Below are positions 1 to 12,220 of a DNA stretch of 12,220 nucleotides, one piece after another. Under the pieces are notes generated by a model. The model did not search any database. It saw only the letters and a program-made list of their open reading frames with translations, and was not told where the DNA came from. Position numbers and translations under genes: made by a program. Each line of letters starts with the position of its first letter. Within the stretch, counting starts at the first letter, position 1. Source of the stretch: a virus. Taxonomy: Duplodnaviria > Heunggongvirae > Uroviricota > Caudoviricetes. The stretch lies in the IMG/VR virus record IMGVR_UViG_2534681937_000031; one strand, given 5' to 3'.

Positions 1-1119
1 TCAAATAACCAACTTAACCCATTCCTGACCTCGAGTATCGTTATAGCGATCGGTGGTTGCCTGGACTTTATGTCCTAGTAATGTTTTTGTATCGATACCC
101 TGTGCACGGTACAGCCGTTCTGATAGAGAGCGTTGTTCATGAAATGTTGGCGGAGTTTTTCCTGCTGGTGGAATTACCCCAGCCAGATCCCGTGCTTTGG
201 CAAAGTAGTCGCTCAGGTTGTCTTTACTCATCGGCTTCGGTTGTTTCTGGTGCCGACTATGGATTAGATATGGACTTAATATTCTGTCTCGGCACCCATC
301 AATAACTTCTTTTAACGTTATCCCAATGGCATCACAGCGTAGTGTAAGCGGTAACGCCAGACGCATTCCGGTTTTTCCCTGGGTGATATGCAAGTGTTCG
401 TTCCACACATCTGAAAAACGCATGTGGCAAATGTCATCACGGCGCTGACCAGTAACAATCGCAAGAAGCATTGCGTTACGGATAAAGTGTTTTTCAGGCG
501 TTGCATTGTAAATTTTTTGCCAGTCTTCCATGGTGAGCCTGGCTCTGGTTACTTTAGGGATCGGTTTACGGGTAGCCTCCGGAGGATTCCATCCAGGAGG
601 AACTTCCCCTGCATGCTGTGCTTCTTTATAAATATCAACCCATAATCCACGATTTACTCTCGCTGTACTGACCATGTCTTTATCCAGCCACTCATCCAGT
701 ATTAATGCAAAGTCTCTTACTTCCAGTTCTTTCAATGGGTGGTTTCCCAGACGGGAAACCAGGTATGCAGCCATTCGAGTTTTTTCTTTGTGAGTTGTAG
801 CTGCAATATCTCCATTTTTCAGTCGCGTGTCCTGTATTTTCAGATATCGATCAACCCATGCCTTTAATCTGATACCCCGACGTTTTGTTGCTGACGGACT
901 TTCATCAATTTTGCGCATGAAATATTCAGCTTCTGCTGCAGCTATTCGCTGATTGGCTGTGGAAGCGATTTTTTCTGCCTTACCTTTGTCTGTTCCGAGT
1001 CCGTGAAATTTTCCAGTCACAGGATTTTTATACTGGTAGTAAACTCTGCCAGTTCTGCGATCAAACTTTTCGTAAAGACCGGCTACGTCAGTGCTGTTTT
1101 TTCGTGGCCTCGGTGACAT
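1..1119 (-). CDS. int: lambda-family tyrosine integrase (site-specific recombinase)
   Basis: 372-aa ORF; colinear similarity to phage lambda Int as recalled, including C-terminal catalytic region (AIVTGQRRDDICHMRFSDV, PPTFHEQRSLSERLY, GHK...DRY). Stop codon TGA is window bases 1-3, so the attachment site lies outside the window. AAGGAG SD about 10 nt upstream of ATG at 1119-1117. Confidence 0.93.
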   Translation of the reverse strand: MSPRPRKNSTDVAGLYEKFDRRTGRVYYQYKNPVTGKFHGLGTDKGKAEKIASTANQRIAAAEAEYFMRKIDESPSATKRRGIRLKAWVDRYLKIQDTRLKNGDIAATTHKEKTRMAAYLVSRLGNHPLKELEVRDFALILDEWLDKDMVSTARVNRGLWVDIYKEAQHAGEVPPGWNPPEATRKPIPKVTRARLTMEDWQKIYNATPEKHFIRNAMLLAIVTGQRRDDICHMRFSDVWNEHLHITQGKTGMRLALPLTLRCDAIGITLKEVIDGCRDRILSPYLIHSRHQKQPKPMSKDNLSDYFAKARDLAGVIPPAGKTPPTFHEQRSLSERLYRAQGIDTKTLLGHKVQATTDRYNDTRGQEWVKLVI

Positions 1120-1357
1120 GAGTTAAAATCTCCTTCAGTGCATCATCATCGCCAGTATGAATTTCCGGCGCAATTCCCGTTTCACCAGGCCCAACAAATA
1201 CTGCTCGGCGATCTATCAGCCAACGCCCACGAATTTTTTGTGGTCTTGGAACGATGTATCCTAGTTTTCCGTATTTCACCAGGGTAGTGTTTGTTATTGG
1301 GAGACTGAACCGTTTTGGTTTCCACTCGTCGAGCGTTATCAGGTACTGTTCGCTCAT
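1088..1357 (-). CDS. xis: excisionase (Xis-like DNA-binding protein)
   Basis: Small ORF immediately upstream of int, overlapping its start by 32 nt (typical xis-int arrangement). N-terminus YLITLDEW...RFSLP...YIVPRP resembles lambda Xis YLTLQEW...RPRSLE...IFPPP. ATG at 1357 has GGAG 8 nt upstream; the track start at 1366 is GTG. Confidence 0.7.
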   Translation of the reverse strand: MSEQYLITLDEWKPKRFSLPITNTTLVKYGKLGYIVPRPQKIRGRWLIDRRAVFVGPGETGIAPEIHTGDDDALKEILTHVTEATKKQH

Positions 1358-1418
1358 GGCTATCACTCCGGAACGCGCCAGTTGCAGAATATCAACGACA
1401 ACTGGCGACGGTTGAACA

Positions 1419-1856
1419 TTAAAAATCAGCCTGACTCGGGATCAGTTTTTGCCAGATAACTGAAACGTATTTTGCCTGGTAACGGGCGTCATCAAGTGCA
1501 TTATGGCGCTCACCTTCGAATGGAATAGCCGTTCTGGCATCGAAGTCTATGGCTTTCCCCAGCTCAACGATTGTGCGTACATCGCGATCGTTGTAGTAAC
1601 GCCACGGGCAGGGGATCCCCTGCCGTTCGTATGAACGGCGCAAAATCGTGTTGTCGAAGTTGGCTCCATTTCCCCAGACCTGAACAAAAAATTCACCGGA
1701 GTTTTCGTCGATAAATTCCCGCAATTGTAACAGTGCATCATCTAACGGGATTTCATCGGTCATAATGGCAGATTGCGCTTCGCGTGATTGCTTAAGCCAC
1801 CATTTAATGGTGTCCCTCGCCGTGTGCTTTCGTGTTGTGTGCCTGCTTTTTACCAC
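1419..1856 (-). CDS. DnaQ-like DEDDh 3'-5' exonuclease domain, apparently 5'-truncated (Exo II and Exo III motifs only)
   Basis: Translation contains Exo II-like WGNGANFDNTIL and Exo III-like HNALDDARYQAKY, but no Exo I (D-x-E) motif in the ORF or in any frame of the 240 bp upstream. Neither candidate start (GTG 1856, ATG 1763) has a convincing SD. Probably a gene remnant. Confidence 0.5.
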   Translation of the reverse strand: MVKSRHTTRKHTARDTIKWWLKQSREAQSAIMTDEIPLDDALLQLREFIDENSGEFFVQVWGNGANFDNTILRRSYERQGIPCPWRYYNDRDVRTIVELGKAIDFDARTAIPFEGERHNALDDARYQAKYVSVIWQKLIPSQADF

Positions 1857-1880
1857 GTCAGGCGAGGTGGTCCCCGTTAT

Positions 1881-1926
1881 TCCCCAACAACAAGGATCTT
1901 GTTAATCTGGATATCCCCAACAACAA
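1881..1926 (+). repeat. two 13-bp direct repeats TCCCCAACAACAA (1881-1893 and 1914-1926), 33 bp apart, in the 5' region of the 1941-2456 gene
   Basis: Exact repeat seen directly in the sequence; lies between the truncated exonuclease ORF and the GTG start at 1941. Confidence 0.6.
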
Positions 1927-1940
1927 TAAGAGTATTGAAT

Positions 1941-2456
1941 GTGATCGCTGAATTAACGGCAGCAATGACGGCTATTCGTGAAACCGCCCAGATTGCAAAA
2001 CTAATGAACGAGGCAAAAACTCAAGCTGAAGTAAATGCGGCTATTGGTGAACTGAACTCAAAGCTTGCATCTATTCAGCGCGAATGCGTGTCTCTCGTTG
2101 AGCTGGTGGGCACTTATCAAGAAATAAATGCTTCTCTCAAAGCTAAAATTGCAGAATTTGAAAACTTTGAGGCTCAGACGGAAGGTTATATCCTTAGCCA
2201 ACTTGAGTCGGGAACTTTTGTGTACTCGAAGGAGGTAACCGTGAACGGCGGCAGCATAATCATGCATCTTTGTCCAAAATGTTTTGGACAAAAGATAGTA
2301 TCGATACTTCAGCCATTCCCGGTTAGAGAATATGAATTTTTTCATAAAAGCAGGTGCCTGTACTGTGAAAATCAGTTTCTTATGAATAAAAATCCGGATT
2401 ACGTATCACCTCCATCTATTGAAGAGTTGGCCAGAAAACTGAACGGCAATCTGTAG
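1941..2456 (+). CDS. hypothetical protein, N-terminal coiled-coil plus C-terminal C4 zinc ribbon (CPKC...x20...CLYC); candidate moron/accessory gene
   Basis: Open frame 1788-2456; the upstream part overlaps the exonuclease ORF, so the likely start is GTG 1941 (AAGAG 10 nt upstream) or ATG 1965. About 171 aa. Visibly AT-rich relative to the replication region. Oriented opposite to the int-xis and early-left genes. No family recognised. Confidence 0.6.
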   Translation: MIAELTAAMTAIRETAQIAKLMNEAKTQAEVNAAIGELNSKLASIQRECVSLVELVGTYQEINASLKAKIAEFENFEAQTEGYILSQLESGTFVYSKEVTVNGGSIIMHLCPKCFGQKIVSILQPFPVREYEFFHKSRCLYCENQFLMNKNPDYVSPPSIEELARKLNGNL

Positions 2457-2495
2457 ATTTTTACTGTTATGGATATCCAGATTGTTAAAGAGCAT

Positions 2496-2519
2496 GCCGG
2501 ATGCTTGCTTGTGTCCGGC
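2496..2519. terminator. possible hairpin between convergent genes (GCCGGA-12 nt-TCCGGC)
   Basis: 6-bp inverted repeat with 12-nt loop in the 114-bp gap between the 3' ends of the 1941-2456 (+) and 2571-2801 (-) genes. No clear U-tract on either strand, so termination function is uncertain. Confidence 0.25.
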
Positions 2520-2570
2520 GCGTGTGCACCACTCTCCCCCCGTGGAGGATTCCTTAATTACCAGATTTCA

Positions 2571-2801
2571 TTAGTCAGAGTTTCTTGCTAACCAGCGACG
2601 CGCGCCAGATTCGGTTTTAAACGTTTTGCTTTTGGTATACGTCATCGCGGTGAACGTGCCGTCCTGGTTGGGAAACACGCCGCACACCAGAGATTCGTTG
2701 TTGCCAAGATCAAGAGTATCCATGCTGACCTCATATCCCCTTAACGCCGGGGTAGCGGAACAAAAACCTGCTGCATAGTTAAAGTTGAACCCTGCCGTCA
2801 T
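2571..2801 (-). CDS. small hypothetical protein, first gene downstream of the leftward early promoter
   Basis: 76-aa ORF with GAGG about 9 nt upstream of ATG at 2801-2799. Positioned like the small early-left genes of Rac-type prophages, but no family confidently recognised. Confidence 0.5.
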   Translation of the reverse strand: MTAGFNFNYAAGFCSATPALRGYEVSMDTLDLGNNESLVCGVFPNQDGTFTAMTYTKSKTFKTESGARRWLARNSD

Positions 2802-2901
2802 GTTCTTACGCCTCGGGCTGGCTACTTAATCCCTGACCACTGCCGGGTAACTCTAGGTATTGCCCTGTATTGTGTGGGACGGGATGGGTTGGTATGGGAA
2901 A

Positions 2902-2967
2902 ACTATAGGAAATGCCTAATTGCTTGTCAATAGGCTACGCCTAATGATTTGGGTGCGACCTAATAGG
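2902..2967 (-). promoter_or_regulatory. leftward early promoter (PL-like) with operator array OL
   Basis: Minus-strand -35 TTGACA (plus 2930-2925), 17-bp spacer, -10 TATAGT (plus 2907-2902). Palindromic operator-like sites TAGGAAATGCCTAA (2906-2919) and TAGGCTACGCCTAA (2931-2944), plus a partial CCTAATAGG (2959-2967), at about 25-bp spacing. Same half-site family as the racR-ydaS intergenic sites. Confidence 0.45.
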
Positions 2968-3038
2968 TGATGGTTTGTGGGAGAGGTAGTAGGAGTTAAC
3001 TAACGGGAACTAGGAATTTCCCGTCGGACCATATAAGT

Positions 3039-3515
3039 TTAAGTTCCTGTCTTGGTGATGTTCTGGCTTTTCCGTTTTGATTCTTGATTTTTCAGATAGT
3101 TAGCTACCTTCATTTCCATTGCGGCAATGTAGGCACGAACGTCATGATCAACCCAACTAGGCTCCGTAGCATTTCCAGATAAGAGGAAAGCCACAATTGC
3201 TCTTTTTTCATCAGAGGCGGCTTGATAAAGGCTGTTTATGTCTAAAAGTTCACTTTTTGTATCTGAAGTGGATGGGGTTGGTATGGGGTATTCGTTAAGC
3301 CCCCAATGCTCTGGACCAACCACATCAGAAAAGAAACGCCATAGTTCTGGAAGTTTGTCTTTACTTATCGAACCTTTCTTAATCCAGTCATGGATTGATG
3401 GTGGTTGGACTTTGAAATGACGTGCGATTTCCGCCTTTGATTTGACGGCTCCTGATGCAATTTTTTTGTTAATGGCCTGCTCTATCGCTCGGCCTAAGTC
3501 TTTACCACTAAGCAT
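3039..3515 (-). CDS. racR: prophage repressor, RacR-like HTH protein
   Basis: 158-aa ORF with N-terminal HTH (AEIARHFKVQPPSIHDWIKKGSIS); divergent from a Cro-like gene across an operator-rich gap; AGGAG 8 nt upstream of ATG at 3515. Length and context match E. coli Rac prophage RacR as recalled. Confidence 0.8.
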   Translation of the reverse strand: MLSGKDLGRAIEQAINKKIASGAVKSKAEIARHFKVQPPSIHDWIKKGSISKDKLPELWRFFSDVVGPEHWGLNEYPIPTPSTSDTKSELLDINSLYQAASDEKRAIVAFLLSGNATEPSWVDHDVRAYIAAMEMKVANYLKNQESKRKSQNITKTGT

Positions 3516-3543
3516 TGCTTAATAGTCTCCTATGCGCATCGCA

Positions 3544-3612
3544 TTAGGCAATGCCTACTCTCGAAGCGTTAGGCATAGCCTATTGACAATTGCATTAGGC
3601 TAAGCCTAATAT
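3544..3612 (+). promoter_or_regulatory. rightward early promoter (PR-like) with three operators (OR)
   Basis: Three palindromes at about 26-bp centre spacing: TTAGGCAATGCCTA (3544-3557), TAGGCATAGCCTA (3570-3582), TTAGGCTAAGCCTAA (3595-3609). -35 TTGACA 3583-3588, 18-bp spacer, -10 TAATAT 3607-3612. The third operator overlaps the -10. Confidence 0.55.
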
Positions 3613-3639
3613 TATTGTGTGTTTTTTGGAGTTCATTCG

Positions 3640-3963
3640 ATGAAAAAAGATAACTATTCATTCAAACGAGCTTGTGCTGTTGTCGGTGGGCAATCAGCAA
3701 TGGCTAGGCTTTTAGGTGTATCTCCTCCAAGCGTAAATCAATGGATCAAAGGTGTACGTCAGTTGCCTGCTGAGAGATGTCCTGCGATTGAACGAGCAAC
3801 AAAAGGTGGTGTCCTGTGTGAAGAACTTCGTCCTGATGTTGATTGGACATACTTACGACGCTCGTCATGTTATTCGCAGAATATGTCGATGAAGCAACCA
3901 AATGACGAAAACGATCATACCCGAAGCATCAAGAGGCAAATGATTCATGAAAATCAAACATGA
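3640..3963 (+). CDS. ydaS: Cro-like HTH regulator, YdaS-like
   Basis: ATG 3640 with GGAG 8 nt upstream. The ORF-track start at 3619 (GTG) lies at the predicted transcription start and is rejected. HTH motif QSAMARLLGVSPPSVNQWIKG. Sits immediately rightward of the repressor, as in the Rac racR-ydaS-ydaT arrangement. Confidence 0.75.
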   Translation: MKKDNYSFKRACAVVGGQSAMARLLGVSPPSVNQWIKGVRQLPAERCPAIERATKGGVLCEELRPDVDWTYLRRSSCYSQNMSMKQPNDENDHTRSIKRQMIHENQT

Positions 3964-4372
3964 GCACATCCGCATGGCGATGAATGCCTGGGCATATCCT
4001 GATGGTGAGAAAGTTCCTGCAGCTGAAATAGCCCGGACTTATTTCGAACTGGGGATGACGTTCCCGGAACTGTACGACGACAGCCATCCGGAAGCCCTGG
4101 CTCGTAATACCCAGAAAATTTTCCGTTGGCTGGATAAAGACACCCCTGATGCTGTTGAAAAAATGCAGGCTCTGTTACCGGCGATCGAAAAGGCAATGCC
4201 GCCTCTGCTGGTGGCCCGTATGCGCAGTCACAGCTCTGAATATTACCGTGAGATCGTCGAACGGAGGGATCGGCTGGTGAAAGATGTGGATGATTTTGTC
4301 GCAGCGGCGATCGCCTGGGGCACCCTGACTAACAGTGGGGGTCAGCCTGGTAATGCTGTTGTCGTGCATTGA
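3947..4372 (+). CDS. ydaT: YdaT-like protein (partner of YdaS in Rac-type immunity regions)
   Basis: 141-aa ORF overlapping the ydaS 3' end by 17 nt; AAGAGG 10 nt upstream of ATG 3947. Length and position match Rac YdaT (140 aa) as recalled. Confidence 0.75.
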   Translation: MKIKHEHIRMAMNAWAYPDGEKVPAAEIARTYFELGMTFPELYDDSHPEALARNTQKIFRWLDKDTPDAVEKMQALLPAIEKAMPPLLVARMRSHSSEYYREIVERRDRLVKDVDDFVAAAIAWGTLTNSGGQPGNAVVVH

Positions 4373-4440
4373 CCAACAATATTCATGCCGGATTTCTTCC
4401 GGATGTTCGAGGGTAAAGTTCGGTATCAGATGAGGTGAGT

Positions 4441-5478
4441 ATGGCTAATGCCTGGCTCAGATTGTGGCATGACATGCCAAATGATCCCAAATGGCGAACC
4501 ATTGCCAGGGTCTCAGGACAGCCAATCGCAACAGTGATGGCGGTGTATATCCACCTTCTGGTGAGTGCGTCACGAAATGTCACGAAATGTCACGGCGAGT
4601 CACTACGTGGTCACATTGATGTCACGACGGAAGATTTAGCAAGTGCGCTTGATGTGACGGAAGACGTGATTGATTCAATTTTGCATGCAATGCAGGGGCG
4701 AGTTCTGGATGGCGATCTTATTTCCGGATGGGAAAAACGCCAGGTGATGAAGGAGGATAACGGTAATGTTTCGCAAACCGCAAAATCCCCGGCAGAGCGC
4801 AAGAGAGCGCAGCGGGAGCGGGAAAGACTGCGGGAGCAGAACACTGATTGTCACGATGAGTCACGACGCGTCACGCATATGTCACGACAAGTCACGACAG
4901 ATACAGATACAGATAAAGAATTAAACCCCACACATAACGCGCGCATGCGCGAGAGTGCTCCAGCCAGTGAGTCGAATGGCGCGCCGTTGCAGACAGCAGA
5001 ACCTGAATACCCGGATGGCCTGAGCGAACCGATCGGGAAATTTCCGATGACTGGTGTCTGGCGGCCGTCGCTGGATTTTCGACAGCGGGCTGCATTGTGG
5101 GGTATGGCTCTGCCTGAGCCTGAGTTTACACCTGCTGAGCTTGCCGCATTCCGGGATTACTGGATGGCGGAGGGGAAGGTTTTCACGCAGGTTCAGTGGG
5201 AGCAGAAATTTGCCCGTCACGTGCAGCACGTCAGGGCACAGGTAAAACCAGTCAGCAAGGGGGTAAGCCATGCAGCACCAGGTGGCACCGCATCACGGGC
5301 AGTTCAGGAAATTCGGGCAGCACGTGAACAGTGGGAACGTGAAAACGGATTTATCAGCAACGGAAACGGCCTGGAAGCTGTGGGAACTTATGGGGGAGGT
5401 GTATTCGAACCGCTGGACCCAGAAGAACGGGGCTGCGCCGTCGAAGCTCTGGATTGCTCAGATTGGCGCGATGACTGA
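4441..5478 (+). CDS. replication initiator, O-like/YdaU-type, with DnaT-like C-terminal region; contains the iteron-type origin
   Basis: GAGG upstream of ATG 4441. Two clusters of GTCACG iterons lie inside the coding sequence, as ori-lambda lies inside O. The 3' 209 nt overlap the next gene out of frame. Confidence 0.65.
   Translation: MANAWLRLWHDMPNDPKWRTIARVSGQPIATVMAVYIHLLVSASRNVTKCHGESLRGHIDVTTEDLASALDVTEDVIDSILHAMQGRVLDGDLISGWEKRQVMKEDNGNVSQTAKSPAERKRAQRERERLREQNTDCHDESRRVTHMSRQVTTDTDTDKELNPTHNARMRESAPASESNGAPLQTAEPEYPDGLSEPIGKFPMTGVWRPSLDFRQRAALWGMALPEPEFTPAELAAFRDYWMAEGKVFTQVQWEQKFARHVQHVRAQVKPVSKGVSHAAPGGTASRAVQEIRAAREQWERENGFISNGNGLEAVGTYGGGVFEPLDPEERGCAVEALDCSDWRDD
4569..4626 (+). 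repeat. iteron cluster 1: six GTCAC(G/T/A) repeats at 10-11 bp periodicity
   Basis: Direct reading: GTCACGAAAT GTCACGAAAT GTCACGGCGA GTCACTACGTG GTCACATTGAT GTCACG. Confidence 0.75.
4850..4918 (+). repeat. iteron cluster 2: five GTCACG repeats at 10-11 bp periodicity, followed by ATACAG x3
   Basis: Direct reading: GTCACGATGA GTCACGACGC GTCACGCATAT GTCACGACAA GTCACGACAG ATACAG ATACAG ATAAAG. Lies about 224 bp downstream of cluster 1. Confidence 0.75.
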
Positions 5479-5932
5479 ACAGCAAATCCGGCAGGTCTGC
5501 CGTCAGTGCATGGACCGCTGCCGGGCGGGTGAAACGTGGCCTCCGGACCTGGCTGAGTTTGTGGCGTTGATTTCGGAGAGCGGGGCAAATCCATTTGGCC
5601 TGACGGTGGATGCCGTGATGGAGGAGTACCGTCGCTGGAGGAATGAATCCTGGCGGTACGACGGGAGTGATAAATACCCGTGGCCACAGCCGGTGCTGTA
5701 CCACATTTGCCTCGAGATGCGTGACAGAGGGATTGAGCGGCAGATGACGGAAGGTGAGTTAAAACGACTTGCAGAACGGCAACTGACGAAATGGGCAAAG
5801 CAAGTTGGTAACGGGATGAGTATTCCCCCGATCCGGAGACAACTCGCATCGCCGAAGTGCCCGCAAGGGCCAACGCCAATTGAATTACTGAAACAGGAAT
5901 ACGAGCGCCGGAAGGCGGCTGGTTTTGTTTGA
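5270..5932 (+). CDS. replication protein P-like (putative DnaB helicase loader)
   Basis: C-terminal half resembles lambda P as recalled (KYPWPQP...LYHI, MTEGELKRLAERQL, GMSIPPIRRQL versus lambda SYPWKSN...HYWL, LTDAELRRKAADEL, GEAIPEPVKQL). Start uncertain: ATG 5270 has AAGGGGG SD; alternatives are ATG 5390 and ATG 5471 (ATGA overlap with the upstream stop). Confidence 0.6.
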   Translation: MQHQVAPHHGQFRKFGQHVNSGNVKTDLSATETAWKLWELMGEVYSNRWTQKNGAAPSKLWIAQIGAMTEQQIRQVCRQCMDRCRAGETWPPDLAEFVALISESGANPFGLTVDAVMEEYRRWRNESWRYDGSDKYPWPQPVLYHICLEMRDRGIERQMTEGELKRLAERQLTKWAKQVGNGMSIPPIRRQLASPKCPQGPTPIELLKQEYERRKAAGFV

Positions 5933-5965
5933 ATCTGAGAAACGATTTTGTCGGAGGAAATTTTA

Positions 5966-6682
5966 ATGGAAACCGTATCTGACGCACTGAAAGCACTGAA
6001 AAGAGCCTCTTCACATGTGGTGGCAGCTCGCCTTGGAATTAGTCGTGAAGAGGCTGTCAACGAACTGTGGAAACTGAAACGCCGTGGAGAAGCGGATAAC
6101 AAGGGGGCGATATGGTGGCTGACTCAGGCTGGTGAAAGTGAACCGGTGTCACCGGTACCGAAAGTGACGGCGCAAATGCTGACAGAGGCGATTGAACAAC
6201 ATGGCCCACAAACGGCGGATGAACTGGCATTGATGTTCGGAATTACCTCCCGCCGGGCGAATTCATCGCTGGCAATGGCAATCAGCAAAGGGTGTCTGAT
6301 TCGCGTGAATCAGGATGGTAAATTTCGTTACTGCATACCGGGCGTTGATTTACCGGCAGAGCCGAAAGCAGCATCCGTAGCTGAAACGGAGGGTAAAGCC
6401 CTTCCTCAGCCAGCTGGTGTTGCGTTACCAGTCCAGGAAACGGCTGCACAGGAAGAAATTAAAACAGAAGCGGTGGAGGACATTGTGAAGTTGCAGCAAT
6501 CGTTCACTGAAGCGAAAGCAGATGACCTGATTCTACCATCGCTGCATGTGGCTAACCGCGAGCTGCGCCGGGCGAAAAGTAATGTTCAGAAGTGGGAGCG
6601 AGTCTGTGCTGCGCTACGGGAACTGAACAAACACAGGGATATTCTCCGGGATATTACCGCCACCAGAGAGCAGCAGCGGTGA
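5966..6682 (+). CDS. hypothetical protein with two winged-helix-like segments and a C-terminal coiled coil
   Basis: GGAGG 9 nt upstream of ATG 5966. First gene of a translationally coupled block. Confidence 0.55.
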
Positions 6683-6996
6683 GTGGCTGGAAGAAGTGGC
6701 GCTGGGCTGAAATCCTGATACTCCGGCAGTGTGCGGGAACGATGAGAGTCGAAAGCATCGGTTATCTGATTGGCCGTAGTGAGTCAGCCGTCAGGACGAA
6801 AGCGCGGGAACTGGGTATCAGCATGATGTTACGGGGTGATTATCACCAGTCAGCCAAATGTTCACAGCGTGATATTGAGCTGGCGTGGCAACTGCATCAG
6901 CGTGGTGTACCCCGACGGGAAATTGCCGAAAAGTTTGGGATGAAGTTGGGCGCAGTGAATAACTACGTTTATTTCGACAGGAGGGTTCAGGAGTGA
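6679..6996 (+). CDS. hypothetical small DNA-binding-like protein (two HTH-like repeats)
   Basis: GTG 6679 overlaps the upstream stop (GTGA); alternative ATG 6742. Repeats [16 protein letters not shown] and [15 protein letters not shown]. Confidence 0.45.
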
Positions 6997-7295
6997 GGGT
7001 GAGGGTTTATATCGCCGGTCCGATGACGGGATATGAAAATTTTAACCGCGAGGCATTTCACAAAACGGAAGAGGTGCTGAAACGGGAAGGGCATACCGTT
7101 TTAAACCCGGCAGTACTTCCGGACGGGCTGACTCAGCCACACTACATGGATATTTGCATGGCAATGCTCCGTTGCGTGGATGCGGTTTACATGCTGAAAG
7201 GCTGGCAGCAGTCGGCAGGTGCAGGGGCTGAGCTGGCACTGGAGGAGAAACCGGGCCATGCGGTGATTTTTCAGGAGGTGGGCAGTGAATATTGA
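6993..7295 (+). CDS. DUF4406-like protein (nucleoside 2-deoxyribosyltransferase-like fold)
   Basis: YIAGPMTG...NFN...VLNPA...GWQQSAGA motif pattern typical of the phage DUF4406 family as recalled; GTG start overlapping the upstream stop; GGAGG 8 nt upstream. Confidence 0.6.
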   Translation: MRVRVYIAGPMTGYENFNREAFHKTEEVLKREGHTVLNPAVLPDGLTQPHYMDICMAMLRCVDAVYMLKGWQQSAGAGAELALEEKPGHAVIFQEVGSEY

Positions 7296-7602
7296 CCCGG
7301 CGATAACGATTGATATGGCCCTGAACGCCGGCCTGGCACTTCTTGGTTATTTCTACATTATGTTCTGCAGCGGACGATGGCTGTCACTGTTGTTCATGAA
7401 AAAATGGAATAAACGCCGTAAGCAGGAGCAACGCCAGAAGGCAATGGATGCATTTTTCGAAGCCTTCGGAATTGACGGCATGGAACCAGGGGATCCAGCT
7501 CGCGCAATCAGCAGAGGGGGTGTAGTAATCCTTGTATATCGGAGTGAAGAGAAAAATGACGATCACAAAACAACGTGTAGAAGAAATCATATCCCGCATT
7601 GA
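7285..7602 (+). CDS. small membrane protein (one N-terminal TM helix, basic C-terminal tail)
   Basis: GTG 7285 with AGGAGG 6 nt upstream; hydrophobic segment ALNAGLALLGYFYIMFCSGRWLSLLF; 3' end overlaps the next gene by 47 nt. Confidence 0.45.
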   Translation: MNIDPAITIDMALNAGLALLGYFYIMFCSGRWLSLLFMKKWNKRRKQEQRQKAMDAFFEAFGIDGMEPGDPARAISRGGVVILVYRSEEKNDDHKTTCRRNHIPH

Positions 7603-7873
7603 AATGTATGGACATGGTGCAGGGTATATCGCAGACGAGGTTAATGATCTGGCTATACTGGCGCTGAATTTATCAAATATCGCGAACCTGAAGCGATACG
7701 AGCTTGATATGGGAGGTTGCGACTCGTGCGGTCAGGATTGTGGCGCTGATATGACTGAAGATCCTGATGGTGATTATGTCCTGTTTGATGACGTGGTTAA
7801 GTTGTTTGAATTTGATACAACCACTCAAAAGTTAGAAATCCCGGCAAAGGAGGCAGCCAGTGGGCAAGATTGA
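7556..7873 (+). CDS. hypothetical acidic protein with a Cys cluster (CDSCGQDCG)
   Basis: ATG 7556 with GGAG about 11 nt upstream; the track start at 7532 has no SD. Confidence 0.5.
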   Translation: MTITKQRVEEIISRIEMYGHGAGYIADEVNDLAILALNLSNIANLKRYELDMGGCDSCGQDCGADMTEDPDGDYVLFDDVVKLFEFDTTTQKLEIPAKEAASGQD

Positions 7874-8297
7874 CTATCAGGCACTGCGTGAGGCAGCACA
7901 AAACTATCAATCGACGCTGGCGTGGTATCAGGCTACCCCGGACAGCCCAAATGCTGAACGGGATTGTGATGCGGCTCTTGCTGCGTTTAAGCGTCACATC
8001 CGTCATCGGGAAGCGGATATTATCGCTGATTTGCTGGATGGACTGGAAGAAGCAAAATCACAACTCAACGAGCAGCGTGAGTATTACGAAGGCGTTATCT
8101 CTGATGGGAGCAAGCGTATTGCTGAACTGGAAGCGCGGGAAGTTCAATTACCGACTCGCTACGACCTTCGATATGGACACCCGATAAATGCAGATGAGCG
8201 ACATGTCATGATACCTAAAGAAAATGGCAGTTGGCTTTACCTGATTGACCTAGAACACGCATTACGCGTCGCTGGCATTCGCATCAAAGGAGAGTGA
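7860..8297 (+). CDS. hypothetical coiled-coil protein (weak Ead/Ea22-like N-terminal resemblance)
   Basis: GTG 7860 with AAGGAGG 6 nt upstream; overlaps the upstream stop. The N-terminal DYQALREAAQ resemblance is tentative. Confidence 0.5.
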   Translation: MGKIDYQALREAAQNYQSTLAWYQATPDSPNAERDCDAALAAFKRHIRHREADIIADLLDGLEEAKSQLNEQREYYEGVISDGSKRIAELEAREVQLPTRYDLRYGHPINADERHVMIPKENGSWLYLIDLEHALRVAGIRIKGE

Positions 8298-8298
8298 G

Positions 8299-8490
8299 AT
8301 GAACGGACAAATATCAATTGTTCGACCAGGAGCATGTGACGATCGCGAAATACGAATGATTATTCGTCTGGCGATGGGGAAAACAATAACTGCTCTCATT
8401 ACTCCAGAAAATCTCGCATTAGCATTAACAGGAAAGTCAGACATGCCAGTAGAGCTAAAGCTGCGAAATGTTGAGATTAAGGTGAAATAG
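8299..8490 (+). CDS. small hypothetical protein
   Basis: ATG 8299 one nt after the upstream stop; AGGAG upstream. Confidence 0.45.
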   Translation: MNGQISIVRPGACDDREIRMIIRLAMGKTITALITPENLALALTGKSDMPVELKLRNVEIKVK

Positions 8491-8492
8491 CT

Positions 8493-9050
8493 ATGACCAC
8501 TATTACCAAAGATCGACTGCTGACAATCCAGCATTGGCGCGAAACATACGGACCGGGTAGCAACGTTGTGCTTCCAGCAGAAGAAGCGGAAGAGCTGGCA
8601 CGGATTGCGCTGGCATCACTGGCAGCAGTATCGGATGAACGAGCAGCCTATGAATTATTTATGGAGAAGCGTTTCGGGGAATCTGTAGATCGCCGCAGAG
8701 CAAAAAATGGCGATAGAGAATACATGGCATGGGATATGGCGCTTGGCTGGATTATCTGGTGTCACCGCGCCGCCATGCTTCAGGCTGGAAACTTTCGGGA
8801 AAATAAGGGTTCGTCAACCAATAATTTTCGGATAATCTCGGAAACGTCAACCAACTCTCCGGCAATCCCTGATGAGGTGTTGTCCGCAATCCTGAAGGTC
8901 GCCAGGCTTCGTGCAGATTTCGATGCTTCTGAAGTGGACAGGCGAGGTATCGGTAGTTGTCTGGATGAGGCCGAGCAAGAACTTATCGTTACCATTAACG
9001 AATACGCCAGTCAGATCGCAGTAGAAGCGACACAGGGGGAGAACCAATGA
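8493..9050 (+). CDS. hypothetical protein
   Basis: 185-aa ORF, ATG 8493 two nt after the upstream stop; its stop overlaps the start of a 25-codon ORF (ATGA). Confidence 0.55.
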   Translation: MTTITKDRLLTIQHWRETYGPGSNVVLPAEEAEELARIALASLAAVSDERAAYELFMEKRFGESVDRRRAKNGDREYMAWDMALGWIIWCHRAAMLQAGNFRENKGSSTNNFRIISETSTNSPAIPDEVLSAILKVARLRADFDASEVDRRGIGSCLDEAEQELIVTINEYASQIAVEATQGENQ

Positions 9051-9124
9051 GCCGGCCAGATGCATTTGCAGGCGTTGCTATAGCTATTGCTTTTCTAGTA
9101 TATGTTATTTGTCGGTGGGGGTAA
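9047..9124 (+). CDS. candidate small hydrophobic peptide (25 aa, MSRPDAFAGVAIAIAFLVYVICRWG)
   Basis: Not in the ORF track (under 60 aa). ATG overlaps the stop of the 8493-9050 gene; single predicted TM helix. Confidence 0.3.
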   Translation: MSRPDAFAGVAIAIAFLVYVICRWG

Positions 9125-9159
9125 AAACGTTCGCCGGGATTCACACCAAGGGAGGGAAT

Positions 9160-9264
9160 ATGTCGGATGATATTTCACTGGTAATGGAAGGCGCTCTGGC
9201 TGTTATTGCTGTTGTGGGTGTTTACTGCCTGGTTGTGTTTTTGATGGAGCGCCTGGGGAACTGA
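9160..9264 (+). CDS. candidate small hydrophobic peptide (34 aa, MSDDISLVMEGALAVIAVVGVYCLVVFLMERLGN)
   Basis: Not in the ORF track. Strong SD AAGGGAGGG just upstream of ATG 9160; single predicted TM helix; followed by a palindrome. Confidence 0.4.
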   Translation: MSDDISLVMEGALAVIAVVGVYCLVVFLMERLGN

Positions 9265-9507
9265 ATTCATTCCGTATGGGAATTCCCATATCGGGCAAAA
9301 CGGTTTGCTGTAAAGCGAGAGTTAAGTAGAATTGCTGCGGGTGCTTGAGGCTGTCTGCCTCGGGCATGCCACCGTAAGGCAGACAGAGAAAAGCCCCAGT
9401 TAACATTACGCGTCCTGCAAGACGCTTAACATTAATCTGAGGCCCAATCTATGCTTCACAAACGTAGGTTAGCCTCTTACGCGCCGAAAGGCAAGGAGAA
9501 GCAGGTT
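9265..9507. other. hok leader/regulatory region (expected site of mRNA fold-back elements and any Sok-like antisense RNA)
   Basis: Contains a 22-bp near-palindrome CCGTATGGGAATTCCCATATCGG (9272-9294) and the hairpin CTGTCTGCC-N18-GGCAGACAG (9351-9386). An in-frame upstream ATG at 9451 with GAGG SD precedes hok. Antisense RNA not located. Confidence 0.35.
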
Positions 9508-9663
9508 ATGAAGCAGCAAAAGGCGATGTTAATCGCCCTGATCGTCATCTGTTTAACCGTCATAGTGACGGCACTGGTAACGAGGAAAGACCTCTGCGAG
9601 GTACGAATCCGAACCGGCCAGACGGAGGTCGCTGTCTTCACAGCTTACGAACCTGAGGAGTAA
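9508..9663 (+). CDS. hokD: Hok/Gef-family type I toxin (HokD/RelF-like, 51 aa)
   Basis: Translation MKQQKAMLIALIVICLTVIVTALVTRKDLCEVRIRTGQTEVAVFTAYEPEE matches the Hok family and, as recalled, E. coli HokD. AAGGAG 9 nt upstream of ATG. Confidence 0.9.
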   Translation: MKQQKAMLIALIVICLTVIVTALVTRKDLCEVRIRTGQTEVAVFTAYEPEE

Positions 9664-9731
9664 GAGACCAGGCGGGGGAGAAATCCCTCGCCACCGCTGA
9701 TGTGTCAGGCATCCTCAACGCACCCGCACTT

Positions 9732-9759
9732 AACCCGCTTCGGCGGGTTTTGTTTTTTC
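9732..9759 (+). terminator. rho-independent terminator (AACCCGC-TTCG-GCGGGTT followed by TTTGTTTTTTCT)
   Basis: 7-bp GC-rich stem, tetraloop and U-rich tract about 70 nt after the hok stop. Confidence 0.75.
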
Positions 9760-9779
9760 TGGTCGTTCTGGTTTACAAT
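9750..9779 (+). promoter_or_regulatory. possible promoter restarting rightward transcription (-35 TTGTTT, -10 TACAAT)
   Basis: TACAAT at 9774-9779 with TTGTTT 18 bp upstream; overlaps the terminator U-tract. Confidence 0.3.
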
Positions 9780-9830
9780 CCATCCGTCAGCCTGAACAAC
9801 TGGCACCTGCTGCGCCAGCAGAGAAAACAG

Positions 9831-10109
9831 ATGGCGCACGATACCAAATTTTACAATTCGGATAACTCTGCCGCCCCTGCCAGCAGGCACGGGCGGCGTT
9901 CTCATGCATTCAAATCTGACTGGTATCAGCACGACCCCTGCACCGAAGAACAGGCTGAATGGCTGATTCAGTGTTACCGCAGGCGCGGATACGAGGTTAA
10001 GAAAGCCCTCAGTCTCGATTATCGTCACTGGATAATCTCCGTCAGGCTTCCTTACTCCGAACGCCCACCGCGTCCGTCCCGCACATTCCAGCAACGCATC
10101 TGGAGGTAA
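9831..10109 (+). CDS. hypothetical protein, possibly Rem-like (Qin prophage context)
   Basis: The track ORF 9702-10109 spans the terminator, so the start is moved to ATG 9831 (92 aa). Position between hok and a DUF968 gene mirrors the Qin hokD-rem-ydfU order as recalled. Confidence 0.45.
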   Translation: MAHDTKFYNSDNSAAPASRHGRRSHAFKSDWYQHDPCTEEQAEWLIQCYRRRGYEVKKALSLDYRHWIISVRLPYSERPPRPSRTFQQRIWR

Positions 10110-10110
10110 C

Positions 10111-11115
10111 GTGCGGGTATTACTTCGACCTGTTCTGGTACCGGAACTCGGGCTGGTGATCGTTAAGCCGGGCCGTGAATCCATGCCGGTATTCCACAAT
10201 ACCCGGGTACTGGTGGAGCCGGAACCGAAAAGCATGCGTAATCTGCCGTCCGGGGTCGTTCCTGCCGTTCGCCAGCCGCTGGCGGAGGATAAATCATTAC
10301 TGCCATTTTTCAGCGACGAACGAGTGATTCGTGCTGCTGGTGGCGCTGGCGCACTGTCTGACTGGTTACTGCGCCATGTTAAATCCTGCCAGTGGCCACA
10401 CGGCGATTATCACCACAGTGAAACCGTCATTCACCGTTATGGTACCGGCGCAATGGTGTTGTGCTGGCACTGCGACAACCAGTTGCGTGACCAGACCTCC
10501 GAATCACTTGAGCAACTTGCTCACCAAAACCTGTCAGCATGGATGATTGACGTCATTCGTCACGCAATGAATGGCACACAGGAGCGTGAATTATCGCTGG
10601 CTGAATTATCCTGGTGGGCGGCCTGCAATCAGGTGGTGGATGCACTACCTGAGGCAGTAGCGCGTCGTTCGCTGGGATTACCAGCGGAAAAAATCCGCTC
10701 CGTATACCGTGAGAGTGACATCGTACCGGGAGAACAGACAGCCATCAGCATACTGAAGCAGCGCACAAAAAATATTGCGCTGCCACTTCACGTCCACCAG
10801 CAACAAAATCCACCACAGAAAAAAACGGTTGTCAGTATCGCCGTTGATCCGGAGTCTCCTGAATCGTTCATGAGGCGGCCTAAACGTTGCCGCTGGGTTA
10901 ATGAGAAATACACGCGCTGGGTAAAGACACAGCCGTGTGCGTGTTGTGGTAAGCCTGCTGACGATCCGCATCACCTGATTGGTCATGGTCAGGGGGGAAT
11001 GGGGACAAAGGCCCACGATATTTTCACGCTACCGTTGTGCCGGGTAGCACCACAACGAACTTCATGCAGACCCGACTGGAGTTTGAGAAAAAGTACGGCT
11101 CTCAGATTGAGTTAA
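10111..11115 (+). CDS. DUF968/YdfU-like protein with HNH-like Cys/His motifs; 3' end appears frameshifted
   Basis: GTG 10111 overlapping the upstream stop. C-terminal motifs CACCGKPADDPHHLIGHGQGG...LPLCR, with HHNELHADP then EFEKKYGSQIELIF... continuing in the two other frames up to TAA 11160-11162, just before the rusA RBS. Confidence 0.65.
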   Translation: MRVLLRPVLVPELGLVIVKPGRESMPVFHNTRVLVEPEPKSMRNLPSGVVPAVRQPLAEDKSLLPFFSDERVIRAAGGAGALSDWLLRHVKSCQWPHGDYHHSETVIHRYGTGAMVLCWHCDNQLRDQTSESLEQLAHQNLSAWMIDVIRHAMNGTQERELSLAELSWWAACNQVVDALPEAVARRSLGLPAEKIRSVYRESDIVPGEQTAISILKQRTKNIALPLHVHQQQNPPQKKTVVSIAVDPESPESFMRRPKRCRWVNEKYTRWVKTQPCACCGKPADDPHHLIGHGQGGMGTKAHDIFTLPLCRVAPQRTSCRPDWSLRKSTALRLS

Positions 11116-11174
11116 TTTTTCGTTTTCTTGATCACGCCTTTGCGACTGGCGTGCTCGGGTAAAAGAGGTGACTG

Positions 11175-11534
11175 ATGCTCATAGATTTGGTTTTACCTTA
11201 CCCGCCGACGGTGAACACCTACTGGCGACGTCGTGGCAGCACATATTTTGTATCAAAAGCCGGTGAGCGTTATCGCCGGGCTGTGGCGCTTATTGTTCGC
11301 CAGCAGCGGCTGAAATTAAGCCTGTCCGGAAGGCTGGCGATAAAGATTATTGCCGAGCCACCGGATAAGCGCCGCCGTGACCTGGACAATATTCTGAAAG
11401 CGCCGCTGGATGCGCTGACGCATGCGGGGTTGCTAATGGACGATGAGCAGTTTGATGAAATCAATATTGTGCGCGGTCAGCTCGTTCCTGGTGAGCGGCT
11501 GGGGATAAAAATCACAGAACTGGAGTGCGCATGA
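11175..11534 (+). CDS. rusA: crossover junction endodeoxyribonuclease RusA (Holliday junction resolvase)
   Basis: 119-aa ORF with the RusA-family pattern (YPPTVNTYWRRRG...PDKRRRDLDNILKAPLDALT...LMDDEQ); GAGG 7 nt upstream of ATG. Confidence 0.88.
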   Translation: MLIDLVLPYPPTVNTYWRRRGSTYFVSKAGERYRRAVALIVRQQRLKLSLSGRLAIKIIAEPPDKRRRDLDNILKAPLDALTHAGLLMDDEQFDEINIVRGQLVPGERLGIKITELECA

Positions 11535-12220
11535 ATAACCACTATTTACAGTTTGTGCGTGAGCTGCTCATTATCGCTACCGCCGATTTGAGTGGGGCAA
11601 CAAAAGGTCAGCTTGAAGCCTGGCAGGAGAATGCCATGTTCGATACAGGGCGTTACAGGCGAAAAAAAATCCGGTACCGCGATGAAGTGACTGGAAAAAT
11701 GATAACGCGGGATAATCCACCAATCCCGGGAAAGCAATCGCTGGCGAAGGTGACGTCAATTCCTCTGGTCAGTCCGGTTGAGTTTTCGACATCATCGTGG
11801 CGGCGGGCTGTTCTGTCTCTTGAAGAACATCATAAAGCCTGGTTGTTGTGGTGTTACAGCGGGAGTATTTGTTGGGAATATCAGATCGCGATAACACAGT
11901 GGGCGTGGAATGAATTTAATACTCAATCCGGTACCAGAAAAATTGCAGGGAAAACGCAGGAACGCCTGAAAAAATTAATCTGGCTGGCGGCGCAGGCAGT
12001 AAAAGCAGAACTTTTTGGTGGGGAAGGTTATGAATACAAGGAGCTGGCATTACTGGTGGGAGTGACAACTAAAAACTGGTCCAAAACATTTACTCGTCAC
12101 TGGGTTGCAATGAAACACATTTTTCACCGACTGGATAGTGAGGCTTTATTGTTTGTAATGAGAACGCGTTCAAAACAAAAGGCGGCATTTTCAAAGCAAA
12201 GTGTTGCAAAAGTAGATTGA
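11531..12220 (+). CDS. putative late-gene antiterminator (Q-like, QuuQ/YdfT-type)
   Basis: ATG 11531 overlaps the rusA stop (ATGA). Position immediately after rusA at the right end of the early region is the canonical Q location; family assigned by context only. Stop is the last three bases of the window. Confidence 0.5.
   Translation: MNNHYLQFVRELLIIATADLSGATKGQLEAWQENAMFDTGRYRRKKIRYRDEVTGKMITRDNPPIPGKQSLAKVTSIPLVSPVEFSTSSWRRAVLSLEEHHKAWLLWCYSGSICWEYQIAITQWAWNEFNTQSGTRKIAGKTQERLKKLIWLAAQAVKAELFGGEGYEYKELALLVGVTTKNWSKTFTRHWVAMKHIFHRLDSEALLFVMRTRSKQKAAFSKQSVAKVD

Follow-up and report, generated by a model that had tools for sequence, protein, structure and literature searches.

A 3' remnant of a large ExoVIII-type exonuclease gene, probably left by a single deletion, in the early-left region of the Sp6 prophage of Escherichia coli O157:H7

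The DNA analysed here (the window; 12,220 nucleotides of the virus record IMGVR_UViG_2534681937_000031 of IMG/VR) opens with the integrase gene of a prophage of the potC site. Both this gene (positions 1 to 1119, minus strand; ORF list and annotation) and the excisionase gene, xis (1088-1366, minus strand; PF07825 and annotation; start placed at 1357 by PGAP), are intact. Immediately upstream of xis lies the reading frame that is the subject of this study. It occupies positions 1419-1856 of the minus strand, with a GTG start codon at 1856, an internal ATG at 1763 and a TAA stop codon at 1419-1421, and is open over 145 codons. The next gene, on the plus strand, encodes a protein of 171 amino acids (1941-2456), identified from a PHROG match and from the annotation as phrog_1244 and ECs_1504. 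It is followed by the DUF1391 gene (ydfA-like; 2571-2801, minus strand; PF07151, E = 6.6e-30), which heads the leftward early operon and for which PGAP gives a shorter form (2571-2723). A consensus scan detected a pL-like sigma-70 promoter at 2902-2930 on the minus strand (TTGACA, 17 nt, TATAGT; 11 of 12 matches), between DUF1391 and the gene for a RacR-type repressor (3039-3515, minus strand). Judging from the lambdoid layout, this promoter would transcribe DUF1391, the antisense strand of the 171-aa gene, the exonuclease frame, xis and int. A simple terminator scan of the interval from 1300 to 3100 yielded no terminators.

Positions 1-8868 of the window are 99.9% identical to the genome of E. 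coli O157:H7 strain Sakai, beginning with the integrase of the element annotated as "prophage Sp6; lambda-like phage" beside potC, which is the location reported for Sp6 (PMC8190617). The exonuclease frame corresponds to ECs_1503 of Sakai Sp6. There, and at the same potC-side locus of EDL933 and other O157:H7 strains, the junction described below and the neighbours (ECs_1501-1506) are as in the window. Further to the right (8869-12220) identity falls to about 91% against both Sakai Sp6 and the Sp6 prophage of TR01, so that the source of the window is a mosaic variant of Sp6; this has no effect on the findings concerning the exonuclease gene. The rusA gene, which in TR01 has been cut short and joined to a fragment of DUF6645, is an intact 119-aa ORF in the window (11175-11534). 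An RNA matching the sok antitoxin (9339-9513, plus strand; Rfam RF01794, 114.9 bits) forms part of a hok/sok-type toxin-antitoxin locus, and hokD is annotated in the corresponding region of TR01.

A first-pass annotation, made from the letters of this DNA alone, had read 1419-1940 as a DnaQ-like exonuclease gene lacking its 5' part. The truncation is borne out by the present analysis, within different limits. Translation of the frame yields the Exo II motif, VWGNGANFDNTIL, and the Exo III motif, ERHNALDDARYQA, both of which had been recognised at the time. The frame was aligned with the corresponding domain of an intact homolog and with stand-alone homologs of 183-193 aa from Klebsiella, Salmonella, Raoultella, Citrobacter and E. 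coli. In this alignment the aspartate of Exo II (N-x-x-x-F-D; GNGANFD in the frame) is invariant, as are the histidine and the second aspartate of Exo III (H-x4-D; HNALDD(ARY)). The Pfam model PF16473 (Rv2179c-like 3'-5' exoribonuclease domain) matches the frame with 159 bits (cut-off, 27; E = 1.2e-46), which reflects true homology and not chance. The match covers positions 47-177 only of the 177-position profile, the N-terminal quarter of the domain being absent.

The missing quarter includes Exo I (D-x-E), the source of two of the four metal-binding carboxylates. No residues of the frame align at this place. A motif search for D-x-E was negative for the frame itself and for all three minus-strand reading frames of the interval 2180-1750, and tblastn with the 813-aa intact homolog as query detected no other significant piece of exonuclease in the window; the lack of Exo I noted in the first pass is thus seen by motif scan, tblastn and alignment alike. 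All of the aligned stand-alone homologs open with (MN)HLMIDLETMG, that is, with Exo I, and the homology of the frame to the family begins only at RDTIKWW. Codons 1-13 of the frame (1817-1856, minus strand; GTG, then VKSRHTTRKHTA) align with nothing in the exonuclease family. They are antisense to the region preceding the 171-aa gene; the DNA under them is colinear with the spacer between dicB and the 171-aa gene in two prophages that carry the exonuclease gene intact (OkiPb01714 and TB182A; see below). The 13-codon extension is not derived from the exonuclease gene. Exonuclease-derived DNA stops at 1816, and positions 1817-1940, which had been counted as part of the exonuclease gene, are the upstream region of its neighbour. 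The remnant proper (1419-1816, minus strand, stop codon included) corresponds to residues ~682 to 813 of the 813-aa intact protein.

The intact gene adjoins xis in phage vB_EcoS-640R1, where it is 2442 bp long and encodes 813 aa (positions 4120-6561, minus strand, of locus L001); in E. coli OkiPb01714 it is 2544 bp long (positions 5586-8129, minus strand, of locus L004). Like the remnant, intact exonucleases of this so-called ExoVIII type (813-847 aa; for example, URC10031.1 of vB_EcoS-640R1 and WP_137535577.1) are encoded beside xis, and their last ~132 residues are identical or nearly identical to it; the window is without the counterpart of residues 1-681, comprising a RecE-like N-terminal region, an acidic linker and the Exo I segment. 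In the 813-aa protein, a RecE-type N-terminal domain (PF06630, residues 57-189) is followed by the long acidic linker and by a complete PF16473 domain (residues 632-803, profile positions 2-177). The RecE model PRK09709 of NCBIfam matches an 847-aa relative over positions 1-602 of 877, with 872 bits, which is below the cut-off of 1269. The C-terminal nuclease of RecE (603-877) remains unmatched in this relative, and the window remnant shows no RecE match at all. The presence of PF16473 combined with a match to RecE that is confined to the N-terminal region indicates that the ExoVIII-type proteins carry a DEDDh nuclease instead of that of RecE. They are thus chimeras, in which the N-terminal region of RecE (~600 positions) is joined to a nuclease of the Rv2179c/DexA-like DEDDh family.

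Two known groups of enzymes are therefore relevant to the remnant. With RecE (exodeoxyribonuclease VIII) of the Rac prophage, the intact relatives have the N-terminal region in common, but the DEDDh domain stands where RecE has its nuclease, and none of the RecE-like part is left in the window. With the DEDDh exonucleases resembling Rv2179c and T4 DexA (PF16473; the stand-alone proteins of 183-193 aa and the structure 8KEL), the remnant shares the fold family as well as Exo II and Exo III; unlike the remnant, full-length members all start with Exo I (MIDLETMG). The entry 8KEL ("exodeoxyribonuclease", 227 aa) is the closest solved structure, by sequence, to the intact domain (E = 5e-8). The literature found on Rv2179c is exclusively mycobacterial and has no bearing on the phage proteins. 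The intact exonuclease had no match in PADLOC. No RecT-like partner is annotated near the intact genes, so that the label "recombination system" is a putative one for these loci.

Comparison with prophages in which the gene is intact defined the breakpoint. Window positions 1-1816 are 99.8% identical in DNA sequence to phage vB_EcoS-640R1 and colinear with the 3' part of its intact gene; past 1816 this identity ends abruptly, with none on the other side. The junction (1816/1817) joins codon 682 of the exonuclease gene, on the left, to a point in the intergenic region 124 bp before the start of the 171-aa gene, on the right. Both flanks are contiguous with a single intact layout, that of the OkiPb01714 prophage, which occupies the same potC site and has the order int, xis, exonuclease, DUF1482, dicB, a spacer of ~0.5 kb, 171-aa gene, DUF1391 and repressor. 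The order of genes is identical in a prophage of the O55:H7 strain TB182A (locus L005) that adjoins tRNA-Ser. Window 3-1816 corresponds to positions 4170-5983 of the OkiPb01714 locus and window 1817-2770 to positions 9001-9952, both with 96% identity. In the window, 5983 is joined to 9001; hence 5984-9000, or 3017 bp, are missing, with no bases common to the two sides of the break. Comparison with TB182A, to which window 1815-2761 shows 99% identity, gives a gap of ~2.9 kb and an overlap of no more than 2 bp (CC) between the flanks at the joint. A joint that is blunt or involves 2 bp points to illegitimate recombination.

The block missing from the window contains ~2.1 kb of the 5' part of the exonuclease gene (~681 of 813 codons), DUF1482 (ydfD-like), dicB, whose product inhibits cell division, and ~400 bp of spacer. 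The lost piece of the exonuclease is thus most of a large protein with RecE-like and DEDDh parts, and not the N-terminus (~50 codons) of a small DnaQ-like enzyme. The first-pass annotation had also proposed that the rest of the early-left recombination module was lost. This is correct to the extent that other early-left genes (DUF1482 and dicB) have gone, but the loss of a recombination module is not supported, as the annotations of the intact relatives (640R1, OkiPb01714 and TB182A) include no annealing gene of the RecT/Bet type. A search of the block in the intact relative for the DicF small RNA gave no Rfam match at gathering score. With a laxer E-value threshold, the sole RNA match was a sub-threshold one to STnc100 (33 bits versus a gathering score of 47; E = 2.5e-5), situated within the deleted block just upstream of dicB (positions 8563-8780, minus strand, of the OkiPb01714 locus).

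What remains of the spacer in the window (1817-1940, plus strand, from alignment with the OkiPb01714 and TB182A loci) amounts to 124 of ~530 bp. In the two intact loci the spacer is conserved on both sides of the break point, which places the break within ordinary intergenic DNA. Convincing support for a break directed to a module boundary was not obtained, the OkiPb01714 and TB182A loci being homologous on either side, with only a variable patch of ~25 bp to the left of the break. The spacer remnant carries two perfect copies of TCCCCAACAACAA, at 1881-1893 and 1914-1926, preceding the 171-aa gene, and this gene is bracketed by an imperfect inverted repeat of 26 nt (1904-1929 and 2458-2483; 81% complementary). 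These repeated sequences could be operator-like sites or the ends of a module. The 171-aa protein itself has an N-terminal half resembling a coiled coil and a pair of cysteine motifs, CPKC...CLYC, towards its C-terminus. Distant relatives are found in phages HK620 and HK630 (HkaP) and in the Pseudomonas phages DMS3, D3112 (orf25), JBD30 and MP38; no match was obtained for the 171-aa gene in PADLOC or NCBIfam.

The first-pass annotation had attributed the truncation to an inserted cassette (1941-2456), whose arrival would have removed the 5' portion of a DnaQ-like exonuclease gene and, with it, what else there was of the recombination module. The gene does have attributes that one might associate with such an element: it is oriented opposite to the early-left operon, has no known function, is flanked by the inverted repeat and, in phage PhiR29_1, is found elsewhere (between yfdP and cI), like a movable module, which it may well be. 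Yet in OkiPb01714 and TB182A it coexists with an intact exonuclease gene, DUF1482 and dicB, and the intact joint from dicB to the 171-aa gene occurs in 162 complete genomes. Such a distribution identifies the gene as a normal resident of this prophage layout and not an insertion. Moreover, the break lies 124 bp upstream of the gene, in a conserved spacer that continues leftward in the intact loci, and coincides neither with the inverted repeat (1904-1929) nor with the edge of the PhiR29_1 homology, which begins at 1833, 16 bp to the right of the break. The size of the truncated gene (~2.4-2.5 kb) is also at odds with a small DnaQ-like gene. As a cause of the truncation, insertion is accordingly very improbable; the 171-aa gene was there before the truncation and independently of it.

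The degree of identity of the two flanks raises a different question, namely whether the junction arose between two lambdoid phages or prophages, one of the potC type resembling 640R1 and the other bearing the module of the 171-aa gene and DUF1391. The left flank is 99.8% identical to 640R1, whose genes from dicB to pL differ and do not include the 171-aa gene. The 99% match of the right flank is to the module of the O55:H7 prophage adjoining tRNA-Ser, at another attachment site, and the only prophage that shares the attachment site and has both flanks is 96% identical on each. None of the genomes compared combines two flanks of at least 99% identity with an intact gene, and O157 genomes contain several paralogs, the number of places that match being 3-7 in each genome. 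Such differences in identity are, however, to be expected from lambdoid mosaicism and sparse sampling. Deletion within a layout like that of OkiPb01714 is favoured, since it requires one step, and is more parsimonious for that reason, and since the order of genes in the flanks is exactly that of OkiPb01714. A joint between two phages is thus considered unlikely. For the exonuclease gene, the outcome is the same whether the deletion occurred in place or the joint was made between phages.

We consider it highly probable (roughly nine chances in ten) that 1419-1816 is a pseudogene, the 3' end of a large ExoVIII-type gene of the Sp6 potC prophage, left by one deletion of ~2.9-3.0 kb. The limits of homology, the breakpoint, the intact layouts, the distribution and the annotation status of the remnant are established by the present analysis. 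The ancestor would have been a Rac/Qin-like lambdoid prophage with an exonuclease of 813-847 aa and a layout like that of OkiPb01714, the intact state presumably being the earlier one. A single event of illegitimate recombination, involving 0-2 bp of microhomology, would have taken the first ~681 codons together with the start of the gene and its ribosome-binding site and, in the same step, DUF1482, dicB and ~400 bp of the spacer that precedes the 171-aa gene.

The absence of proper initiation signals fits this picture. The original start codon was situated ~2 kb within the lost block. As the first-pass annotation had observed, neither of the candidate starts that are left, GTG1856 and ATG1763, is preceded by a Shine-Dalgarno (SD) sequence: no 4-mer of AGGAGGT is present within 25 nt upstream of either one, whereas GAGG precedes the ATG of the intact homologs. 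The energy of the duplex with the anti-SD sequence is -0.2 kcal/mol for ATG1763, as against -6.3 for the intact starts. The value of -5.7 obtained for GTG1856 comes from a run of GGGG located 16-19 nt upstream, beyond the usual SD spacing.

It might nonetheless be asked whether the short frame is a genuine gene, expressed as a stand-alone truncated protein of the exonuclease fold with a non-catalytic role. The 145 codons are open, and the frame lies on the probable pL transcript. The original annotation of Sakai includes a CDS of 114 aa starting at ATG1763, and the PHROG family phrog_8783, also of 114 aa, matches residues 32-145, which is the exact span of that call (ECs_1503). The sequence is, in addition, identical in all of the carriers listed (60 of 267). 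This identity reflects the clonality of O157:H7, not selection. The frame lacks an SD at both starts and the N-terminal quarter of the domain with Exo I; its first 13 codons are antisense spacer, and PGAP calls it a pseudogene. Nor does a conserved short form appear among the relatives: homologs of ~60% identity are 183-193 aa long and have Exo I. Two short entries were checked in context and discarded as conserved short homologs. One of them (P0013, 134 aa) is an artefact, lying 46 bp from a contig end; the other (P0022, 114 aa) is half of a gene that has been split, preceded by a 55-aa piece of the same domain. The chances that the frame is a genuine gene seem slight in the extreme.

On the preferred reading of the remnant as a pseudogene, it is very probably non-functional, although it may still be passively transcribed from the leftward early promoter, in the direction of xis and int. 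We infer that it has no exonuclease activity, given the loss of the two carboxylates of Exo I and of the first quarter of the domain. There is perhaps a very small chance that low-level translation from ATG1763 still yields the 114-aa product of ECs_1503, which would then act in a non-catalytic manner; it might, for instance, bind to the ends of nucleic acids or hinder the intact exonuclease paralogs of the other O157 prophages. In a milder variant of the same idea, the deletion itself would have been selected, as it removed dicB and the nuclease, which are potentially harmful on derepression, while int and xis were kept.

Of 5426 complete E. coli genomes, 267 contain the junction, and the 60 carriers listed out of these 267 show 100% identity across it. 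All of the listed carriers whose serotype is named are O157 or O157:H7, including Sakai, EDL933, EC4115, TW14359, Xuzhou21 and 86-24. The junction is an old clonal marker of the O157:H7 lineage. The truncated state of the gene is already on record. PGAP annotates a pseudogene, "3'-5' exonuclease; incomplete; missing N-terminus", at the equivalent of window 1419-1820, and the general recombination function of Sp6 was scored "D" (defective) by Asadulghani et al. 2009 (PMC2669165), who found the ExoVIII-type system to be intact only in Sp10. According to the same work, Sp6 is excisable and transferable, and its repressor is without the peptidase domain needed for SOS induction (PMC2669165).

A truncated remnant at this locus is therefore known from annotation and literature as a defective gene, and is ordinary. 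The value of the present findings lies mainly in correct annotation, the truncation being one of many decay events in the pool of O157:H7 prophages. For the proteins of the family, the name "exodeoxyribonuclease VIII" derives from the N-terminal region alone, and the nuclease domain is a 3'-5' nuclease of the DEDDh type. For Sp6, the analysis supplies the exact breakpoint and the size of the early-left deletion, and the junction could serve as a marker of the lineage.

Follow-up and report, generated by a model that had tools for sequence, protein, structure and literature searches.

A probable Rip1-family abortive-infection gene in the sieB slot of a Rac-type Escherichia coli O157:H7 prophage

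Relationship to Rip1 and other prophage-encoded defences

Prophages carry single-protein systems that act on competing phages, and Rip1 ("ring interacting pore 1") is described, in the review through which we cite Patel et al. (Nature 2026), as one such abortive-infection defence, which assembles as an approximately 12-mer around portal or small-terminase rings to give a membrane pore. According to the same secondary account of the literature, the HK446 and Pseudomonas Rip1 proteins are non-toxic alone, permeabilise the membrane and protect against phage. PDB entry 9oox, from Patel et al. (Nature 2026), is by its title phage HK446 Rip1 bound to the small terminase of T6, and its Rip1 chain is identical to HK446 gp37. 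A related concept is represented by RAZR (ring-activated zinc-finger RNase), a small zinc-finger immune protein that forms assemblies about large rings of phage protein, portals included, and differs from Rip1 in its effector, being an RNase that forms a 24-mer (Zhang et al., Nature 2026, PMC13017515); Rip1 is not mentioned in that paper, and we do not claim RAZR membership for the protein described below.

The stretch of DNA analysed here (the window; 12,220 nucleotides, IMG/VR record IMGVR_UViG_2534681937_000031) belongs to a Rac-type E. coli O157:H7 prophage and contains, at 1941-2456 on the plus strand, an open reading frame for a 171-aa protein with a GTG start. The same CDS is annotated in RefSeq as WP_000559928.1 with the label "hypothetical protein", and the GTG at 1941 is favoured as start codon because homologues conserve the N-terminus MIAEL.... 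The initial annotation, made from the letters alone, had read this ORF as a real gene whose product matches no family and which could be an undescribed accessory or defence gene. The first reading holds, and the second does so for Pfam, NCBIfam and PADLOC 2023, which returned only coiled-coil noise (the best match in PADLOC-DB v2, a 2023 library older than Rip1, was a coiled-coil artefact at E=0.041), but fails for PHROGs and the PDB. The protein matches PHROG_1244 at 1e-57, a profile also matched by HK446 gp37 (2e-53), HK620 HkaP (8e-51) and JBD30 gp30 (3e-61). The family profile found 9oox with E=8.9e-24 over residues 6-152, the single 171-aa sequence did so with E=3.6e-7, and BLASTP aligned it with HK446 Rip1 at 27% identity (5e-13) and with JBD30 gp30 at 30% over 153 residues (6e-20). 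No homologue with a housekeeping phage function came up, and searches of the literature on WP_000559928, PhiR49/PhiR29 and HkaP gave no relevant results.

The AlphaFold2 model (mean pLDDT 91.4) predicts helices at residues 3-23 and 28-79, i.e. an N-terminal helical hairpin spanning residues 3-79, followed by a four-cysteine beta-rich C-terminal domain at 84-150, in line with the helical and C-x2-C...C-x2-C architecture proposed at the outset. Chains of 9oox (9oox_M/L) were the sole Foldseek matches of this model in the PDB below E=0.001, with no structural match to RAZR. For 9oox_M the search gave E=5.7e-7, probability 1.00, rmsd 3.5 A over 120 columns and a target-normalised TM of 0.73; the query-normalised TM is 0.56 because the solved chain omits part of the N-terminus. 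The HK446 protein (164 versus 171 aa) presents the same order of N-terminal helices and four-cysteine beta domain, and an extra C-terminal helix (residues 160-168) is specific to the window clade. The four cysteines C111, C114, C139 and C142 are invariant among 30 homologues and, together with Q46, L66, Y83, V94, Y95 and I122, across the window clade, HK446 Rip1, HkaP and JBD30 gp30. I122 belongs to a SILQ motif whose L123 and Q124 are nearly invariant in the same clades, and the conserved C-x2-C...C-x2-C pattern is predicted to bind metal. On sequence and modelled fold, then, the 171-aa protein is a divergent relative of Rip1, an already described family, and not an orphan; the family is large, 3332 cluster representatives scoring at E<=1e-3, with lengths that almost always lie at 145-180 aa. 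What is new is the gene as a Rip1-family member; the family itself was known as PHROG_1244 and has had a cryo-EM structure for Rip1 since 2026, so that "undescribed" does not apply to it.

Shared ancestry leaves room for a different mode of action, in which a Rip1-family protein would bind a ring-forming phage protein (portal or terminase) and so block packaging or assembly directly, or would exclude phages in a SieB-like manner, without a lethal pore. A transmembrane segment is not predicted in the 171-aa protein (maximum 19-residue hydropathy 1.13), and its N-terminal helices are moderately amphipathic only: the maximum hydrophobic moment is 0.44 at residues 7-24, a value that 173 of 500 shuffled sequences also attain, and HK446 Rip1 has 0.42 at the same position. 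Besides, variation is greater in the C-terminal domain than in the rest of the protein, HK620 hkaP was annotated as "putative superinfection exclusion protein", and SieB-family genes otherwise fill most slots of the kind occupied by this gene. Against this, the N-terminal helical region matches in length and position that of HK446 Rip1, for which a pore has been reported in the account cited above, and the sequence gives no hint of a separate effector. We therefore consider such an alternative mode rather unlikely.

Genomic setting, distribution and selection

The ORF is convergent with int (1-1119), xis (1088-1357) and a 5'-truncated 3'-5' exonuclease pseudogene (1419-1820), all on the minus strand, and thus opposes the int-xis/early-left direction as first noted. 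Pfam, PHROG and RefSeq agree on the exonuclease remnant that it abuts: the Pfam Rv2179c-like match spans only profile positions 47-177 of 177, the PHROG matches are the C-terminal ends of 264-823-aa exonucleases, and RefSeq lists a pseudogene without N-terminus, the full gene of 2.46 kb being present in related prophages. Homology to the full-length exonuclease ends at 1816, which places a deletion junction at about 1816/1817, 24 nt upstream of the leader of the 171-aa gene. Compared with the intact layout of strain JNEC-KY175 (exo-DUF1482-dicB-[gene]-DUF1391), approximately 2.9 kb comprising DUF1482, dicB and the upstream region is absent from this prophage. The right border of the slot is a DUF1391/YdaF-like gene (2571-2723, minus strand; RefSeq CDS, Pfam PF07151 at 6.6e-30), and a racR-type prophage repressor gene (3039-3515, minus strand, RefSeq annotation) anchors the immunity region. 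With the K-12 Rac order recE-racC-ydaE-kilR(-), sieB(+), ydaF(-), racR(-) as reference, this is the position of sieB, which likewise adjoins ydaF there, and a site normal for Rac-type recombination and kil genes, as had been remarked. The GC content of the ORF (41.9%) is below that of the replication genes (55.3%) and of the whole window (49.7%).

SieB (PF14163; lambda, P22, Rac), a superinfection exclusion or abortive-infection protein, is expressed from the prophage and acts against other phages late in infection. Its genes occupy the same slot as the one in the window, are likewise antisense and follow a structured leader homologous to that of the window gene, whereas the proteins are unrelated in sequence and fold: SieB is an integral membrane protein, and the SieB profile did not match the 171-aa protein at E<=0.1. 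Antisense placement in the early-left (PL) operon beside the immunity region is also found for HK446 rip1, which like HK620/HK630 hkaP is flanked by N and cIII and runs on the strand opposite to theirs, and the homologues of Salmonella, Citrobacter, Edwardsiella and Enterobacter are all antisense and adjoin the immunity region. In Pseudomonas, the Rip1-type proteins of Mu-like phages (JBD30 gp30, DMS3, MP38, D3112 orf25) fall in the same PHROG and are antisense to the surrounding operon, but these phages are transposable and carry the genes among their late (packaging) functions, not in the early-left region as lambdoid prophages do, and the genes have no leader in common with the window gene. 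JBD30 gp30 lies antisense between the gene in small-terminase position and terL, which agrees with the position that the review gives for the original Rip1.

Of 5426 E. coli genomes, 682 (roughly every eighth complete genome) carry the gene, which occurs on several prophage backbones and in essentially all O157:H7 strains sampled. A segment comprising leader, ORF and 3' element (1833-2493, plus strand, delimited by blastn) is 93.6% identical over 661 bp to phage PhiR49_1, whose CPS-53-like backbone is unrelated and shows no further homology in that flank; the same segment matches in isolation in other E. coli genomes, and the gene is missing from a related prophage that shares the potC attachment site. 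Hence it is a moron-like variable cargo of the early-left arm, as the initial annotation had suggested, and not a fixed constituent of related prophages. With dN/dS values of 0.14-0.19 against alleles on other backbones the ORF is under purifying selection, and 9 of the 10 non-synonymous differences from the PhiR49_1 allele fall in its C-terminal half.

These data bear on the alternative that the gene is a functionless or unexpressed passenger of a decaying prophage, kept in O157:H7 merely through clonality. The truncated exonuclease gene, the roughly 2.9 kb missing relative to KY175, the junction so close to the leader, and the 288 genomes with the gene at >=99% identity, mostly O157:H7, would all suit it, as would the failure to find a consensus promoter or terminator beside the ORF: the promoter scan detected no sigma-70 consensus in 1857-1940, and the GC-rich hairpin GCCGGA...TCCGGC read directly from the sequence at 2496-2519, which has no T run, was not called as an intrinsic terminator. 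However, the ORF is intact and under the constraint just given, the conserved leader and 3' element have both survived in full, and the same cassette has been maintained in many lineages and genera, which makes a passenger improbable. The 2496-2519 hairpin is shared with the KY175-type arrangement only; in the lineage of the window it replaces the terminator of other cassettes, and it may serve the convergent DUF1391 gene. In relatives a TAAT-like hexamer often stands directly upstream of the GCCTG with which the leader begins, no convincing -35/-10 pair being definable; transcription is predicted to start at about 1841-1848.

A leader and 3' element shared by different cargos

The conserved 5' leader (1841-1940, plus strand) is apparently structured. 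It remains 73-87% identical in distant genera in which the CDS falls to 56-67% at the nucleotide level, and 2764 of the 5426 E. coli genomes carry it. Two interleaved stems, derived by hand, a weaker standard of support for the structure, pair GCCTG at 1841-1845 with CAGGC at 1859-1863 (stem A) and CCAC at 1853-1856 with GTGG at 1867-1870 (stem B). Each of the 120 instances found keeps both stems able to pair, and compensatory variants occur (CCCGG/CCGGG in Rac sieB, GCCGG/CCGGC and CCGC/GCGG). RNAalifold yielded weak or partial structures, the single-sequence minimum free energy of the leader was not better than that of shuffles (z=-0.25), and Rfam had no match for the leader or the 3' element. 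Downstream of the stems the leader holds two TCCCCAACAACAA repeats (1881-1893 and 1914-1926; 0.46 expected) and a Shine-Dalgarno-like AAGAG at 1928-1932. A stem A/B element also precedes HK446 rip1, the leader motif being CCCCAACAA in the window clade and CCCCUACAG in HK446. Identity of the leader with the EHEC anti-sRNA AgvB was considered and rejected, since AgvB genes are 51-60 nt long and lie at the PR' moron site. CA/GGA motifs in the leader invite speculation about GcvB, Hfq or CsrA as interaction partners.

A 26-nt inverted repeat brackets the ORF, its 5' arm at 1904-1929 (core AATCTGGATATCC, 1904-1916) being 81% complementary to the 3' arm at 2458-2483 (core GGATATCCAGATT, 2471-2483). 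The latter forms, with the adjoining GTTAAAGAG, a conserved 3' element directly after the stop codon (2458-2493). Homology of the cassette stops at 2493, where an intrinsic terminator (AGCGTCC...GGGCGCTTTTTT) directly follows in other genera. The duplex predicted between the two arms as RNA has an energy of -31.4 kcal/mol against -13.9 +/- 3.5 for shuffled sequences, none of 1000 of which reached it, and across cargo types the core is 91% paired with four pairs changed on both sides. The repeat is absent from the HK446, HK620 and JBD30 genes, so that the leader-to-3'UTR duplex distinguishes the window clade from HK446. An exact search of viral contigs for the empty palindrome AATCTGGAT^ATCCAGATT, into which the cargo might have been inserted, gave 0 matches.

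The palindromes containing GGATATCC at both ends of the ORF, together with the four-cysteine ribbon, could be taken to indicate a regulator that binds nucleic acid through its zinc ribbon, controls, for instance, the expression of prophage genes and acts perhaps at these flanking sites. We regard this as highly improbable: the compensatory changes between the arms indicate that they likely pair as RNA and do not form a fixed protein site, the same flanking elements enclose unrelated cargos without zinc ribbons, and Rip1 is the only structural relative of the protein.

Leader and 3' element are common to SieB, Rip1-like and unknown cargo genes, true SieB cargos behind a related leader scoring 1e-8 to 1e-31 with PF14163. 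We tentatively propose, at a confidence somewhat short of even, that the window gene is one cargo of an undescribed modular "sieB-slot" cassette system of lambdoid and Rac-type prophages controlled by leader and 3' pairing. The leader would consist of the pseudoknot-like stem A/B followed by one or two hairpins showing a constant CCCCnACA loop, the last of which would overlap the Shine-Dalgarno sequence; the window clade would add the 13-26-bp leader/3' UTR duplex, and these elements would jointly control the expression of interchangeable anti-phage cargos, among them SieB, Rip1-like, ECs1072-family and two-TM-family proteins and an LprI-like protein. Cargo exchange may also use the conserved ends as homology anchors.

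Proposed function and its implications

Homology to HK446 Rip1 in sequence and fold, domain order, slot, antisense orientation, leader type, variable-cargo status and purifying selection converge on the reading that the 171-aa ORF encodes a Rip1-family single-protein abortive-infection defence, to which we assign a probability of roughly 0.65. Of the first proposal of an accessory or defence gene, the anti-phage role is thus the best supported by sequence and fold homology and by the sieB slot. Such an activity is probable by homology to characterised members at 27-30% identity, an identity low enough that trigger and outcome may differ.

By analogy with Rip1 as portrayed in the sources cited, the protein would be made at a low level in the lysogen and be harmless alone. 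Once a superinfecting phage entered late expression, its portal or small-terminase rings would serve as scaffold, the four-cysteine C-terminal domain docking around the ring and about 12 copies assembling; the N-terminal helices would then line an inner-membrane pore, and membrane integrity would be lost before progeny were finished. The rare GTG start, together with the conserved leader and 3' pairing, would hold expression low. Its convergent siting in the early-left operon suggests that leftward transcription of the prophage would silence the gene after induction, and we propose that the phage is therefore spared from triggering its own defence. With a deletion endpoint 24 nt in front of the leader, expression in this particular prophage is only putative, and the gene could be a passenger because the prophage is degraded (truncated exonuclease gene, loss of the dicB region).

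The Rip1-family reading provides a probable function for a "hypothetical protein" encoded by roughly every eighth complete E. coli genome, and it implies deep divergence among the clades of Rip1-type defences, which may differ, through their C-terminal domains, in the phage rings that they recognise. The non-coding leader marks a slot whose occupants include two families already known to act against phages and several that are unknown, and hence offers a handle for defence-gene discovery as well as a case in which the control of dangerous abortive-infection genes by prophages can be tested. If the cassette proposal is true, the unknown families that follow this leader as cargo would be good candidates for new defence genes, and the leader itself would represent a new cis-regulatory RNA class, maybe responsive to a phage or host factor. 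For the therapy and typing of EHEC with phages, a gene that aborts infection in response to packaging proteins could alter phage susceptibility.

Assignment of the ORF to the Rip1 family

The window is identical to the prophage beside potC in E. coli O157:H7 (in EDL933, NZ_CP008957 from 1,629,367 onward), which we take to be CP-933N/Sp4. Here int (1-1119), xis (1088-1357) and a 3'-5' exonuclease pseudogene (1419-1820) lie on the minus strand, followed by the target ORF (1941-2456) on the plus strand, a DUF1391/YdaF-like gene (2571-2723) and racR (3039-3515), both on the minus strand, and, beyond racR, ydaS-like, ydaT-like and replication genes on the plus strand. The target ORF is open, starts with GTG and encodes 171 aa (WP_000559928.1, 'hypothetical protein'); it runs opposite to int, xis and the exonuclease remnant and has a GC content of 41.9% versus 55.3% in the replication genes, so that ORF calls, RefSeq and GC counts bear out all that the initial annotation had described of the ORF, its strand, its lower GC and the 5'-truncated exonuclease. 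The long N-terminal coiled coil and C-terminal zinc ribbon that it had proposed likewise agree with the protein's architecture: in the AlphaFold2 model, built from a 30-sequence alignment (mean pLDDT 91.4), residues 3-23 and 28-79 are helical, 84-150 form a beta-rich domain and 160-168 a further short helix, and C111, C114, C139 and C142 are invariant in the homologue alignment. The codons of the first C-x2-C coincide exactly with an inverted repeat (2269-2292; TTTGTCCAAAA TG TTTTGGACAAA) whose 11-bp arms match perfectly around a 2-nt loop, which could reflect chance or a local RNA hairpin.

Profile searches with the protein against Pfam, NCBIfam and PADLOC (2023) gave no meaningful match, none being significant in PADLOC, and PHROGs placed it in phrog_1244 ('unknown function', 1e-57). 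The decisive result for its identity came from the PDB, where the family profile matched chain 9oox_L, 'ring interacting pore 1 (Rip1)', over nearly the full length (E=8.9e-24; E=3.6e-7 with the single target sequence). A Foldseek search of the model against the PDB found only 9oox chains below E=0.001 (E=5.7e-7, probability 1.00, target-normalised TM 0.73, 28% identity). This entry is the 'Cryo-EM structure of the Escherichia phage HK446 Rip1 in complex with the Enterobacteria phage T6 small terminase', its Rip1 chain being HK446 gp37; the primary paper on Rip1 is Patel et al., Nature 651:1060, 2026. Of the suggested database searches, PADLOC gave nothing significant and the PDB profile and Foldseek searches both led to 9oox; the earlier view that the product matches no family fails against phrog_1244 and 9oox, and 'undescribed' is outdated, the Rip1 family having already been described.

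phrog_1244 also takes in HK446 gp37, HK620 HkaP and JBD30 gp30. Tblastn against phage genomes retrieved relatives at ~30% identity in the Pseudomonas Mu-like phages DMS3, JBD30, JBD69, MP38 and D3112, at 28.8% in HK620 (hkaP), HK629 and HK630, and at 27% in HK446; Q46, L66, Y83, V94, Y95, C111, C114, I122, C139 and C142 are invariant in the joint alignment across relatives. The Rip1 family is large and made of single-domain proteins (3332 cluster representatives at E<=1e-3 in an exhaustive family-profile search, almost all of 145-180 aa). In sequence, fold, motifs and context the target gene belongs to it, as a divergent enterobacterial clade.

The sieB slot and its variable occupant

The gene occupies the position of sieB in K-12 Rac, where the order is kilR(-), sieB(+), ydaF(-), racR(-); SieB was considered as its identity and rejected. 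Its arrangement resembles that of HK446 rip1 and HK620/HK630 hkaP, which lie on the opposite strand between N and cIII, and of JBD30 gp30, which is antisense and flanked by terL and the gene that takes the small-terminase position. Prophages of Salmonella, Citrobacter, Edwardsiella and Enterobacter carry homologues that without exception are antisense and adjoin the immunity region.

At this slot the target gene is variable cargo. It is present in 682 of 5426 complete E. coli genomes, the whole xis-to-racR arrangement of the window in only 267, and the survey of related prophages found that the one which strain 222 has at this potC site lacks it while carrying a full exonuclease gene, DUF1482, dicB and rha. 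Phage PhiR49_1 and strain KD602 share the cassette 1833-2493 (661 bp, 93.6% identity) on a CPS-53-like backbone that has no further homology to the window in that flank. The dN/dS of its alleles (0.14-0.19) indicates purifying selection; 9 of the 10 non-synonymous differences that separate the target from the PhiR49_1 allele are in the C-terminal half. The variable distribution, together with the homology to Rip1, supports the initial idea of a defence moron. An Edwardsiella prophage (contig L016, 8105-9785) has, a few kb away from its Rip1-like gene, a GmrSD_N-domain gene (the domain of a known family of type IV restriction enzymes) with an unknown gene next to it, both placed between N and the repressor; the pair is another sign of a region collecting defence cargo.

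Strain JNEC-KY175 retains the intact layout exo-DUF1482-dicB-[gene]-DUF1391, and therefore the window prophage has lost ~2.9 kb at junction 1816/1817, namely two kilobases from the 5' part of the exonuclease gene, which is missing in the window, DUF1482, dicB and ~400 bp upstream of the leader. The junction ends 24 nt before the leader, so that the -35 region of a cargo promoter, if any, may have been replaced; a scan upstream of the ORF recognised no promoter. Elsewhere, the nin-like region of the prophage harbours a hok/sok-type toxin-antitoxin module, made up of an Rfam match to the sok antitoxin RNA (9339-9513, plus strand; 115 bits, E=4e-26) and, overlapping it, an ORF for a Hok-like toxin (9451-9663, plus strand).

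A conserved leader and its 3' partner

The 100 nt preceding the ORF (1841-1940) are 73-87% identical across genera, compared with 56-67% for the CDS nucleotides, and GTG is the start codon in nearly all homologues. This leader contains two interleaved stems, GCCTG/CAGGC (A) and CCAC/GTGG (B), and a hairpin whose loop bears CCCCAACAA, a second copy of which stands immediately 5' of an AAGAG Shine-Dalgarno-like sequence. A conserved GGATATCCAGATTGTTAAAGAG follows the stop codon immediately, and its reverse complement, AATCTGGATATCC, stands in the leader; a repeat finder returned inverted arms at 1904-1929 and 2458-2483 (26 nt, 81% complementary). In the clade of the target gene this 3' element is predicted to pair with the leader. 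The predicted leader/3' UTR RNA duplex reaches -31.4 kcal/mol against -13.9 +/- 3.5 for shuffles (0/1000 reach it), and 19 other loci give predicted values between -27 and -36 kcal/mol. When 22 distinct arm combinations are aligned, 91% of cells are paired and both sides have changed in four of the pairs (0/500 shuffles), the changes coming from two cargo types and the outer pairs being invariant by construction because the arms were chosen by regular expressions; in one other cargo, alleles differ by a further compensatory change deeper in the duplex.

Stems A/B likewise stand upstream of HK446 rip1, HK620 hkaP, HK630 hkaP and Rac sieB, where stem A reads CCCGG/CCGGG (two compensatory pairs), and other loci show GCCGG/CCGGC or CCGC/GCGG stems; the stems were complementary in 120 of the 120 instances found with a search pattern permitting non-complementary combinations. 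At least 120 viral contigs carry the HK446-type leader, in most cases ahead of a SieB-family gene (PF14163) and otherwise ahead of a Rip1-like gene. Its two hairpins keep the loop CCCCUACAG constant while their stems vary yet stay complementary, the second stem including the Shine-Dalgarno sequence. A first-motif hairpin of at least 6 bp occurs in 62 of 78 distinct leaders versus 30% in a shuffled-flank control. Since Rfam gave no match to the leader and its automatic consensus folding was weak, we treat the proposed structure as a hand-derived hypothesis, for which the covariation is suggestive, not rigorous. Its possible roles include the control of translation, processing, shielding from antisense transcription or a response to it, and the provision of homology anchors through which cargos are exchanged. 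A Rac-like prophage of E. coli BL21 (L155, 2501-2772) has no more of the leader than its initial 34 nt (stems A/B), followed by an unrelated 66-aa ORF in the dicB-DUF1391 interval. This piece recurs at 97% identity in many E. coli genomes, and the stem A/B element may therefore be a separable unit.

Proposed ring-to-pore defence and the shared slot

According to a 2026 review (PMC13434031), Rip1 is a single prophage-encoded protein, non-toxic alone, whose homologues are widespread in Proteobacteria and mainly prophage-borne; escapers carry portal mutations in Pseudomonas phages and small terminase mutations in E. coli phages. Twelve copies surround the 11-mer small-terminase ring, the N-terminal part forming an amphipathic helix and the C-terminal half touching the ring, and the complex forms a pore, through which liposomes lose dye and cells become perforated, so that infected cells die before phage maturation (PMC13434031). 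A meeting report and a citing paper agree with this account. The hydrophobic moment of the target protein (0.44) equals that of HK446 Rip1 and does not exceed shuffles.

By homology, the most likely role of the target protein is to sense phage morphogenesis proteins that form rings and to become a membrane pore (probability about two in three). Homology, fold, architecture, slot and selection are shown here; that the protein binds, oligomerises, opens a pore and protects, and what its trigger is, we infer. The proposal is weakest in the 27-30% identity to characterised members, the hydrophobic moment no higher than in shuffles, the lack of a recognisable promoter and the proximity of the deletion junction to the leader. 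We suggest that, owing to the conserved antisense placement, the prophage's own lytic transcription would silence the gene, and the phage would therefore not trigger its own defence. P22 sieB is controlled in a comparable way by the antisense 'sas' RNA.

The leader extends well beyond this gene, being found in 2764 of the 5426 E. coli genomes, four times those with the target gene. In the same slot and behind the same leader, IMG/VR contigs (L153 2603-3037; L154 2603-3115; L156 2697-3176; also L036, L073, L093 and L034) encode ECs1072-family proteins of 98-151 aa, members of a two-TM family of ~148-171 aa whose gene is preceded by a short ORF, and a secreted LprI-like protein of 170 aa with a signal peptide, which had no PADLOC and no significant Pfam match and are, by position, candidate anti-phage genes. 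The layout at the slot, with leaders at other loci including L005 3841-3940, L003 3898-3997 and L182 3602-3706, consists of interleaved stems A/B and then one or more hairpins with a constant CCCCnACA loop, the last adjoining the Shine-Dalgarno sequence. More conserved than the cargo CDS it precedes, this leader is common to SieB, Rip1-like and unknown cargos and serves as a signature of the sieB slot in lambdoid and Rac-type prophages. Leader and cargo slot could together constitute a novel system, a reading that we advance tentatively; the target gene's own interest is modest, and it is the shared leader with its cargo slot that a specialist might find new.

Follow-up and report, generated by a model that had tools for sequence, protein, structure and literature searches.

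The closest described counterpart of the immunity region analysed here is that of the Rac prophage of E. coli K-12. Its 123-bp racR-ydaS intergenic region contains three GCCTAA/TTAGGC palindromes, with which RacR forms three complexes in EMSA, and RacR enrichment was also found by ChIP-qPCR (PMC5700373). DNase I footprints of K-12 RacR yielded the consensus (T/A)TAGGC-n3-GCCTA(T/A) and three operators, O1-O3, of which O1 is protected first, by the least RacR, and O3 lies over the racR ATG; in the same work the main racR promoter was found to be leaderless, and ydaS to have a single start site by primer extension, with a -35 TTGACA and a -10 TAATAT, mutation of the latter abolishing activity (PMC9638921). 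Another report describes 'four inverted repeats' in this region and a RacR octamer by size-exclusion chromatography (PMC11014345). The ydaS promoter, PydaST, reaches ~25,000 Miller units without repression, and YdaS lowers its output ~16-fold; YdaT also footprints over it (PMC11879457), so that occupancy at PydaST is not exclusive to RacR. In the literature searched, operators are mapped only between racR and ydaS, and the groups working on RacR describe its regulon as 'not yet characterized in detail', a statement that extends to the 'racR-proximal operons ydaFG' (PMC11014345). Another described system is CP-933P, a heteroimmune prophage of O157:H7, which has the promoters PR933P and PRM933P and, on the other side, PL933P/OL1-3; this PL/OL is active, and is repressed by both PaaR2 and YdaS (PMC8630535).

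The stretch of Caudoviricetes DNA analysed here (IMG/VR record IMGVR_UViG_2534681937_000031; 12,220 nucleotides, hereafter the window) matches E. coli CDC#03-98 at 100% identity over positions 2800-3700, and an O157:H7 chromosome at 99.9%. Its host element is a lambdoid prophage inserted beside potC in O157:H7-type E. coli (annotated record NZ_CP022689), with a shortened early-left arm, DnaT-like and P replication genes 3' of ydaT, and, at the right end, a gene for a Q antiterminator; the genes and sites discussed below are listed in the Table. The repressor is a RacR equivalog according to NCBIfam (NF049929, 246.8 bits, the cut-off being 200) and is 92% identical to K-12 RacR; it gave no Pfam match whatsoever and carries no S24 peptidase domain. 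As in Rac loci of the K-12 type, the racR orthologue adjoins the right-hand operator array and is divergent from a ydaS-family gene, whose product is 85% identical to K-12 YdaS and matches Pfam YdaS_toxin (3.8e-30) and P22_Cro (1e-8). Two further candidates from this part of the window were discarded: a 76-codon ORF (2571-2801) that would lengthen DUF1391 at its N-terminus by an extension whose frame is broken in K-12, so that the annotated 50-aa start was retained, and a 13-nt direct repeat, GGGTTGGTATGGG (2886-2898 and 3275-3287), which is inexact in K-12. An Rfam scan of the whole window returned no match in 2700-3700, and only sok and a sub-threshold isrK-like match far to the right.

Table. 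Genes, promoters and operators of the left part of the window (operator and promoter matches are given out of 12)
Feature	Position	Strand	Match	Remarks
int	1-1119	-		annotated record
xis	1088-1357	-		annotated record
exonuclease pseudogene (remnant)	1419-1820	-		annotated record
hypothetical gene	1941-2456	+		annotated record
DUF1391 gene, 50 aa	2571-2723	-		annotated record
early-left transcript leader	2724-2897	-		common to prophages with a different repressor
PL (predicted)	2902-2930	-	11/12	TTGACA 2930-2925, 17-bp spacer, TATAGT 2907-2902
left operator in PL spacer, TTAGGCATTTCCTAT	2905-2919	-	10/12	overlaps -10; imperfect, TCCTAT half-site
left operator abutting PL -35, TTAGGCGTAGCCTAT	2930-2944	-	11/12	motif scan
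weak third left site, TTAGGTCGCACCCAA	2949-2963	-	9/12	19 bp from its neighbour; function uncertain
racR, prophage repressor, 158 aa	3039-3515	-		annotated racR in NZ_CP022689
fourth right operator, degenerate, CTAAGCATTGCTTAA	3508-3522	+	9/12	spans racR start codon (CAT 3513-3515); equals K-12 O3
right operator distal to PR, TTAGGCAATGCCTAC	3544-3558	+	11/12	motif scan
right operator abutting PR -35, TTAGGCATAGCCTAT	3569-3583	+	11/12	shares its final T with the start of TTGACA
PR (PydaST orthologue)	3583-3612	+	10/12	TTGACA 3583-3588, 18-bp spacer, TAATAT 3607-3612
right operator nearest PR, TTAGGCTAAGCCTAA	3595-3609	+	12/12	fills PR spacer, overlaps -10; orthologue of K-12 O1
ydaS-like, Cro-type gene, 107 aa	3640-3963	+		annotated record; Pfam
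ydaT	3947-4372	+		annotated record

Exact copies of TAGGC-N3-GCCTA occur four times in the 12.2-kb window (2931-2943, 3545-3557, 3570-3582 and 3596-3608), against 0.01 expected, and all four adjoin racR; none of 200 shuffles (0/200) gave four exact copies. When up to two mismatches were allowed, the entire window yielded only two more, a one-mismatch copy at 2906-2918 and a two-mismatch copy at 3509-3521, over the racR start codon. A preliminary description of this DNA had shown racR as flanked by two arrays of related palindromes spaced about 25-26 bp apart (three to its right, two clear and one partial to its left), each array overlapping an outward-facing, near-consensus sigma-70 promoter. 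The scan bears out the flanking arrays, and start-to-start distances of 25 bp on the left and of 25 and 26 bp on the right agree with the spacing given, save for the weak third left site. The right-hand count, however, has to be corrected to four, the site that had been passed over being the degenerate copy at the racR start codon, and on the left the two clear sites are solid while the partial one is weak and out of register (19 bp). As to the promoters, PL (11/12) and PR (10/12) are the two best sigma-70 matches of the window, both inside the arrays and both facing outward as described, the remaining nine promoter-like matches scoring 9/12 each. A 20-mer, TTAGGC-N3-GCCTATTGACA, is found once on each strand with zero mismatch and nowhere else in the window (0.00 expected), and the arms 2924-2949 and 3564-3589 are 88% complementary. 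The left and right arrays are mirror-image promoter-operator cassettes and are clearly paralogous.

The right array is already known, as the orthologue of an experimentally characterised K-12 element. It aligns base for base with the K-12 racR-ydaS intergenic region, with identical promoter hexamers and with substitutions confined to the N3 spacers and linkers, save one G-to-C in the K-12 distal site; downstream of PR lie the ydaS-like gene, ydaT and the replication genes. Both RacR and YdaS had been put forward as ligands of the arrays. For RacR, this is supported on the right, where the sites are orthologous to those at which RacR binding was measured in K-12; YdaS, we infer, binds these same sites, and no direct mapping of YdaS on Rac DNA turned up in the literature searched. 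The right-hand sites differ in how widely they are kept: the operator at 3569-3583 is retained in K-12 and in all relatives, and the position of the degenerate operator scores 10-11/12 in distant relatives, while the site at 3544-3558 belongs to an extra 25-bp unit that is present in E. coli Rac-type loci and missing from distant relatives. The former thus have four right-hand sites and the latter three, beside two on the left. Judging from the published K-12 -10 hexamer GAGAAT (PMC9638921) and from the K-12 alignment, which places GAGACT at 3529-3524 in the window, the operator at 3544-3558 would overlap the predicted -35 of a leaderless racR promoter orthologous to K-12 PracR3.

On the left, the predicted PL would start near A2895 and faces DUF1391, the exonuclease remnant, xis and int, the last two ~1.5 kb away. 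The first 40 nt of its leader are C-rich (C 17, G 4), and neither an N gene nor a nut site was recognised in the leader. A structured leader RNA, such as a put-like antiterminator, was considered and rejected, given that the leader folds more weakly than shuffled sequences (z = +1.7; 196/200 shuffles fold at least as well); similar phage sequences bore no relevant annotation for it. The third left site reaches 10/12 in E. ruysiae and in phage vB_EcoS-683R6, but is recognisable only in such close E. coli-type relatives and unrecognisable in the Mixta, Proteus, Klebsiella phage KpF5 and Achromobacter loci. We found no description of the left array, or of an OL/PL of Rac, in the literature searched, which left aside most subscription journals, EcoCyc and RegulonDB, so that this absence is not proof; the same limited search turned up no genome-wide RacR binding map. 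By its sequence, the left array looks like a new, expected instance of a lambda-type OL/PL, real and conserved, and we infer that PL is active and is repressed by RacR.

The motif search in related prophages that the preliminary description had called for was carried out on RacR-relative loci from genomes, phages and viral contigs, each oriented with its repressor gene on the plus strand, and found the cassette again beside RacR-type repressors from Enterobacterales to Achromobacter. In its shared form, the cassette consists of TTAGGC-N3-GCCTA running into TTGACA-N5-TTAGGC-N3-xCCTAx, the last site overlapping the -10 (for example TAATAT or TATAGT), and it lies 3' of the repressor gene in the same sense. 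It was present in E. coli Rac-type loci (RacR identity 91-100%), Mixta (64%), Proteus mirabilis (61%), a Pseudomonadota MAG (58%), Klebsiella phage KpF5 (57%) and two Achromobacter genomes (77-78%, over the first 77 residues only), and K-12 Rac itself has both the left cassette and the same layout on the two sides of racR. Among Achromobacter-type viral contigs it occurred in 12 of 13, the 13th having only ~1 kb past the repressor gene, and in total it occurred in 162 of 168 loci, which are not independent, many contigs having been fetched twice. From the repressor stop codon to the cassette the distance ranges from 77 to 2770 bp, while the internal 25-bp spacing is constant. Just upstream of the left pair, inspection by eye showed a G+C-rich hairpin with a T run after it in KpF5 and in one of the Achromobacter loci.

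In the Achromobacter and Aeromonas relatives the N-terminal domain found in the RacR of the window is joined to a Peptidase_S24 domain, and the Achromobacter loci with such S24-type repressors carry the same operators as the window; a YdaS-family gene divergent from the repressor gene is kept in all six distant relatives tested (6/6). One DNA-binding domain, its operator sequence and its Cro-type partner thus travel together across repressors with differing C-terminal domains, the S24 peptidase included.

A second line of evidence came from prophages with other repressors. Some 2,100 further E. coli genomes match the window only at 2800-2896, and in the two of these that we examined the matching segment has a DUF1391 gene on one side and, on the other, a gene for a repressor other than RacR, a LexA-family protein in the first prophage and a hypothetical protein of 139 aa in the second. 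Alignment with these two prophages showed ~90% identity across the leader to ~2897, followed by abrupt divergence, and past this point each of them has its own palindromes and its own leftward -35. The end of homology at ~2897 puts the start of the immunity-specific module right at the PL -10. Immunity-specific operators and promoters next to shared flanking early-left sequence are the classic lambdoid arrangement.

Published K-12 transcriptomes bear on the activity of such a promoter. When a foreign C protein lowered racR transcription in K-12, racR was the sole Rac gene whose expression fell, whereas ydaF, ydaG, ydaE and racC rose ~40-fold and kilR, ydaC and ralA >70-fold (PMC6765115); CRISPRi of racR gave the same pattern, with xisR and intR induced in addition (bioRxiv 10.64898/2026.09.06.749655). 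A rise of the leftward genes while racR mRNA goes down cannot be explained by read-through from racR, but can be explained by a separate leftward promoter repressed by RacR.

Leftward transcription has nevertheless been given a different source: kil silencing was ascribed to Rho termination of transcripts attributed to the racR promoter, a Rho-dependent terminator in or near racR protecting from kil expression (PMC4150792). If so, there would be no PL, the left sites would be only auxiliary, serving as anchors for looping and cooperativity or as a roadblock to read-through, and leftward genes would be reached by Rho-limited racR read-through ('trac'). The octameric state of RacR in solution (PMC11014345) and the likeness of the C-rich start of the leader to a Rho loading site are in keeping with this view. 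We nonetheless consider it improbable, because the -35 TTGACA and a TAnnnT-type -10 are kept in every lineage despite variable linkers, PL is the top promoter match in the window, racR mRNA falls as the leftward genes rise (PMC6765115), the different-repressor prophages have a promoter and palindromes of their own at the same place, and the equivalent PL of CP-933P is both active and repressed (PMC8630535).

Still less likely is that recombination once duplicated the right cassette and that the left array is the decaying copy, devoid of function. The two cassettes are indeed clearly paralogous and the proximal left site is imperfect; yet across 38 distinct PL sequences, which run from Enterobacterales to Achromobacter, the N3 spacers and linkers vary but the -35 and all four half-sites show little or no change. 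Such fixity of the half-sites, alongside free variation of the bases between them and of the distance to the repressor gene, is a signature of purifying selection. A role of the palindromes at the RNA level, as hairpins or terminators, in place of protein binding to the DNA, can be dismissed almost outright: a consensus scan does mark 3594-3610 as terminator-like, but the stems are short (5-7 bp, closed by 3-nt loops), the transcription start points fall within or downstream of the sites, the half-sites are fixed with no compensatory changes seen among variants, and direct protein binding was demonstrated at the orthologous K-12 sites (PMC5700373, PMC9638921).

Taken together, the two arrays very probably form the operator-promoter regions, left and right, of an immunity switch of the lambda type with RacR as its repressor. 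The OL/PL and OR/PR architecture first proposed from the sequence thus finds support, on the right from orthology with K-12 and on the left from conservation, from the mosaic boundary and from the K-12 transcriptomes. As we picture it, each side would be a ~50-bp unit in which one RacR site is fused to TTGACA and a second lies across the spacer and -10, and RacR dimers on both sites would exclude RNA polymerase at PR, which would otherwise serve the ydaS-like (cro) gene, ydaT (cII-like) and the replication genes. They would likewise block PL, which in the truncated prophage of the window would read DUF1391 and then xis and int, and in K-12 would drive ydaG, ydaF, kilR, racC and recET. Binding at 3544-3558, over the predicted racR -35, and at 3508-3522, over the racR start point, would make RacR, at high levels, a repressor of its own gene, and upon loss of RacR both outward promoters would fire. 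A PL that reads toward xis and int fits the coupling between RacR loss and excision reported in K-12 (PMC11014345).

The RacR octamer could bind cooperatively and connect OL with OR. We regard as possible, though somewhat doubtful, a fuller version in which the octamer, instead of just filling four neighbouring repeats, bridges the left pair and the right sites, looping ~0.64-0.69 kb round racR, with PL as the RacR-controlled source of kilR, recET and xis-int transcription. Were this true, the C-rich stretch of 40 nt that opens the PL leader would be the relevant Rho loading site, and the way in which RacR depletion couples toxicity with excision would be explained.

For K-12, a second conserved cassette would offer a testable route by which RacR may control kilR, recET and the excision genes, and in the O157:H7 prophage of the window it would control xis and int. 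With the left array, the RacR octamer and the 'trac' model of Rho-dependent silencing can also be read in another way. How lambdoid switches in general are understood does not change.

Compared with K-12 Rac, the window has the same operator consensus, the same four right-hand positions, including the one at the racR ATG, and the same TTGACA/TAATAT promoter with its 18-bp spacer. It differs in that the element is a potC-adjacent lambdoid prophage with DnaT-like and P genes and a truncated early-left arm, in that its distal site is a better match (GCCTA, against CCCTA in K-12), and in its predicted racR -10 (GAGACT, against GAGAAT). With CP-933P, the window shares a Rac-like immunity region with a YdaS-type Cro, a YdaT-type CII and an octameric repressor, which in CP-933P is PaaR2 (PMC8630535); the operators of CP-933P, however, are unrelated 18-bp palindromes, GTTTAGTAA, and immunity therefore differs, and its repressor operon also has a toxin-antitoxin pair.

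As in lambda, the repressor and cro-type genes are divergent, and operators ~24-26 bp apart cover two outward early promoters that flank the repressor gene; the array between the two divergent genes overlaps PR and the repressor promoter, and, at the level of sequence and conservation, a second like array, beyond the repressor gene, covers a predicted promoter that also faces outward. A leaderless repressor mRNA and an octamer-forming repressor (for RacR, from K-12 data; PMC11014345) are further points of likeness. On the other hand, the RacR operator is 15 bp long (6-3-6), against 17 bp in lambda, there are four right sites and two plus one weak left sites, against three and three, and the arrays lie ~0.64-0.69 kb apart, against 2.4 kb. 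No N or nut was recognised, and the analogy with Cro is incomplete, YdaS of K-12 reportedly failing to repress racR (PMC9638921). Finally, RacR is without the S24 autocleavage domain and so lacks the feature that would mark it for RecA-mediated induction.

We compared the right operator array of the window, which lies between racR and the ydaS-like gene, with those of the RacR-encoding loci L007-L016. In the E. coli Rac-type arrangement it consists of four sites, whose centres lie 0, 36, 61 and 87 bp ahead of the racR start codon (ATG), whereas most of the distant relatives carry three, at 0, ~35 and ~60 bp; judged from this difference in site number, the E. coli array appears to harbor an additional 25-bp operator unit.

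Repressor genes were also compared at loci L011, L013, L014 and L099-L111. Two of the encoded proteins were tested, from Achromobacter (L011) and Aeromonas (L014), and both join an N-terminal DNA-binding domain of the RacR type (~75 aa) to a C-terminal Peptidase_S24 domain, a LexA/CI-like domain; the remaining repressors of the Achromobacter type, at 342-371 aa, are similarly long. TTAGGC-N3-GCCTAA operators are common to the right and left arrays of the Achromobacter prophages, and no such sites were seen at the Aeromonas locus. Separately, a contig of 5.2 kb that had been assigned to the 'Candidatus Nanosynbacter' bin (L005, JARKOR010000130.1) contains a Rac immunity region of the E. coli K-12 type, with the same operators as the window and a RacR 92% identical to that of the window; this contig is probably mis-binned or a contaminant.

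On the other side of racR, the early-left transcript begins with a leader that retains ~90% identity beside repressors of different immunity, the homology ending at the -10 element of the predicted leftward promoter PL. A further ~2,100 E. coli genomes match only the 2800-2896 part of the leader, which bears no annotation. The first 40 nt contain 17 C and 4 G residues, a C-rich composition like that of a Rho loading site, and the folding stability of the leader RNA was not above that of shuffled sequence. Further downstream the early-left arm is truncated: all that separates DUF1391 from xis/int is an exonuclease pseudogene and a hypothetical gene on the plus strand (1419-2456; no significant Pfam match for the latter), and the distance between PL and the excision genes is therefore ~1.5 kb. 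The 13-nt sequence GGGTTGGTATGGG forms an exact direct repeat, with one copy at the predicted PL start and another within the linker coding region of racR, though its significance is doubtful since the repeat is inexact in K-12.

Coordinates of the features described (window positions)
Feature	Position	Strand	Location or content
Early-left transcript leader	2724-2897	minus	
Direct repeat, copy 1	2886-2898		
8-bp hairpin	3002-3025		directly past racR stop codon
Direct repeat, copy 2	3275-3287		
Right operator array	3508-3609		
YdaT-box-like site, ATGATTCATGAAAATCAA	3940-3957		covers ydaT start codon (3947)
Rfam matches	9339-9513 and 9672-9753		sok antitoxin RNA, isrK-like

In the hairpin following racR, a G-C pair has been replaced by A-U in a compensatory manner when compared with K-12, and there is no U tract; the hairpin may stabilise the 3' end of racR or act as its non-canonical terminator. 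Elsewhere in the window, Rfam detected a sok antitoxin RNA next to the annotated hokD (114.9 bits) and an isrK-like match below threshold (27.2 bits, compared to a gathering score of 50).

Sequence comparison further revealed that the site at the ydaT start is the same sequence as the K-12 'YdaT-box', which is footprinted by YdaT (PMC11879457). In K-12, YdaT activates a reverse promoter located within ydaS, and this pair has been likened to CII and PRE of phage lambda (PMC11879457).

Follow-up and report, generated by a model that had tools for sequence, protein, structure and literature searches.

The window analysed in this study, which is the whole stretch of 12,220 nucleotides of the viral record IMGVR_UViG_2534681937_000031, belongs to a prophage hosted by E. 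coli O157. In it, the 5' end of the helicase-loader gene lies, in a shifted frame, within the 3' end of the gene for the replication initiator. The initiator gene occupies positions 4441-5478 of the plus strand and encodes 345 amino acids (aa) from ATG 4441 to a TGA at 5476-5478; its RefSeq CDS (WP_001262323.1) has identical coordinates, and the mechanical ORF list has a GTG at 4435. The loader gene in its long form, of lambda P type, extends on the same strand over 5270-5932 (220 aa), from ATG 5270 to a TGA at 5930-5932. It lies in the +1 frame with respect to the initiator, and this frame opens at 5267, just after an in-frame TAA (5264-5266). The predicted N-terminus of the long protein, hereafter P, is MQHQVAPHHGQFRK..., and its Shine-Dalgarno (SD) sequence (AAGGGGGT, 5257-5264, plus strand) is located within the initiator coding frame, 6 nt upstream of the ATG. 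The out-of-frame overlap, read here as dual-coding, comprises 209 nt or about 69 codons (5270-5478, plus strand), and the initiator stop codon takes its T from the last base of P codon 69 (ACT) and its GA from codon 70 (GAA). The sequence-only reading of this DNA had described an initiator frame open to 5478, a P-like gene with its SD and start at 5270, and an overlap of about 70 codons; the ORF limits and the position of the SD bear out all three.

Two segments of the overlap, both on the plus strand, were distinguished. In segment B1 (5269-5388) the initiator linker and a conserved helix (SRAVQEIRAAREQWERENG) lie atop P residues 1-40, that is, its predicted disordered N-terminus and the beginning of its first helix, including the conserved W35 and W38. 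In segment B2 (5389-5475) P residues 41-68, with helices of domain II, are encoded together with a predicted-disordered tail of the initiator. Two internal ATGs on the plus strand have been taken as the loader start. That at 5390-5392 corresponds to Met41 of long P and is the start in some database entries (forms of 180-181 aa), while that at 5471-5473 corresponds to Met68 and is the RefSeq/PGAP start of a 153-aa 'replication protein P' (WP_000139462.1). The latter ATG and the initiator stop overlap by 8 nt (ATGACTGA) and not as a 4-nt ATGA. No Rfam family was found in the overlap, the only match in the window being sok at 9339-9513. Four minus-strand ORFs (5388-6014, 5354-5704, 4921-5271, and 5503-6102) gave no Pfam match and were regarded as mechanical ORFs.

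The initiator consists of an N-terminal domain, a disordered linker with iterons, a DnaT-like ssDNA-binding domain (residues 197-267), a helix (286-301) and a disordered acidic tail (303-345). The DnaT match in Pfam (PF17948, 62 bits, residues 201-267), together with matches to the DnaT structures 6aep and 4ou6 in the PDB (E values of 1e-19 to 1e-20), supports the label of initiator that the gene had been given from its sequence. The AF2 model has a pLDDT of 83-91 for residues 197-266 and of about 30 for the tail. The putative iterons are GTCACG repeats with a spacing of approximately 10 nt at 4569-4626 and 4850-4896; this hexamer has 14 copies in the window, compared with 5.5 expected, and none of 200 shuffles reached 14. 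When translated in the initiator frame, the overlap matched initiator phrogs through their C-termini (E values of 1e-12 to 1e-13), and the profiles of phrog_3992 and phrog_1408 reach the same C-terminus as the extended initiator. In mosaics, the C-terminal half of the initiator travels with P. The YdaU protein of the E. coli K-12 Rac prophage showed neither a DnaT domain nor a tail in common with the initiator (E = 0.4). Its partner is a DnaC-like loader (YdaV) and the two genes do not overlap. The comparison is uninformative except in showing that the C-terminal module is associated with the type of loader.

Long P matched Pfam PF06992 with 60.9 bits over residues 55-187 (gathering score 26), in support of the earlier label of P-like loader, and phrog_109 'P-like helicase loader' over residues 18-219 (E = 1.7e-63). 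The translation of the overlap by itself matched positions 22-73 of phrog_109, collinear with the remainder of the protein (E = 0.0026). The family profile also found lambda P in the PDB (8v9t, E = 7.5e-6). Database homologues of 216-223 aa cover 97-100% of long P, and forms of this length are already given by the gene callers of other databases. Lambda P has 233 aa and four domains (I-IV), seen by cryo-EM as a flexible N-terminal segment, a compact domain II, a domain III and a C-terminal lasso (PMC12661323). In the AF2 model of the 220-aa P, residues 1-26 are disordered and helices 25-45, 47-53, and 59-66 have a pLDDT of about 83-86; the helices of residues 25-104 are domain II-like and are followed by those of 113-180 and 203-216. 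Foldseek aligned this model with full-length lambda P (9oa1 chain Z) over 220 columns with a probability of 1.00 and a TM score of 0.50. The four-domain layout of lambda P is found in the predicted model only if the protein starts at 5270. Profile and predicted fold support a lambda P-type loader, which would bind and load the host DnaB and be recruited by its cognate initiator.

The comparison set comprised 39 related loci of about 26 distinct Enterobacterales lineages, with P identities down to 46%. The two genes overlap in all the DnaT-type/P-type loci examined (26 lineages), by 149-224 nt. The ATG equivalent to 5270 is present in 39/39 loci and is the sole candidate start codon that is never missing. 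The initiator residue at this point varies (H, N, Y, or D) while the ATG is constant, because the ATG is embedded in codons of the form [C/A/T/G]AT-Gxx. The anti-SD duplex has an energy of -11.8 kcal/mol in the present sequence and a mean of -10.3 kcal/mol over the 39 loci (background -3.2 +/- 2.6), with 97% of them at or below -6. Inside the overlap, W38 of P is TGG in 39/39 loci and W35 is kept in 35/39; the initiator dipeptide over W38 is variable, but only within the TGG-compatible form xTG-Gxx. The P-frame stretch MGEIYSNRWTxKNGxxPSxLWIAQIG is nearly invariant among the homologues. Folding of the RNA around the P start (5215-5320) gave nothing special (z = +1.04), and no internal promoter-like site was found in 4300-6100.

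With regard to selection, the two segments behaved differently: purifying selection was seen on both frames in 5269-5388 and on the P frame only in 5389-5475. In B1 the pN/pS ratio was 0.26 for the initiator frame, 0.51 for that of P and 52 for the third, compared with an off-frame null of 1.7 obtained from control DNA, and both coding frames were below this null (bootstrap P = 0.008 and 0.0005). In the initiator frame pS fell in B1 from 0.27 to 0.11 and from 0.71 to 0.47, so that synonymous divergence was approximately halved. The position-class chi-square of B1 against initiator-only DNA was marginal (p about 0.05), and therefore the case for this segment was put on the start site, on W35 and W38 and on the bootstrapped pN/pS. 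It must be noted that conservation is poor in P residues 1-26, for which disorder is predicted, so that for 5270-5345 the amino-acid case depends on the start site, on a frame that stays open and on a P-frame pN/pS that is moderate (about 0.5-0.7). In B2 the P frame had a pN/pS of 0.05, and the initiator frame one of 5.3, equal to that of the non-coding third frame (5.5). Nowhere in P is constraint stronger than in the 27 codons upstream of 5471, and the position-class pattern of B2 was not distinguishable from that of P-only DNA (p = 0.44-0.92).

The openness of the frames was also considered. In the present sequence alone the open +1 frame in 5270-5390 is unremarkable, with a codon-shuffle probability of about 0.69. 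Through B2, 17 of 19 diverged lineages keep the initiator frame open, against 27% expected under a null calibrated on non-overlap DNA (binomial 2e-8), and the open P frame in B1, with a chance of about 0.63 per lineage, gives a product of 8e-5 over 19 lineages; the significance of both values is overstated, since lineages were treated as independent. Judged from the sequences of the 39 homologous loci together, the open overlap is much more than chance.

In attention to the above, we consider it very probable that the overlap truly codes for both proteins and has been conserved as such in evolution, with an independent internal SD/ATG start of full-length P at 5270. This reading is carried by the coordinates, the conservation of the start site, the constraint on both frames and the fold correspondence to lambda P. 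It was one of three possibilities set out, without preference, from the sequence alone, and it is favoured by the universal 5270 ATG with its SD and by the conservation of the P frame upstream of both 5390 and 5471. The two comparisons that had then been proposed agree with it: in the homologue alignment P is conserved upstream of 5471 and all initiator homologues run past the 5270 equivalent, and at synonymous sites the initiator pS is lowered in B1, where both frames are constrained. According to the proposed mechanism, a single mRNA would serve both genes, that of the DnaT-type initiator (4441-5478) and that of the full-length lambda-P-type loader in the +1 frame. The loader would initiate independently at the internal SD/ATG (5257-5264 and 5270), which precedes the initiator stop by 209 nt; both proteins would actually be made from these starts. 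Over the first 120 nt or so, the conserved C-terminal helix of the initiator would be encoded over the flexible, poorly conserved P N-terminus, the counterpart of the 'N-terminal lasso' of lambda P domain I. Over the last 87 nt or so, the first helices of the compact P domain II would be encoded over the disordered acidic tail of the initiator. The sequence of this tail would be dictated by P and yet its frame is kept open, and the tail may have a function that requires translation to about 5476.

Other starts of P have to be weighed against the one at 5270. A start at Met41 (ATG 5390) would reduce the overlap to 89 nt and make the 120 nt of open +1 frame upstream a by-product of initiator codon usage. 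It would agree with the many database entries of 180-181 aa, with an ATG at this codon in 38/39 loci, with the disorder modelled for P residues 1-26 and with the high per-lineage chance of an open +1 frame. We regard it as distinctly unlikely, however, given the conserved W35 and W38 upstream with the TGG-compatible restriction on the initiator dipeptide, a helix (25-45) that spans Met41, a weak SD (mean -5.7 kcal/mol, the codon being CTG in L020), the universal 5270-equivalent ATG with its strong SD, and a +1-frame pN/pS in B1 significantly under the off-frame null; Met41 is probably just an internal methionine. The RefSeq model, in which P is made only from ATG 5471 by termination-reinitiation coupled to the initiator stop (ATGACTGA), corresponds to a 153-aa protein devoid of the N-terminal third of lambda P. 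This start had also been raised in the sequence-only reading, is the PGAP annotation in 12/12 E. coli records inspected, and its 8-nt start/stop overlap looks like classic coupling. Nevertheless, the codons just upstream are those with a pN/pS of 0.05 and a substitution pattern equal to that of P-only DNA, and in the predicted model they form three helices of a domain like lambda P domain II. In addition, this ATG has no SD (mean -2.5 kcal/mol) and is a Leu codon (CTG or CTC) in four lineages, and elsewhere the initiator stop has moved by 12-33 nt, so that 5471 is refuted as the sole start and Met68 is judged a mis-called start, though it may give a minor reinitiation product. In another reading, two isoforms would exist, full-length P from 5270 and a shorter P, without domain I and half of domain II, by reinitiation at 5471 after termination at 5476, and the open initiator frame would be selected for the coupling. 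This view, unlikely in our opinion, would account for a frame kept open through B2 in the absence of amino-acid constraint of its own and for a stop placed exactly 8 nt past an ATG in most lineages. Against it stand the four lineages without the ATG, the several others in which the stop is 20-23 nt downstream or 33 nt upstream, and the broken domain II that the model predicts for a Met68-initiated protein.

The remaining explanations concern the initiator frame. A programmed +1 (or -2) ribosomal frameshift yielding an initiator-P fusion is suggested by phrog_15931 (482 positions), which matches both proteins, and by fused ORFs of 481-496 aa in databases (P0148 and P0185). These entries, however, are clusters of one and two sequences with differing junctions, a 1-nt change in the G5 run at 5392-5396 and a 49-nt deletion between GTGGGAAC repeats, and it is the independent SD/ATG that is conserved instead. 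No shift motif was apparent by eye. This reading was rejected as highly improbable, the sporadic fused ORFs being explained by indels or assembly errors. Finally, the initiator might normally end near 5270, with a stop lost in the present prophage and an accidental tail, as had been contemplated from the sequence alone. The predicted disorder of residues 303-345 and their lack of amino-acid constraint of their own would be in agreement with this, but the same extension occurs in every homologous lineage, helix 286-301 is under purifying selection (pN/pS 0.26), phrog_3992 and phrog_1408 share the C-terminus, and the frame is open to about 5476 far beyond chance, so that this explanation is refuted.

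Regarding annotation, the loader in RefSeq (WP_000139462.1) is about 67 N-terminal residues short, including three helices of a folded domain. Every one of the 12 E. coli RefSeq records inspected uses the 5471 start. Of 5426 complete E. coli genomes, 1263 contain related DNA, and public databases contain four start calls for the loader family (about 220, 180, 153, and 140 aa). Expressing or modelling the annotated 153-aa loader means working with a truncated domain. An overlapping gene pair is an ordinary kind of feature in phages and not new biology; this one is well conserved and mis-annotated, and our literature search found no published description of it. The pair is a clean and deeply sampled bacterial-virus case of a long terminal overlap with labour divided between frames, in which structured segments lie over disordered ones, one segment being dual-constrained and the other dominated by one frame. 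Because it links two proteins whose cooperation at a replication origin is required, it is a convenient system for the study of overlapping-gene evolution and of the upkeep of initiator-loader specificity in mosaic phages.

In lambda, the C-terminal region of O and the N-terminal region of P contact each other. By way of speculation, and with rather little probability, the overlap could be a selected 'interface lock', in which the shared 209 nt encode mutually interacting ends of both proteins; these may be the C-terminal helix and acidic tail of the initiator, and the N-terminal lasso and first domain II helices of the loader. If this were true, the loader and its cognate initiator end would be inseparable by recombination among mosaic prophages, and neither protein would change without a coupled change in its partner. 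As a variant, termination of the initiator at 5476 may drive reinitiation at 5471 and produce a truncated loader isoform with a regulatory function.

Among known systems, the lambda O-P module (8v9t and 9oa1; PMC12661323) likewise has an initiator gene with iterons ahead of a P-type loader gene. Lambda P belongs to the same PF06992 family, and the AF2 model of the present P is collinear with domains I-IV of its full-length form. The C-terminal half of the present initiator, however, is a DnaT-like domain with a helix and a tail and not the lambda O C-terminal domain, and about 69 codons are common to initiator and P, while in the lambda-type loci of the same scan (L031-L039) the overlap is only 4-17 nt and P has its entire N-terminus downstream of O. 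In the DopC/DopE pair (Brezellec et al. 2017, PMC5509034), an O-like protein that has been domesticated and bears a C-terminal DnaT motif is accompanied by a P-like partner. This pair resembles the present one in the association of an initiator-like protein containing DnaT_C with a P-like protein of PF06992, and differs from it in being chromosomal, reported without iterons and from other bacterial orders (PMC5509034). ATGA or ATGnnTGA coupled junctions are similar in that an ATG (5471) lies 8 nt before the upstream stop, and this is why PGAP picks it; at the present locus, unlike in such junctions, conserved coding, the SD/ATG and the folded domain reach about 200 nt further upstream. Overprinted gene pairs are well known in phages, for example the overlapping genes of phiX174 and Rz/Rz1 of lambda. 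Such classical pairs (reviewed in PMC8227390) share with the present one the same strand, shifted frames, ordered segments placed over disordered ones and the local dominance of one frame. Within the P-dominated part of the present overlap, the older frame is that of P and the derived one encodes the initiator tail. In classical pairs one gene is embedded in another, whereas the present overlap is terminal, between a 3' end and a 5' end, and, unlike them, it joins two proteins that are expected to act together.

The initiator ORF (4441-5478) stops at TGA 5476-5478, and the +1-frame ORF of the P-like loader opens at 5267, immediately past TAA 5264-5266, has an ATG at 5270 preceded by the Shine-Dalgarno (SD) sequence AAGGGGGT (5257-5264, plus strand, 6 nt 5' of the ATG) and ends at 5930-5932. 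The 209-nt out-of-frame overlap described in the sequence-only reading was accurate, its ORF limits, SD and ATG 5270 being verified in the sequence. Further in-frame P ATGs are found at 5390 (Met41) and 5471 (Met68). The RefSeq/PGAP start is 5471, which gives a 153-aa P, both here and in the 11 other E. coli RefSeq records examined (11/11); two of three phage GenBank records use the equivalent start, and the third begins P further downstream (141 aa). P homologues from the protein search were annotated at about 220-223, 180-181, 153 and 140 aa. For this loader family (database proteins P0001-P0120) at least four different starts were present in public databases, sometimes for near-identical sequences, such as Klebsiella proteins of 223 vs 181 aa.

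Residues 197-267 of the initiator correspond to a DnaT-like ssDNA-binding domain (PF17948, 62 bits; DnaT structures, E about 1e-19 to 1e-20), and the protein encoded downstream belongs to the lambda P-type helicase loaders (PF06992, 60.9 bits; phrog_109, E = 1.7e-63), the phrog_109 match reaching back to residue 18 of its long ORF. Each frame's translation of the overlap was scored on its own against phrog families. The P-frame 67-mer matched phrog_109 positions 22-73 collinearly with the remainder of P (E = 0.0026), and the initiator-frame 69-mer matched the C-termini of the initiator families phrog_3992 (E = 7e-13) and phrog_1408 (E = 8e-12).

The comparative loci comprised 36 from a one-genome-per-species scan and 12 added E. 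coli/phage loci. Wherever a DnaT-type initiator preceded a P-type loader (39 sequences in ~26 distinct lineages, ranging from Escherichia as far as Erwinia, Serratia and Pectobacterium, P identity falling as low as 46%), P was in the +1 frame and both frames were open over 149-224 nt. Together with the conserved 5270-equivalent ATG and SD, this strongly supports the genuine long overlap that had been proposed as one option; the overlap is real and old. Some loci deserve separate mention. The replication module of PP818812.1 ("Actinobacillus phage vB_Apl-pPE4") had 88.8% nucleotide identity to the E. coli prophage studied here, unexpectedly high for a Pasteurellaceae host, which may reflect host mis-assignment or contamination. 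Leclercia adecarboxylata LR590464.1 has a disrupted copy of the module, probably in a decaying prophage, in which a premature stop leaves the initiator with an aberrant tail and P can be read from the Met68 region only. Two Erwinia spp. loci (L023, L029) carry P-like genes whose N-terminus has the conserved WxLW…MxxIY pattern, with no overlapping DnaT-type initiator upstream. Since their N-terminal extensions are much shorter (about 10-28 aa ahead of the WxxW motif), the flexible N-terminus of P seems to vary in length with context.

The 5270-equivalent ATG was kept in 39/39 loci. It sits within initiator codons CAT/AAT/TAT/GAT followed by Gxx, so the initiator residue varies (His/Asn/Tyr/Asp) and the ATG is constant. 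Predicted anti-SD pairing 5' of this ATG averaged -10.3 kcal/mol vs a background of -3.2 +/- 2.6, and was <= -6 in 97% of loci. Mean pairing was -5.7 at Met41, whose codon is CTG in one lineage, and -2.5 at Met68, whose codon is CTG/CTC in four lineages. Upstream of both internal ATGs, W38 is TGG in 39/39 loci and W35 is conserved in 35/39, variation in the initiator dipeptide over the conserved W codons being confined to xTG-Gxx codons; the P stretch MGEIYSNRWTxKNGxxPSxLWIAQIG is near-invariant. ATG 5270 is the sole conserved start 5' of W35 in the window. A P made only in the short form from 5471, as the sequence-only reading had also allowed, is thus ruled out by the weak Met68 SD, the Leu codons and the conserved residues 5' of Met68, and P is predicted to be made from its own SD and ATG inside the initiator gene. 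The fold of the RBS region showed no unusual structure (z = +1.0) and no internal promoter-like site was found; therefore, the simplest reading is that P would be initiated independently on a transcript common to both genes.

Codon alignments were analysed in both frames by Nei-Gojobori counts, with the non-overlapping flanks as controls. In-frame pN/pS was 0.23 in initiator-only DNA (about 1.7 off-frame) and 0.11 in P-only DNA (1.5-2.8 off-frame). The segment 5389-5475 evolves in the P-only pattern, with pN/pS of 0.05 in the P frame, 5.3 in the initiator frame and 5.5 in the third, and a position-class distribution that could not be told apart from that of P-only DNA (p = 0.44-0.92) and unlike initiator-only DNA (p <= 1e-3). 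For 5269-5388, the initiator and P frames both stayed below 1: the initiator, P and third frames gave 0.26, 0.51 and 52 within the E. coli set and, among genera, 0.64, 0.68 and 1.1-1.2. The +1-frame values fell below their off-frame null (bootstrap P = 0.008 and 0.0005). Synonymous variation had been proposed earlier as a check; initiator synonymous divergence was lower in this segment, at 0.11 (down from 0.27) and 0.47 (down from 0.71), with bootstrap P < 0.0005. The simpler position-class chi-square against initiator-only DNA was marginal (p about 0.05).

Frame openness was evaluated by drawing synonymous codons afresh according to codon usage in the loci themselves, a null whose off-frame stop densities in control DNA were close to those observed (observed 0.050 vs simulated 0.052; 0.034 vs 0.027). 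The chance of an open P frame over 5270-5390 was about 0.63 per lineage, with a product of 8e-5 over 19 diverged lineages, and the initiator frame was open from Met41 to Met68 in 17/19 lineages vs a chance of about 0.27 (binomial 2e-8); both values assume independence of lineages, which is reasonable at near-saturated synonymous sites and inexact. The initiator frame could possibly be kept open for an acidic-tail function, or for termination near 5476.

The AlphaFold2 model of the long P (220 aa; 63-sequence alignment, mean pLDDT 77.9) has disordered residues 1-26, helices at 25-45, 47-53, 59-66, 70-85 and 94-104 (pLDDT about 75-86) and two more helical regions beyond. Foldseek aligned it over 220 columns (prob 1.00) to 9oa1 chain Z, the full-length lambda P of the complex with DnaB. 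Lambda P consists of a flexible "N-terminal lasso" (domain I, about residues 1-29/40), a compact domain II (about 30-119), domain III (120-192) and domain IV (PMC12661323). The modelled long P has the same four-part layout, and by this model a P begun at Met68 would lack three of the five helices in domain II. The initiator model was of low confidence (mean pLDDT 58.4, pTM 0.31), with the DnaT domain at 197-266, a disordered linker, a helix at 286-301 (SRAVQEIRAAREQWERENG) kept in all lineages, and a tail (303-345) of pLDDT about 30. In these models order in one frame coincides with disorder in the other: the initiator helix is encoded over the unstructured N-terminus of P, and the P helices over the unstructured tail of the initiator. 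The initiator C-terminus (…LDCSDWRDD, 5452-5475) and lambda-type O C-termini (…NNTDWINGVFDE…, ORFs upstream of P in L031-L039) both contain an [ST]DW motif in acidic context; that of the initiator is dictated by the conserved IAQIGAMT codons of P, and the likeness may be coincidental.

In 5389-5475 the P frame is ancestral, because it is homologous to the non-overlapped lambda P domain II, and the initiator tail the derived, overprinted frame. Loss of the original initiator stop, another possibility of the sequence-only reading, is ruled out, the extended tail being present in every homologous lineage. A frameshift fusion, represented by phrog_15931 and the fused ORFs P0148 and P0185, was also rejected, as indels account for it. 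The P0148 junction is a 1-nt change within the run of five G at 5392-5396, and that of P0185 a 49-nt deletion between direct repeats GTGGGAAC (5331-5338 and 5380-5387, 49 nt apart, inside the overlap); each ORF belongs to a one- or two-member cluster, and sporadic indels at these sites probably created the mixed family. The C-terminal half of the initiator and P travel as one unit behind differing N-terminal DNA-binding domains (DUF1376 and other "replisome organizer" N-termini; DNA matches of 69% coverage starting about 4900), a pattern consistent with, though no proof of, a cognate interface between initiator and loader.

As a whole, the window represents a lambdoid/Rac-like prophage of E. 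coli O157:H7. Several O157:H7 chromosomes match bases 4441-5932 at 100% identity, and related DNA was found in 1263/5426 complete E. coli genomes. The local gene order is racR-like repressor, ydaS-like and ydaT-like genes, initiator, P-like loader and a DUF1627 gene. The immunity-like region (3039-4372) contains the racR-like repressor (3039-3515, minus strand), and a YdaS/Cro-like HTH gene (3619-3963) that shares 17 nt with a YdaT/CII-like gene (3947-4372). Inside the initiator gene, GTCACG repeats with ~10-nt spacing form two plus-strand clusters (4569-4626 and 4850-4896) of 4 and 5 exact copies, with near-copies in between; the second falls in the predicted-disordered linker. The window holds 14 copies vs 5.5 expected, a count reached by 0 shuffles, and the repeats look like candidate origin iterons. 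Positions 9339-9513 (plus strand) match sok antitoxin RNA over its full length (Rfam RF01794; 114.9 bits, gathering score 59), so the prophage may carry a toxin-antitoxin locus of the hok/sok type.

The main value of these results is the correction of the RefSeq P start, judged to be mis-called in all the E. coli records inspected, and the overlap offers a clear model of how dual coding can be partitioned between two replication proteins that cooperate. Our literature searches found no paper describing this initiator/P overlap. Long same-strand overlaps are a familiar trait of phage genomes and the 220-aa form is already among the predictions of some gene callers; therefore, it is a well-supported further case of such overlaps and not a new mechanism. 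In comparison, the classic lambda-type O/P loci of the same scan (L031-L039), used as an outgroup with a free-standing P N-terminus, overlap by just 4-17 nt, whereas the DnaT/P-type loci do so by 149-224 nt.

Follow-up and report, generated by a model that had tools for sequence, protein, structure and literature searches.

In phage lambda, genes P and Q of the rightward early (PR) operon are separated by the nin region (ren, ninB-ninI), a dispensable accessory stretch with successive junctions of -4, -4, -34, -4, -11, -4, -23 and -4 nt. A further accessory region, the mosaic exo-xis or 'ea' region of lambda, P22 and Stx phages, has been described in the Ea22 literature, DUF551 variants included (PMC10834534). 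The early-right operon of the E. coli K-12 Rac prophage (racR/ydaS-ydaT-ydaU-ydaV-ydaW) has lost everything downstream of ydaW, a gene that in multicopy blocked the retron-Sen2 toxin RcaT (bioRxiv 10.1101/2020.06.22.160242).

The stretch of DNA analysed here, a window of 12,220 nucleotides, is a lambdoid prophage of the Rac/YdaS-YdaT type; it carries the same racR, YdaS_toxin and YdaT_toxin trio (repressor, cro and cII-like) as K-12 Rac, whereas its replication genes are a DnaT-like O and a lambda-P-like gene in place of YdaU/YdaV. Positions 5966-9124 hold nine genes, g1 to g9, preceded by YdaS/YdaT/DnaT-like O/P and followed by hok/DUF968/RusA/Q, and this block is a known, already annotated accessory region of an O157:H7 lambda-like prophage: annotated O157:H7 prophages match the block at 99.6% identity, the potC prophage of E. 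coli O157:H7 matches window positions 1-8875 at 99.9% identity, and the PGAP annotation of the O157:H7 SS52 prophage (locus coordinate = window + 535) covers g1-g8 with the same starts. The block is in all likelihood an ordinary mosaic of independently reassorting accessory early genes rather than one nine-gene system. It would represent a nin-equivalent accessory stretch of the PR operon, running from P to hok/sok-DUF968-RusA-Q and assembled from two evolutionary parts: a YdaW/DUF1627 protein, a small basic helix-turn-helix (HTH) protein and a DUF4406 protein (g1-g3), and an 'exo-xis/ea'-type cassette (g4-g8, with g9) that in other lambdoid phages lies in the leftward PL operon beside xis/int and would here have entered the PR operon by recombination. 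By analogy with what has been published on exo-xis/Ea22, the block may have a role in lysis-lysogeny or host physiology.

The upstream border is gene P (5471..5932, + strand; Pfam Phage_lambda_P E 6.8e-16; PGAP 'replication protein P'), the last replication gene, and the downstream border is a hok/sok type I toxin-antitoxin locus (9339..9663, +; Rfam RF01794, 114.9 bits; PGAP hokD), comprising a sok Rfam match at 9339-9513 and a hokD-like ORF at 9508-9663. A PR-like sigma-70 promoter (TTGACA-18-TAATAT; 3583..3612, +), the best consensus match (10/12) in 3500-12220, sits between a racR-like repressor (3039-3515, - strand) and the cro/YdaS-like gene (YdaS_toxin/P22_Cro-like) that it precedes; the first convincing intrinsic terminator 3' of it lies at 9732..9749 (+; 7-bp stem with five GC pairs, then a T-run). 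No comparable terminator is found inside 5966-9124, and no internal promoter stands out in the block. The PR-like promoter is the likely source of a block-covering transcript; upon derepression, the nine genes would be carried on one long PR transcript, most of them translated from their own ribosome-binding sites.

All nine ORFs lie on the + strand, and neighbours either overlap or stand 1-2 nt apart (-4, -4, -11, -47, -14, +1, +2 and -4 nt from g1 to g9); as eight of them match PHROG families (E = 1e-34 to 1e-115), they are real genes and not chance ORFs. An earlier sequence-only reading of the window had placed the nine packed ORFs correctly, along with the gaps at 8299 (g6/g7, 1 nt) and 8493 (g7/g8, 2 nt). 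The GTGA/ATGA overlaps it listed at five sites hold at 6679 (g1/g2, GTGA), 6993 (g2/g3, GTGA) and 9047 (g8/g9, ATGA), each of 4 nt; at 7285 the GTGA string is present, but the g3 stop at 7293-7295 makes an 11-nt overlap with g4, and at 7860 the g5/g6 junction reads GTGG within a 14-nt overlap, while the 47-nt overlap of g4 and g5 at 7556 had been missed. Translational coupling had also been proposed, and the junctions are compatible with it, but seven of the nine starts have their own Shine-Dalgarno (SD) sequence, so coupling is needed only for g2 and, weakly, for g5. Nor is tight packing a sign of a module, because the lambda nin region shows the same junction style; comparable packing recurs elsewhere in the window (cro/ydaT -17, O/P -8, orf/DUF968 +1, rusA/Q -10), the -4 junction is found at 30/73 upstream and 21/68 downstream DUF4406 junctions whatever the neighbour, and new gene combinations, for example g3 followed by g6, overlap too.

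The first gene, g1 (5966..6682, +; 238 aa), is a YdaW/DUF1627 protein (Pfam DUF1627 E 2.3e-81; phrog_630 E 1e-114) with an SD sequence GGAGG 8 nt upstream of its ATG, and is homologous to K-12 Rac YdaW (57% identity over aa 1-139, E 4e-53), although the latter lacks the C-terminal helix. An HTH-like three-helix unit at the N-terminal end is followed by a confident winged helix at aa 66-125 (AF2 pLDDT 82-87 at aa 70-120), an acidic, Pro-rich disordered linker at 129-183 and, at the C-terminal end, a long helix (168-237); Foldseek matches include ScpB and MarR/ArsR-type winged helices. The gene occupies the position of lambda ren, and both products have a winged-helix-type segment, but their similarity is not significant (hhalign probability 0.5%; weak phrog_142 match, E 1.4e-4). 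The small basic (pI 10) HTH protein g2 (6679..6996, +; 105 aa) belongs to phrog_323 'transcriptional regulator' (E 1.8e-24), with Pfam HTH matches below threshold (Sigma70_r4_2, HTH_23, HTH_7). Since its GTG start lacks a recognisable SD and shares bases with the g1 stop codon, g2 probably depends on termination-reinitiation for its translation, and it is the one real candidate in the block for such coupling.

The claim that a DUF4406 protein is present was confirmed for g3 (6993..7295, +; 100 aa; Pfam 115 bits, cutoff 22; phrog_355 'nucleoside 2-deoxyribosyltransferase'). Judged by its structure model (AF2 pLDDT 88), g3 is a minimal nucleoside 2-deoxyribosyltransferase (NDT)/DNPH1-fold protein, its top Foldseek matches being NDTs and human DNPH1 (probability 1.0, TMq 0.67-0.76); at the sequence level it matches no PDB entry. 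With 100 aa, as against 130-160 aa, it is shorter than the solved enzymes of this NDT/DNPH1 (Rcl) superfamily and is without their additional helical elements and loops. Family columns without variation are Tyr6, Asp53, Ser74 and Glu80; the Tyr in strand 1, the Asp in helix 3 and the Glu that follows strand 4 are ordered as in the DNPH1 triad Y24/D80/E104 (PMC10603095), with which they are equated by order and secondary-structure position and not by residue-level superposition. Through Tyr6/Asp53/Glu80, g3 probably cleaves or transfers the N-glycosidic bond of a (deoxy)nucleoside or nucleotide.

The cassette opens with g4 (7285..7602, +; 105 aa, basic), a DUF4752 protein (Pfam E 7.5e-39; phrog_667) previously called a membrane protein, a call that depends on one moderately hydrophobic N-terminal segment (Kyte-Doolittle 19-aa maximum 1.54 at aa 11). 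The acidic g5 (7556..7873, +; 105 aa, pI 4.1; phrog_3126 E 2.5e-66) was wrongly described as Cys-rich, with just three Cys in 105 aa; its first ~80 aa and the N-terminus of g8 are paralogous (BLASTP 31% identity over 81 aa, E 2e-5). A bona fide Ead/Ea22 member, g6 (7860..8297, +; 145 aa; Pfam Ead_Ea22 51.4 bits, cutoff 27; phrog_250 E 2.5e-44) is named 'ead/Ea22-like family protein' by PGAP, and g7 (8299..8490, +; 63 aa; phrog_1222 E 1e-40), without a Pfam match, holds the place after Ead taken by Eai in an Edwardsiella prophage, where Ead_Ea22 is followed by Phage_P22_Eai (62 aa). The acidic g8 (8493..9050, +; 185 aa; phrog_14306/660/60/3323) belongs to the modular DUF551/Ea22-type group, mosaic in the published description cited above. 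The hydrophobic 25-aa g9 (9047..9124, +), which has its own SD, matched no family in Pfam, PHROG, PADLOC or NCBIfam searches.

The HMM searches therefore place all eight larger proteins in existing families (YdaW/DUF1627, small HTH, DUF4406, DUF4752, phrog_3126, Ead/Ea22, phrog_1222, and a DUF551 family member without the DUF551 domain). The view that none is assignable remains true of experimentally defined function, but g6 as Ead/Ea22, g3 through its NDT/DNPH1 fold and g1 as a YdaW homologue can be placed.

Co-occurrence was assessed in 282 dereplicated IMG/VR viral loci (best 80 matches per seed gene), a set biased to close relatives and dereplicated by k-mer sharing alone, with statistics that ignore phylogeny. 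It divides the block into a persistent g1-g2-g3 trio (co-occurrence 0.67-0.97) and a loosely linked g4-g8 'exo-xis/ea'-type cassette (mutual co-occurrence only 0.08-0.59); g4, g5, g7 and g8 accompany g1-g3 at 0.05-0.24, and the mosaic Ea22-like g6 does so at 0.40-0.56. Individual block genes also turn up in other arrangements, among them 'g7 exo', 'g8 int', 'exo g5 g4 int' and 'P g5'. In phage PhiR49_2, g4-g5-Ea22-g7 stand in the PL operon between cI and xis/int with identical 47- and 14-nt overlaps, the former junction being kept in 29/31 loci, and in Stx1a phages the g4-g5-g6-g7 order appears close to the left end of the genome. The window's cassette differs in lying in a rightward operon after the replication genes; lambda's conserved orf60a/61/63/73 are not seen in the window, and the xis-exo interval of its prophage spans only ~50 bp. 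The idea that the block is a single functional module is accordingly not supported, as its genes occur independently of each other and all but g9 fall into established phage or DUF families.

A plausible sub-module is confined to g1-g2, perhaps with g3, and the trio at least may be functionally linked. That g1-g2, possibly with g3, form a genuine functional unit, a DNA-binding pair held at fixed stoichiometry by translational coupling, which would regulate or assist something at the replication-to-late transition or counter host defence with g3 as a nucleotide-processing enzyme, is a possibility we regard as tentative. The high conditional linkage (P(g1|g2) = 0.97; P(g2|g1) = 0.74), the constancy of the -4 junctions (g1/g2 in 56/57 loci, g2/g3 in 49/49) and the SD-less start of g2 are consistent with it, as is the position of the trio after ydaT in 0.81-0.88 of loci, even without the window's O/P homologues; the trio also persists beside the replication genes of K-12 Rac, which are of another kind and are directly followed there by the g1 homologue YdaW. 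The activity of ydaW against RcaT also points this way, but concerns a truncated homologue of 57% identity in an overexpression screen. All linked examples are close relatives (g1 at least 80% identical), such that the linkage may be plain inheritance, and g1 occurs without g2/g3 in 'P g1 g8 g9 ... hok' and 'ydaT O g1 hok'. In other hosts, the DUF4406 homologues of Enterobacter, Edwardsiella and Vibrio have no DUF1627 adjoining; of 80 species-representative DUF4406 loci, none has g1, one has g2 and three have g4, leaving g3 without g1/g2 in 79/80, with varied direct neighbours (RusA, DNA methylases, DnaB, exonucleases, phosphatases). Enterobacter prophages do place a small winged-helix ORF directly 5' of DUF4406, after the replication genes, but these neighbours have no detectable homology to g1 or g2.

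Decay offers an improbable alternative, in which the block genes are inert remnants of a cryptic prophage. The exo, rusA and DUF6645 genes are pseudogenes in the SS52 reference prophage, and K-12 YdaW is truncated relative to g1; because the prophage is defective in reference strains, the block genes may not all be expressed. All nine ORFs are nevertheless intact in the window, their families are abundant and conserved over many prophages and active phages, and even g9 stays intact as a 25-27-aa ORF in 28 non-redundant loci (eight protein variants), through in-frame indels and with a constant ...ICRWG end.

Very improbable is a single nine-gene system, whether a defence/anti-defence island or a lysogeny-control module, with co-expression enforced by coupling. 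The ORFs follow one another on one strand, never more than 2 nt apart and with no predicted internal terminator, and 287 of 5,426 complete E. coli genomes keep the full order at >=80% coverage (partial matches in 3,207); yet the best 20 full-order matches listed are all ~99.6% identical, those named being O157:H7, and just one dereplicated IMG/VR representative has the full order. This reading is already largely refuted by the low linkage between the halves, and the g4-g7 cassette in a different operon of other phages, the lack of a PADLOC or NCBIfam match, the SD sequences at most genes and the identical packing of the lambda nin genes all argue against it. Least credible of all is a classical nin region homologous to lambda NinB-NinI, suggested by the shared location in the PR operon, with P on one side and Q on the other, the junction style, and the Enterobacter prophages with DUF4406 and Ead/DUF551 genes directly 5' of NinB-NinE-NinG-Q, since none of the nine proteins matches Pfam NinB/D/E/F/G/H/I, as the earlier reading had anticipated, no convincing tR2-tR4-like intrinsic terminators are predicted, and RusA/DUF968 replace NinG and other nin genes further downstream.

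The preferred mosaic reading extends to the interior of a single gene. Window positions 1-8875 match prophage locus L001 at 99.9% identity and 8604-11503 match L329 at 99.1%, so that the recombination crossover falls inside g8, within the stretch common to both parental prophage types (8604..8875). The window's g8 has no Pfam DUF551 match, its SS52 homologue being annotated DUF551; the domain was lost by recombination, because the 3' part of g8 derives from the second prophage type. The right-hand segment (8604-11503) is also present in a second prophage of O157:H7 TR01. Among complete E. coli genomes, 509 carry g1-g3 intact, 287 so carry g4-g7, and 344 the segment from the 3' part of g8 up to and including the gene for a 34-aa transmembrane peptide. 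This last gene (9160..9264, +; SS52 hypothetical protein WP_001278450.1; Kyte-Doolittle maximum 2.72), directly 3' of the block, has six protein variants, one of which carries an in-frame stop (2/27 loci).

The block at 5966–9124, nine plus-strand genes (g1–g9) between the replication gene P and hok/sok, makes up the nin-equivalent accessory stretch of a Rac-type prophage's PR operon and consists of two pieces: a persistent trio encoding YdaW-, helix-turn-helix (HTH)- and DUF4406-type proteins (g1, 5966–6682; g2, 6679–6996; g3, 6993–7295), and an exo-xis-type cassette moved out of the PL operon into the PR operon. The 12.2-kb window corresponds to a lambdoid prophage early region, with a minus-strand integrase (1–1119) and racR-type repressor (3039–3515) in a leftward set that also holds an excisionase and a 3′–5′ exonuclease, and a rightward order of YdaS/Cro-like, YdaT-like, DnaT-domain O-like and lambda-P-like genes, the block, hok/sok, genes for DUF968 and RusA proteins, and the start of Q. 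The block genes are already known: a megablast search of 5,426 complete E. coli genomes located a 99.6% identical copy in O157:H7 strains, within a prophage adjoining potC where PGAP annotates g1–g8 with identical starts; hundreds of O157:H7 genomes carry the block genes annotated at 99–100% identity, and the larger genes all fall in catalogued families. Eight of the nine ORFs match PHROG families (E 1e-34 to 1e-115), which argues that they are real genes. As a discovery the block thus matters little, and its use is mainly practical.

The nine plus-strand ORFs fill 5966–9124, with all eight junctions spanning −47 to +2 nt: −4 at 6679 and 6993 (both GTGA), −11 at 7285, −47 at 7556, −14 at 7860, +1 at 8299, +2 at 8493 and −4 at 9047 (ATGA). 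The junctions listed by the sequence-only reading stand in substance, save that 7285 and 7860 had been labelled as 4-nt overlaps and the 47-nt overlap had been passed over. Of two marks of translational coupling, stop and start codons that overlap or abut occur at all eight junctions, whereas a downstream gene devoid of its own ribosome-binding site is not what is seen for most of the block: as called by eye in the 20 nt upstream of each start, a clear Shine–Dalgarno motif lies 4–8 nt upstream of seven of the nine starts (g1, GGAGG; g3, AGGAGG; g4, AGGAGGTG; g6, AAGGAGG; g7, AAGGAG; g8, AAGGTGA; g9, GGGGGAG), g5 has a weak, distant GGAG, and only g2 has none. Consensus scans identified a good match to a PR-like promoter at 3583–3612, no convincing intrinsic terminator within 5966–9124, and a strong terminator only at 9732–9749, after hok; the remaining sites, at 5907–5923 and 7367–7384, were weak, and the total count of intrinsic sites did not exceed that of shuffled sequences. 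The sole match of an Rfam scan of the whole window was sok, outside the block.

Such packing is the general style of lambdoid early operons and provides no evidence for a module, because overlaps recur with other neighbours, in new gene combinations and in the lambda nin region, whose junctions (−4, −4, −34, −4, −11, −4, −23 and −4) are as tight as those of the block. In the E. coli set each gene pair keeps its own junction geometry, and new pairs still overlap (g3 to g6 by −4 or −14, g1 to g6 by −14). An origin of the 47-nt g4/g5 overlap as the by-product of a recombination joint was rejected, since 29 of 31 loci, as well as phage PhiR49_2, retain the overlap. Stop/start overlaps in lambdoid early operons are therefore no sign of a functional module.

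Gene linkage likewise gives no support to reading the nine genes as one functional module. IMG/VR searches seeded with g1, g3, g4, g5, g7 and g8 returned 399 loci, dereplicated to 282 and mapped by tblastn with all window proteins; in this sample, which leans to close relatives and whose figures ignore kinship, the first three genes co-occur strongly (P(g2|g1) 0.74, P(g3|g1) 0.69, P(g1|g2) 0.97, P(g1|g3) 0.81; 0.81–0.88 for g1–g2–g3 with ydaT), g4–g8 co-occur with one another at only 0.08–0.59, and g4, g5, g7 and g8 accompany the trio at 0.05–0.24, with the mosaic Ea22-like g6 (0.40–0.56) as the exception. The full g1–g9 order is represented by a single dereplicated locus among the 282, other orders including 'P g1 g8 g9 p34 hok', 'g1 g2 g3 g6 hok', 'P g5', 'g7 exo', 'g8 int' and 'exo g5 g4 int', where p34 denotes the gene for a 34-aa peptide. 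Of the 5,426 complete E. coli genomes, 287 contain the whole block at a coverage of at least 80% and 3,207 contain some part of it; g1–g3 is intact in 509, g4–g7 in 287, and the segment from the 3′ part of g8 up to and including p34 in 344. Catalogued families whose genes reassort are essentially what the sequence-only reading had named as speaking against a module, namely known proteins occurring independently of each other, homology to nin proteins excepted.

The block shares with the lambda nin region a position in the PR operon between the replication genes and Q (P, 5471–5932, upstream; Q, from 11525, downstream). The lambda region holds the terminators tR2–tR4, which make late expression N-dependent. 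At the level of homology the earlier view that these are not classical nin genes was right: none of the nine proteins matched a Nin Pfam family (NinB, C, D, E, F, G, H or I) at E ≤ 0.1. The second parallel is with the exo-xis genes, whose usual place is the exo–xis interval of the PL operon, whereas the cassette of the block lies in the PR operon. In the window the xis–exo gap is nearly empty (∼50 bp), and the cassette is therefore read as having been placed in the PR operon instead; in phage PhiR49_2, a g4–g5–Ea22–g7 cassette with the same 47- and 14-nt overlaps occupies the leftward (PL) operon between cI and xis/int. The exo-xis region and mosaic Ea22 variants, including those with DUF551 C-terminal domains, have been described (PMC10834534), and by analogy the published exo-xis/Ea22 phenotypes of Stx phages may extend to cassettes placed after replication genes.

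Within the block, the only sub-unit with some support is g1–g2, through near-obligate co-occurrence, a conserved GTGA junction and the missing Shine–Dalgarno motif of g2, with g3 a looser third member. The g1 product (238 aa) is a DUF1627 protein (Pfam 271.5 bits against a cutoff of 28.1, E 2e-81), 57% identical to K-12 Rac YdaW over aa 1–139 (BLASTP E 4e-53), and ydaW likewise lies directly 3′ of the Rac replication genes. The K-12 Rac ydaW (5753–6313 of the compared locus L409) is truncated, g1 being its full-length counterpart. AlphaFold modelled g1 with confidence only for a winged helix at aa 66–125 (pLDDT 82–87), the rest comprising a three-helix unit at the N terminus, a disordered linker and a C-terminal helix of 70 residues; Foldseek matched ScpB-like tandem winged helices and MarR/ArsR domains, and a PDB sequence search with g1 returned nothing meaningful. 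YdaW is listed as a predicted MarR-type regulator (PMC9308461), and g2 (105 aa, pI 10) carries HTH motifs through phrog_323 and sub-threshold Pfam HTH families; DNA-binding and enzymatic functions are those we infer for the block proteins. Two other leads for g1 were set aside: homology to Ren, prompted by a weak phrog_142 match, was rejected as unproven (hhalign against lambda Ren, probability 0.5%), and the Pas sRNAs, whose description was the only paper found to mention DUF1627 within genomic-context analysis, were dismissed since they lie near lysis genes, outside the window.

The g3 product (100 aa) is a DUF4406 protein (Pfam 115.1 bits against a cutoff of 22), and its AF2 model (pLDDT 88) matches nucleoside 2-deoxyribosyltransferases (NDT) and human DNPH1 with a Foldseek probability of 1.0 and a TMq of about 0.7; the top 25 Foldseek PDB matches are all NDT, DNPH1 or MilB, as expected of a flavodoxin-like NDT/DNPH1 fold. 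PDB sequence searches with g3 and with a g3 profile returned nothing meaningful. Tyr6, Asp53, Ser74 and Glu80 are invariant among 34 homologues, and catalysis by DNPH1 proceeds through a covalent Glu–sugar intermediate and relies on a triad, Y24/D80/E104 (PMC10603095), of which the g3 Tyr/Asp/Glu set is a putative equivalent, judging by residue order and secondary-structure position. On the strength of the model, DUF4406, within the N-(deoxy)ribosyltransferase-like superfamily, may be viewed as a minimal protein of the DNPH1/NDT fold in which a Tyr/Asp/Glu set is conserved, and the fold and conserved residues suggest a concrete assay for this widespread phage DUF. The homologue list also holds a cluster of 169-aa proteins (P0008) with DUF4406 and DUF4752, apparently a g3–g4 fusion across the 11-nt overlap, which may be a frameshift or sequencing artefact.

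It seems improbable that g1–g2(–g3) acts as a functional unit of Rac-type prophages, in which a translationally coupled DNA-binding pair, with or without a minimal DNPH1-like glycosidase, would counter host defence or alter the nucleotide pool at an early stage of lytic growth. The defence part of this proposal is hinted at by K-12 ydaW, which in multicopy blocked the retron-Sen2 toxin RcaT in a TIC/TAC screen (bioRxiv 10.1101/2020.06.22.160242). NCBIfam scans, and PADLOC models of known anti-phage defence systems, gave no match to any of the ten small proteins. The association of g1 or g2 with DUF4406 did not extend to distant phages, as sought in Enterobacter loci and in 80 species-representative genomes ranging from Enterobacterales to Burkholderiales, Planctomycetota and Chloroflexota, where g1 never, g2 once and g4 three times occurred near DUF4406. 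DUF4406 is directly flanked there by a varied set of DNA-metabolism genes (RusA, C5/Dam methylases, DnaB, exonucleases, metallophosphatases); even so, 4-nt overlaps were found at 30 of 73 upstream and 21 of 68 downstream DUF4406 junctions. DUF4406 follows lambda O/P or DnaB in Enterobacter prophages, preceding Ead/Ea22 or DUF551 genes and then NinB–NinE–NinG–Q; in Edwardsiella it lies in a leftward operon among RdgC, Ead, Eai, exonuclease and DUF4752, and in Vibrio it abuts integrase.

In three Enterobacter prophages (L405–L407, about 4400–5300) a winged-helix ORF of 99–114 aa always lies directly 5′ of DUF4406, after the replication genes, sometimes with an 82-aa HTH ORF between them and with 4-nt overlaps, a layout that mirrors g1–g2–g3. 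Homology of these ORFs to g1 and g2, which would support a conserved pair, was rejected for want of significant similarity.

The remaining genes are of the cassette type or small. The g4 product (7285–7602) is a DUF4752 protein (132.1 bits against a Pfam cutoff of 27) with one hydrophobic segment; g5 (7556–7873) encodes an acidic protein of phrog_3126 that has three cysteines; g6 (7860–8297) encodes Ead/Ea22 (PF13935, 51.4 bits against a cutoff of 27), in agreement with the PGAP name; g7 (8299–8490) belongs to phrog_1222 and g8 (8493–9050) matches phrog_14306/660/60. The N-terminal ∼80 residues of g5 and g8 are paralogous (31% identity, E 2e-5, pattern TITK...LA.IAL..L), and this module may be a recombination point for shuffling C-terminal domains. 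DUF4406 neighbours in Edwardsiella and Enterobacter have a similar N-terminus. The 25-aa hydrophobic ORF g9 (9047–9124), unannotated by PGAP in relatives, probably encodes a genuine small membrane protein, because it is intact at 25–27 aa across eight protein variants with in-frame indels and a C-terminus that is always ICRWG. Between g9 and sok/hok, p34 (9160–9264) encodes a single-transmembrane peptide annotated only as hypothetical (WP_001278450.1) and conserved across six protein variants, although one of them has an in-frame stop (2 of 27 loci).

Sequence comparison indicates that two prophage types are combined in the window: 1–8875 matches the potC prophage of the O157:H7 strain SS52 at 99.9% identity, and 8604–11503 matches a second type (L329) at 99.1%, a type also present elsewhere in O157:H7 genomes and seen as a second prophage in O157:H7 TR01. 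The apparent crossover at 8604–8875, which affects 8493–11503, falls inside g8, whose 3′ end derives from the other prophage type, and this explains why g8 has no Pfam DUF551 (PF04448) match when its SS52 homologue carries that domain. The hybrid may be a real inter-prophage recombinant or an assembly chimera across a ∼270-bp repeat: the exact hybrid was absent from the 5,426 complete E. coli genomes and recurs in a single IMG/VR contig of 4.8 kb (L008).

Other features lie outside the block. RusA (11175–11534, plus strand) is an intact 119-aa ORF in the window and a pseudogene in SS52, because the right part of the window derives from the other prophage type, and the 3′–5′ exonuclease gene (1419–1856, minus strand) is annotated in SS52 as an N-terminally truncated pseudogene. 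A lone opposite-strand gene of 171 aa (1941–2456, plus strand) lies where the GC content of the window is lowest (0.41), at the position that sieB occupies in the K-12 Rac prophage, flanked by the kil/exo side and a DUF1391 gene. Its product gave no match in Pfam or PADLOC and matches phrog_1244 (unknown function); it ends in CPKC...CLYC, a possible zinc ribbon, and the gene is a candidate moron or exclusion gene.

Follow-up and report, generated by a model that had tools for sequence, protein, structure and literature searches.

The hok/mok/sok type I toxin-antitoxin locus in a 12,220-nucleotide stretch of viral DNA (IMGVR_UViG_2534681937_000031, hereafter called the window) is preceded by two short open reading frames that each encode a hydrophobic peptide, which raises the question of whether these frames are genes at all and, if they are, whether they specify further toxins or something else. 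ORF1 (9047–9124, plus strand) runs from ATG to TAA and encodes a 25-aa single-helix peptide, MSRPDAFAGVAIAIAFLVYVICRWG; ORF2 (9160–9264, plus strand) runs from ATG to TGA and encodes a 34-aa single-helix peptide, MSDDISLVMEGALAVIAVVGVYCLVVFLMERLGN. A preliminary description of the window had considered both to be unannotated, had placed them in a series of three consecutive small membrane-peptide genes and had suggested that they were type-I-toxin-like or membrane-modulating peptides. The series itself is as described, with ORF1 and ORF2 followed by hok/mok/sok at 9339–9663; the end given for ORF2 (9264) is also correct, although the start that its length implied was one base late (9160, not 9161). 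Our analyses indicate that ORF1 and ORF2 are probably two separate and genuine genes, each specifying one short inner-membrane helix and each belonging to its own small family borne by lambdoid and other enterobacterial phages, and that neither is a toxin of the hok type.

The gene upstream of ORF1 encodes 185 aa (8493–9050, plus strand), matches PHROG 14306/660/60 and has no Pfam match. Its TGA shares the tetranucleotide ATGA (9047–9050) with the start codon of ORF1, bearing out the proposed start/stop coupling, and an SD-like GGGGGAG (9035–9041, plus strand) lies 5 nt ahead of the ORF1 ATG, with a predicted 16S rRNA 3'-end duplex of -9.4 kcal/mol that is matched or beaten at 2.8% of plus-strand positions in the window. 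The SD of ORF2, AAGGGAGGG (9148–9156, plus strand), stands three bases ahead of its ATG and reads AAAGGAGGG in most alleles. Its predicted duplex of -11.8 kcal/mol is matched or beaten at 0.4% of plus-strand positions, which places it among the strongest in the window, as had been claimed. Each peptide contains a single strongly hydrophobic stretch; the highest-scoring 15-residue Kyte-Doolittle windows are 2.73 for ORF1 and 2.97 for ORF2, compared with 3.29 for Hok, and the net charge of the ORF2 peptide is -3. ORF2 lies in the early-right gene string directly after ORF1, and neither a promoter nor a terminator belonging to ORF2 itself can be recognised in the window.

The hok/mok/sok locus itself occupies 9339–9759 on the plus strand, and comprises mok (9451–9663), hok (9509–9663; Pfam HOK_GEF, E=3e-23), an Rfam match to sok (9339–9513, 115 bits) and a terminator (9732–9759). 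We place the hok promoter by eye at TTTGCT-17-TAGAAT (9304–9332, plus strand), a site conserved in all aligned hok loci and missed by our promoter scanner. Between ORF2 and this promoter is a near-perfect palindrome (9272–9294, plus strand; core TATGGGAATTCCCATA at 9275–9290), which folds as a hairpin with no T-run after it on either strand. The same palindrome is also seen beside hok in loci without ORF2.

ORF2 appears to have arrived in this interval as a unit. Its SD, coding sequence and palindrome form a 173-nt cassette flanked by two copies of an 11-nt direct repeat, of which the left, GGGTAAAAACG (9119–9129, plus strand), includes the ORF1 stop codon, and the right, GGGCAAAACG (9293–9302, plus strand), is degenerate in the window. 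In another locus, L003, the 11-nt repeat is found at the end of ORF1 and again, as a perfect copy, just after the palindrome that follows ORF2. Phage 933W has a single copy, and ORF1 runs straight into the hok promoter at that point. Given paired repeats in the first two and a single copy in the third, the 173-nt unit looks like an insertion, and we suggest that the ORF2 cassette was inserted between ORF1 and hok.

ORF2 is already annotated and has been reported as translated, and hence is not new as a gene. It is identical to the RefSeq hypothetical protein WP_001278460.1, whose annotated locus matches window positions 9030–9300 at 100% identity, and this stretch is present in identical form in many O157:H7 genomes; the corresponding UniProt entry is an uncharacterised protein. 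At every locus fetched, the 34-aa frame carries a RefSeq annotation (WP_001278460.1, WP_001278459.1, WP_001278450.1, WP_001278454.1 or WP_077779993.1). The copy in the Sakai prophage Sp6 is ECs_5710 (YP_009502606.1), a nearly identical A8/D30 allele, and this allele corresponds to XECs145, which was identified by ribosome profiling as a novel translated gene of O157:H7 Sakai (Hücker et al. 2017, PLoS One 12:e0184119; PMC5597208). The XECs145 values in LB, namely a translatome RPKM of 346 and a transcriptome RPKM of 79, with a ribosome coverage value of 4.35 and an ORF coverage of 0.99 (PMC5597208), derive from reads of the nearly identical Sp6 paralogue, for which multi-mapping among copies is possible; they show translation of this copy in lysogens. 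PredictProtein assigned XECs145 to the inner membrane with one helix (PMC5597208).

The profiling study gave XECs145 as a 54-aa ORF beginning at an ATG further upstream, without an assigned function (PMC5597208). That start codon is absent from the window, where ATA stands at 9100–9102, and the conserved gene is therefore the 34-aa ORF behind the SD, as called by PGAP. The label 'unannotated' applies to ORF1, which has no RefSeq call at any locus inspected, including 933W, VT1-Sakai, rV5-like phages and P1-like plasmids, and does not apply to ORF2. ORF1 was, as suggested, missed by length cut-offs: besides its absence from the inspected RefSeq loci, its 25 aa fall below the minimum of the EHEC ribosome-profiling study, in which only ORFs of at least 30 aa were considered (PMC5597208). 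A few GenBank submitters have named it 'bacteriophage protein' or 'hypothetical'.

The ORF2 frame is under purifying selection. It is open in 126/126 related loci, seven of them with a GTG start and four having lost the last 2 aa, and its polymorphic sites are distributed 6/2/12 over the three codon positions. Within the family, the in-frame pN/pS of 0.21 compares with 0.90 and 2.53 in the other frames, in a group of low diversity (about 16 DNA alleles) and with values, as for ORF1 below, that are sums over non-independent pairs. The ORF2 pattern had no match when searched against one-genome-per-species bacteria. Scans anchored on hok revealed a relative, ORF2b (MLVLKCALAIAAVMAIYCLAVVLMDRLSD, 29 aa), which starts with GTG preceded by AGGAGG; a conserved promoter-like element, TTGAAT-17-CATATT, lies approximately 30 nt further upstream. 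Over 29 aligned codons ORF2 and ORF2b share 63% DNA identity, with differences of 13/4/15 by codon position, and when both were submitted jointly to a column-shuffle test, 2/300 shuffles reached the observed pN/pS. The two share a core, ALA[VI]xAVxx[VI]YCLx[VI]V[FL]LM[DE][RH]L, and end a short way ahead of the hok promoter, and ORF2 of the window shows both features. Phages Tritos and mEp460_ev081 carry ORF2b without any annotation, and in E. coli B strains it bears the label 'membrane protein' or 'conserved hypothetical'.

The association of this family with hok is the one finding that points to a possible new mechanism. When scanned for on its own, ORF2b is followed by hok approximately 210 nt downstream in 90/100 loci, about 97% of ORF2 loci have hok downstream, and the linkage has outlasted the 37% DNA divergence between the two forms. 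The stop of ORF2b is 7 nt ahead of the hok -35 box, no terminator intervenes, and truncated 3' remnants of ORF2 or ORF2b have stayed attached to hok after recombination in three loci (L187, L214 and PPompW). These features would favour ORF2/ORF2b as a working third component of prophage hok/sok, either a membrane partner that affects how Hok inserts or forms pores, in the role of co-toxin or of protein-level immunity, or an ORF tuning the hok promoter through upstream transcription or translation. We regard this as unlikely, however, since the same remnants show hok persisting with no need of an intact ORF2, and ORF2 is missing from a large number of hok loci, among them those of 933W, PPompW and K-12 hokD: the region corresponding to 9030–9300, and with it ORF1/ORF2, is carried by 732 of 5426 complete E. 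coli genomes (median three copies per genome), whereas the hok region is found in 4765 genomes. Conversely, one lineage (10 loci) retains an intact ORF2b after the loss of hok. Physical linkage could also reflect a single mobile cassette.

ORF1 belongs to a different family with a different neighbour. Family members were gathered by degenerate-pattern and hok-anchored scans of IMG/VR, supplemented by tblastn, and follow the pattern MxWPEAF[A/T]xxG, about 10 hydrophobic residues and Y[S/V]ICRWG, 27 aa in all. The 43 DNA alleles recovered encode 33 protein alleles, of which almost every one has exactly 27 aa (one further locus has 29 aa); G11 never varies, Y21, R25 and W26 hardly do, and helix substitutions bring in hydrophobic or small residues with one exception, an Asp at position 17. 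Directly before hokW/sokW, phage 933W has an unannotated homologue, MTWPEAFANVGTVMAVVLVVYSICRWR, that overlaps the upstream gene L0139 by ATGA. This overlap with the preceding gene is present in all upstream contexts seen, and a GGAGG-like motif lies approximately 5–9 nt before the ATG in most of them. Matches to the family occur in 93 phage records, with hosts of the gene including 933W, VT2-Sakai, VT1-Sakai, BP-4795 and rV5-like phages, and in 181 plasmid records, mostly non-mobilizable plasmids of 80–105 kb from E. coli, Salmonella and Klebsiella. In one-genome-per-species bacteria the ORF1 pattern matched just two contigs, one from an Escherichia sp. and one of 431 bp under the name Xanthomonas pisi, the latter probably contamination.

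The preceding gene is usually of the Eaa or DUF551 type. Intact homologues are found in 933W, in VT1-Sakai after the DUF551 gene H0068 and adjoining xis/int, in the lytic rV5-like phage TH18 after 'EaA' and before 'ea22', and in an IncY Salmonella plasmid after an 'eaa protein' gene. Although hok frequently comes after ORF1, ORF1 is also found without hok and beside other genes, as in locus L130, where it precedes unrelated genes. The constant neighbour of ORF1 is the upstream gene, and its linkage is to that gene and not to hok, with copies found beside xis/int and in lytic rV5-like phages. A fusion of DUF551 and ORF1 in Shigella was suspected because 121-aa DUF551 proteins cluster with ORF1, but these sequences contain no ORF1 part, and the shared cluster is therefore a clustering artefact.

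Constraint on ORF1 is likewise specific to the proposed frame. Variable sites by codon position are saturated (15/15/20) and uninformative, and we relied instead on contrasts of pN/pS between frames and on column shuffles. In frame, pN/pS is 0.31 against 1.04 and 1.45 in the other frames; several of the allele sets come from degenerate patterns that fix some codons, and although such codons were excluded or flagged, some bias may remain. For the helix codons only, which are those left unconstrained by the search patterns, pN/pS is 0.52, compared with an average of 0.94 over column shuffles, of which 6/300 reached the observed value. Among 112 loci picked through ORF2 alone, ORF1 is open in 110 (two are disrupted and nine lose 2 aa). 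Frames open in more than 100 related loci and under frame-specific purifying selection uphold the central claim of the preliminary description, that two real small ORFs lie just upstream of hok, and the comparison of synonymous with nonsynonymous changes that it put forward gives a low pN/pS in the proposed frame only, for ORF1 and for ORF2.

The ORF1 of the window is not, however, a typical member of its family. It begins MSRPDAF, with R3 for W3 and D5 for E5, and an in-frame 6-nt gap leaves it two codons shorter than the 27-aa form, such that it lacks both the MxWPEAF terminus and the length that define the family. It retains the hydrophobic core leading to Y-x-I-C-R-W-G (its C-terminal part reads ...FLVYVICRWG), the ATGA overlap and an SD 5–9 nt upstream. 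Its DNA is homologous to the family over the whole length, and the homology runs approximately 27 nt further upstream, past the SD; the SD and roughly the last eight codons of the 185-aa gene share homology with the 3' ends of the DUF551 genes found ahead of ORF1 in other loci. With W3 and E5 changed and two codons missing, yet with DNA homology across the whole ORF, we interpret it as a divergent allele of the 27-aa family and, in this form, as a putative gene.

A less favourable interpretation would be that the 25-codon ORF1 of the window is losing or has lost its function, or is a chance frame, and is still open only since the locus is young, ORF2 alone being at work. The loss of W3, E5 and two codons distinguishes it from the 33 other protein alleles, copies linked to ORF2 appear to evolve in a near-neutral manner (3/7/9 by codon position; by hand tally, approximately 6 synonymous to 13 non-synonymous changes), and there are the two disrupted and nine shortened loci. 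We consider this quite improbable, given that frame-specific constraint acts on the whole family, the 6-nt gap preserves the frame, the helix and the ICRWG end are intact, and the ATGA and SD are retained even in a variant with other upstream bases. Copies of the window allele itself differ by only two substitutions.

Given genuine small membrane proteins beside a bona fide type I system, the toxin hypothesis requires separate consideration. By this hypothesis, advanced in the preliminary description, one or both peptides would be independent type I toxins with unrecognised antisense RNA antitoxins. In size and hydrophobicity both ORF1 (25 aa) and ORF2 (34 aa) have the small membrane-peptide character of such toxins, and ORF2b has a promoter-like element and a leader of roughly 35–40 nt. 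Neither ORF1 nor ORF2, however, matches Hok/Gef (PF01848) or any other toxin in Pfam, NCBIfam or PHROGs, where the neighbouring Hok is recovered at E=3e-23. Nothing significant was returned by the family libraries for either peptide or its relatives, and the scattered weak PHROG matches, which vary between alleles, look like generic helix similarity. A search for Rfam antitoxins found only sok, which belongs to hok. One promoter-like site, TTTACC-17-TATACT (9125–9097), points antisense into ORF1, but chance alone would yield about one match of this kind in the region and, judged by eye, 933W-type ORF1 alleles do not retain the site. The scanner likewise failed to detect the hok promoter placed by eye and reported no sok-oriented promoter, and that it called no conserved antisense promoter is therefore weak evidence.

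Known type I toxins tend to be neutral or basic, in contrast to the net charge of -3 for ORF2. Nor does the ORF2 mRNA resemble the structured, translation-limiting message of a toxin: folding of 9120–9310 against shuffled sequences gave z = -0.65, no more structure than in the shuffles, and ORF2 has one of the strongest SDs in the window, with its Sakai copy well translated in growing cells (coverage value 4.35). ORF1 is coupled to an ordinary upstream gene and is not found in a stand-alone toxin transcript. Considering that there is no homology to Hok, no antisense RNA found and no unusual mRNA structure, the type-I-toxin reading appears unsupported for both peptides, and we rate it as very unlikely. 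The other suggestion of the preliminary description, that these are membrane-modulating peptides, is the best remaining reading.

We propose that both genes most likely encode accessory inner-membrane proteins, ORF1 being tied to its upstream gene and ORF2 belonging to a cassette that travels with hok. ORF1 would be translated together with the upstream gene, through termination-reinitiation as well as its own SD, and would insert with its acidic N terminus outside and the Arg-Trp end inside; it is probably a membrane partner of the product of the upstream gene or of a host membrane protein. ORF2 would be an accessory, moron-like gene expressed in the lysogen, which may or may not modulate hok, and its product would act within the membrane after translocation of the acidic N-terminal tail, as in insertion of the Pf3-coat type, leaving the C-terminal Arg inside. 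A more ambitious combination, in which ORF2/ORF2b are a third hok/sok partner that sets the timing or strength of Hok at the protein or transcriptional level and ORF1 defines a widespread 27-aa membrane subunit, hardly annotated so far, that partners the Eaa/DUF551 proteins of temperate and lytic phages and of phage-plasmids, seems doubtful to us.

Neither the ORF1 result nor the ORF2 result upsets current understanding. The ORF1 family is undescribed but of an ordinary kind, that of small phage membrane proteins, a class that is poorly charted. Its coding constraint and fixed translational-coupling arrangement make it straightforward to add to annotation and to small-protein screens. ORF2 is one of the small ORFs of O157:H7 with better translation, and its linkage to hok/sok poses a testable question of whether prophage hok loci have an extra protein component.

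Among systems already described, the sequences in a preprint on UPEC small proteins included none that could be matched to ORF1 or ORF2. A six-frame motif scan of the K-12 Qin region found no copy, and no candidate gene is annotated in Rac; hence, the K-12 small-protein literature seems not to apply. Hok/Gef proteins such as hokW of 933W are, like ORF1 and ORF2, small single-helix inner-membrane peptides from the same prophage region, but they differ in sequence, and in having a periplasmic Cys-containing C-terminal domain and an overlapping leader ORF, neither of which is present in ORF1 or ORF2. Hok/Gef systems also have an antisense RNA and a folded, translationally inert mRNA; none was found for ORF1 and ORF2, which have strong, exposed SDs instead.

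Enterobacterial inner-membrane proteins of the KdpF, MgtS, PmrR and AcrZ type, which have regulatory or accessory roles, are 25–35 aa long with one helix, are often encoded beside a partner or coupled to it, and are routinely missed by annotation. ORF1 and ORF2 share with this class their size, single helix and tendency to be overlooked, but are phage-borne where the KdpF-class genes belong to the chromosomal core. When compared with the small membrane-protein families of NCBIfam (KdpF, MgtU and others), the best score was to KdpF, 14.7 bits (E=0.024) against a cut-off of 26.85, and ATP synthase c scored 13.8 against a cut-off of 116.

XECs145, ECs_5710 and WP_001278460.1 are the same gene as ORF2; the XECs145 report (PMC5597208) did not include the link to hok, the ORF2b relatives or the cassette structure, which are described here. 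Finally, phage morons are accessory genes expressed from the repressed prophage with their own promoter and usually a terminator, whereas ORF2 of the window has no recognisable ones; nevertheless, ORF2 resembles morons in being expressed in uninduced Sakai cultures, in which spontaneous induction is possible, and ORF2b resembles them in having its own intergenic space, a conserved promoter-like element and SD, and variable neighbourhoods.

The window (1–12220) is, judged from its sequence, a mosaic, since a 185-aa gene stands immediately before ORF1 (9047–9124, plus strand), the 25-aa single-helix peptide gene, in place of the DUF551 gene that holds this position in most related prophages. Among complete E. 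coli genomes, none reaches 99% against the full length of the window; strain CDC#03-98 comes closest, with 98.1% over 98% of it. A direct repeat, GGGTAAAAACG, borders a 173-nt cassette carrying ORF2 (9160–9264), the 34-aa peptide gene, both in the window (9119–9129 and 9293–9302) and at comparison locus L003; phage 933W (L128, 1195–1215) has a single copy of the repeat, an 'empty site' at which ORF1 is joined to the hok promoter. The flanking repeats and the single-copy 933W site together suggest that the small ORF2 gene came in as one unit.

Between the ORF2 stop codon and the hok -35 box lies a near-perfect palindrome, TATGGGAATTCCCATA (9272–9294, core 9275–9290), which is hairpin-forming and is followed by no T-run on either strand. 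The same palindrome also flanks hok at loci without ORF2 (PPompW, L127, at about 1522–1547; L228 and L204). It may bind a protein or mark the 3' end of an RNA, or it may be a scar left by recombination. A weak isrK-like Rfam match (27 bits, gathering score 50) covers the hok 3' end and terminator at 9672–9753, and is probably just the terminator hairpin.

Intact 27-aa homologues of ORF1 lie without annotation in phage 933W (L128, 1119–1202), VT1-Sakai (L255, 1201–1284), the rV5-like phage TH18 (L256, 1201–1284) and an IncY Salmonella plasmid (L359, 901–984), each with an ATGA overlap with the preceding gene, whether of the Eaa/DUF551 type or another. The ORF1 motif also occurs on a 431-bp contig labelled Xanthomonas pisi (L129, NZ_JPLE01000323.1), most likely through contamination of that assembly with E. 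coli phage DNA. Inside ORF1, the minus strand carries a promoter-like TTTACC-17-TATACT (9125–9097), which is of chance-level quality and is not conserved in 933W-type ORF1 alleles.

A 29-aa relative of ORF2, ORF2b, has a GTG start and is likewise without annotation, for example in phage Tritos (L257, 1217–1306) and mEp460_ev081 (L258). It is present at about 100 IMG/VR loci, its promoter-like element (TTGAAT-17-CATATT) is conserved, and the hok -35 box begins 7 nt past its end. In one lineage (L280, L293, L318) hok has been replaced, yet ORF2b is intact. The 90%-identity protein collection places the short peptides in clusters with long proteins unrelated to them, a 789-aa xanthine dehydrogenase and 121-aa DUF551 proteins, a clustering artefact that could misdirect automated annotation.

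ORF2 has a published counterpart in XECs145 of Sakai prophage Sp6 (L254), described as a 54-aa ORF (Hücker et al. 2017). The ATG needed for that call is found in the Sp6 copy only, the window having ATA at 9100–9102, and the same base change converts a Tyr of ORF1 to Cys. Hence, on this sequence comparison, the XECs145 start as published is probably wrong.

Follow-up and report, generated by a model that had tools for sequence, protein, structure and literature searches.

The region 9339-9757 of the window (the whole 12,220-nt stretch of viral DNA analysed here) very probably forms a hok/mok/sok cassette, an intact type I toxin-antitoxin locus belonging to the HokC/HokD/HokW branch, located in the nin region of a lambdoid prophage of Shiga-toxin-producing E. 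coli (STEC); we put the probability of this reading at about 0.9. Both promoters, the two elements of the 5'/3' pairing, the Shine-Dalgarno (SD) sequence and ATG of mok, the SD of hok, the coding sequence (CDS) and the terminator were all found intact in the window (Table 1). The locus is of an already known kind in its usual form, and the start codon upstream of hok and in frame with it is that of the mok leader gene.

The hok gene and its genomic setting

The 51-aa Hok protein scored 82.9 bits against the PF01848 profile (cut-off 22), which places it among the Hok/Gef-family membrane toxins, and it also matched PHROG 251; in the NCBIfam search the matches to Hok families were all below threshold. 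The protein is identical to HokD (RelF) of K-12, and the CDS is identical to that of K-12 hokD in the Qin prophage at the nucleotide level. The 3' UTR, the fold-back element and the terminator of the two loci are also essentially identical, and both lie at the same position, upstream of a DUF968 gene and late-region genes (in K-12, ydfU and the putative antiterminator Q gene ydfT). However, K-12 hokD is homologous to the window only from about 9495 onwards: in K-12, relBE has taken the place of the promoter, the element for 5' pairing, the start of mok and the -10 of sok. In the window, hok is not directly preceded by relBE, and the mok start, sok and the 5' element are present. The window therefore holds the complete form of a locus that is kept in K-12 only as a remnant.

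The 601 bases around the locus were 100% identical to sequence in the chromosomes of Shiga-toxin E. coli strains, among them O157:H7 and O26. Of 5426 complete E. coli genomes, 4739 contain similar sequence; the copy number per genome has a median of 2 and a maximum of 10. In one genome with a match, the 5' side of the locus carries genes for an integrase, an excisionase, an exonuclease, dicB, a LexA-family (cI-type) repressor, a Cro/CI-family regulator and replication, and the 3' side carries DUF968, RusA and late genes. The PGAP/RefSeq annotation at the locus consists of the 51-aa "HokD" toxin alone, so that the RefSeq record is incomplete, mok and sok being missing from it. The name HokD hints at the truncated K-12 locus, whereas the window copy is complete; since the window has the complete leader and K-12 hokD does not, the PGAP name describes the protein and not the type of locus.

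Table 1 Features of the hok/mok/sok locus, in window coordinates
Feature	Position	Strand	Details
hok promoter (putative)	9304-9332	+	-35 TTTGCT 9304-9309, 17-nt spacer, -10 TAGAAT 9327-9332
Full-length hok mRNA (predicted)	9339-9757	+	about 420 nt; from Rfam RF01794, MFE fold and terminator
5' end element (tac-type)	9339-9350	+	GGGUGCUUGAGG; pairs with 3' fold-back element
First stem-loop of hok mRNA	9351-9386	+	arms CTGTCTGCC / GGCAGACAG; conserved
sok antisense RNA (predicted)	9389-9459	-	71 nt, 5' end 9459; 933W sokW annotation maps exactly, 66/71 identical
Leader helix	9393-9443	+	9393-9401 with 9435-9443; GCCCCAGUU / AUCUGAGGC; sequesters mok SD
mok	9451-9663	+	70-codon leader ORF (19 codons + Hok); SD GAGG 9439-9442, 8-nt spacer
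sok promoter (predicted)	9466-9494	-	-35 TTGCCT 9494 to 9489, 17-nt spacer, -10 TAACCT 9471 to 9466
CUCUUAC box	9474-9480	+	pairs with GUAAGAG 9660-9666 across hok stop; long-range closing helix
hok SD	9493-9498	+	AAGGAG, 9 nt before ATG 9508; read from the sequence; invariant in alignment
hok toxin gene	9508-9663	+	51 aa; PF01848 (Hok/Gef family), E 1.2e-23
Helix burying hok start	9509-9516 with 9632-9640	+	helix 6; 2 compensatory pairs
Hairpin with Tyr47 codon	9641-9655	+	CAG[CUUACGAAC]CUG; UAC 9646-9648; putative TadA-type A-to-I editing site motif
3'-UTR stem-loop	9671-9692	+	GGCGGGGG / CCCUCGCC; helix 12
3' fold-back element (fbi-type)	9713-9725	+	CCUCAA-C-GCACCC; pairs with 9339-9350
Intrinsic terminator of hok mRNA	9732-9757	+	stem AACCCGC-TTCG-GCGGGTT 9732-9749, then T-run TTGTTTTTT

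The reading frame of mok

The original prediction had described an upstream start with a GAGG SD, in frame with hok and giving a 70-aa product, and this description was accurate: ATG 9451 precedes the hok ATG by 57 nt (19 codons), and its frame runs to the hok stop. It had also called 9451 the only upstream ATG, which is correct in part. ATG 9366 is present in the leader as well (a 3-codon ORF ending at 9377), but 9451 is the sole ATG, GTG or TTG start in the leader whose ORF overlaps hok. The window accordingly has a leader ORF of the mok type, with its own SD, running across the hok ribosome-binding site, and its ATG was invariant among 69 unique relatives.

The statement that no separate mok frame is seen, made by comparison with plasmid R1, is mistaken as an interpretation. 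In R1 mok is indeed out of frame: the classic R1 mok starts 58 nt upstream of hok, has 70 codons and ends 3 nt (one codon) before the hok stop. The window, with its offset of 57 nt, does not have this layout, in which mok starts 3n+1 nt upstream and follows a separate frame through hok. Judged by its layout, however, the in-frame ORF is itself the mok of this branch of the family and not an anomaly. In K-12, mokC (16751..16960) is hokC (16751..16903) with a 19-codon in-frame extension, the two sharing a stop and differing by 57 nt. In phage 933W, mokW starts 57 nt upstream of hokW, in frame, and has 70 aa, as in the window; the decades-old 933W record AF125520 already shows this in-frame layout of mokW/hokW together with a 71-nt sokW. 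When mapped to the window, the 933W annotation falls on mok 9451-9663, hok 9508-9663 and sok 9389-9459 (minus strand). As mokC and mokW are both in frame, the family is not defined by the frame of mok. Out-of-frame arrangements are found in K-12 mokB and in phage Rac, whose annotated mok lies 58 nt upstream, and an R1-type IncFII plasmid variant has mok in frame with 71 aa. The orf69 of gef is presumably the in-frame mokC, with the K-12 annotation as support; in the literature searched, outside which the original gef and Pedersen & Gerdes papers lay, we found no explicit statement on an in-frame mokC and no useful account of "orf69" or gef.

Among the 41 genome loci (dereplicated by species) in which a mok start was recognisable, mok was 57 nt upstream and in frame in 31, 58 nt upstream and out of frame in 8 and 56 nt upstream in 2. 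Among 80 viral contigs whose Hok is 100% identical to that of the window, the corresponding numbers were 66, 0 and 11, with 3 contigs having no leader. In the 56-nt class, the stop of a 19-codon mok overlaps the hok start in an ATGA. Loci with an identical Hok thus vary in offset between 57, 58 and 56 nt, which means that mok is constrained as a translated stretch and not as a protein. What is conserved in mok is the SD, the ATG and the open frame over the hok ribosome-binding site, while the extension shows no conservation at the amino-acid level and mok codons 2-5 are hypervariable. The frame of mok is therefore incidental, and the conserved entity is a translatable ORF leading from the SD/ATG across the hok ribosome-binding site. 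The alternative frame through hok, at the 58-nt offset, was open over 48 of 51 codons; since 11% of random synonymous recodings did as well, selection for keeping this frame open was not significant.

Another explanation is that the 70-aa ORF is a real single toxin gene that starts at ATG 9451, with the internal ATG 9508 unused and no coupling of the mok type. This ORF is unbroken and is preceded by an SD of its own, the in-frame arrangement is the majority state in both censuses, and the basic extension would be compatible with the same N-in membrane topology. We nevertheless consider this explanation very improbable. The loci that share the identical 51-aa Hok include those in which mok is out of frame (58 nt) or ends after 19 codons (56 nt), and there Hok must start at its own ATG. 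The SD of ATG 9508 is invariant and is the sole upstream element kept by K-12 hokD, within the 70-aa ORF the Pfam and PHROG matches are confined to residues 20-69, the extension varies as described above, and the short HokW ORF alone is toxic (PMC8621323). Because mok is in frame in the window, any ribosome that starts at 9451 must produce a Hok of 70 aa, extended at its N-terminus by a basic stretch. Our literature search found no report on the accumulation or toxicity of a 70-aa in-frame mok/Hok species.

Folding of the hok mRNA and the sok gene

We place the start of hok transcription at G 9339, where the Rfam hok-leader model also begins. The GTAGAAT located 7 nt upstream of GGGTGC and the TT(T/G)GC at -35 were kept in nearly all related loci, and the sequence further upstream diverges among them. 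Neither the hok nor the sok promoter passed a generic sigma-70 consensus scan of 9150-9850. A promoter-like TTAACA/TATGCT pair (9426-9455, plus strand) was rejected as being at chance level (1 found versus 0.6 expected). The strong terminator that had been proposed at the mRNA end was recovered by a scan of the same 9150-9850 region, and it is conserved in K-12 hokD.

The Rfam model RF01794 matched 9339-9513 on the plus strand, from model position 1 to 157 of 157, with 114.9 bits (gathering score 59), and the structured leader is thus on the hok strand. Although RF01794 is "sok" by name, it lay on the hok strand in 4 of 4 reference loci, opposite the annotated sokC, sokB and sokW. RF01794 really models the hok mRNA leader, and a match is good evidence for the leader and none for Sok. 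The leader of K-12 hokC (gef) matches the same model, and the R1 leader belongs to the same Rfam family with 87 bits.

Two leader palindromes had been seen as part of the regulated transcript. One of them, 9351-9386, is the conserved first stem-loop of the mRNA. The other, 9272-9294, is real (with a perfect core at 9275-9290) but lies upstream of the hok promoter and outside the transcript; because of this position and its presence in only 11 of 113 related loci, we regard it as part of the local prophage backbone, outside the cassette.

The proposal of a fold-back-regulated hok transcript, for which RNA folding had been named as a check, is supported by the predicted fold. In the minimum-free-energy (MFE) fold of 9339-9758, the 5' end of the mRNA is paired with the 3' fold-back element that precedes the terminator (9339-9350 with 9713-9725; z = -6.5, with 0 of 100 shuffles as good). 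The 12-bp 5'/3' duplex was predicted in 112 of 112 loci (RNAduplex, per sequence), which comprise 20 distinct sequence combinations, and it showed compensatory changes between U-A and C-G and between G-C and A-U. In the alignment described next, its closure was U-A in 24 sequences and C-G in 11.

A MAFFT alignment was made of 37 distinct relatives, which came from Escherichia, Kluyvera, Photorhabdus, Pantoea and other genera, and the RNAalifold consensus contained 65 pairs with 98.2% of cells paired. We counted 16 compensatory pairs; shuffles gave 9.6 +/- 1.2, with none of 500 reaching 16, and slid controls gave 2-8. The shuffle-based statistics are inflated by the kinship of the compared loci. 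In the Photorhabdus group, which lacks the bulged C, the MAFFT register of the 3' fold-back element is off by one, and the second half of the duplex was therefore judged per sequence (RNAduplex) and not by column counts.

The first stem-loop (helix 2) had 8 pairs, 2 of them compensatory, with 99.7% of cells paired. The helix that buries the mok SD (helix 3) was present in the MFE fold and covaried, with column pairs AU:26/GC:11 and AU:16/GC:9/UA:2; it encloses the hairpin 9398-9437, the complement of which is the Sok stem-loop. The 7 pairs of the CUCUUAC helix (helix 4) were 100% paired, and because they are invariant this helix yields no covariation evidence. The Tyr47 hairpin (helix 11) showed column pairs CG:22/UA:14 and GC:22/AU:13. 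A preprint (bioRxiv 10.1101/2025.08.07.668861) reports that hokB is edited, as is the corresponding codon of hokC/D/E.

When the 3' element was removed in silico and 9339-9708 was refolded, the 5' end paired with 9390-9397 and the mok start lay on a hairpin closed by GAGGC/GCCUC. This "active" structure, an MFE prediction, would agree with the R1 activation model.

Whether an antisense RNA is present had been left open by the original prediction. By every sequence criterion Sok is present, and by analogy with its relatives it is presumably expressed from the window copy. The predicted sok RNA overlaps the mok initiation region, its gene is convergent with hok, and its promoter lies inside the mok/hok initiation region. 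K-12 sokC, which begins 8 nt inside mokC, has a start that maps to 9459, the same as the predicted sok start in the window. Both promoter hexamers were nearly invariant among the 69 unique relatives; the -10 has a 3/6 match to the sigma-70 consensus. In the predicted fold of the RNA, at -30.7 kcal/mol (z = -4.8), 12-17 nt at the 5' end form a single-stranded tail, which is followed by a long hairpin and a terminal CUUUU.

The closest characterised relative is hokW/mokW/sokW of the Stx2 phages 933W and Sp5 (VT2-Sakai), which has the same cassette architecture in a lambdoid STEC phage. The 933W hokW mRNA region is identical to the window at 359 of 387 positions, and sok has the same coordinates once mapped, with its five differences all in the 5' tail/mok-start patch. 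The -10 and -35 hexamers of Sp5 sokW are identical to those of the window. The two loci differ at the C-terminus of Hok (…FTAYEPEE in the window, …FVDYESEK in HokW), and the 3' flank and terminator differ from 933W beyond 9727. K-12 HokC is 82% identical to the window Hok, and hokC has a leader hairpin 18 nt shorter and has lost its 3' fold-back element to IS186. In R1 hok/mok/sok (parB), the tac-type 5' end, the leader hairpins, the mok SD and ATG, the sok promoter in the mok/hok initiation region, the 3' fold-back element and the terminator follow one another in the same order as in the window. The R1 locus is plasmid-borne, unlike the prophage locus of the window; its classic sequence had 100% matches among plasmid records, of which 2661 reached ≥99% identity. 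R1 Hok is ~44% identical to HokW (PMC8621323), a figure that applies to HokW and not to the window Hok.

Mode of action and the variable Sok-tail patch

From the R1 and hokW-sokW paradigms, the cassette would act as follows. The full-length hok mRNA would be stable, inert and closed; in the predicted, conserved structure its first 12 nt are paired with the fold-back element, and internal helices cover the SD of mok, the start codon of hok and the CUCUUAC box. Slow 3' trimming would remove the fold-back element and allow the RNA to refold. The 5' tail of Sok would then bind the mok initiation region and block mok translation, and the Sok/mRNA duplex would be cut by RNase III. If the unstable Sok is lost, on prophage induction or loss of the prophage, mok would be translated, and the SD and start of hok would be opened; Hok would depolarise the inner membrane, and the cell would be killed or arrested. 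At loci with an in-frame mok, mok translation would itself yield the extended Hok.

An intact sequence does not prove activity, and the locus might instead be a silent or decaying chromosomal relic like the hok loci of K-12, with neither Sok control nor killing in operation. All five of five K-12 hok loci are inactivated, including hokC, cut by IS186, and hokD, whose leader was lost to relBE. In earlier tests intact chromosomal loci gave no post-segregational killing, and damaged copies exist among the relatives (a broken 5' element in L008, a frameshifted hok in L050, and ATA in place of the mok ATG in L033). We nevertheless consider a relic unlikely, as every cassette element is intact in the window copy, many STEC genomes carry the locus at 100% identity, and the 93%-identical hokW-sokW, from the same kind of prophage, is expressed, repressed by Sok and makes toxin on induction (PMC8621323). 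In prophage Sp5, both hokW and sokW RNAs were seen by Northern analysis, and HokW was toxic when the short ORF was used alone. Mutation of the sokW -10 from TAGGTTA to CCGGCTC (primers YO-421/422) abolished Sok repression, sokW in trans partly restored it, and on prophage induction sokW vanished and HokW was made (PMC8621323). For the C-terminal FLAG fusion of HokW in that study, PMC8621323 does not state whether the product had the 51-aa or the 70-aa size. The hokW-sokW pair is thus an experimentally shown type I toxin-antitoxin system (PMC8621323), and the window copy, known from its sequence, is best read as an intact member of the same group.

The most variable stretch of the otherwise near-invariant cassette was the 22-nt patch 9444-9465, with up to 2.1 bits per column and 23 haplotypes among 69 unique relatives, compared with 5-14 haplotypes in other 22-nt segments. 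The patch spans the mok SD-ATG spacer, mok codons 2-5, the target of the Sok 5' tail and the interval from the sok -10 to +1, and co-resident prophage copies mostly differ in it. One possible interpretation is that in genomes with 4-8 copies the patch may be under diversifying selection by which each Sok stays specific to the hok mRNA of its own locus. In addition, the 70-aa Hok isoform with a basic N-terminus, produced from the in-frame mok, might itself be toxic. Taken jointly, these two readings are tentative and rather doubtful.

Beyond annotation, the significance of the locus is slight. Automated pipelines expecting an R1-like out-of-frame mok will miss most prophage copies. If the 70-aa isoform is toxic, Sok would block the toxin directly and not merely via translational coupling, and the Sok-tail patch could bear on cross-talk between the numerous hok/sok copies that STEC genomes carry.

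Rfam model, internal promoter-like match and upstream sequence

The Rfam model RF01794 is named "sok antitoxin", and its matches always lay on the hok-sense strand, extending from the mRNA +1 to the AUG of hok, the 51-aa toxin gene, in the window as well as in related hok loci (L-numbers in the table below). The annotated sokC and sokB of E. coli K-12 and sokW of phage 933W are on the strand opposite to these matches. RF01794 represents the hok mRNA leader, and the antisense RNA is not modelled by it. We found only one sigma-70-like consensus match in the region, situated within the leader on the hok strand, which is at the chance level (1 found versus 0.6 expected).

The original prediction placed two strong palindromes in the leader. 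The one centred on GAATTC does exist, but it is not part of the leader, as it lies upstream of the hok promoter and is found in just 11 of 113 related hok loci. No T-run was seen beside it on either strand, and this palindrome is outside the hok cassette. The two very small ORFs found shortly upstream of the cassette encode hydrophobic products and were without a Pfam or PHROG match.

Features of the cassette, its upstream region and related loci
Feature	Location	Strand	Remark
Hydrophobic ORF, 25 aa	window 9047-9124	+	
Hydrophobic ORF, 34 aa	window 9160-9264	+	RefSeq: hypothetical protein
Palindrome	window 9272-9294		directly past stop of 34-aa ORF
RF01794 match	window 9339-9513	+	
RF01794 match	L002 502-654	hok-sense	
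RF01794 match	L004 667-818	hok-sense	
RF01794 match	L059 320-494	hok-sense	
RF01794 match	L003 232-403	hok-sense	
Sigma-70-like match	window 9426-9455	+	TTAACA, 18 nt, TATGCT
Hypervariable patch	window 9444-9465		
Hairpin CAG[CUUACGAAC]CUG	window 9641-9655		Tyr47 codon UAC, 9646-9648
56-nt class, examples	L062, L072, L098, L138; also L017, L019		first four viral

Hairpin at the Tyr47 codon

The Tyr47 codon of hok sits in the loop of a short hairpin, and this loop is similar to the tRNA-Arg anticodon loop. Two stem pairs covary (CG:22/UA:14 and GC:22/AU:13). TadA-dependent A-to-I recoding of Tyr to Cys has been reported for hok mRNAs (bioRxiv 10.1101/2025.08.07.668861); the hairpin is consistent with such recoding.

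Variant loci and host labels

In one class of relatives, the ATG of the leader ORF mok is 56 nt upstream of hok; mok then has 19 codons, and its stop codon overlaps the start of hok in an ATGA. Eleven of the 80 viral loci that encode an identical Hok belong to this class, as do two genome loci, and it offers a natural contrast to the in-frame mok form. In L008 (E. coli ECMA0423, CP178302.1), Hok is identical and mok starts 58 nt upstream, out of frame. Because its 5' end is GACTGCATGTGGC where GGGTGCTTGAGGC is expected, the 5'/3' pairing element is disrupted, and this copy may be decaying or deregulated. Two Hok matches, L020 and L025, come from very short contigs that carry the names Acinetobacter idrijaensis (96% protein identity) and Xanthomonas pisi (100%). 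A further match (H69), 96.8% identical at the DNA level, is from a record named "Actinobacillus phage". All three look more like contaminating E. coli sequence or misassigned records than like evidence of true hosts.

Variable patch at the mok start

The rest of the cassette is near-invariant, whereas one patch is hypervariable, with 23 haplotypes versus 5-14 in other 22-nt segments among 69 unique relatives, in all of which the mok ATG within it is invariant. The patch spans the spacer between the SD and ATG of mok together with codons 2-5 of this ORF, and on the sok side it corresponds to the Sok 5' tail and the sok -10 to +1 interval. Copies sharing one genome mostly differ in this patch, which may set Sok/hok specificity.

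Follow-up and report, generated by a model that had tools for sequence, protein, structure and literature searches.

Two single-nucleotide insertions in one draft contig split a DUF968 gene of an Escherichia coli O157:H7 prophage over three reading frames

When a prophage gene can be read to its end only by changing frame twice, is the gene decaying, is it recoded, or is it whole in the organism and faulty only in the sequence? A DUF968/YdfU-type gene directly upstream of rusA raises this question in the window (the whole stretch of DNA analysed here, 12,220 nt). The initial annotation described a DUF968/YdfU-like gene with an HNH-like motif divided over three frames, proposed that shifts near 11044–11047 and 11075 would restore a protein of about 349 aa, and considered either a decaying pseudogene or sequencing indels. 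Here we trace the split to individual bases, place it in the gene family and in the population of related genomes, and weigh an error of the draft against a real lesion and against programmed frameshifting.

The split reading frame and its intact counterpart

The gene order in the window (hok/sok, a small ORF, DUF968, rusA and Q) is the order annotated in EDL933 and Sakai, and the position of the DUF968 gene between hok/sok and rusA–Q places it in a lambdoid nin region. The gene, of the DUF968/YdfU type, belongs to a lambdoid, Sp14-like prophage carried by E. coli O157:H7. Downstream, the rusA Shine–Dalgarno sequence and the rusA gene (ATG at 11175, 119 aa) occupy 11163–11534 on the + strand and are intact, and rusA is independent of the frameshift upstream of it. 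The antiterminator Q gene follows as a 690-nt CDS (11531–12220, + strand) that ends on the last base of the window. Upstream, a hok/sok-type type I toxin–antitoxin module lies at 9339–9663; its Rfam sok match (9339–9513, 114.9 bits) overlaps the mok/hokD ORF (9451/9508–9663), and a terminator-like hairpin stands after the module at 9732–9749.

In the three-frame translation and the ORF list, frame 0 opens with a GTG at 10111 and carries codons 1–311 of the gene (10111–11043, + strand) as far as ...DIFTLPLCR. It then continues as VAPQRTSCRPDWSLRKSTALRLS to a premature TAA at 11113–11115 (+ strand), which yields a product of 334 aa with a 23-residue out-of-frame tail, deposited as EHV27236.1 (ECDEC4F_1475). 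Frame 1 contains a TAG at 11045–11047 and then encodes HHNELHADP (11048–11074, + strand), that is, codons H313–P321, the half of the HNH motif with the catalytic and metal-binding residues. Frame 2 takes over with LEFEKKYGSQIELIFRFLDHAFATGVLG, which comprises codons L322–G349 and the native TAA (11076–11162, + strand; stop at 11160–11162) and is assigned to positions 138–171 of the 171-position DUF968 profile, absent from the frame-0 ORF. This stop directly precedes AAGAGGTG, the Shine–Dalgarno sequence of rusA, so the split and its abutment on the rusA ribosome binding site are as the initial annotation described them.

Megablast of 10111–11540 against 5,426 closed E. coli genomes returned many O157:H7 matches at 99.9% identity, with 1428 nt aligned to the 1430 nt of the window, and up to 8–9 places per O157:H7 genome match this region. 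Against EDL933 (CP008957) and Sakai, the alignment of the gene region differs solely by two additional bases (both + strand), T at 11045 and A at 11075, and alignment with DEC4E and with a contig of the draft NJJE01 marks the same two bases as extra. The T lies inside codon E312 (GAG becoming G-T-AG), where it causes the first frameshift and makes the frame-1 TAG; the A lies between codons P321 and L322 and causes the second. The two +1 insertions are 30 nt apart, neither compensates the other, and neither extends a homopolymer.

Once both bases are removed, the window encodes a 349-aa protein that is 100% identical to WP_001265075.1. Codons 1–311 are identical to the uninterrupted reference gene (EDL933_RS14805 / ECs_2752, prophage Sp14), whose 349-aa product includes ...LPLCREHHNELHADPLEFEKKYGS... 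and ends ...LPLCREHHNELHADPLEFEKKYGSQIELIFRFLDHAFATGVLG. The three-frame split therefore arises from two 1-nt insertions, T11045 and A11075, and the match of the split frames to one intact gene is not due to chance. Both the approximate shift sites and the approximate restored length proposed from the letters alone proved exact.

The DUF968 family and its interrupted HNH motif

The restored protein matches Pfam PF06147 (DUF968) over the entire profile (positions 1–171 of 171; 257.6 bits, E=7e-77), and the 334-aa ORF of the window matches positions 1–137 of 171 with 200.6 bits. Both scores exceed the Pfam gathering cut-off for this family, 27.8 bits, and both proteins are thereby members of DUF968. 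The complete domain is not contained in any one reading frame of the window: its last 34 profile positions fall partly in frame 1 and partly in frame 2, and a single-frame domain is regained when T11045 and A11075 are removed. Over its full length, the restored protein also matches PHROG 96 ('HNH endonuclease'; E=7e-176). Three further PHROG HNH families match weakly over residues about 255–322, and a match to Pfam HNHc_6 is weak as well (22.8 bits, below the cut-off of 26.6). These profile matches bear out the family and the motif first assigned to the gene.

The intact C-terminal motif reads C276-x2-C279 ... H287-H288 ... C310-R-E-H313-H314-N-E-L-H318, which is of the zinc-finger HNH / His-Me finger type. 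Among 27 homologs, C276, C279, H287, H288, C310, R311, H314 and H318 are invariant. The pattern C-x2-C...HH...C-x2-[HC]H-x2-LH is kept in 20 of the 23 loci examined, down to 43% identity, and homologs with the motif in a single frame occur in Enterobacter, Kosakonia, Phytobacter, Klebsiella, Dryocola and Symbiopectobacterium. In comparison with intact DUF968 proteins, the motif is in one frame in all homologs. The family thus carries the HNH Cys/His motif, and in the window this motif is interrupted after C310-R311: codons 1–311 include its first half (C276-x2-C279 and H287-H288), and the frame-0 product would end in-frame at R311, without the H-H-N...H half of the metal finger and without the C-terminal helices. 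Given this loss of the motif, the truncated product is presumably inactive.

DUF968 (YdfU of the Qin prophage) and DUF1364 (YbcO, PDB 3G27) together form group 7 of the His-Me finger superfamily (Jablonska et al. 2017, PMC5714182), and the beta-beta-alpha-metal fold is assigned to the group through YbcO, PDB 3G27 (PMC5714182). RusA and Q are typical neighbours of DUF968 (PMC5714182), and a zinc-finger HNH motif at the C-terminus of DUF968 proteins has been described (PMC4118853). The family, its HNH motif and its position beside rusA and Q are therefore already described. The gene of the window resembles PF06147, YdfU of K-12 Qin and PHROG 96 in its profiles, its Cys/His motif and its RusA–Q neighbours, and differs from them in that its match stops at position 137 of 171. 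Its likeness to YbcO of the DLP12 prophage (DUF1364, PDB 3G27) is one of grouping in the literature, which places YbcO in the same His-Me finger group (PMC5714182), whereas the sequence of the DUF968 protein, used to search the PDB, matched no chain. An AlphaFold2 model built on a shallow alignment has a mean pLDDT of 46.5, the C-terminal helices alone being near 80; at this quality it does not lend itself to comparing folds. On the strength of motif and profiles, the gene is predicted to encode an HNH-type nuclease.

The N-terminal half carries a second, degenerate Cys/His motif (CQWPHGDYHHSETVIHRYGTGAMVLCWHCDNQL, at 10387–10485), in which C93, H101, H102, H108, C118, H120, C121 and N123 are invariant in the 27 homologs. 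Judged by this pattern of residues, the segment may form a further module of zinc-binding or HNH-like type. We also encountered the gene on contigs binned into metagenome-assembled genomes of Veillonella parvula, a member of the Geobacteraceae and Caulobacter segnis, with 85%, 57% and 52% protein identity, respectively; the presence of an enterobacterial prophage gene in these three genomes is likely to be binning contamination.

Distribution of the lesions and structure of the contig

The window is 100% identical to contig AIFP01000015.1 (GCA_000249475.2; 106,949 nt) of the draft genome of E. coli strain DEC4F. In a set of about 15 billion proteins, the 334-aa product is recorded for this one contig only, while the intact 349-aa protein WP_001265075.1 is found on at least 1000 contigs; the 41-aa frame-2 ORF has no protein record anywhere. 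A 101-nt probe over both sites found no place with at least 99% identity in the 5,426 closed E. coli genomes, so neither insertion is present in them, alone or together. A further 464 records fell in the 95–99% band, and the matches listed were all 98.0% identical over 99 nt, which corresponds to the uninterrupted allele. The same probe had no megablast match in the phage collection, and its single match among plasmids lacks the insertions. A pattern with an optional base at each site matched 3 metagenome and 37 viral contigs, and every match was 54 nt long, that is, without insertion. No independent assembly among those searched reproduces the lesion, which was seen on one contig, in 0 of 5,426 closed genomes and on none of the 40 other contigs. 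Neither a closed DEC4F genome nor a paper naming DEC4F was found.

The distribution bears directly on whether the gene might be expressed by functional recoding, through two programmed +1 ribosomal frameshifts. Its sole support is that all three segments are open and contiguous. However, the split occurs in one record only, and every homolog compared, down to 43% identity, has the motif in a single frame; neither GUA-G nor CCG-A offers a slippery or stalling context, and the local fold is no better than that of shuffled sequence (DNA fold of 11015–11095, z=-0.23). A conserved shift site, a slippery or stalling context and a conserved split are all absent, and we reject programmed frameshifting as extremely improbable.

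The contig that holds the insertions is itself unusual. Two prophages of EDL933 account for the window: positions 1 to about 8677 match the potC-adjacent one without a difference, and positions 8643 to 12220 match the mtfA-adjacent, Sp14-like one in every base but T11045 and A11075. Against EDL933 there are 0 substitutions over 12.2 kb, and the two insertions are the sole differences. The same holds for the locus of WP_001265075.1 (mtfA-adjacent lambdoid prophage; Sp14 in Sakai), where the DNA over 8643–12220 is the same bar two bases and the neighbours (hokD, small ORF, rusA, Q) are those of the window, which adds T11045 and A11075 and so encodes a 334-aa frame-0 product. The switch between the prophages falls in a crossover interval without assigned strand (8643–8677), with potC-adjacent sequence to the left and mtfA-adjacent sequence to the right. 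This is a 35-nt identical stretch inside the ORF at 8493–9050, and the join creates an in-frame chimeric DUF551-like ORF.

An 801-nt probe across the 8643–8677 junction was not covered, even to 80%, by any closed E. coli genome. At other places, the potC and mtfA prophages have exact matches in common that reach 452 nt. Either a mis-assembly or a unique recombination or inversion between prophages may have made the join. Since this unsupported junction lies in multi-copy prophage DNA, the assembly around the locus is doubtful. In addition, the window ends 471 nt before the end of AIFP01000015.1, the insertions lie about 1.6 kb from the contig end, and that end falls in an ileZ-argN-argO tRNA cluster downstream of Q that is repeated in many lambdoid prophages. 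In the potC-adjacent part of the window, a remnant of a 3'-5' exonuclease gene stands beside xis and int (1419–1820, - strand); the EDL933 annotation treats it as an incomplete pseudogene that lacks the N-terminus, which indicates that the early region of that prophage had earlier suffered a deletion.

A hybrid contig and up to 8–9 matching places per O157:H7 genome would suit one particular kind of assembly error, in which the consensus mixes reads of paralogous prophage copies and turns single-nucleotide differences into indels. Yet the paralog in the potC prophage and the Escherichia and Shigella alleles have no base difference at either site. They do differ at many positions nearby, but none of these differences has been mixed into the window, and the flanks are purely of the Sp14 type. 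Codon-by-codon comparison, including more distant Enterobacterales homologs, led us to reject paralog mixing, which we consider very improbable.

The same gene copy is broken in a related strain. In the draft genome of DEC4E, a 2-nt CG deletion lies at about window position 11027–11028, 18 nt upstream of the first insertion (about 8944–8946 of the draft segment), and leads to a 323-aa product. We take the DEC4E draft to belong to the same sequencing project as that of DEC4F. Two further assemblies share the deletion: the later closed DEC4E genome (CP038398), whose annotation lists the gene, E3154_RS09985, as a frameshifted pseudogene, and NJJE01000077.1, a contig of an independent draft. Among closed genomes the deletion occurs in DEC4E only. 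E3154_RS09985 is therefore broken within the same 50-nt stretch of the HNH core as the copy in the window, but its lesion is a single 2-nt deletion that has been verified independently, whereas the DEC4F lesions are two 1-nt insertions in one draft. Homologs ending as the frame-0 ORF does would have spoken against a broken gene, but no homolog ends in this way; the out-of-frame tail of the DEC4E protein, the one other such tail found, comes from a different frameshift.

The draft and closed DEC4E sequences differ at 1 position in 13,021 nt, in a T6/T7 run (segment position 11427), a length difference of the kind that sequencing platforms typically introduce, here into one or the other assembly. 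The confirmed deletion and the nearly error-free draft together indicate that such drafts can be accurate at this locus and that the gene decays in nature. Internal stops or frameshifts also mark DUF968 copies on chromosomes of E. coli and Shigella flexneri and on one IMG/VR contig, whose copy has 10 internal stops; decay of DUF968 in resident prophages is not rare. On the metagenome and viral contigs matched by the 54-nt pattern, 31 of the 32 full-length copies are open and one has internal stops.

Draft error or strain-private pseudogene

We somewhat favour the reading that T11045 and A11075 are errors of the draft assembly or its reads over a real pseudogene. Several pieces of evidence argue for it: (i) The allele is a singleton. 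(ii) The insertions are clustered within 30 nt in a sequence with 0 substitutions over 12.2 kb, and a cluster of this kind is more readily explained by a single bad read than by two mutations that arose independently. (iii) The insertions do not compensate each other. (iv) The end of the contig is near, the DNA is repeated, and the junction at 8643–8677 is unsupported. From these we infer an error rather than a mutation. The two bases would then be read or consensus errors left uncorrected where the draft of this multi-copy prophage DNA has thin support, and the DUF968 gene would be intact in the organism. The original alternatives, pseudogene or sequencing indels, are thus the appropriate ones, and the provenance of the window and the population data tilt the balance towards sequencing or assembly error.

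The chemistry known as 454 is prone to indels, and its commonest type of error is the extension of a homopolymer. The DEC drafts are presumably the work of the Institute for Genome Sciences. At that institute, E. coli drafts of the same period were produced with 454 Titanium and Celera 6.0 (PMC3491183). The DEC4F draft may have been made likewise, which would add to the case for an error. Three observations count against an error: no homopolymer is extended, the DEC4E draft is accurate and contains a real frameshift, and decayed copies are known from Shigella and E. coli.

These same observations lend weight to a real, strain-private pseudogene, in which DEC4F carries both insertions and this copy in the prophage is dead, through the ordinary decay of an accessory gene. 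The same gene copy is verifiably decayed in DEC4E, in the draft, the closed genome and the NJJE01 draft alike, and the draft is almost error-free against the closed genome; the insertions are not of the homopolymer type; and further decayed copies are found in Shigella flexneri, in E. coli and in 1 of the 32 full-length viral or metagenome copies. Since rusA has its own Shine–Dalgarno sequence, the loss of DUF968 need not affect the downstream genes. However, a pseudogene needs two independent insertions 30 nt apart in 12.2 kb with 0 substitutions, the second of which brings no benefit, as the frame stays unrestored, and the allele is confined to one draft contig among thousands of O157:H7 assemblies. 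Nor was a signature of a single templated event seen, the new sequence matching neighbouring DNA over 6–7 nt. We hold the pseudogene to be a possible but tentative reading.

A templated or quasi-palindrome mutation was considered in its own right and rejected. Matches of 6–7 nt to nearby DNA are ordinary: among 2,251 simulated non-homopolymer insertions, 47% and 20% reach 6 and 7 nt, respectively.

If both insertions were real, they could, together with the DEC4E deletion, represent a recurrent and possibly selected inactivation of the His-Me-finger core in the DEC4 lineage of O157:H7. We regard this as a long shot; if true, recurrent inactivation might follow, for example, from a cost of the nuclease to the lysogen.

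On the favoured reading of a draft error, the consequences are chiefly for the records. AIFP01000015.1 appears to be a chimera of two prophages and is unsafe as evidence for prophage recombination or decay unless the reads are checked. Frameshifted copies are routinely flagged by annotation pipelines, and the biological weight of the present one is very small. The 334-aa EHV27236.1 probably misrepresents the real gene, and the value of the finding is that of a data-quality flag.
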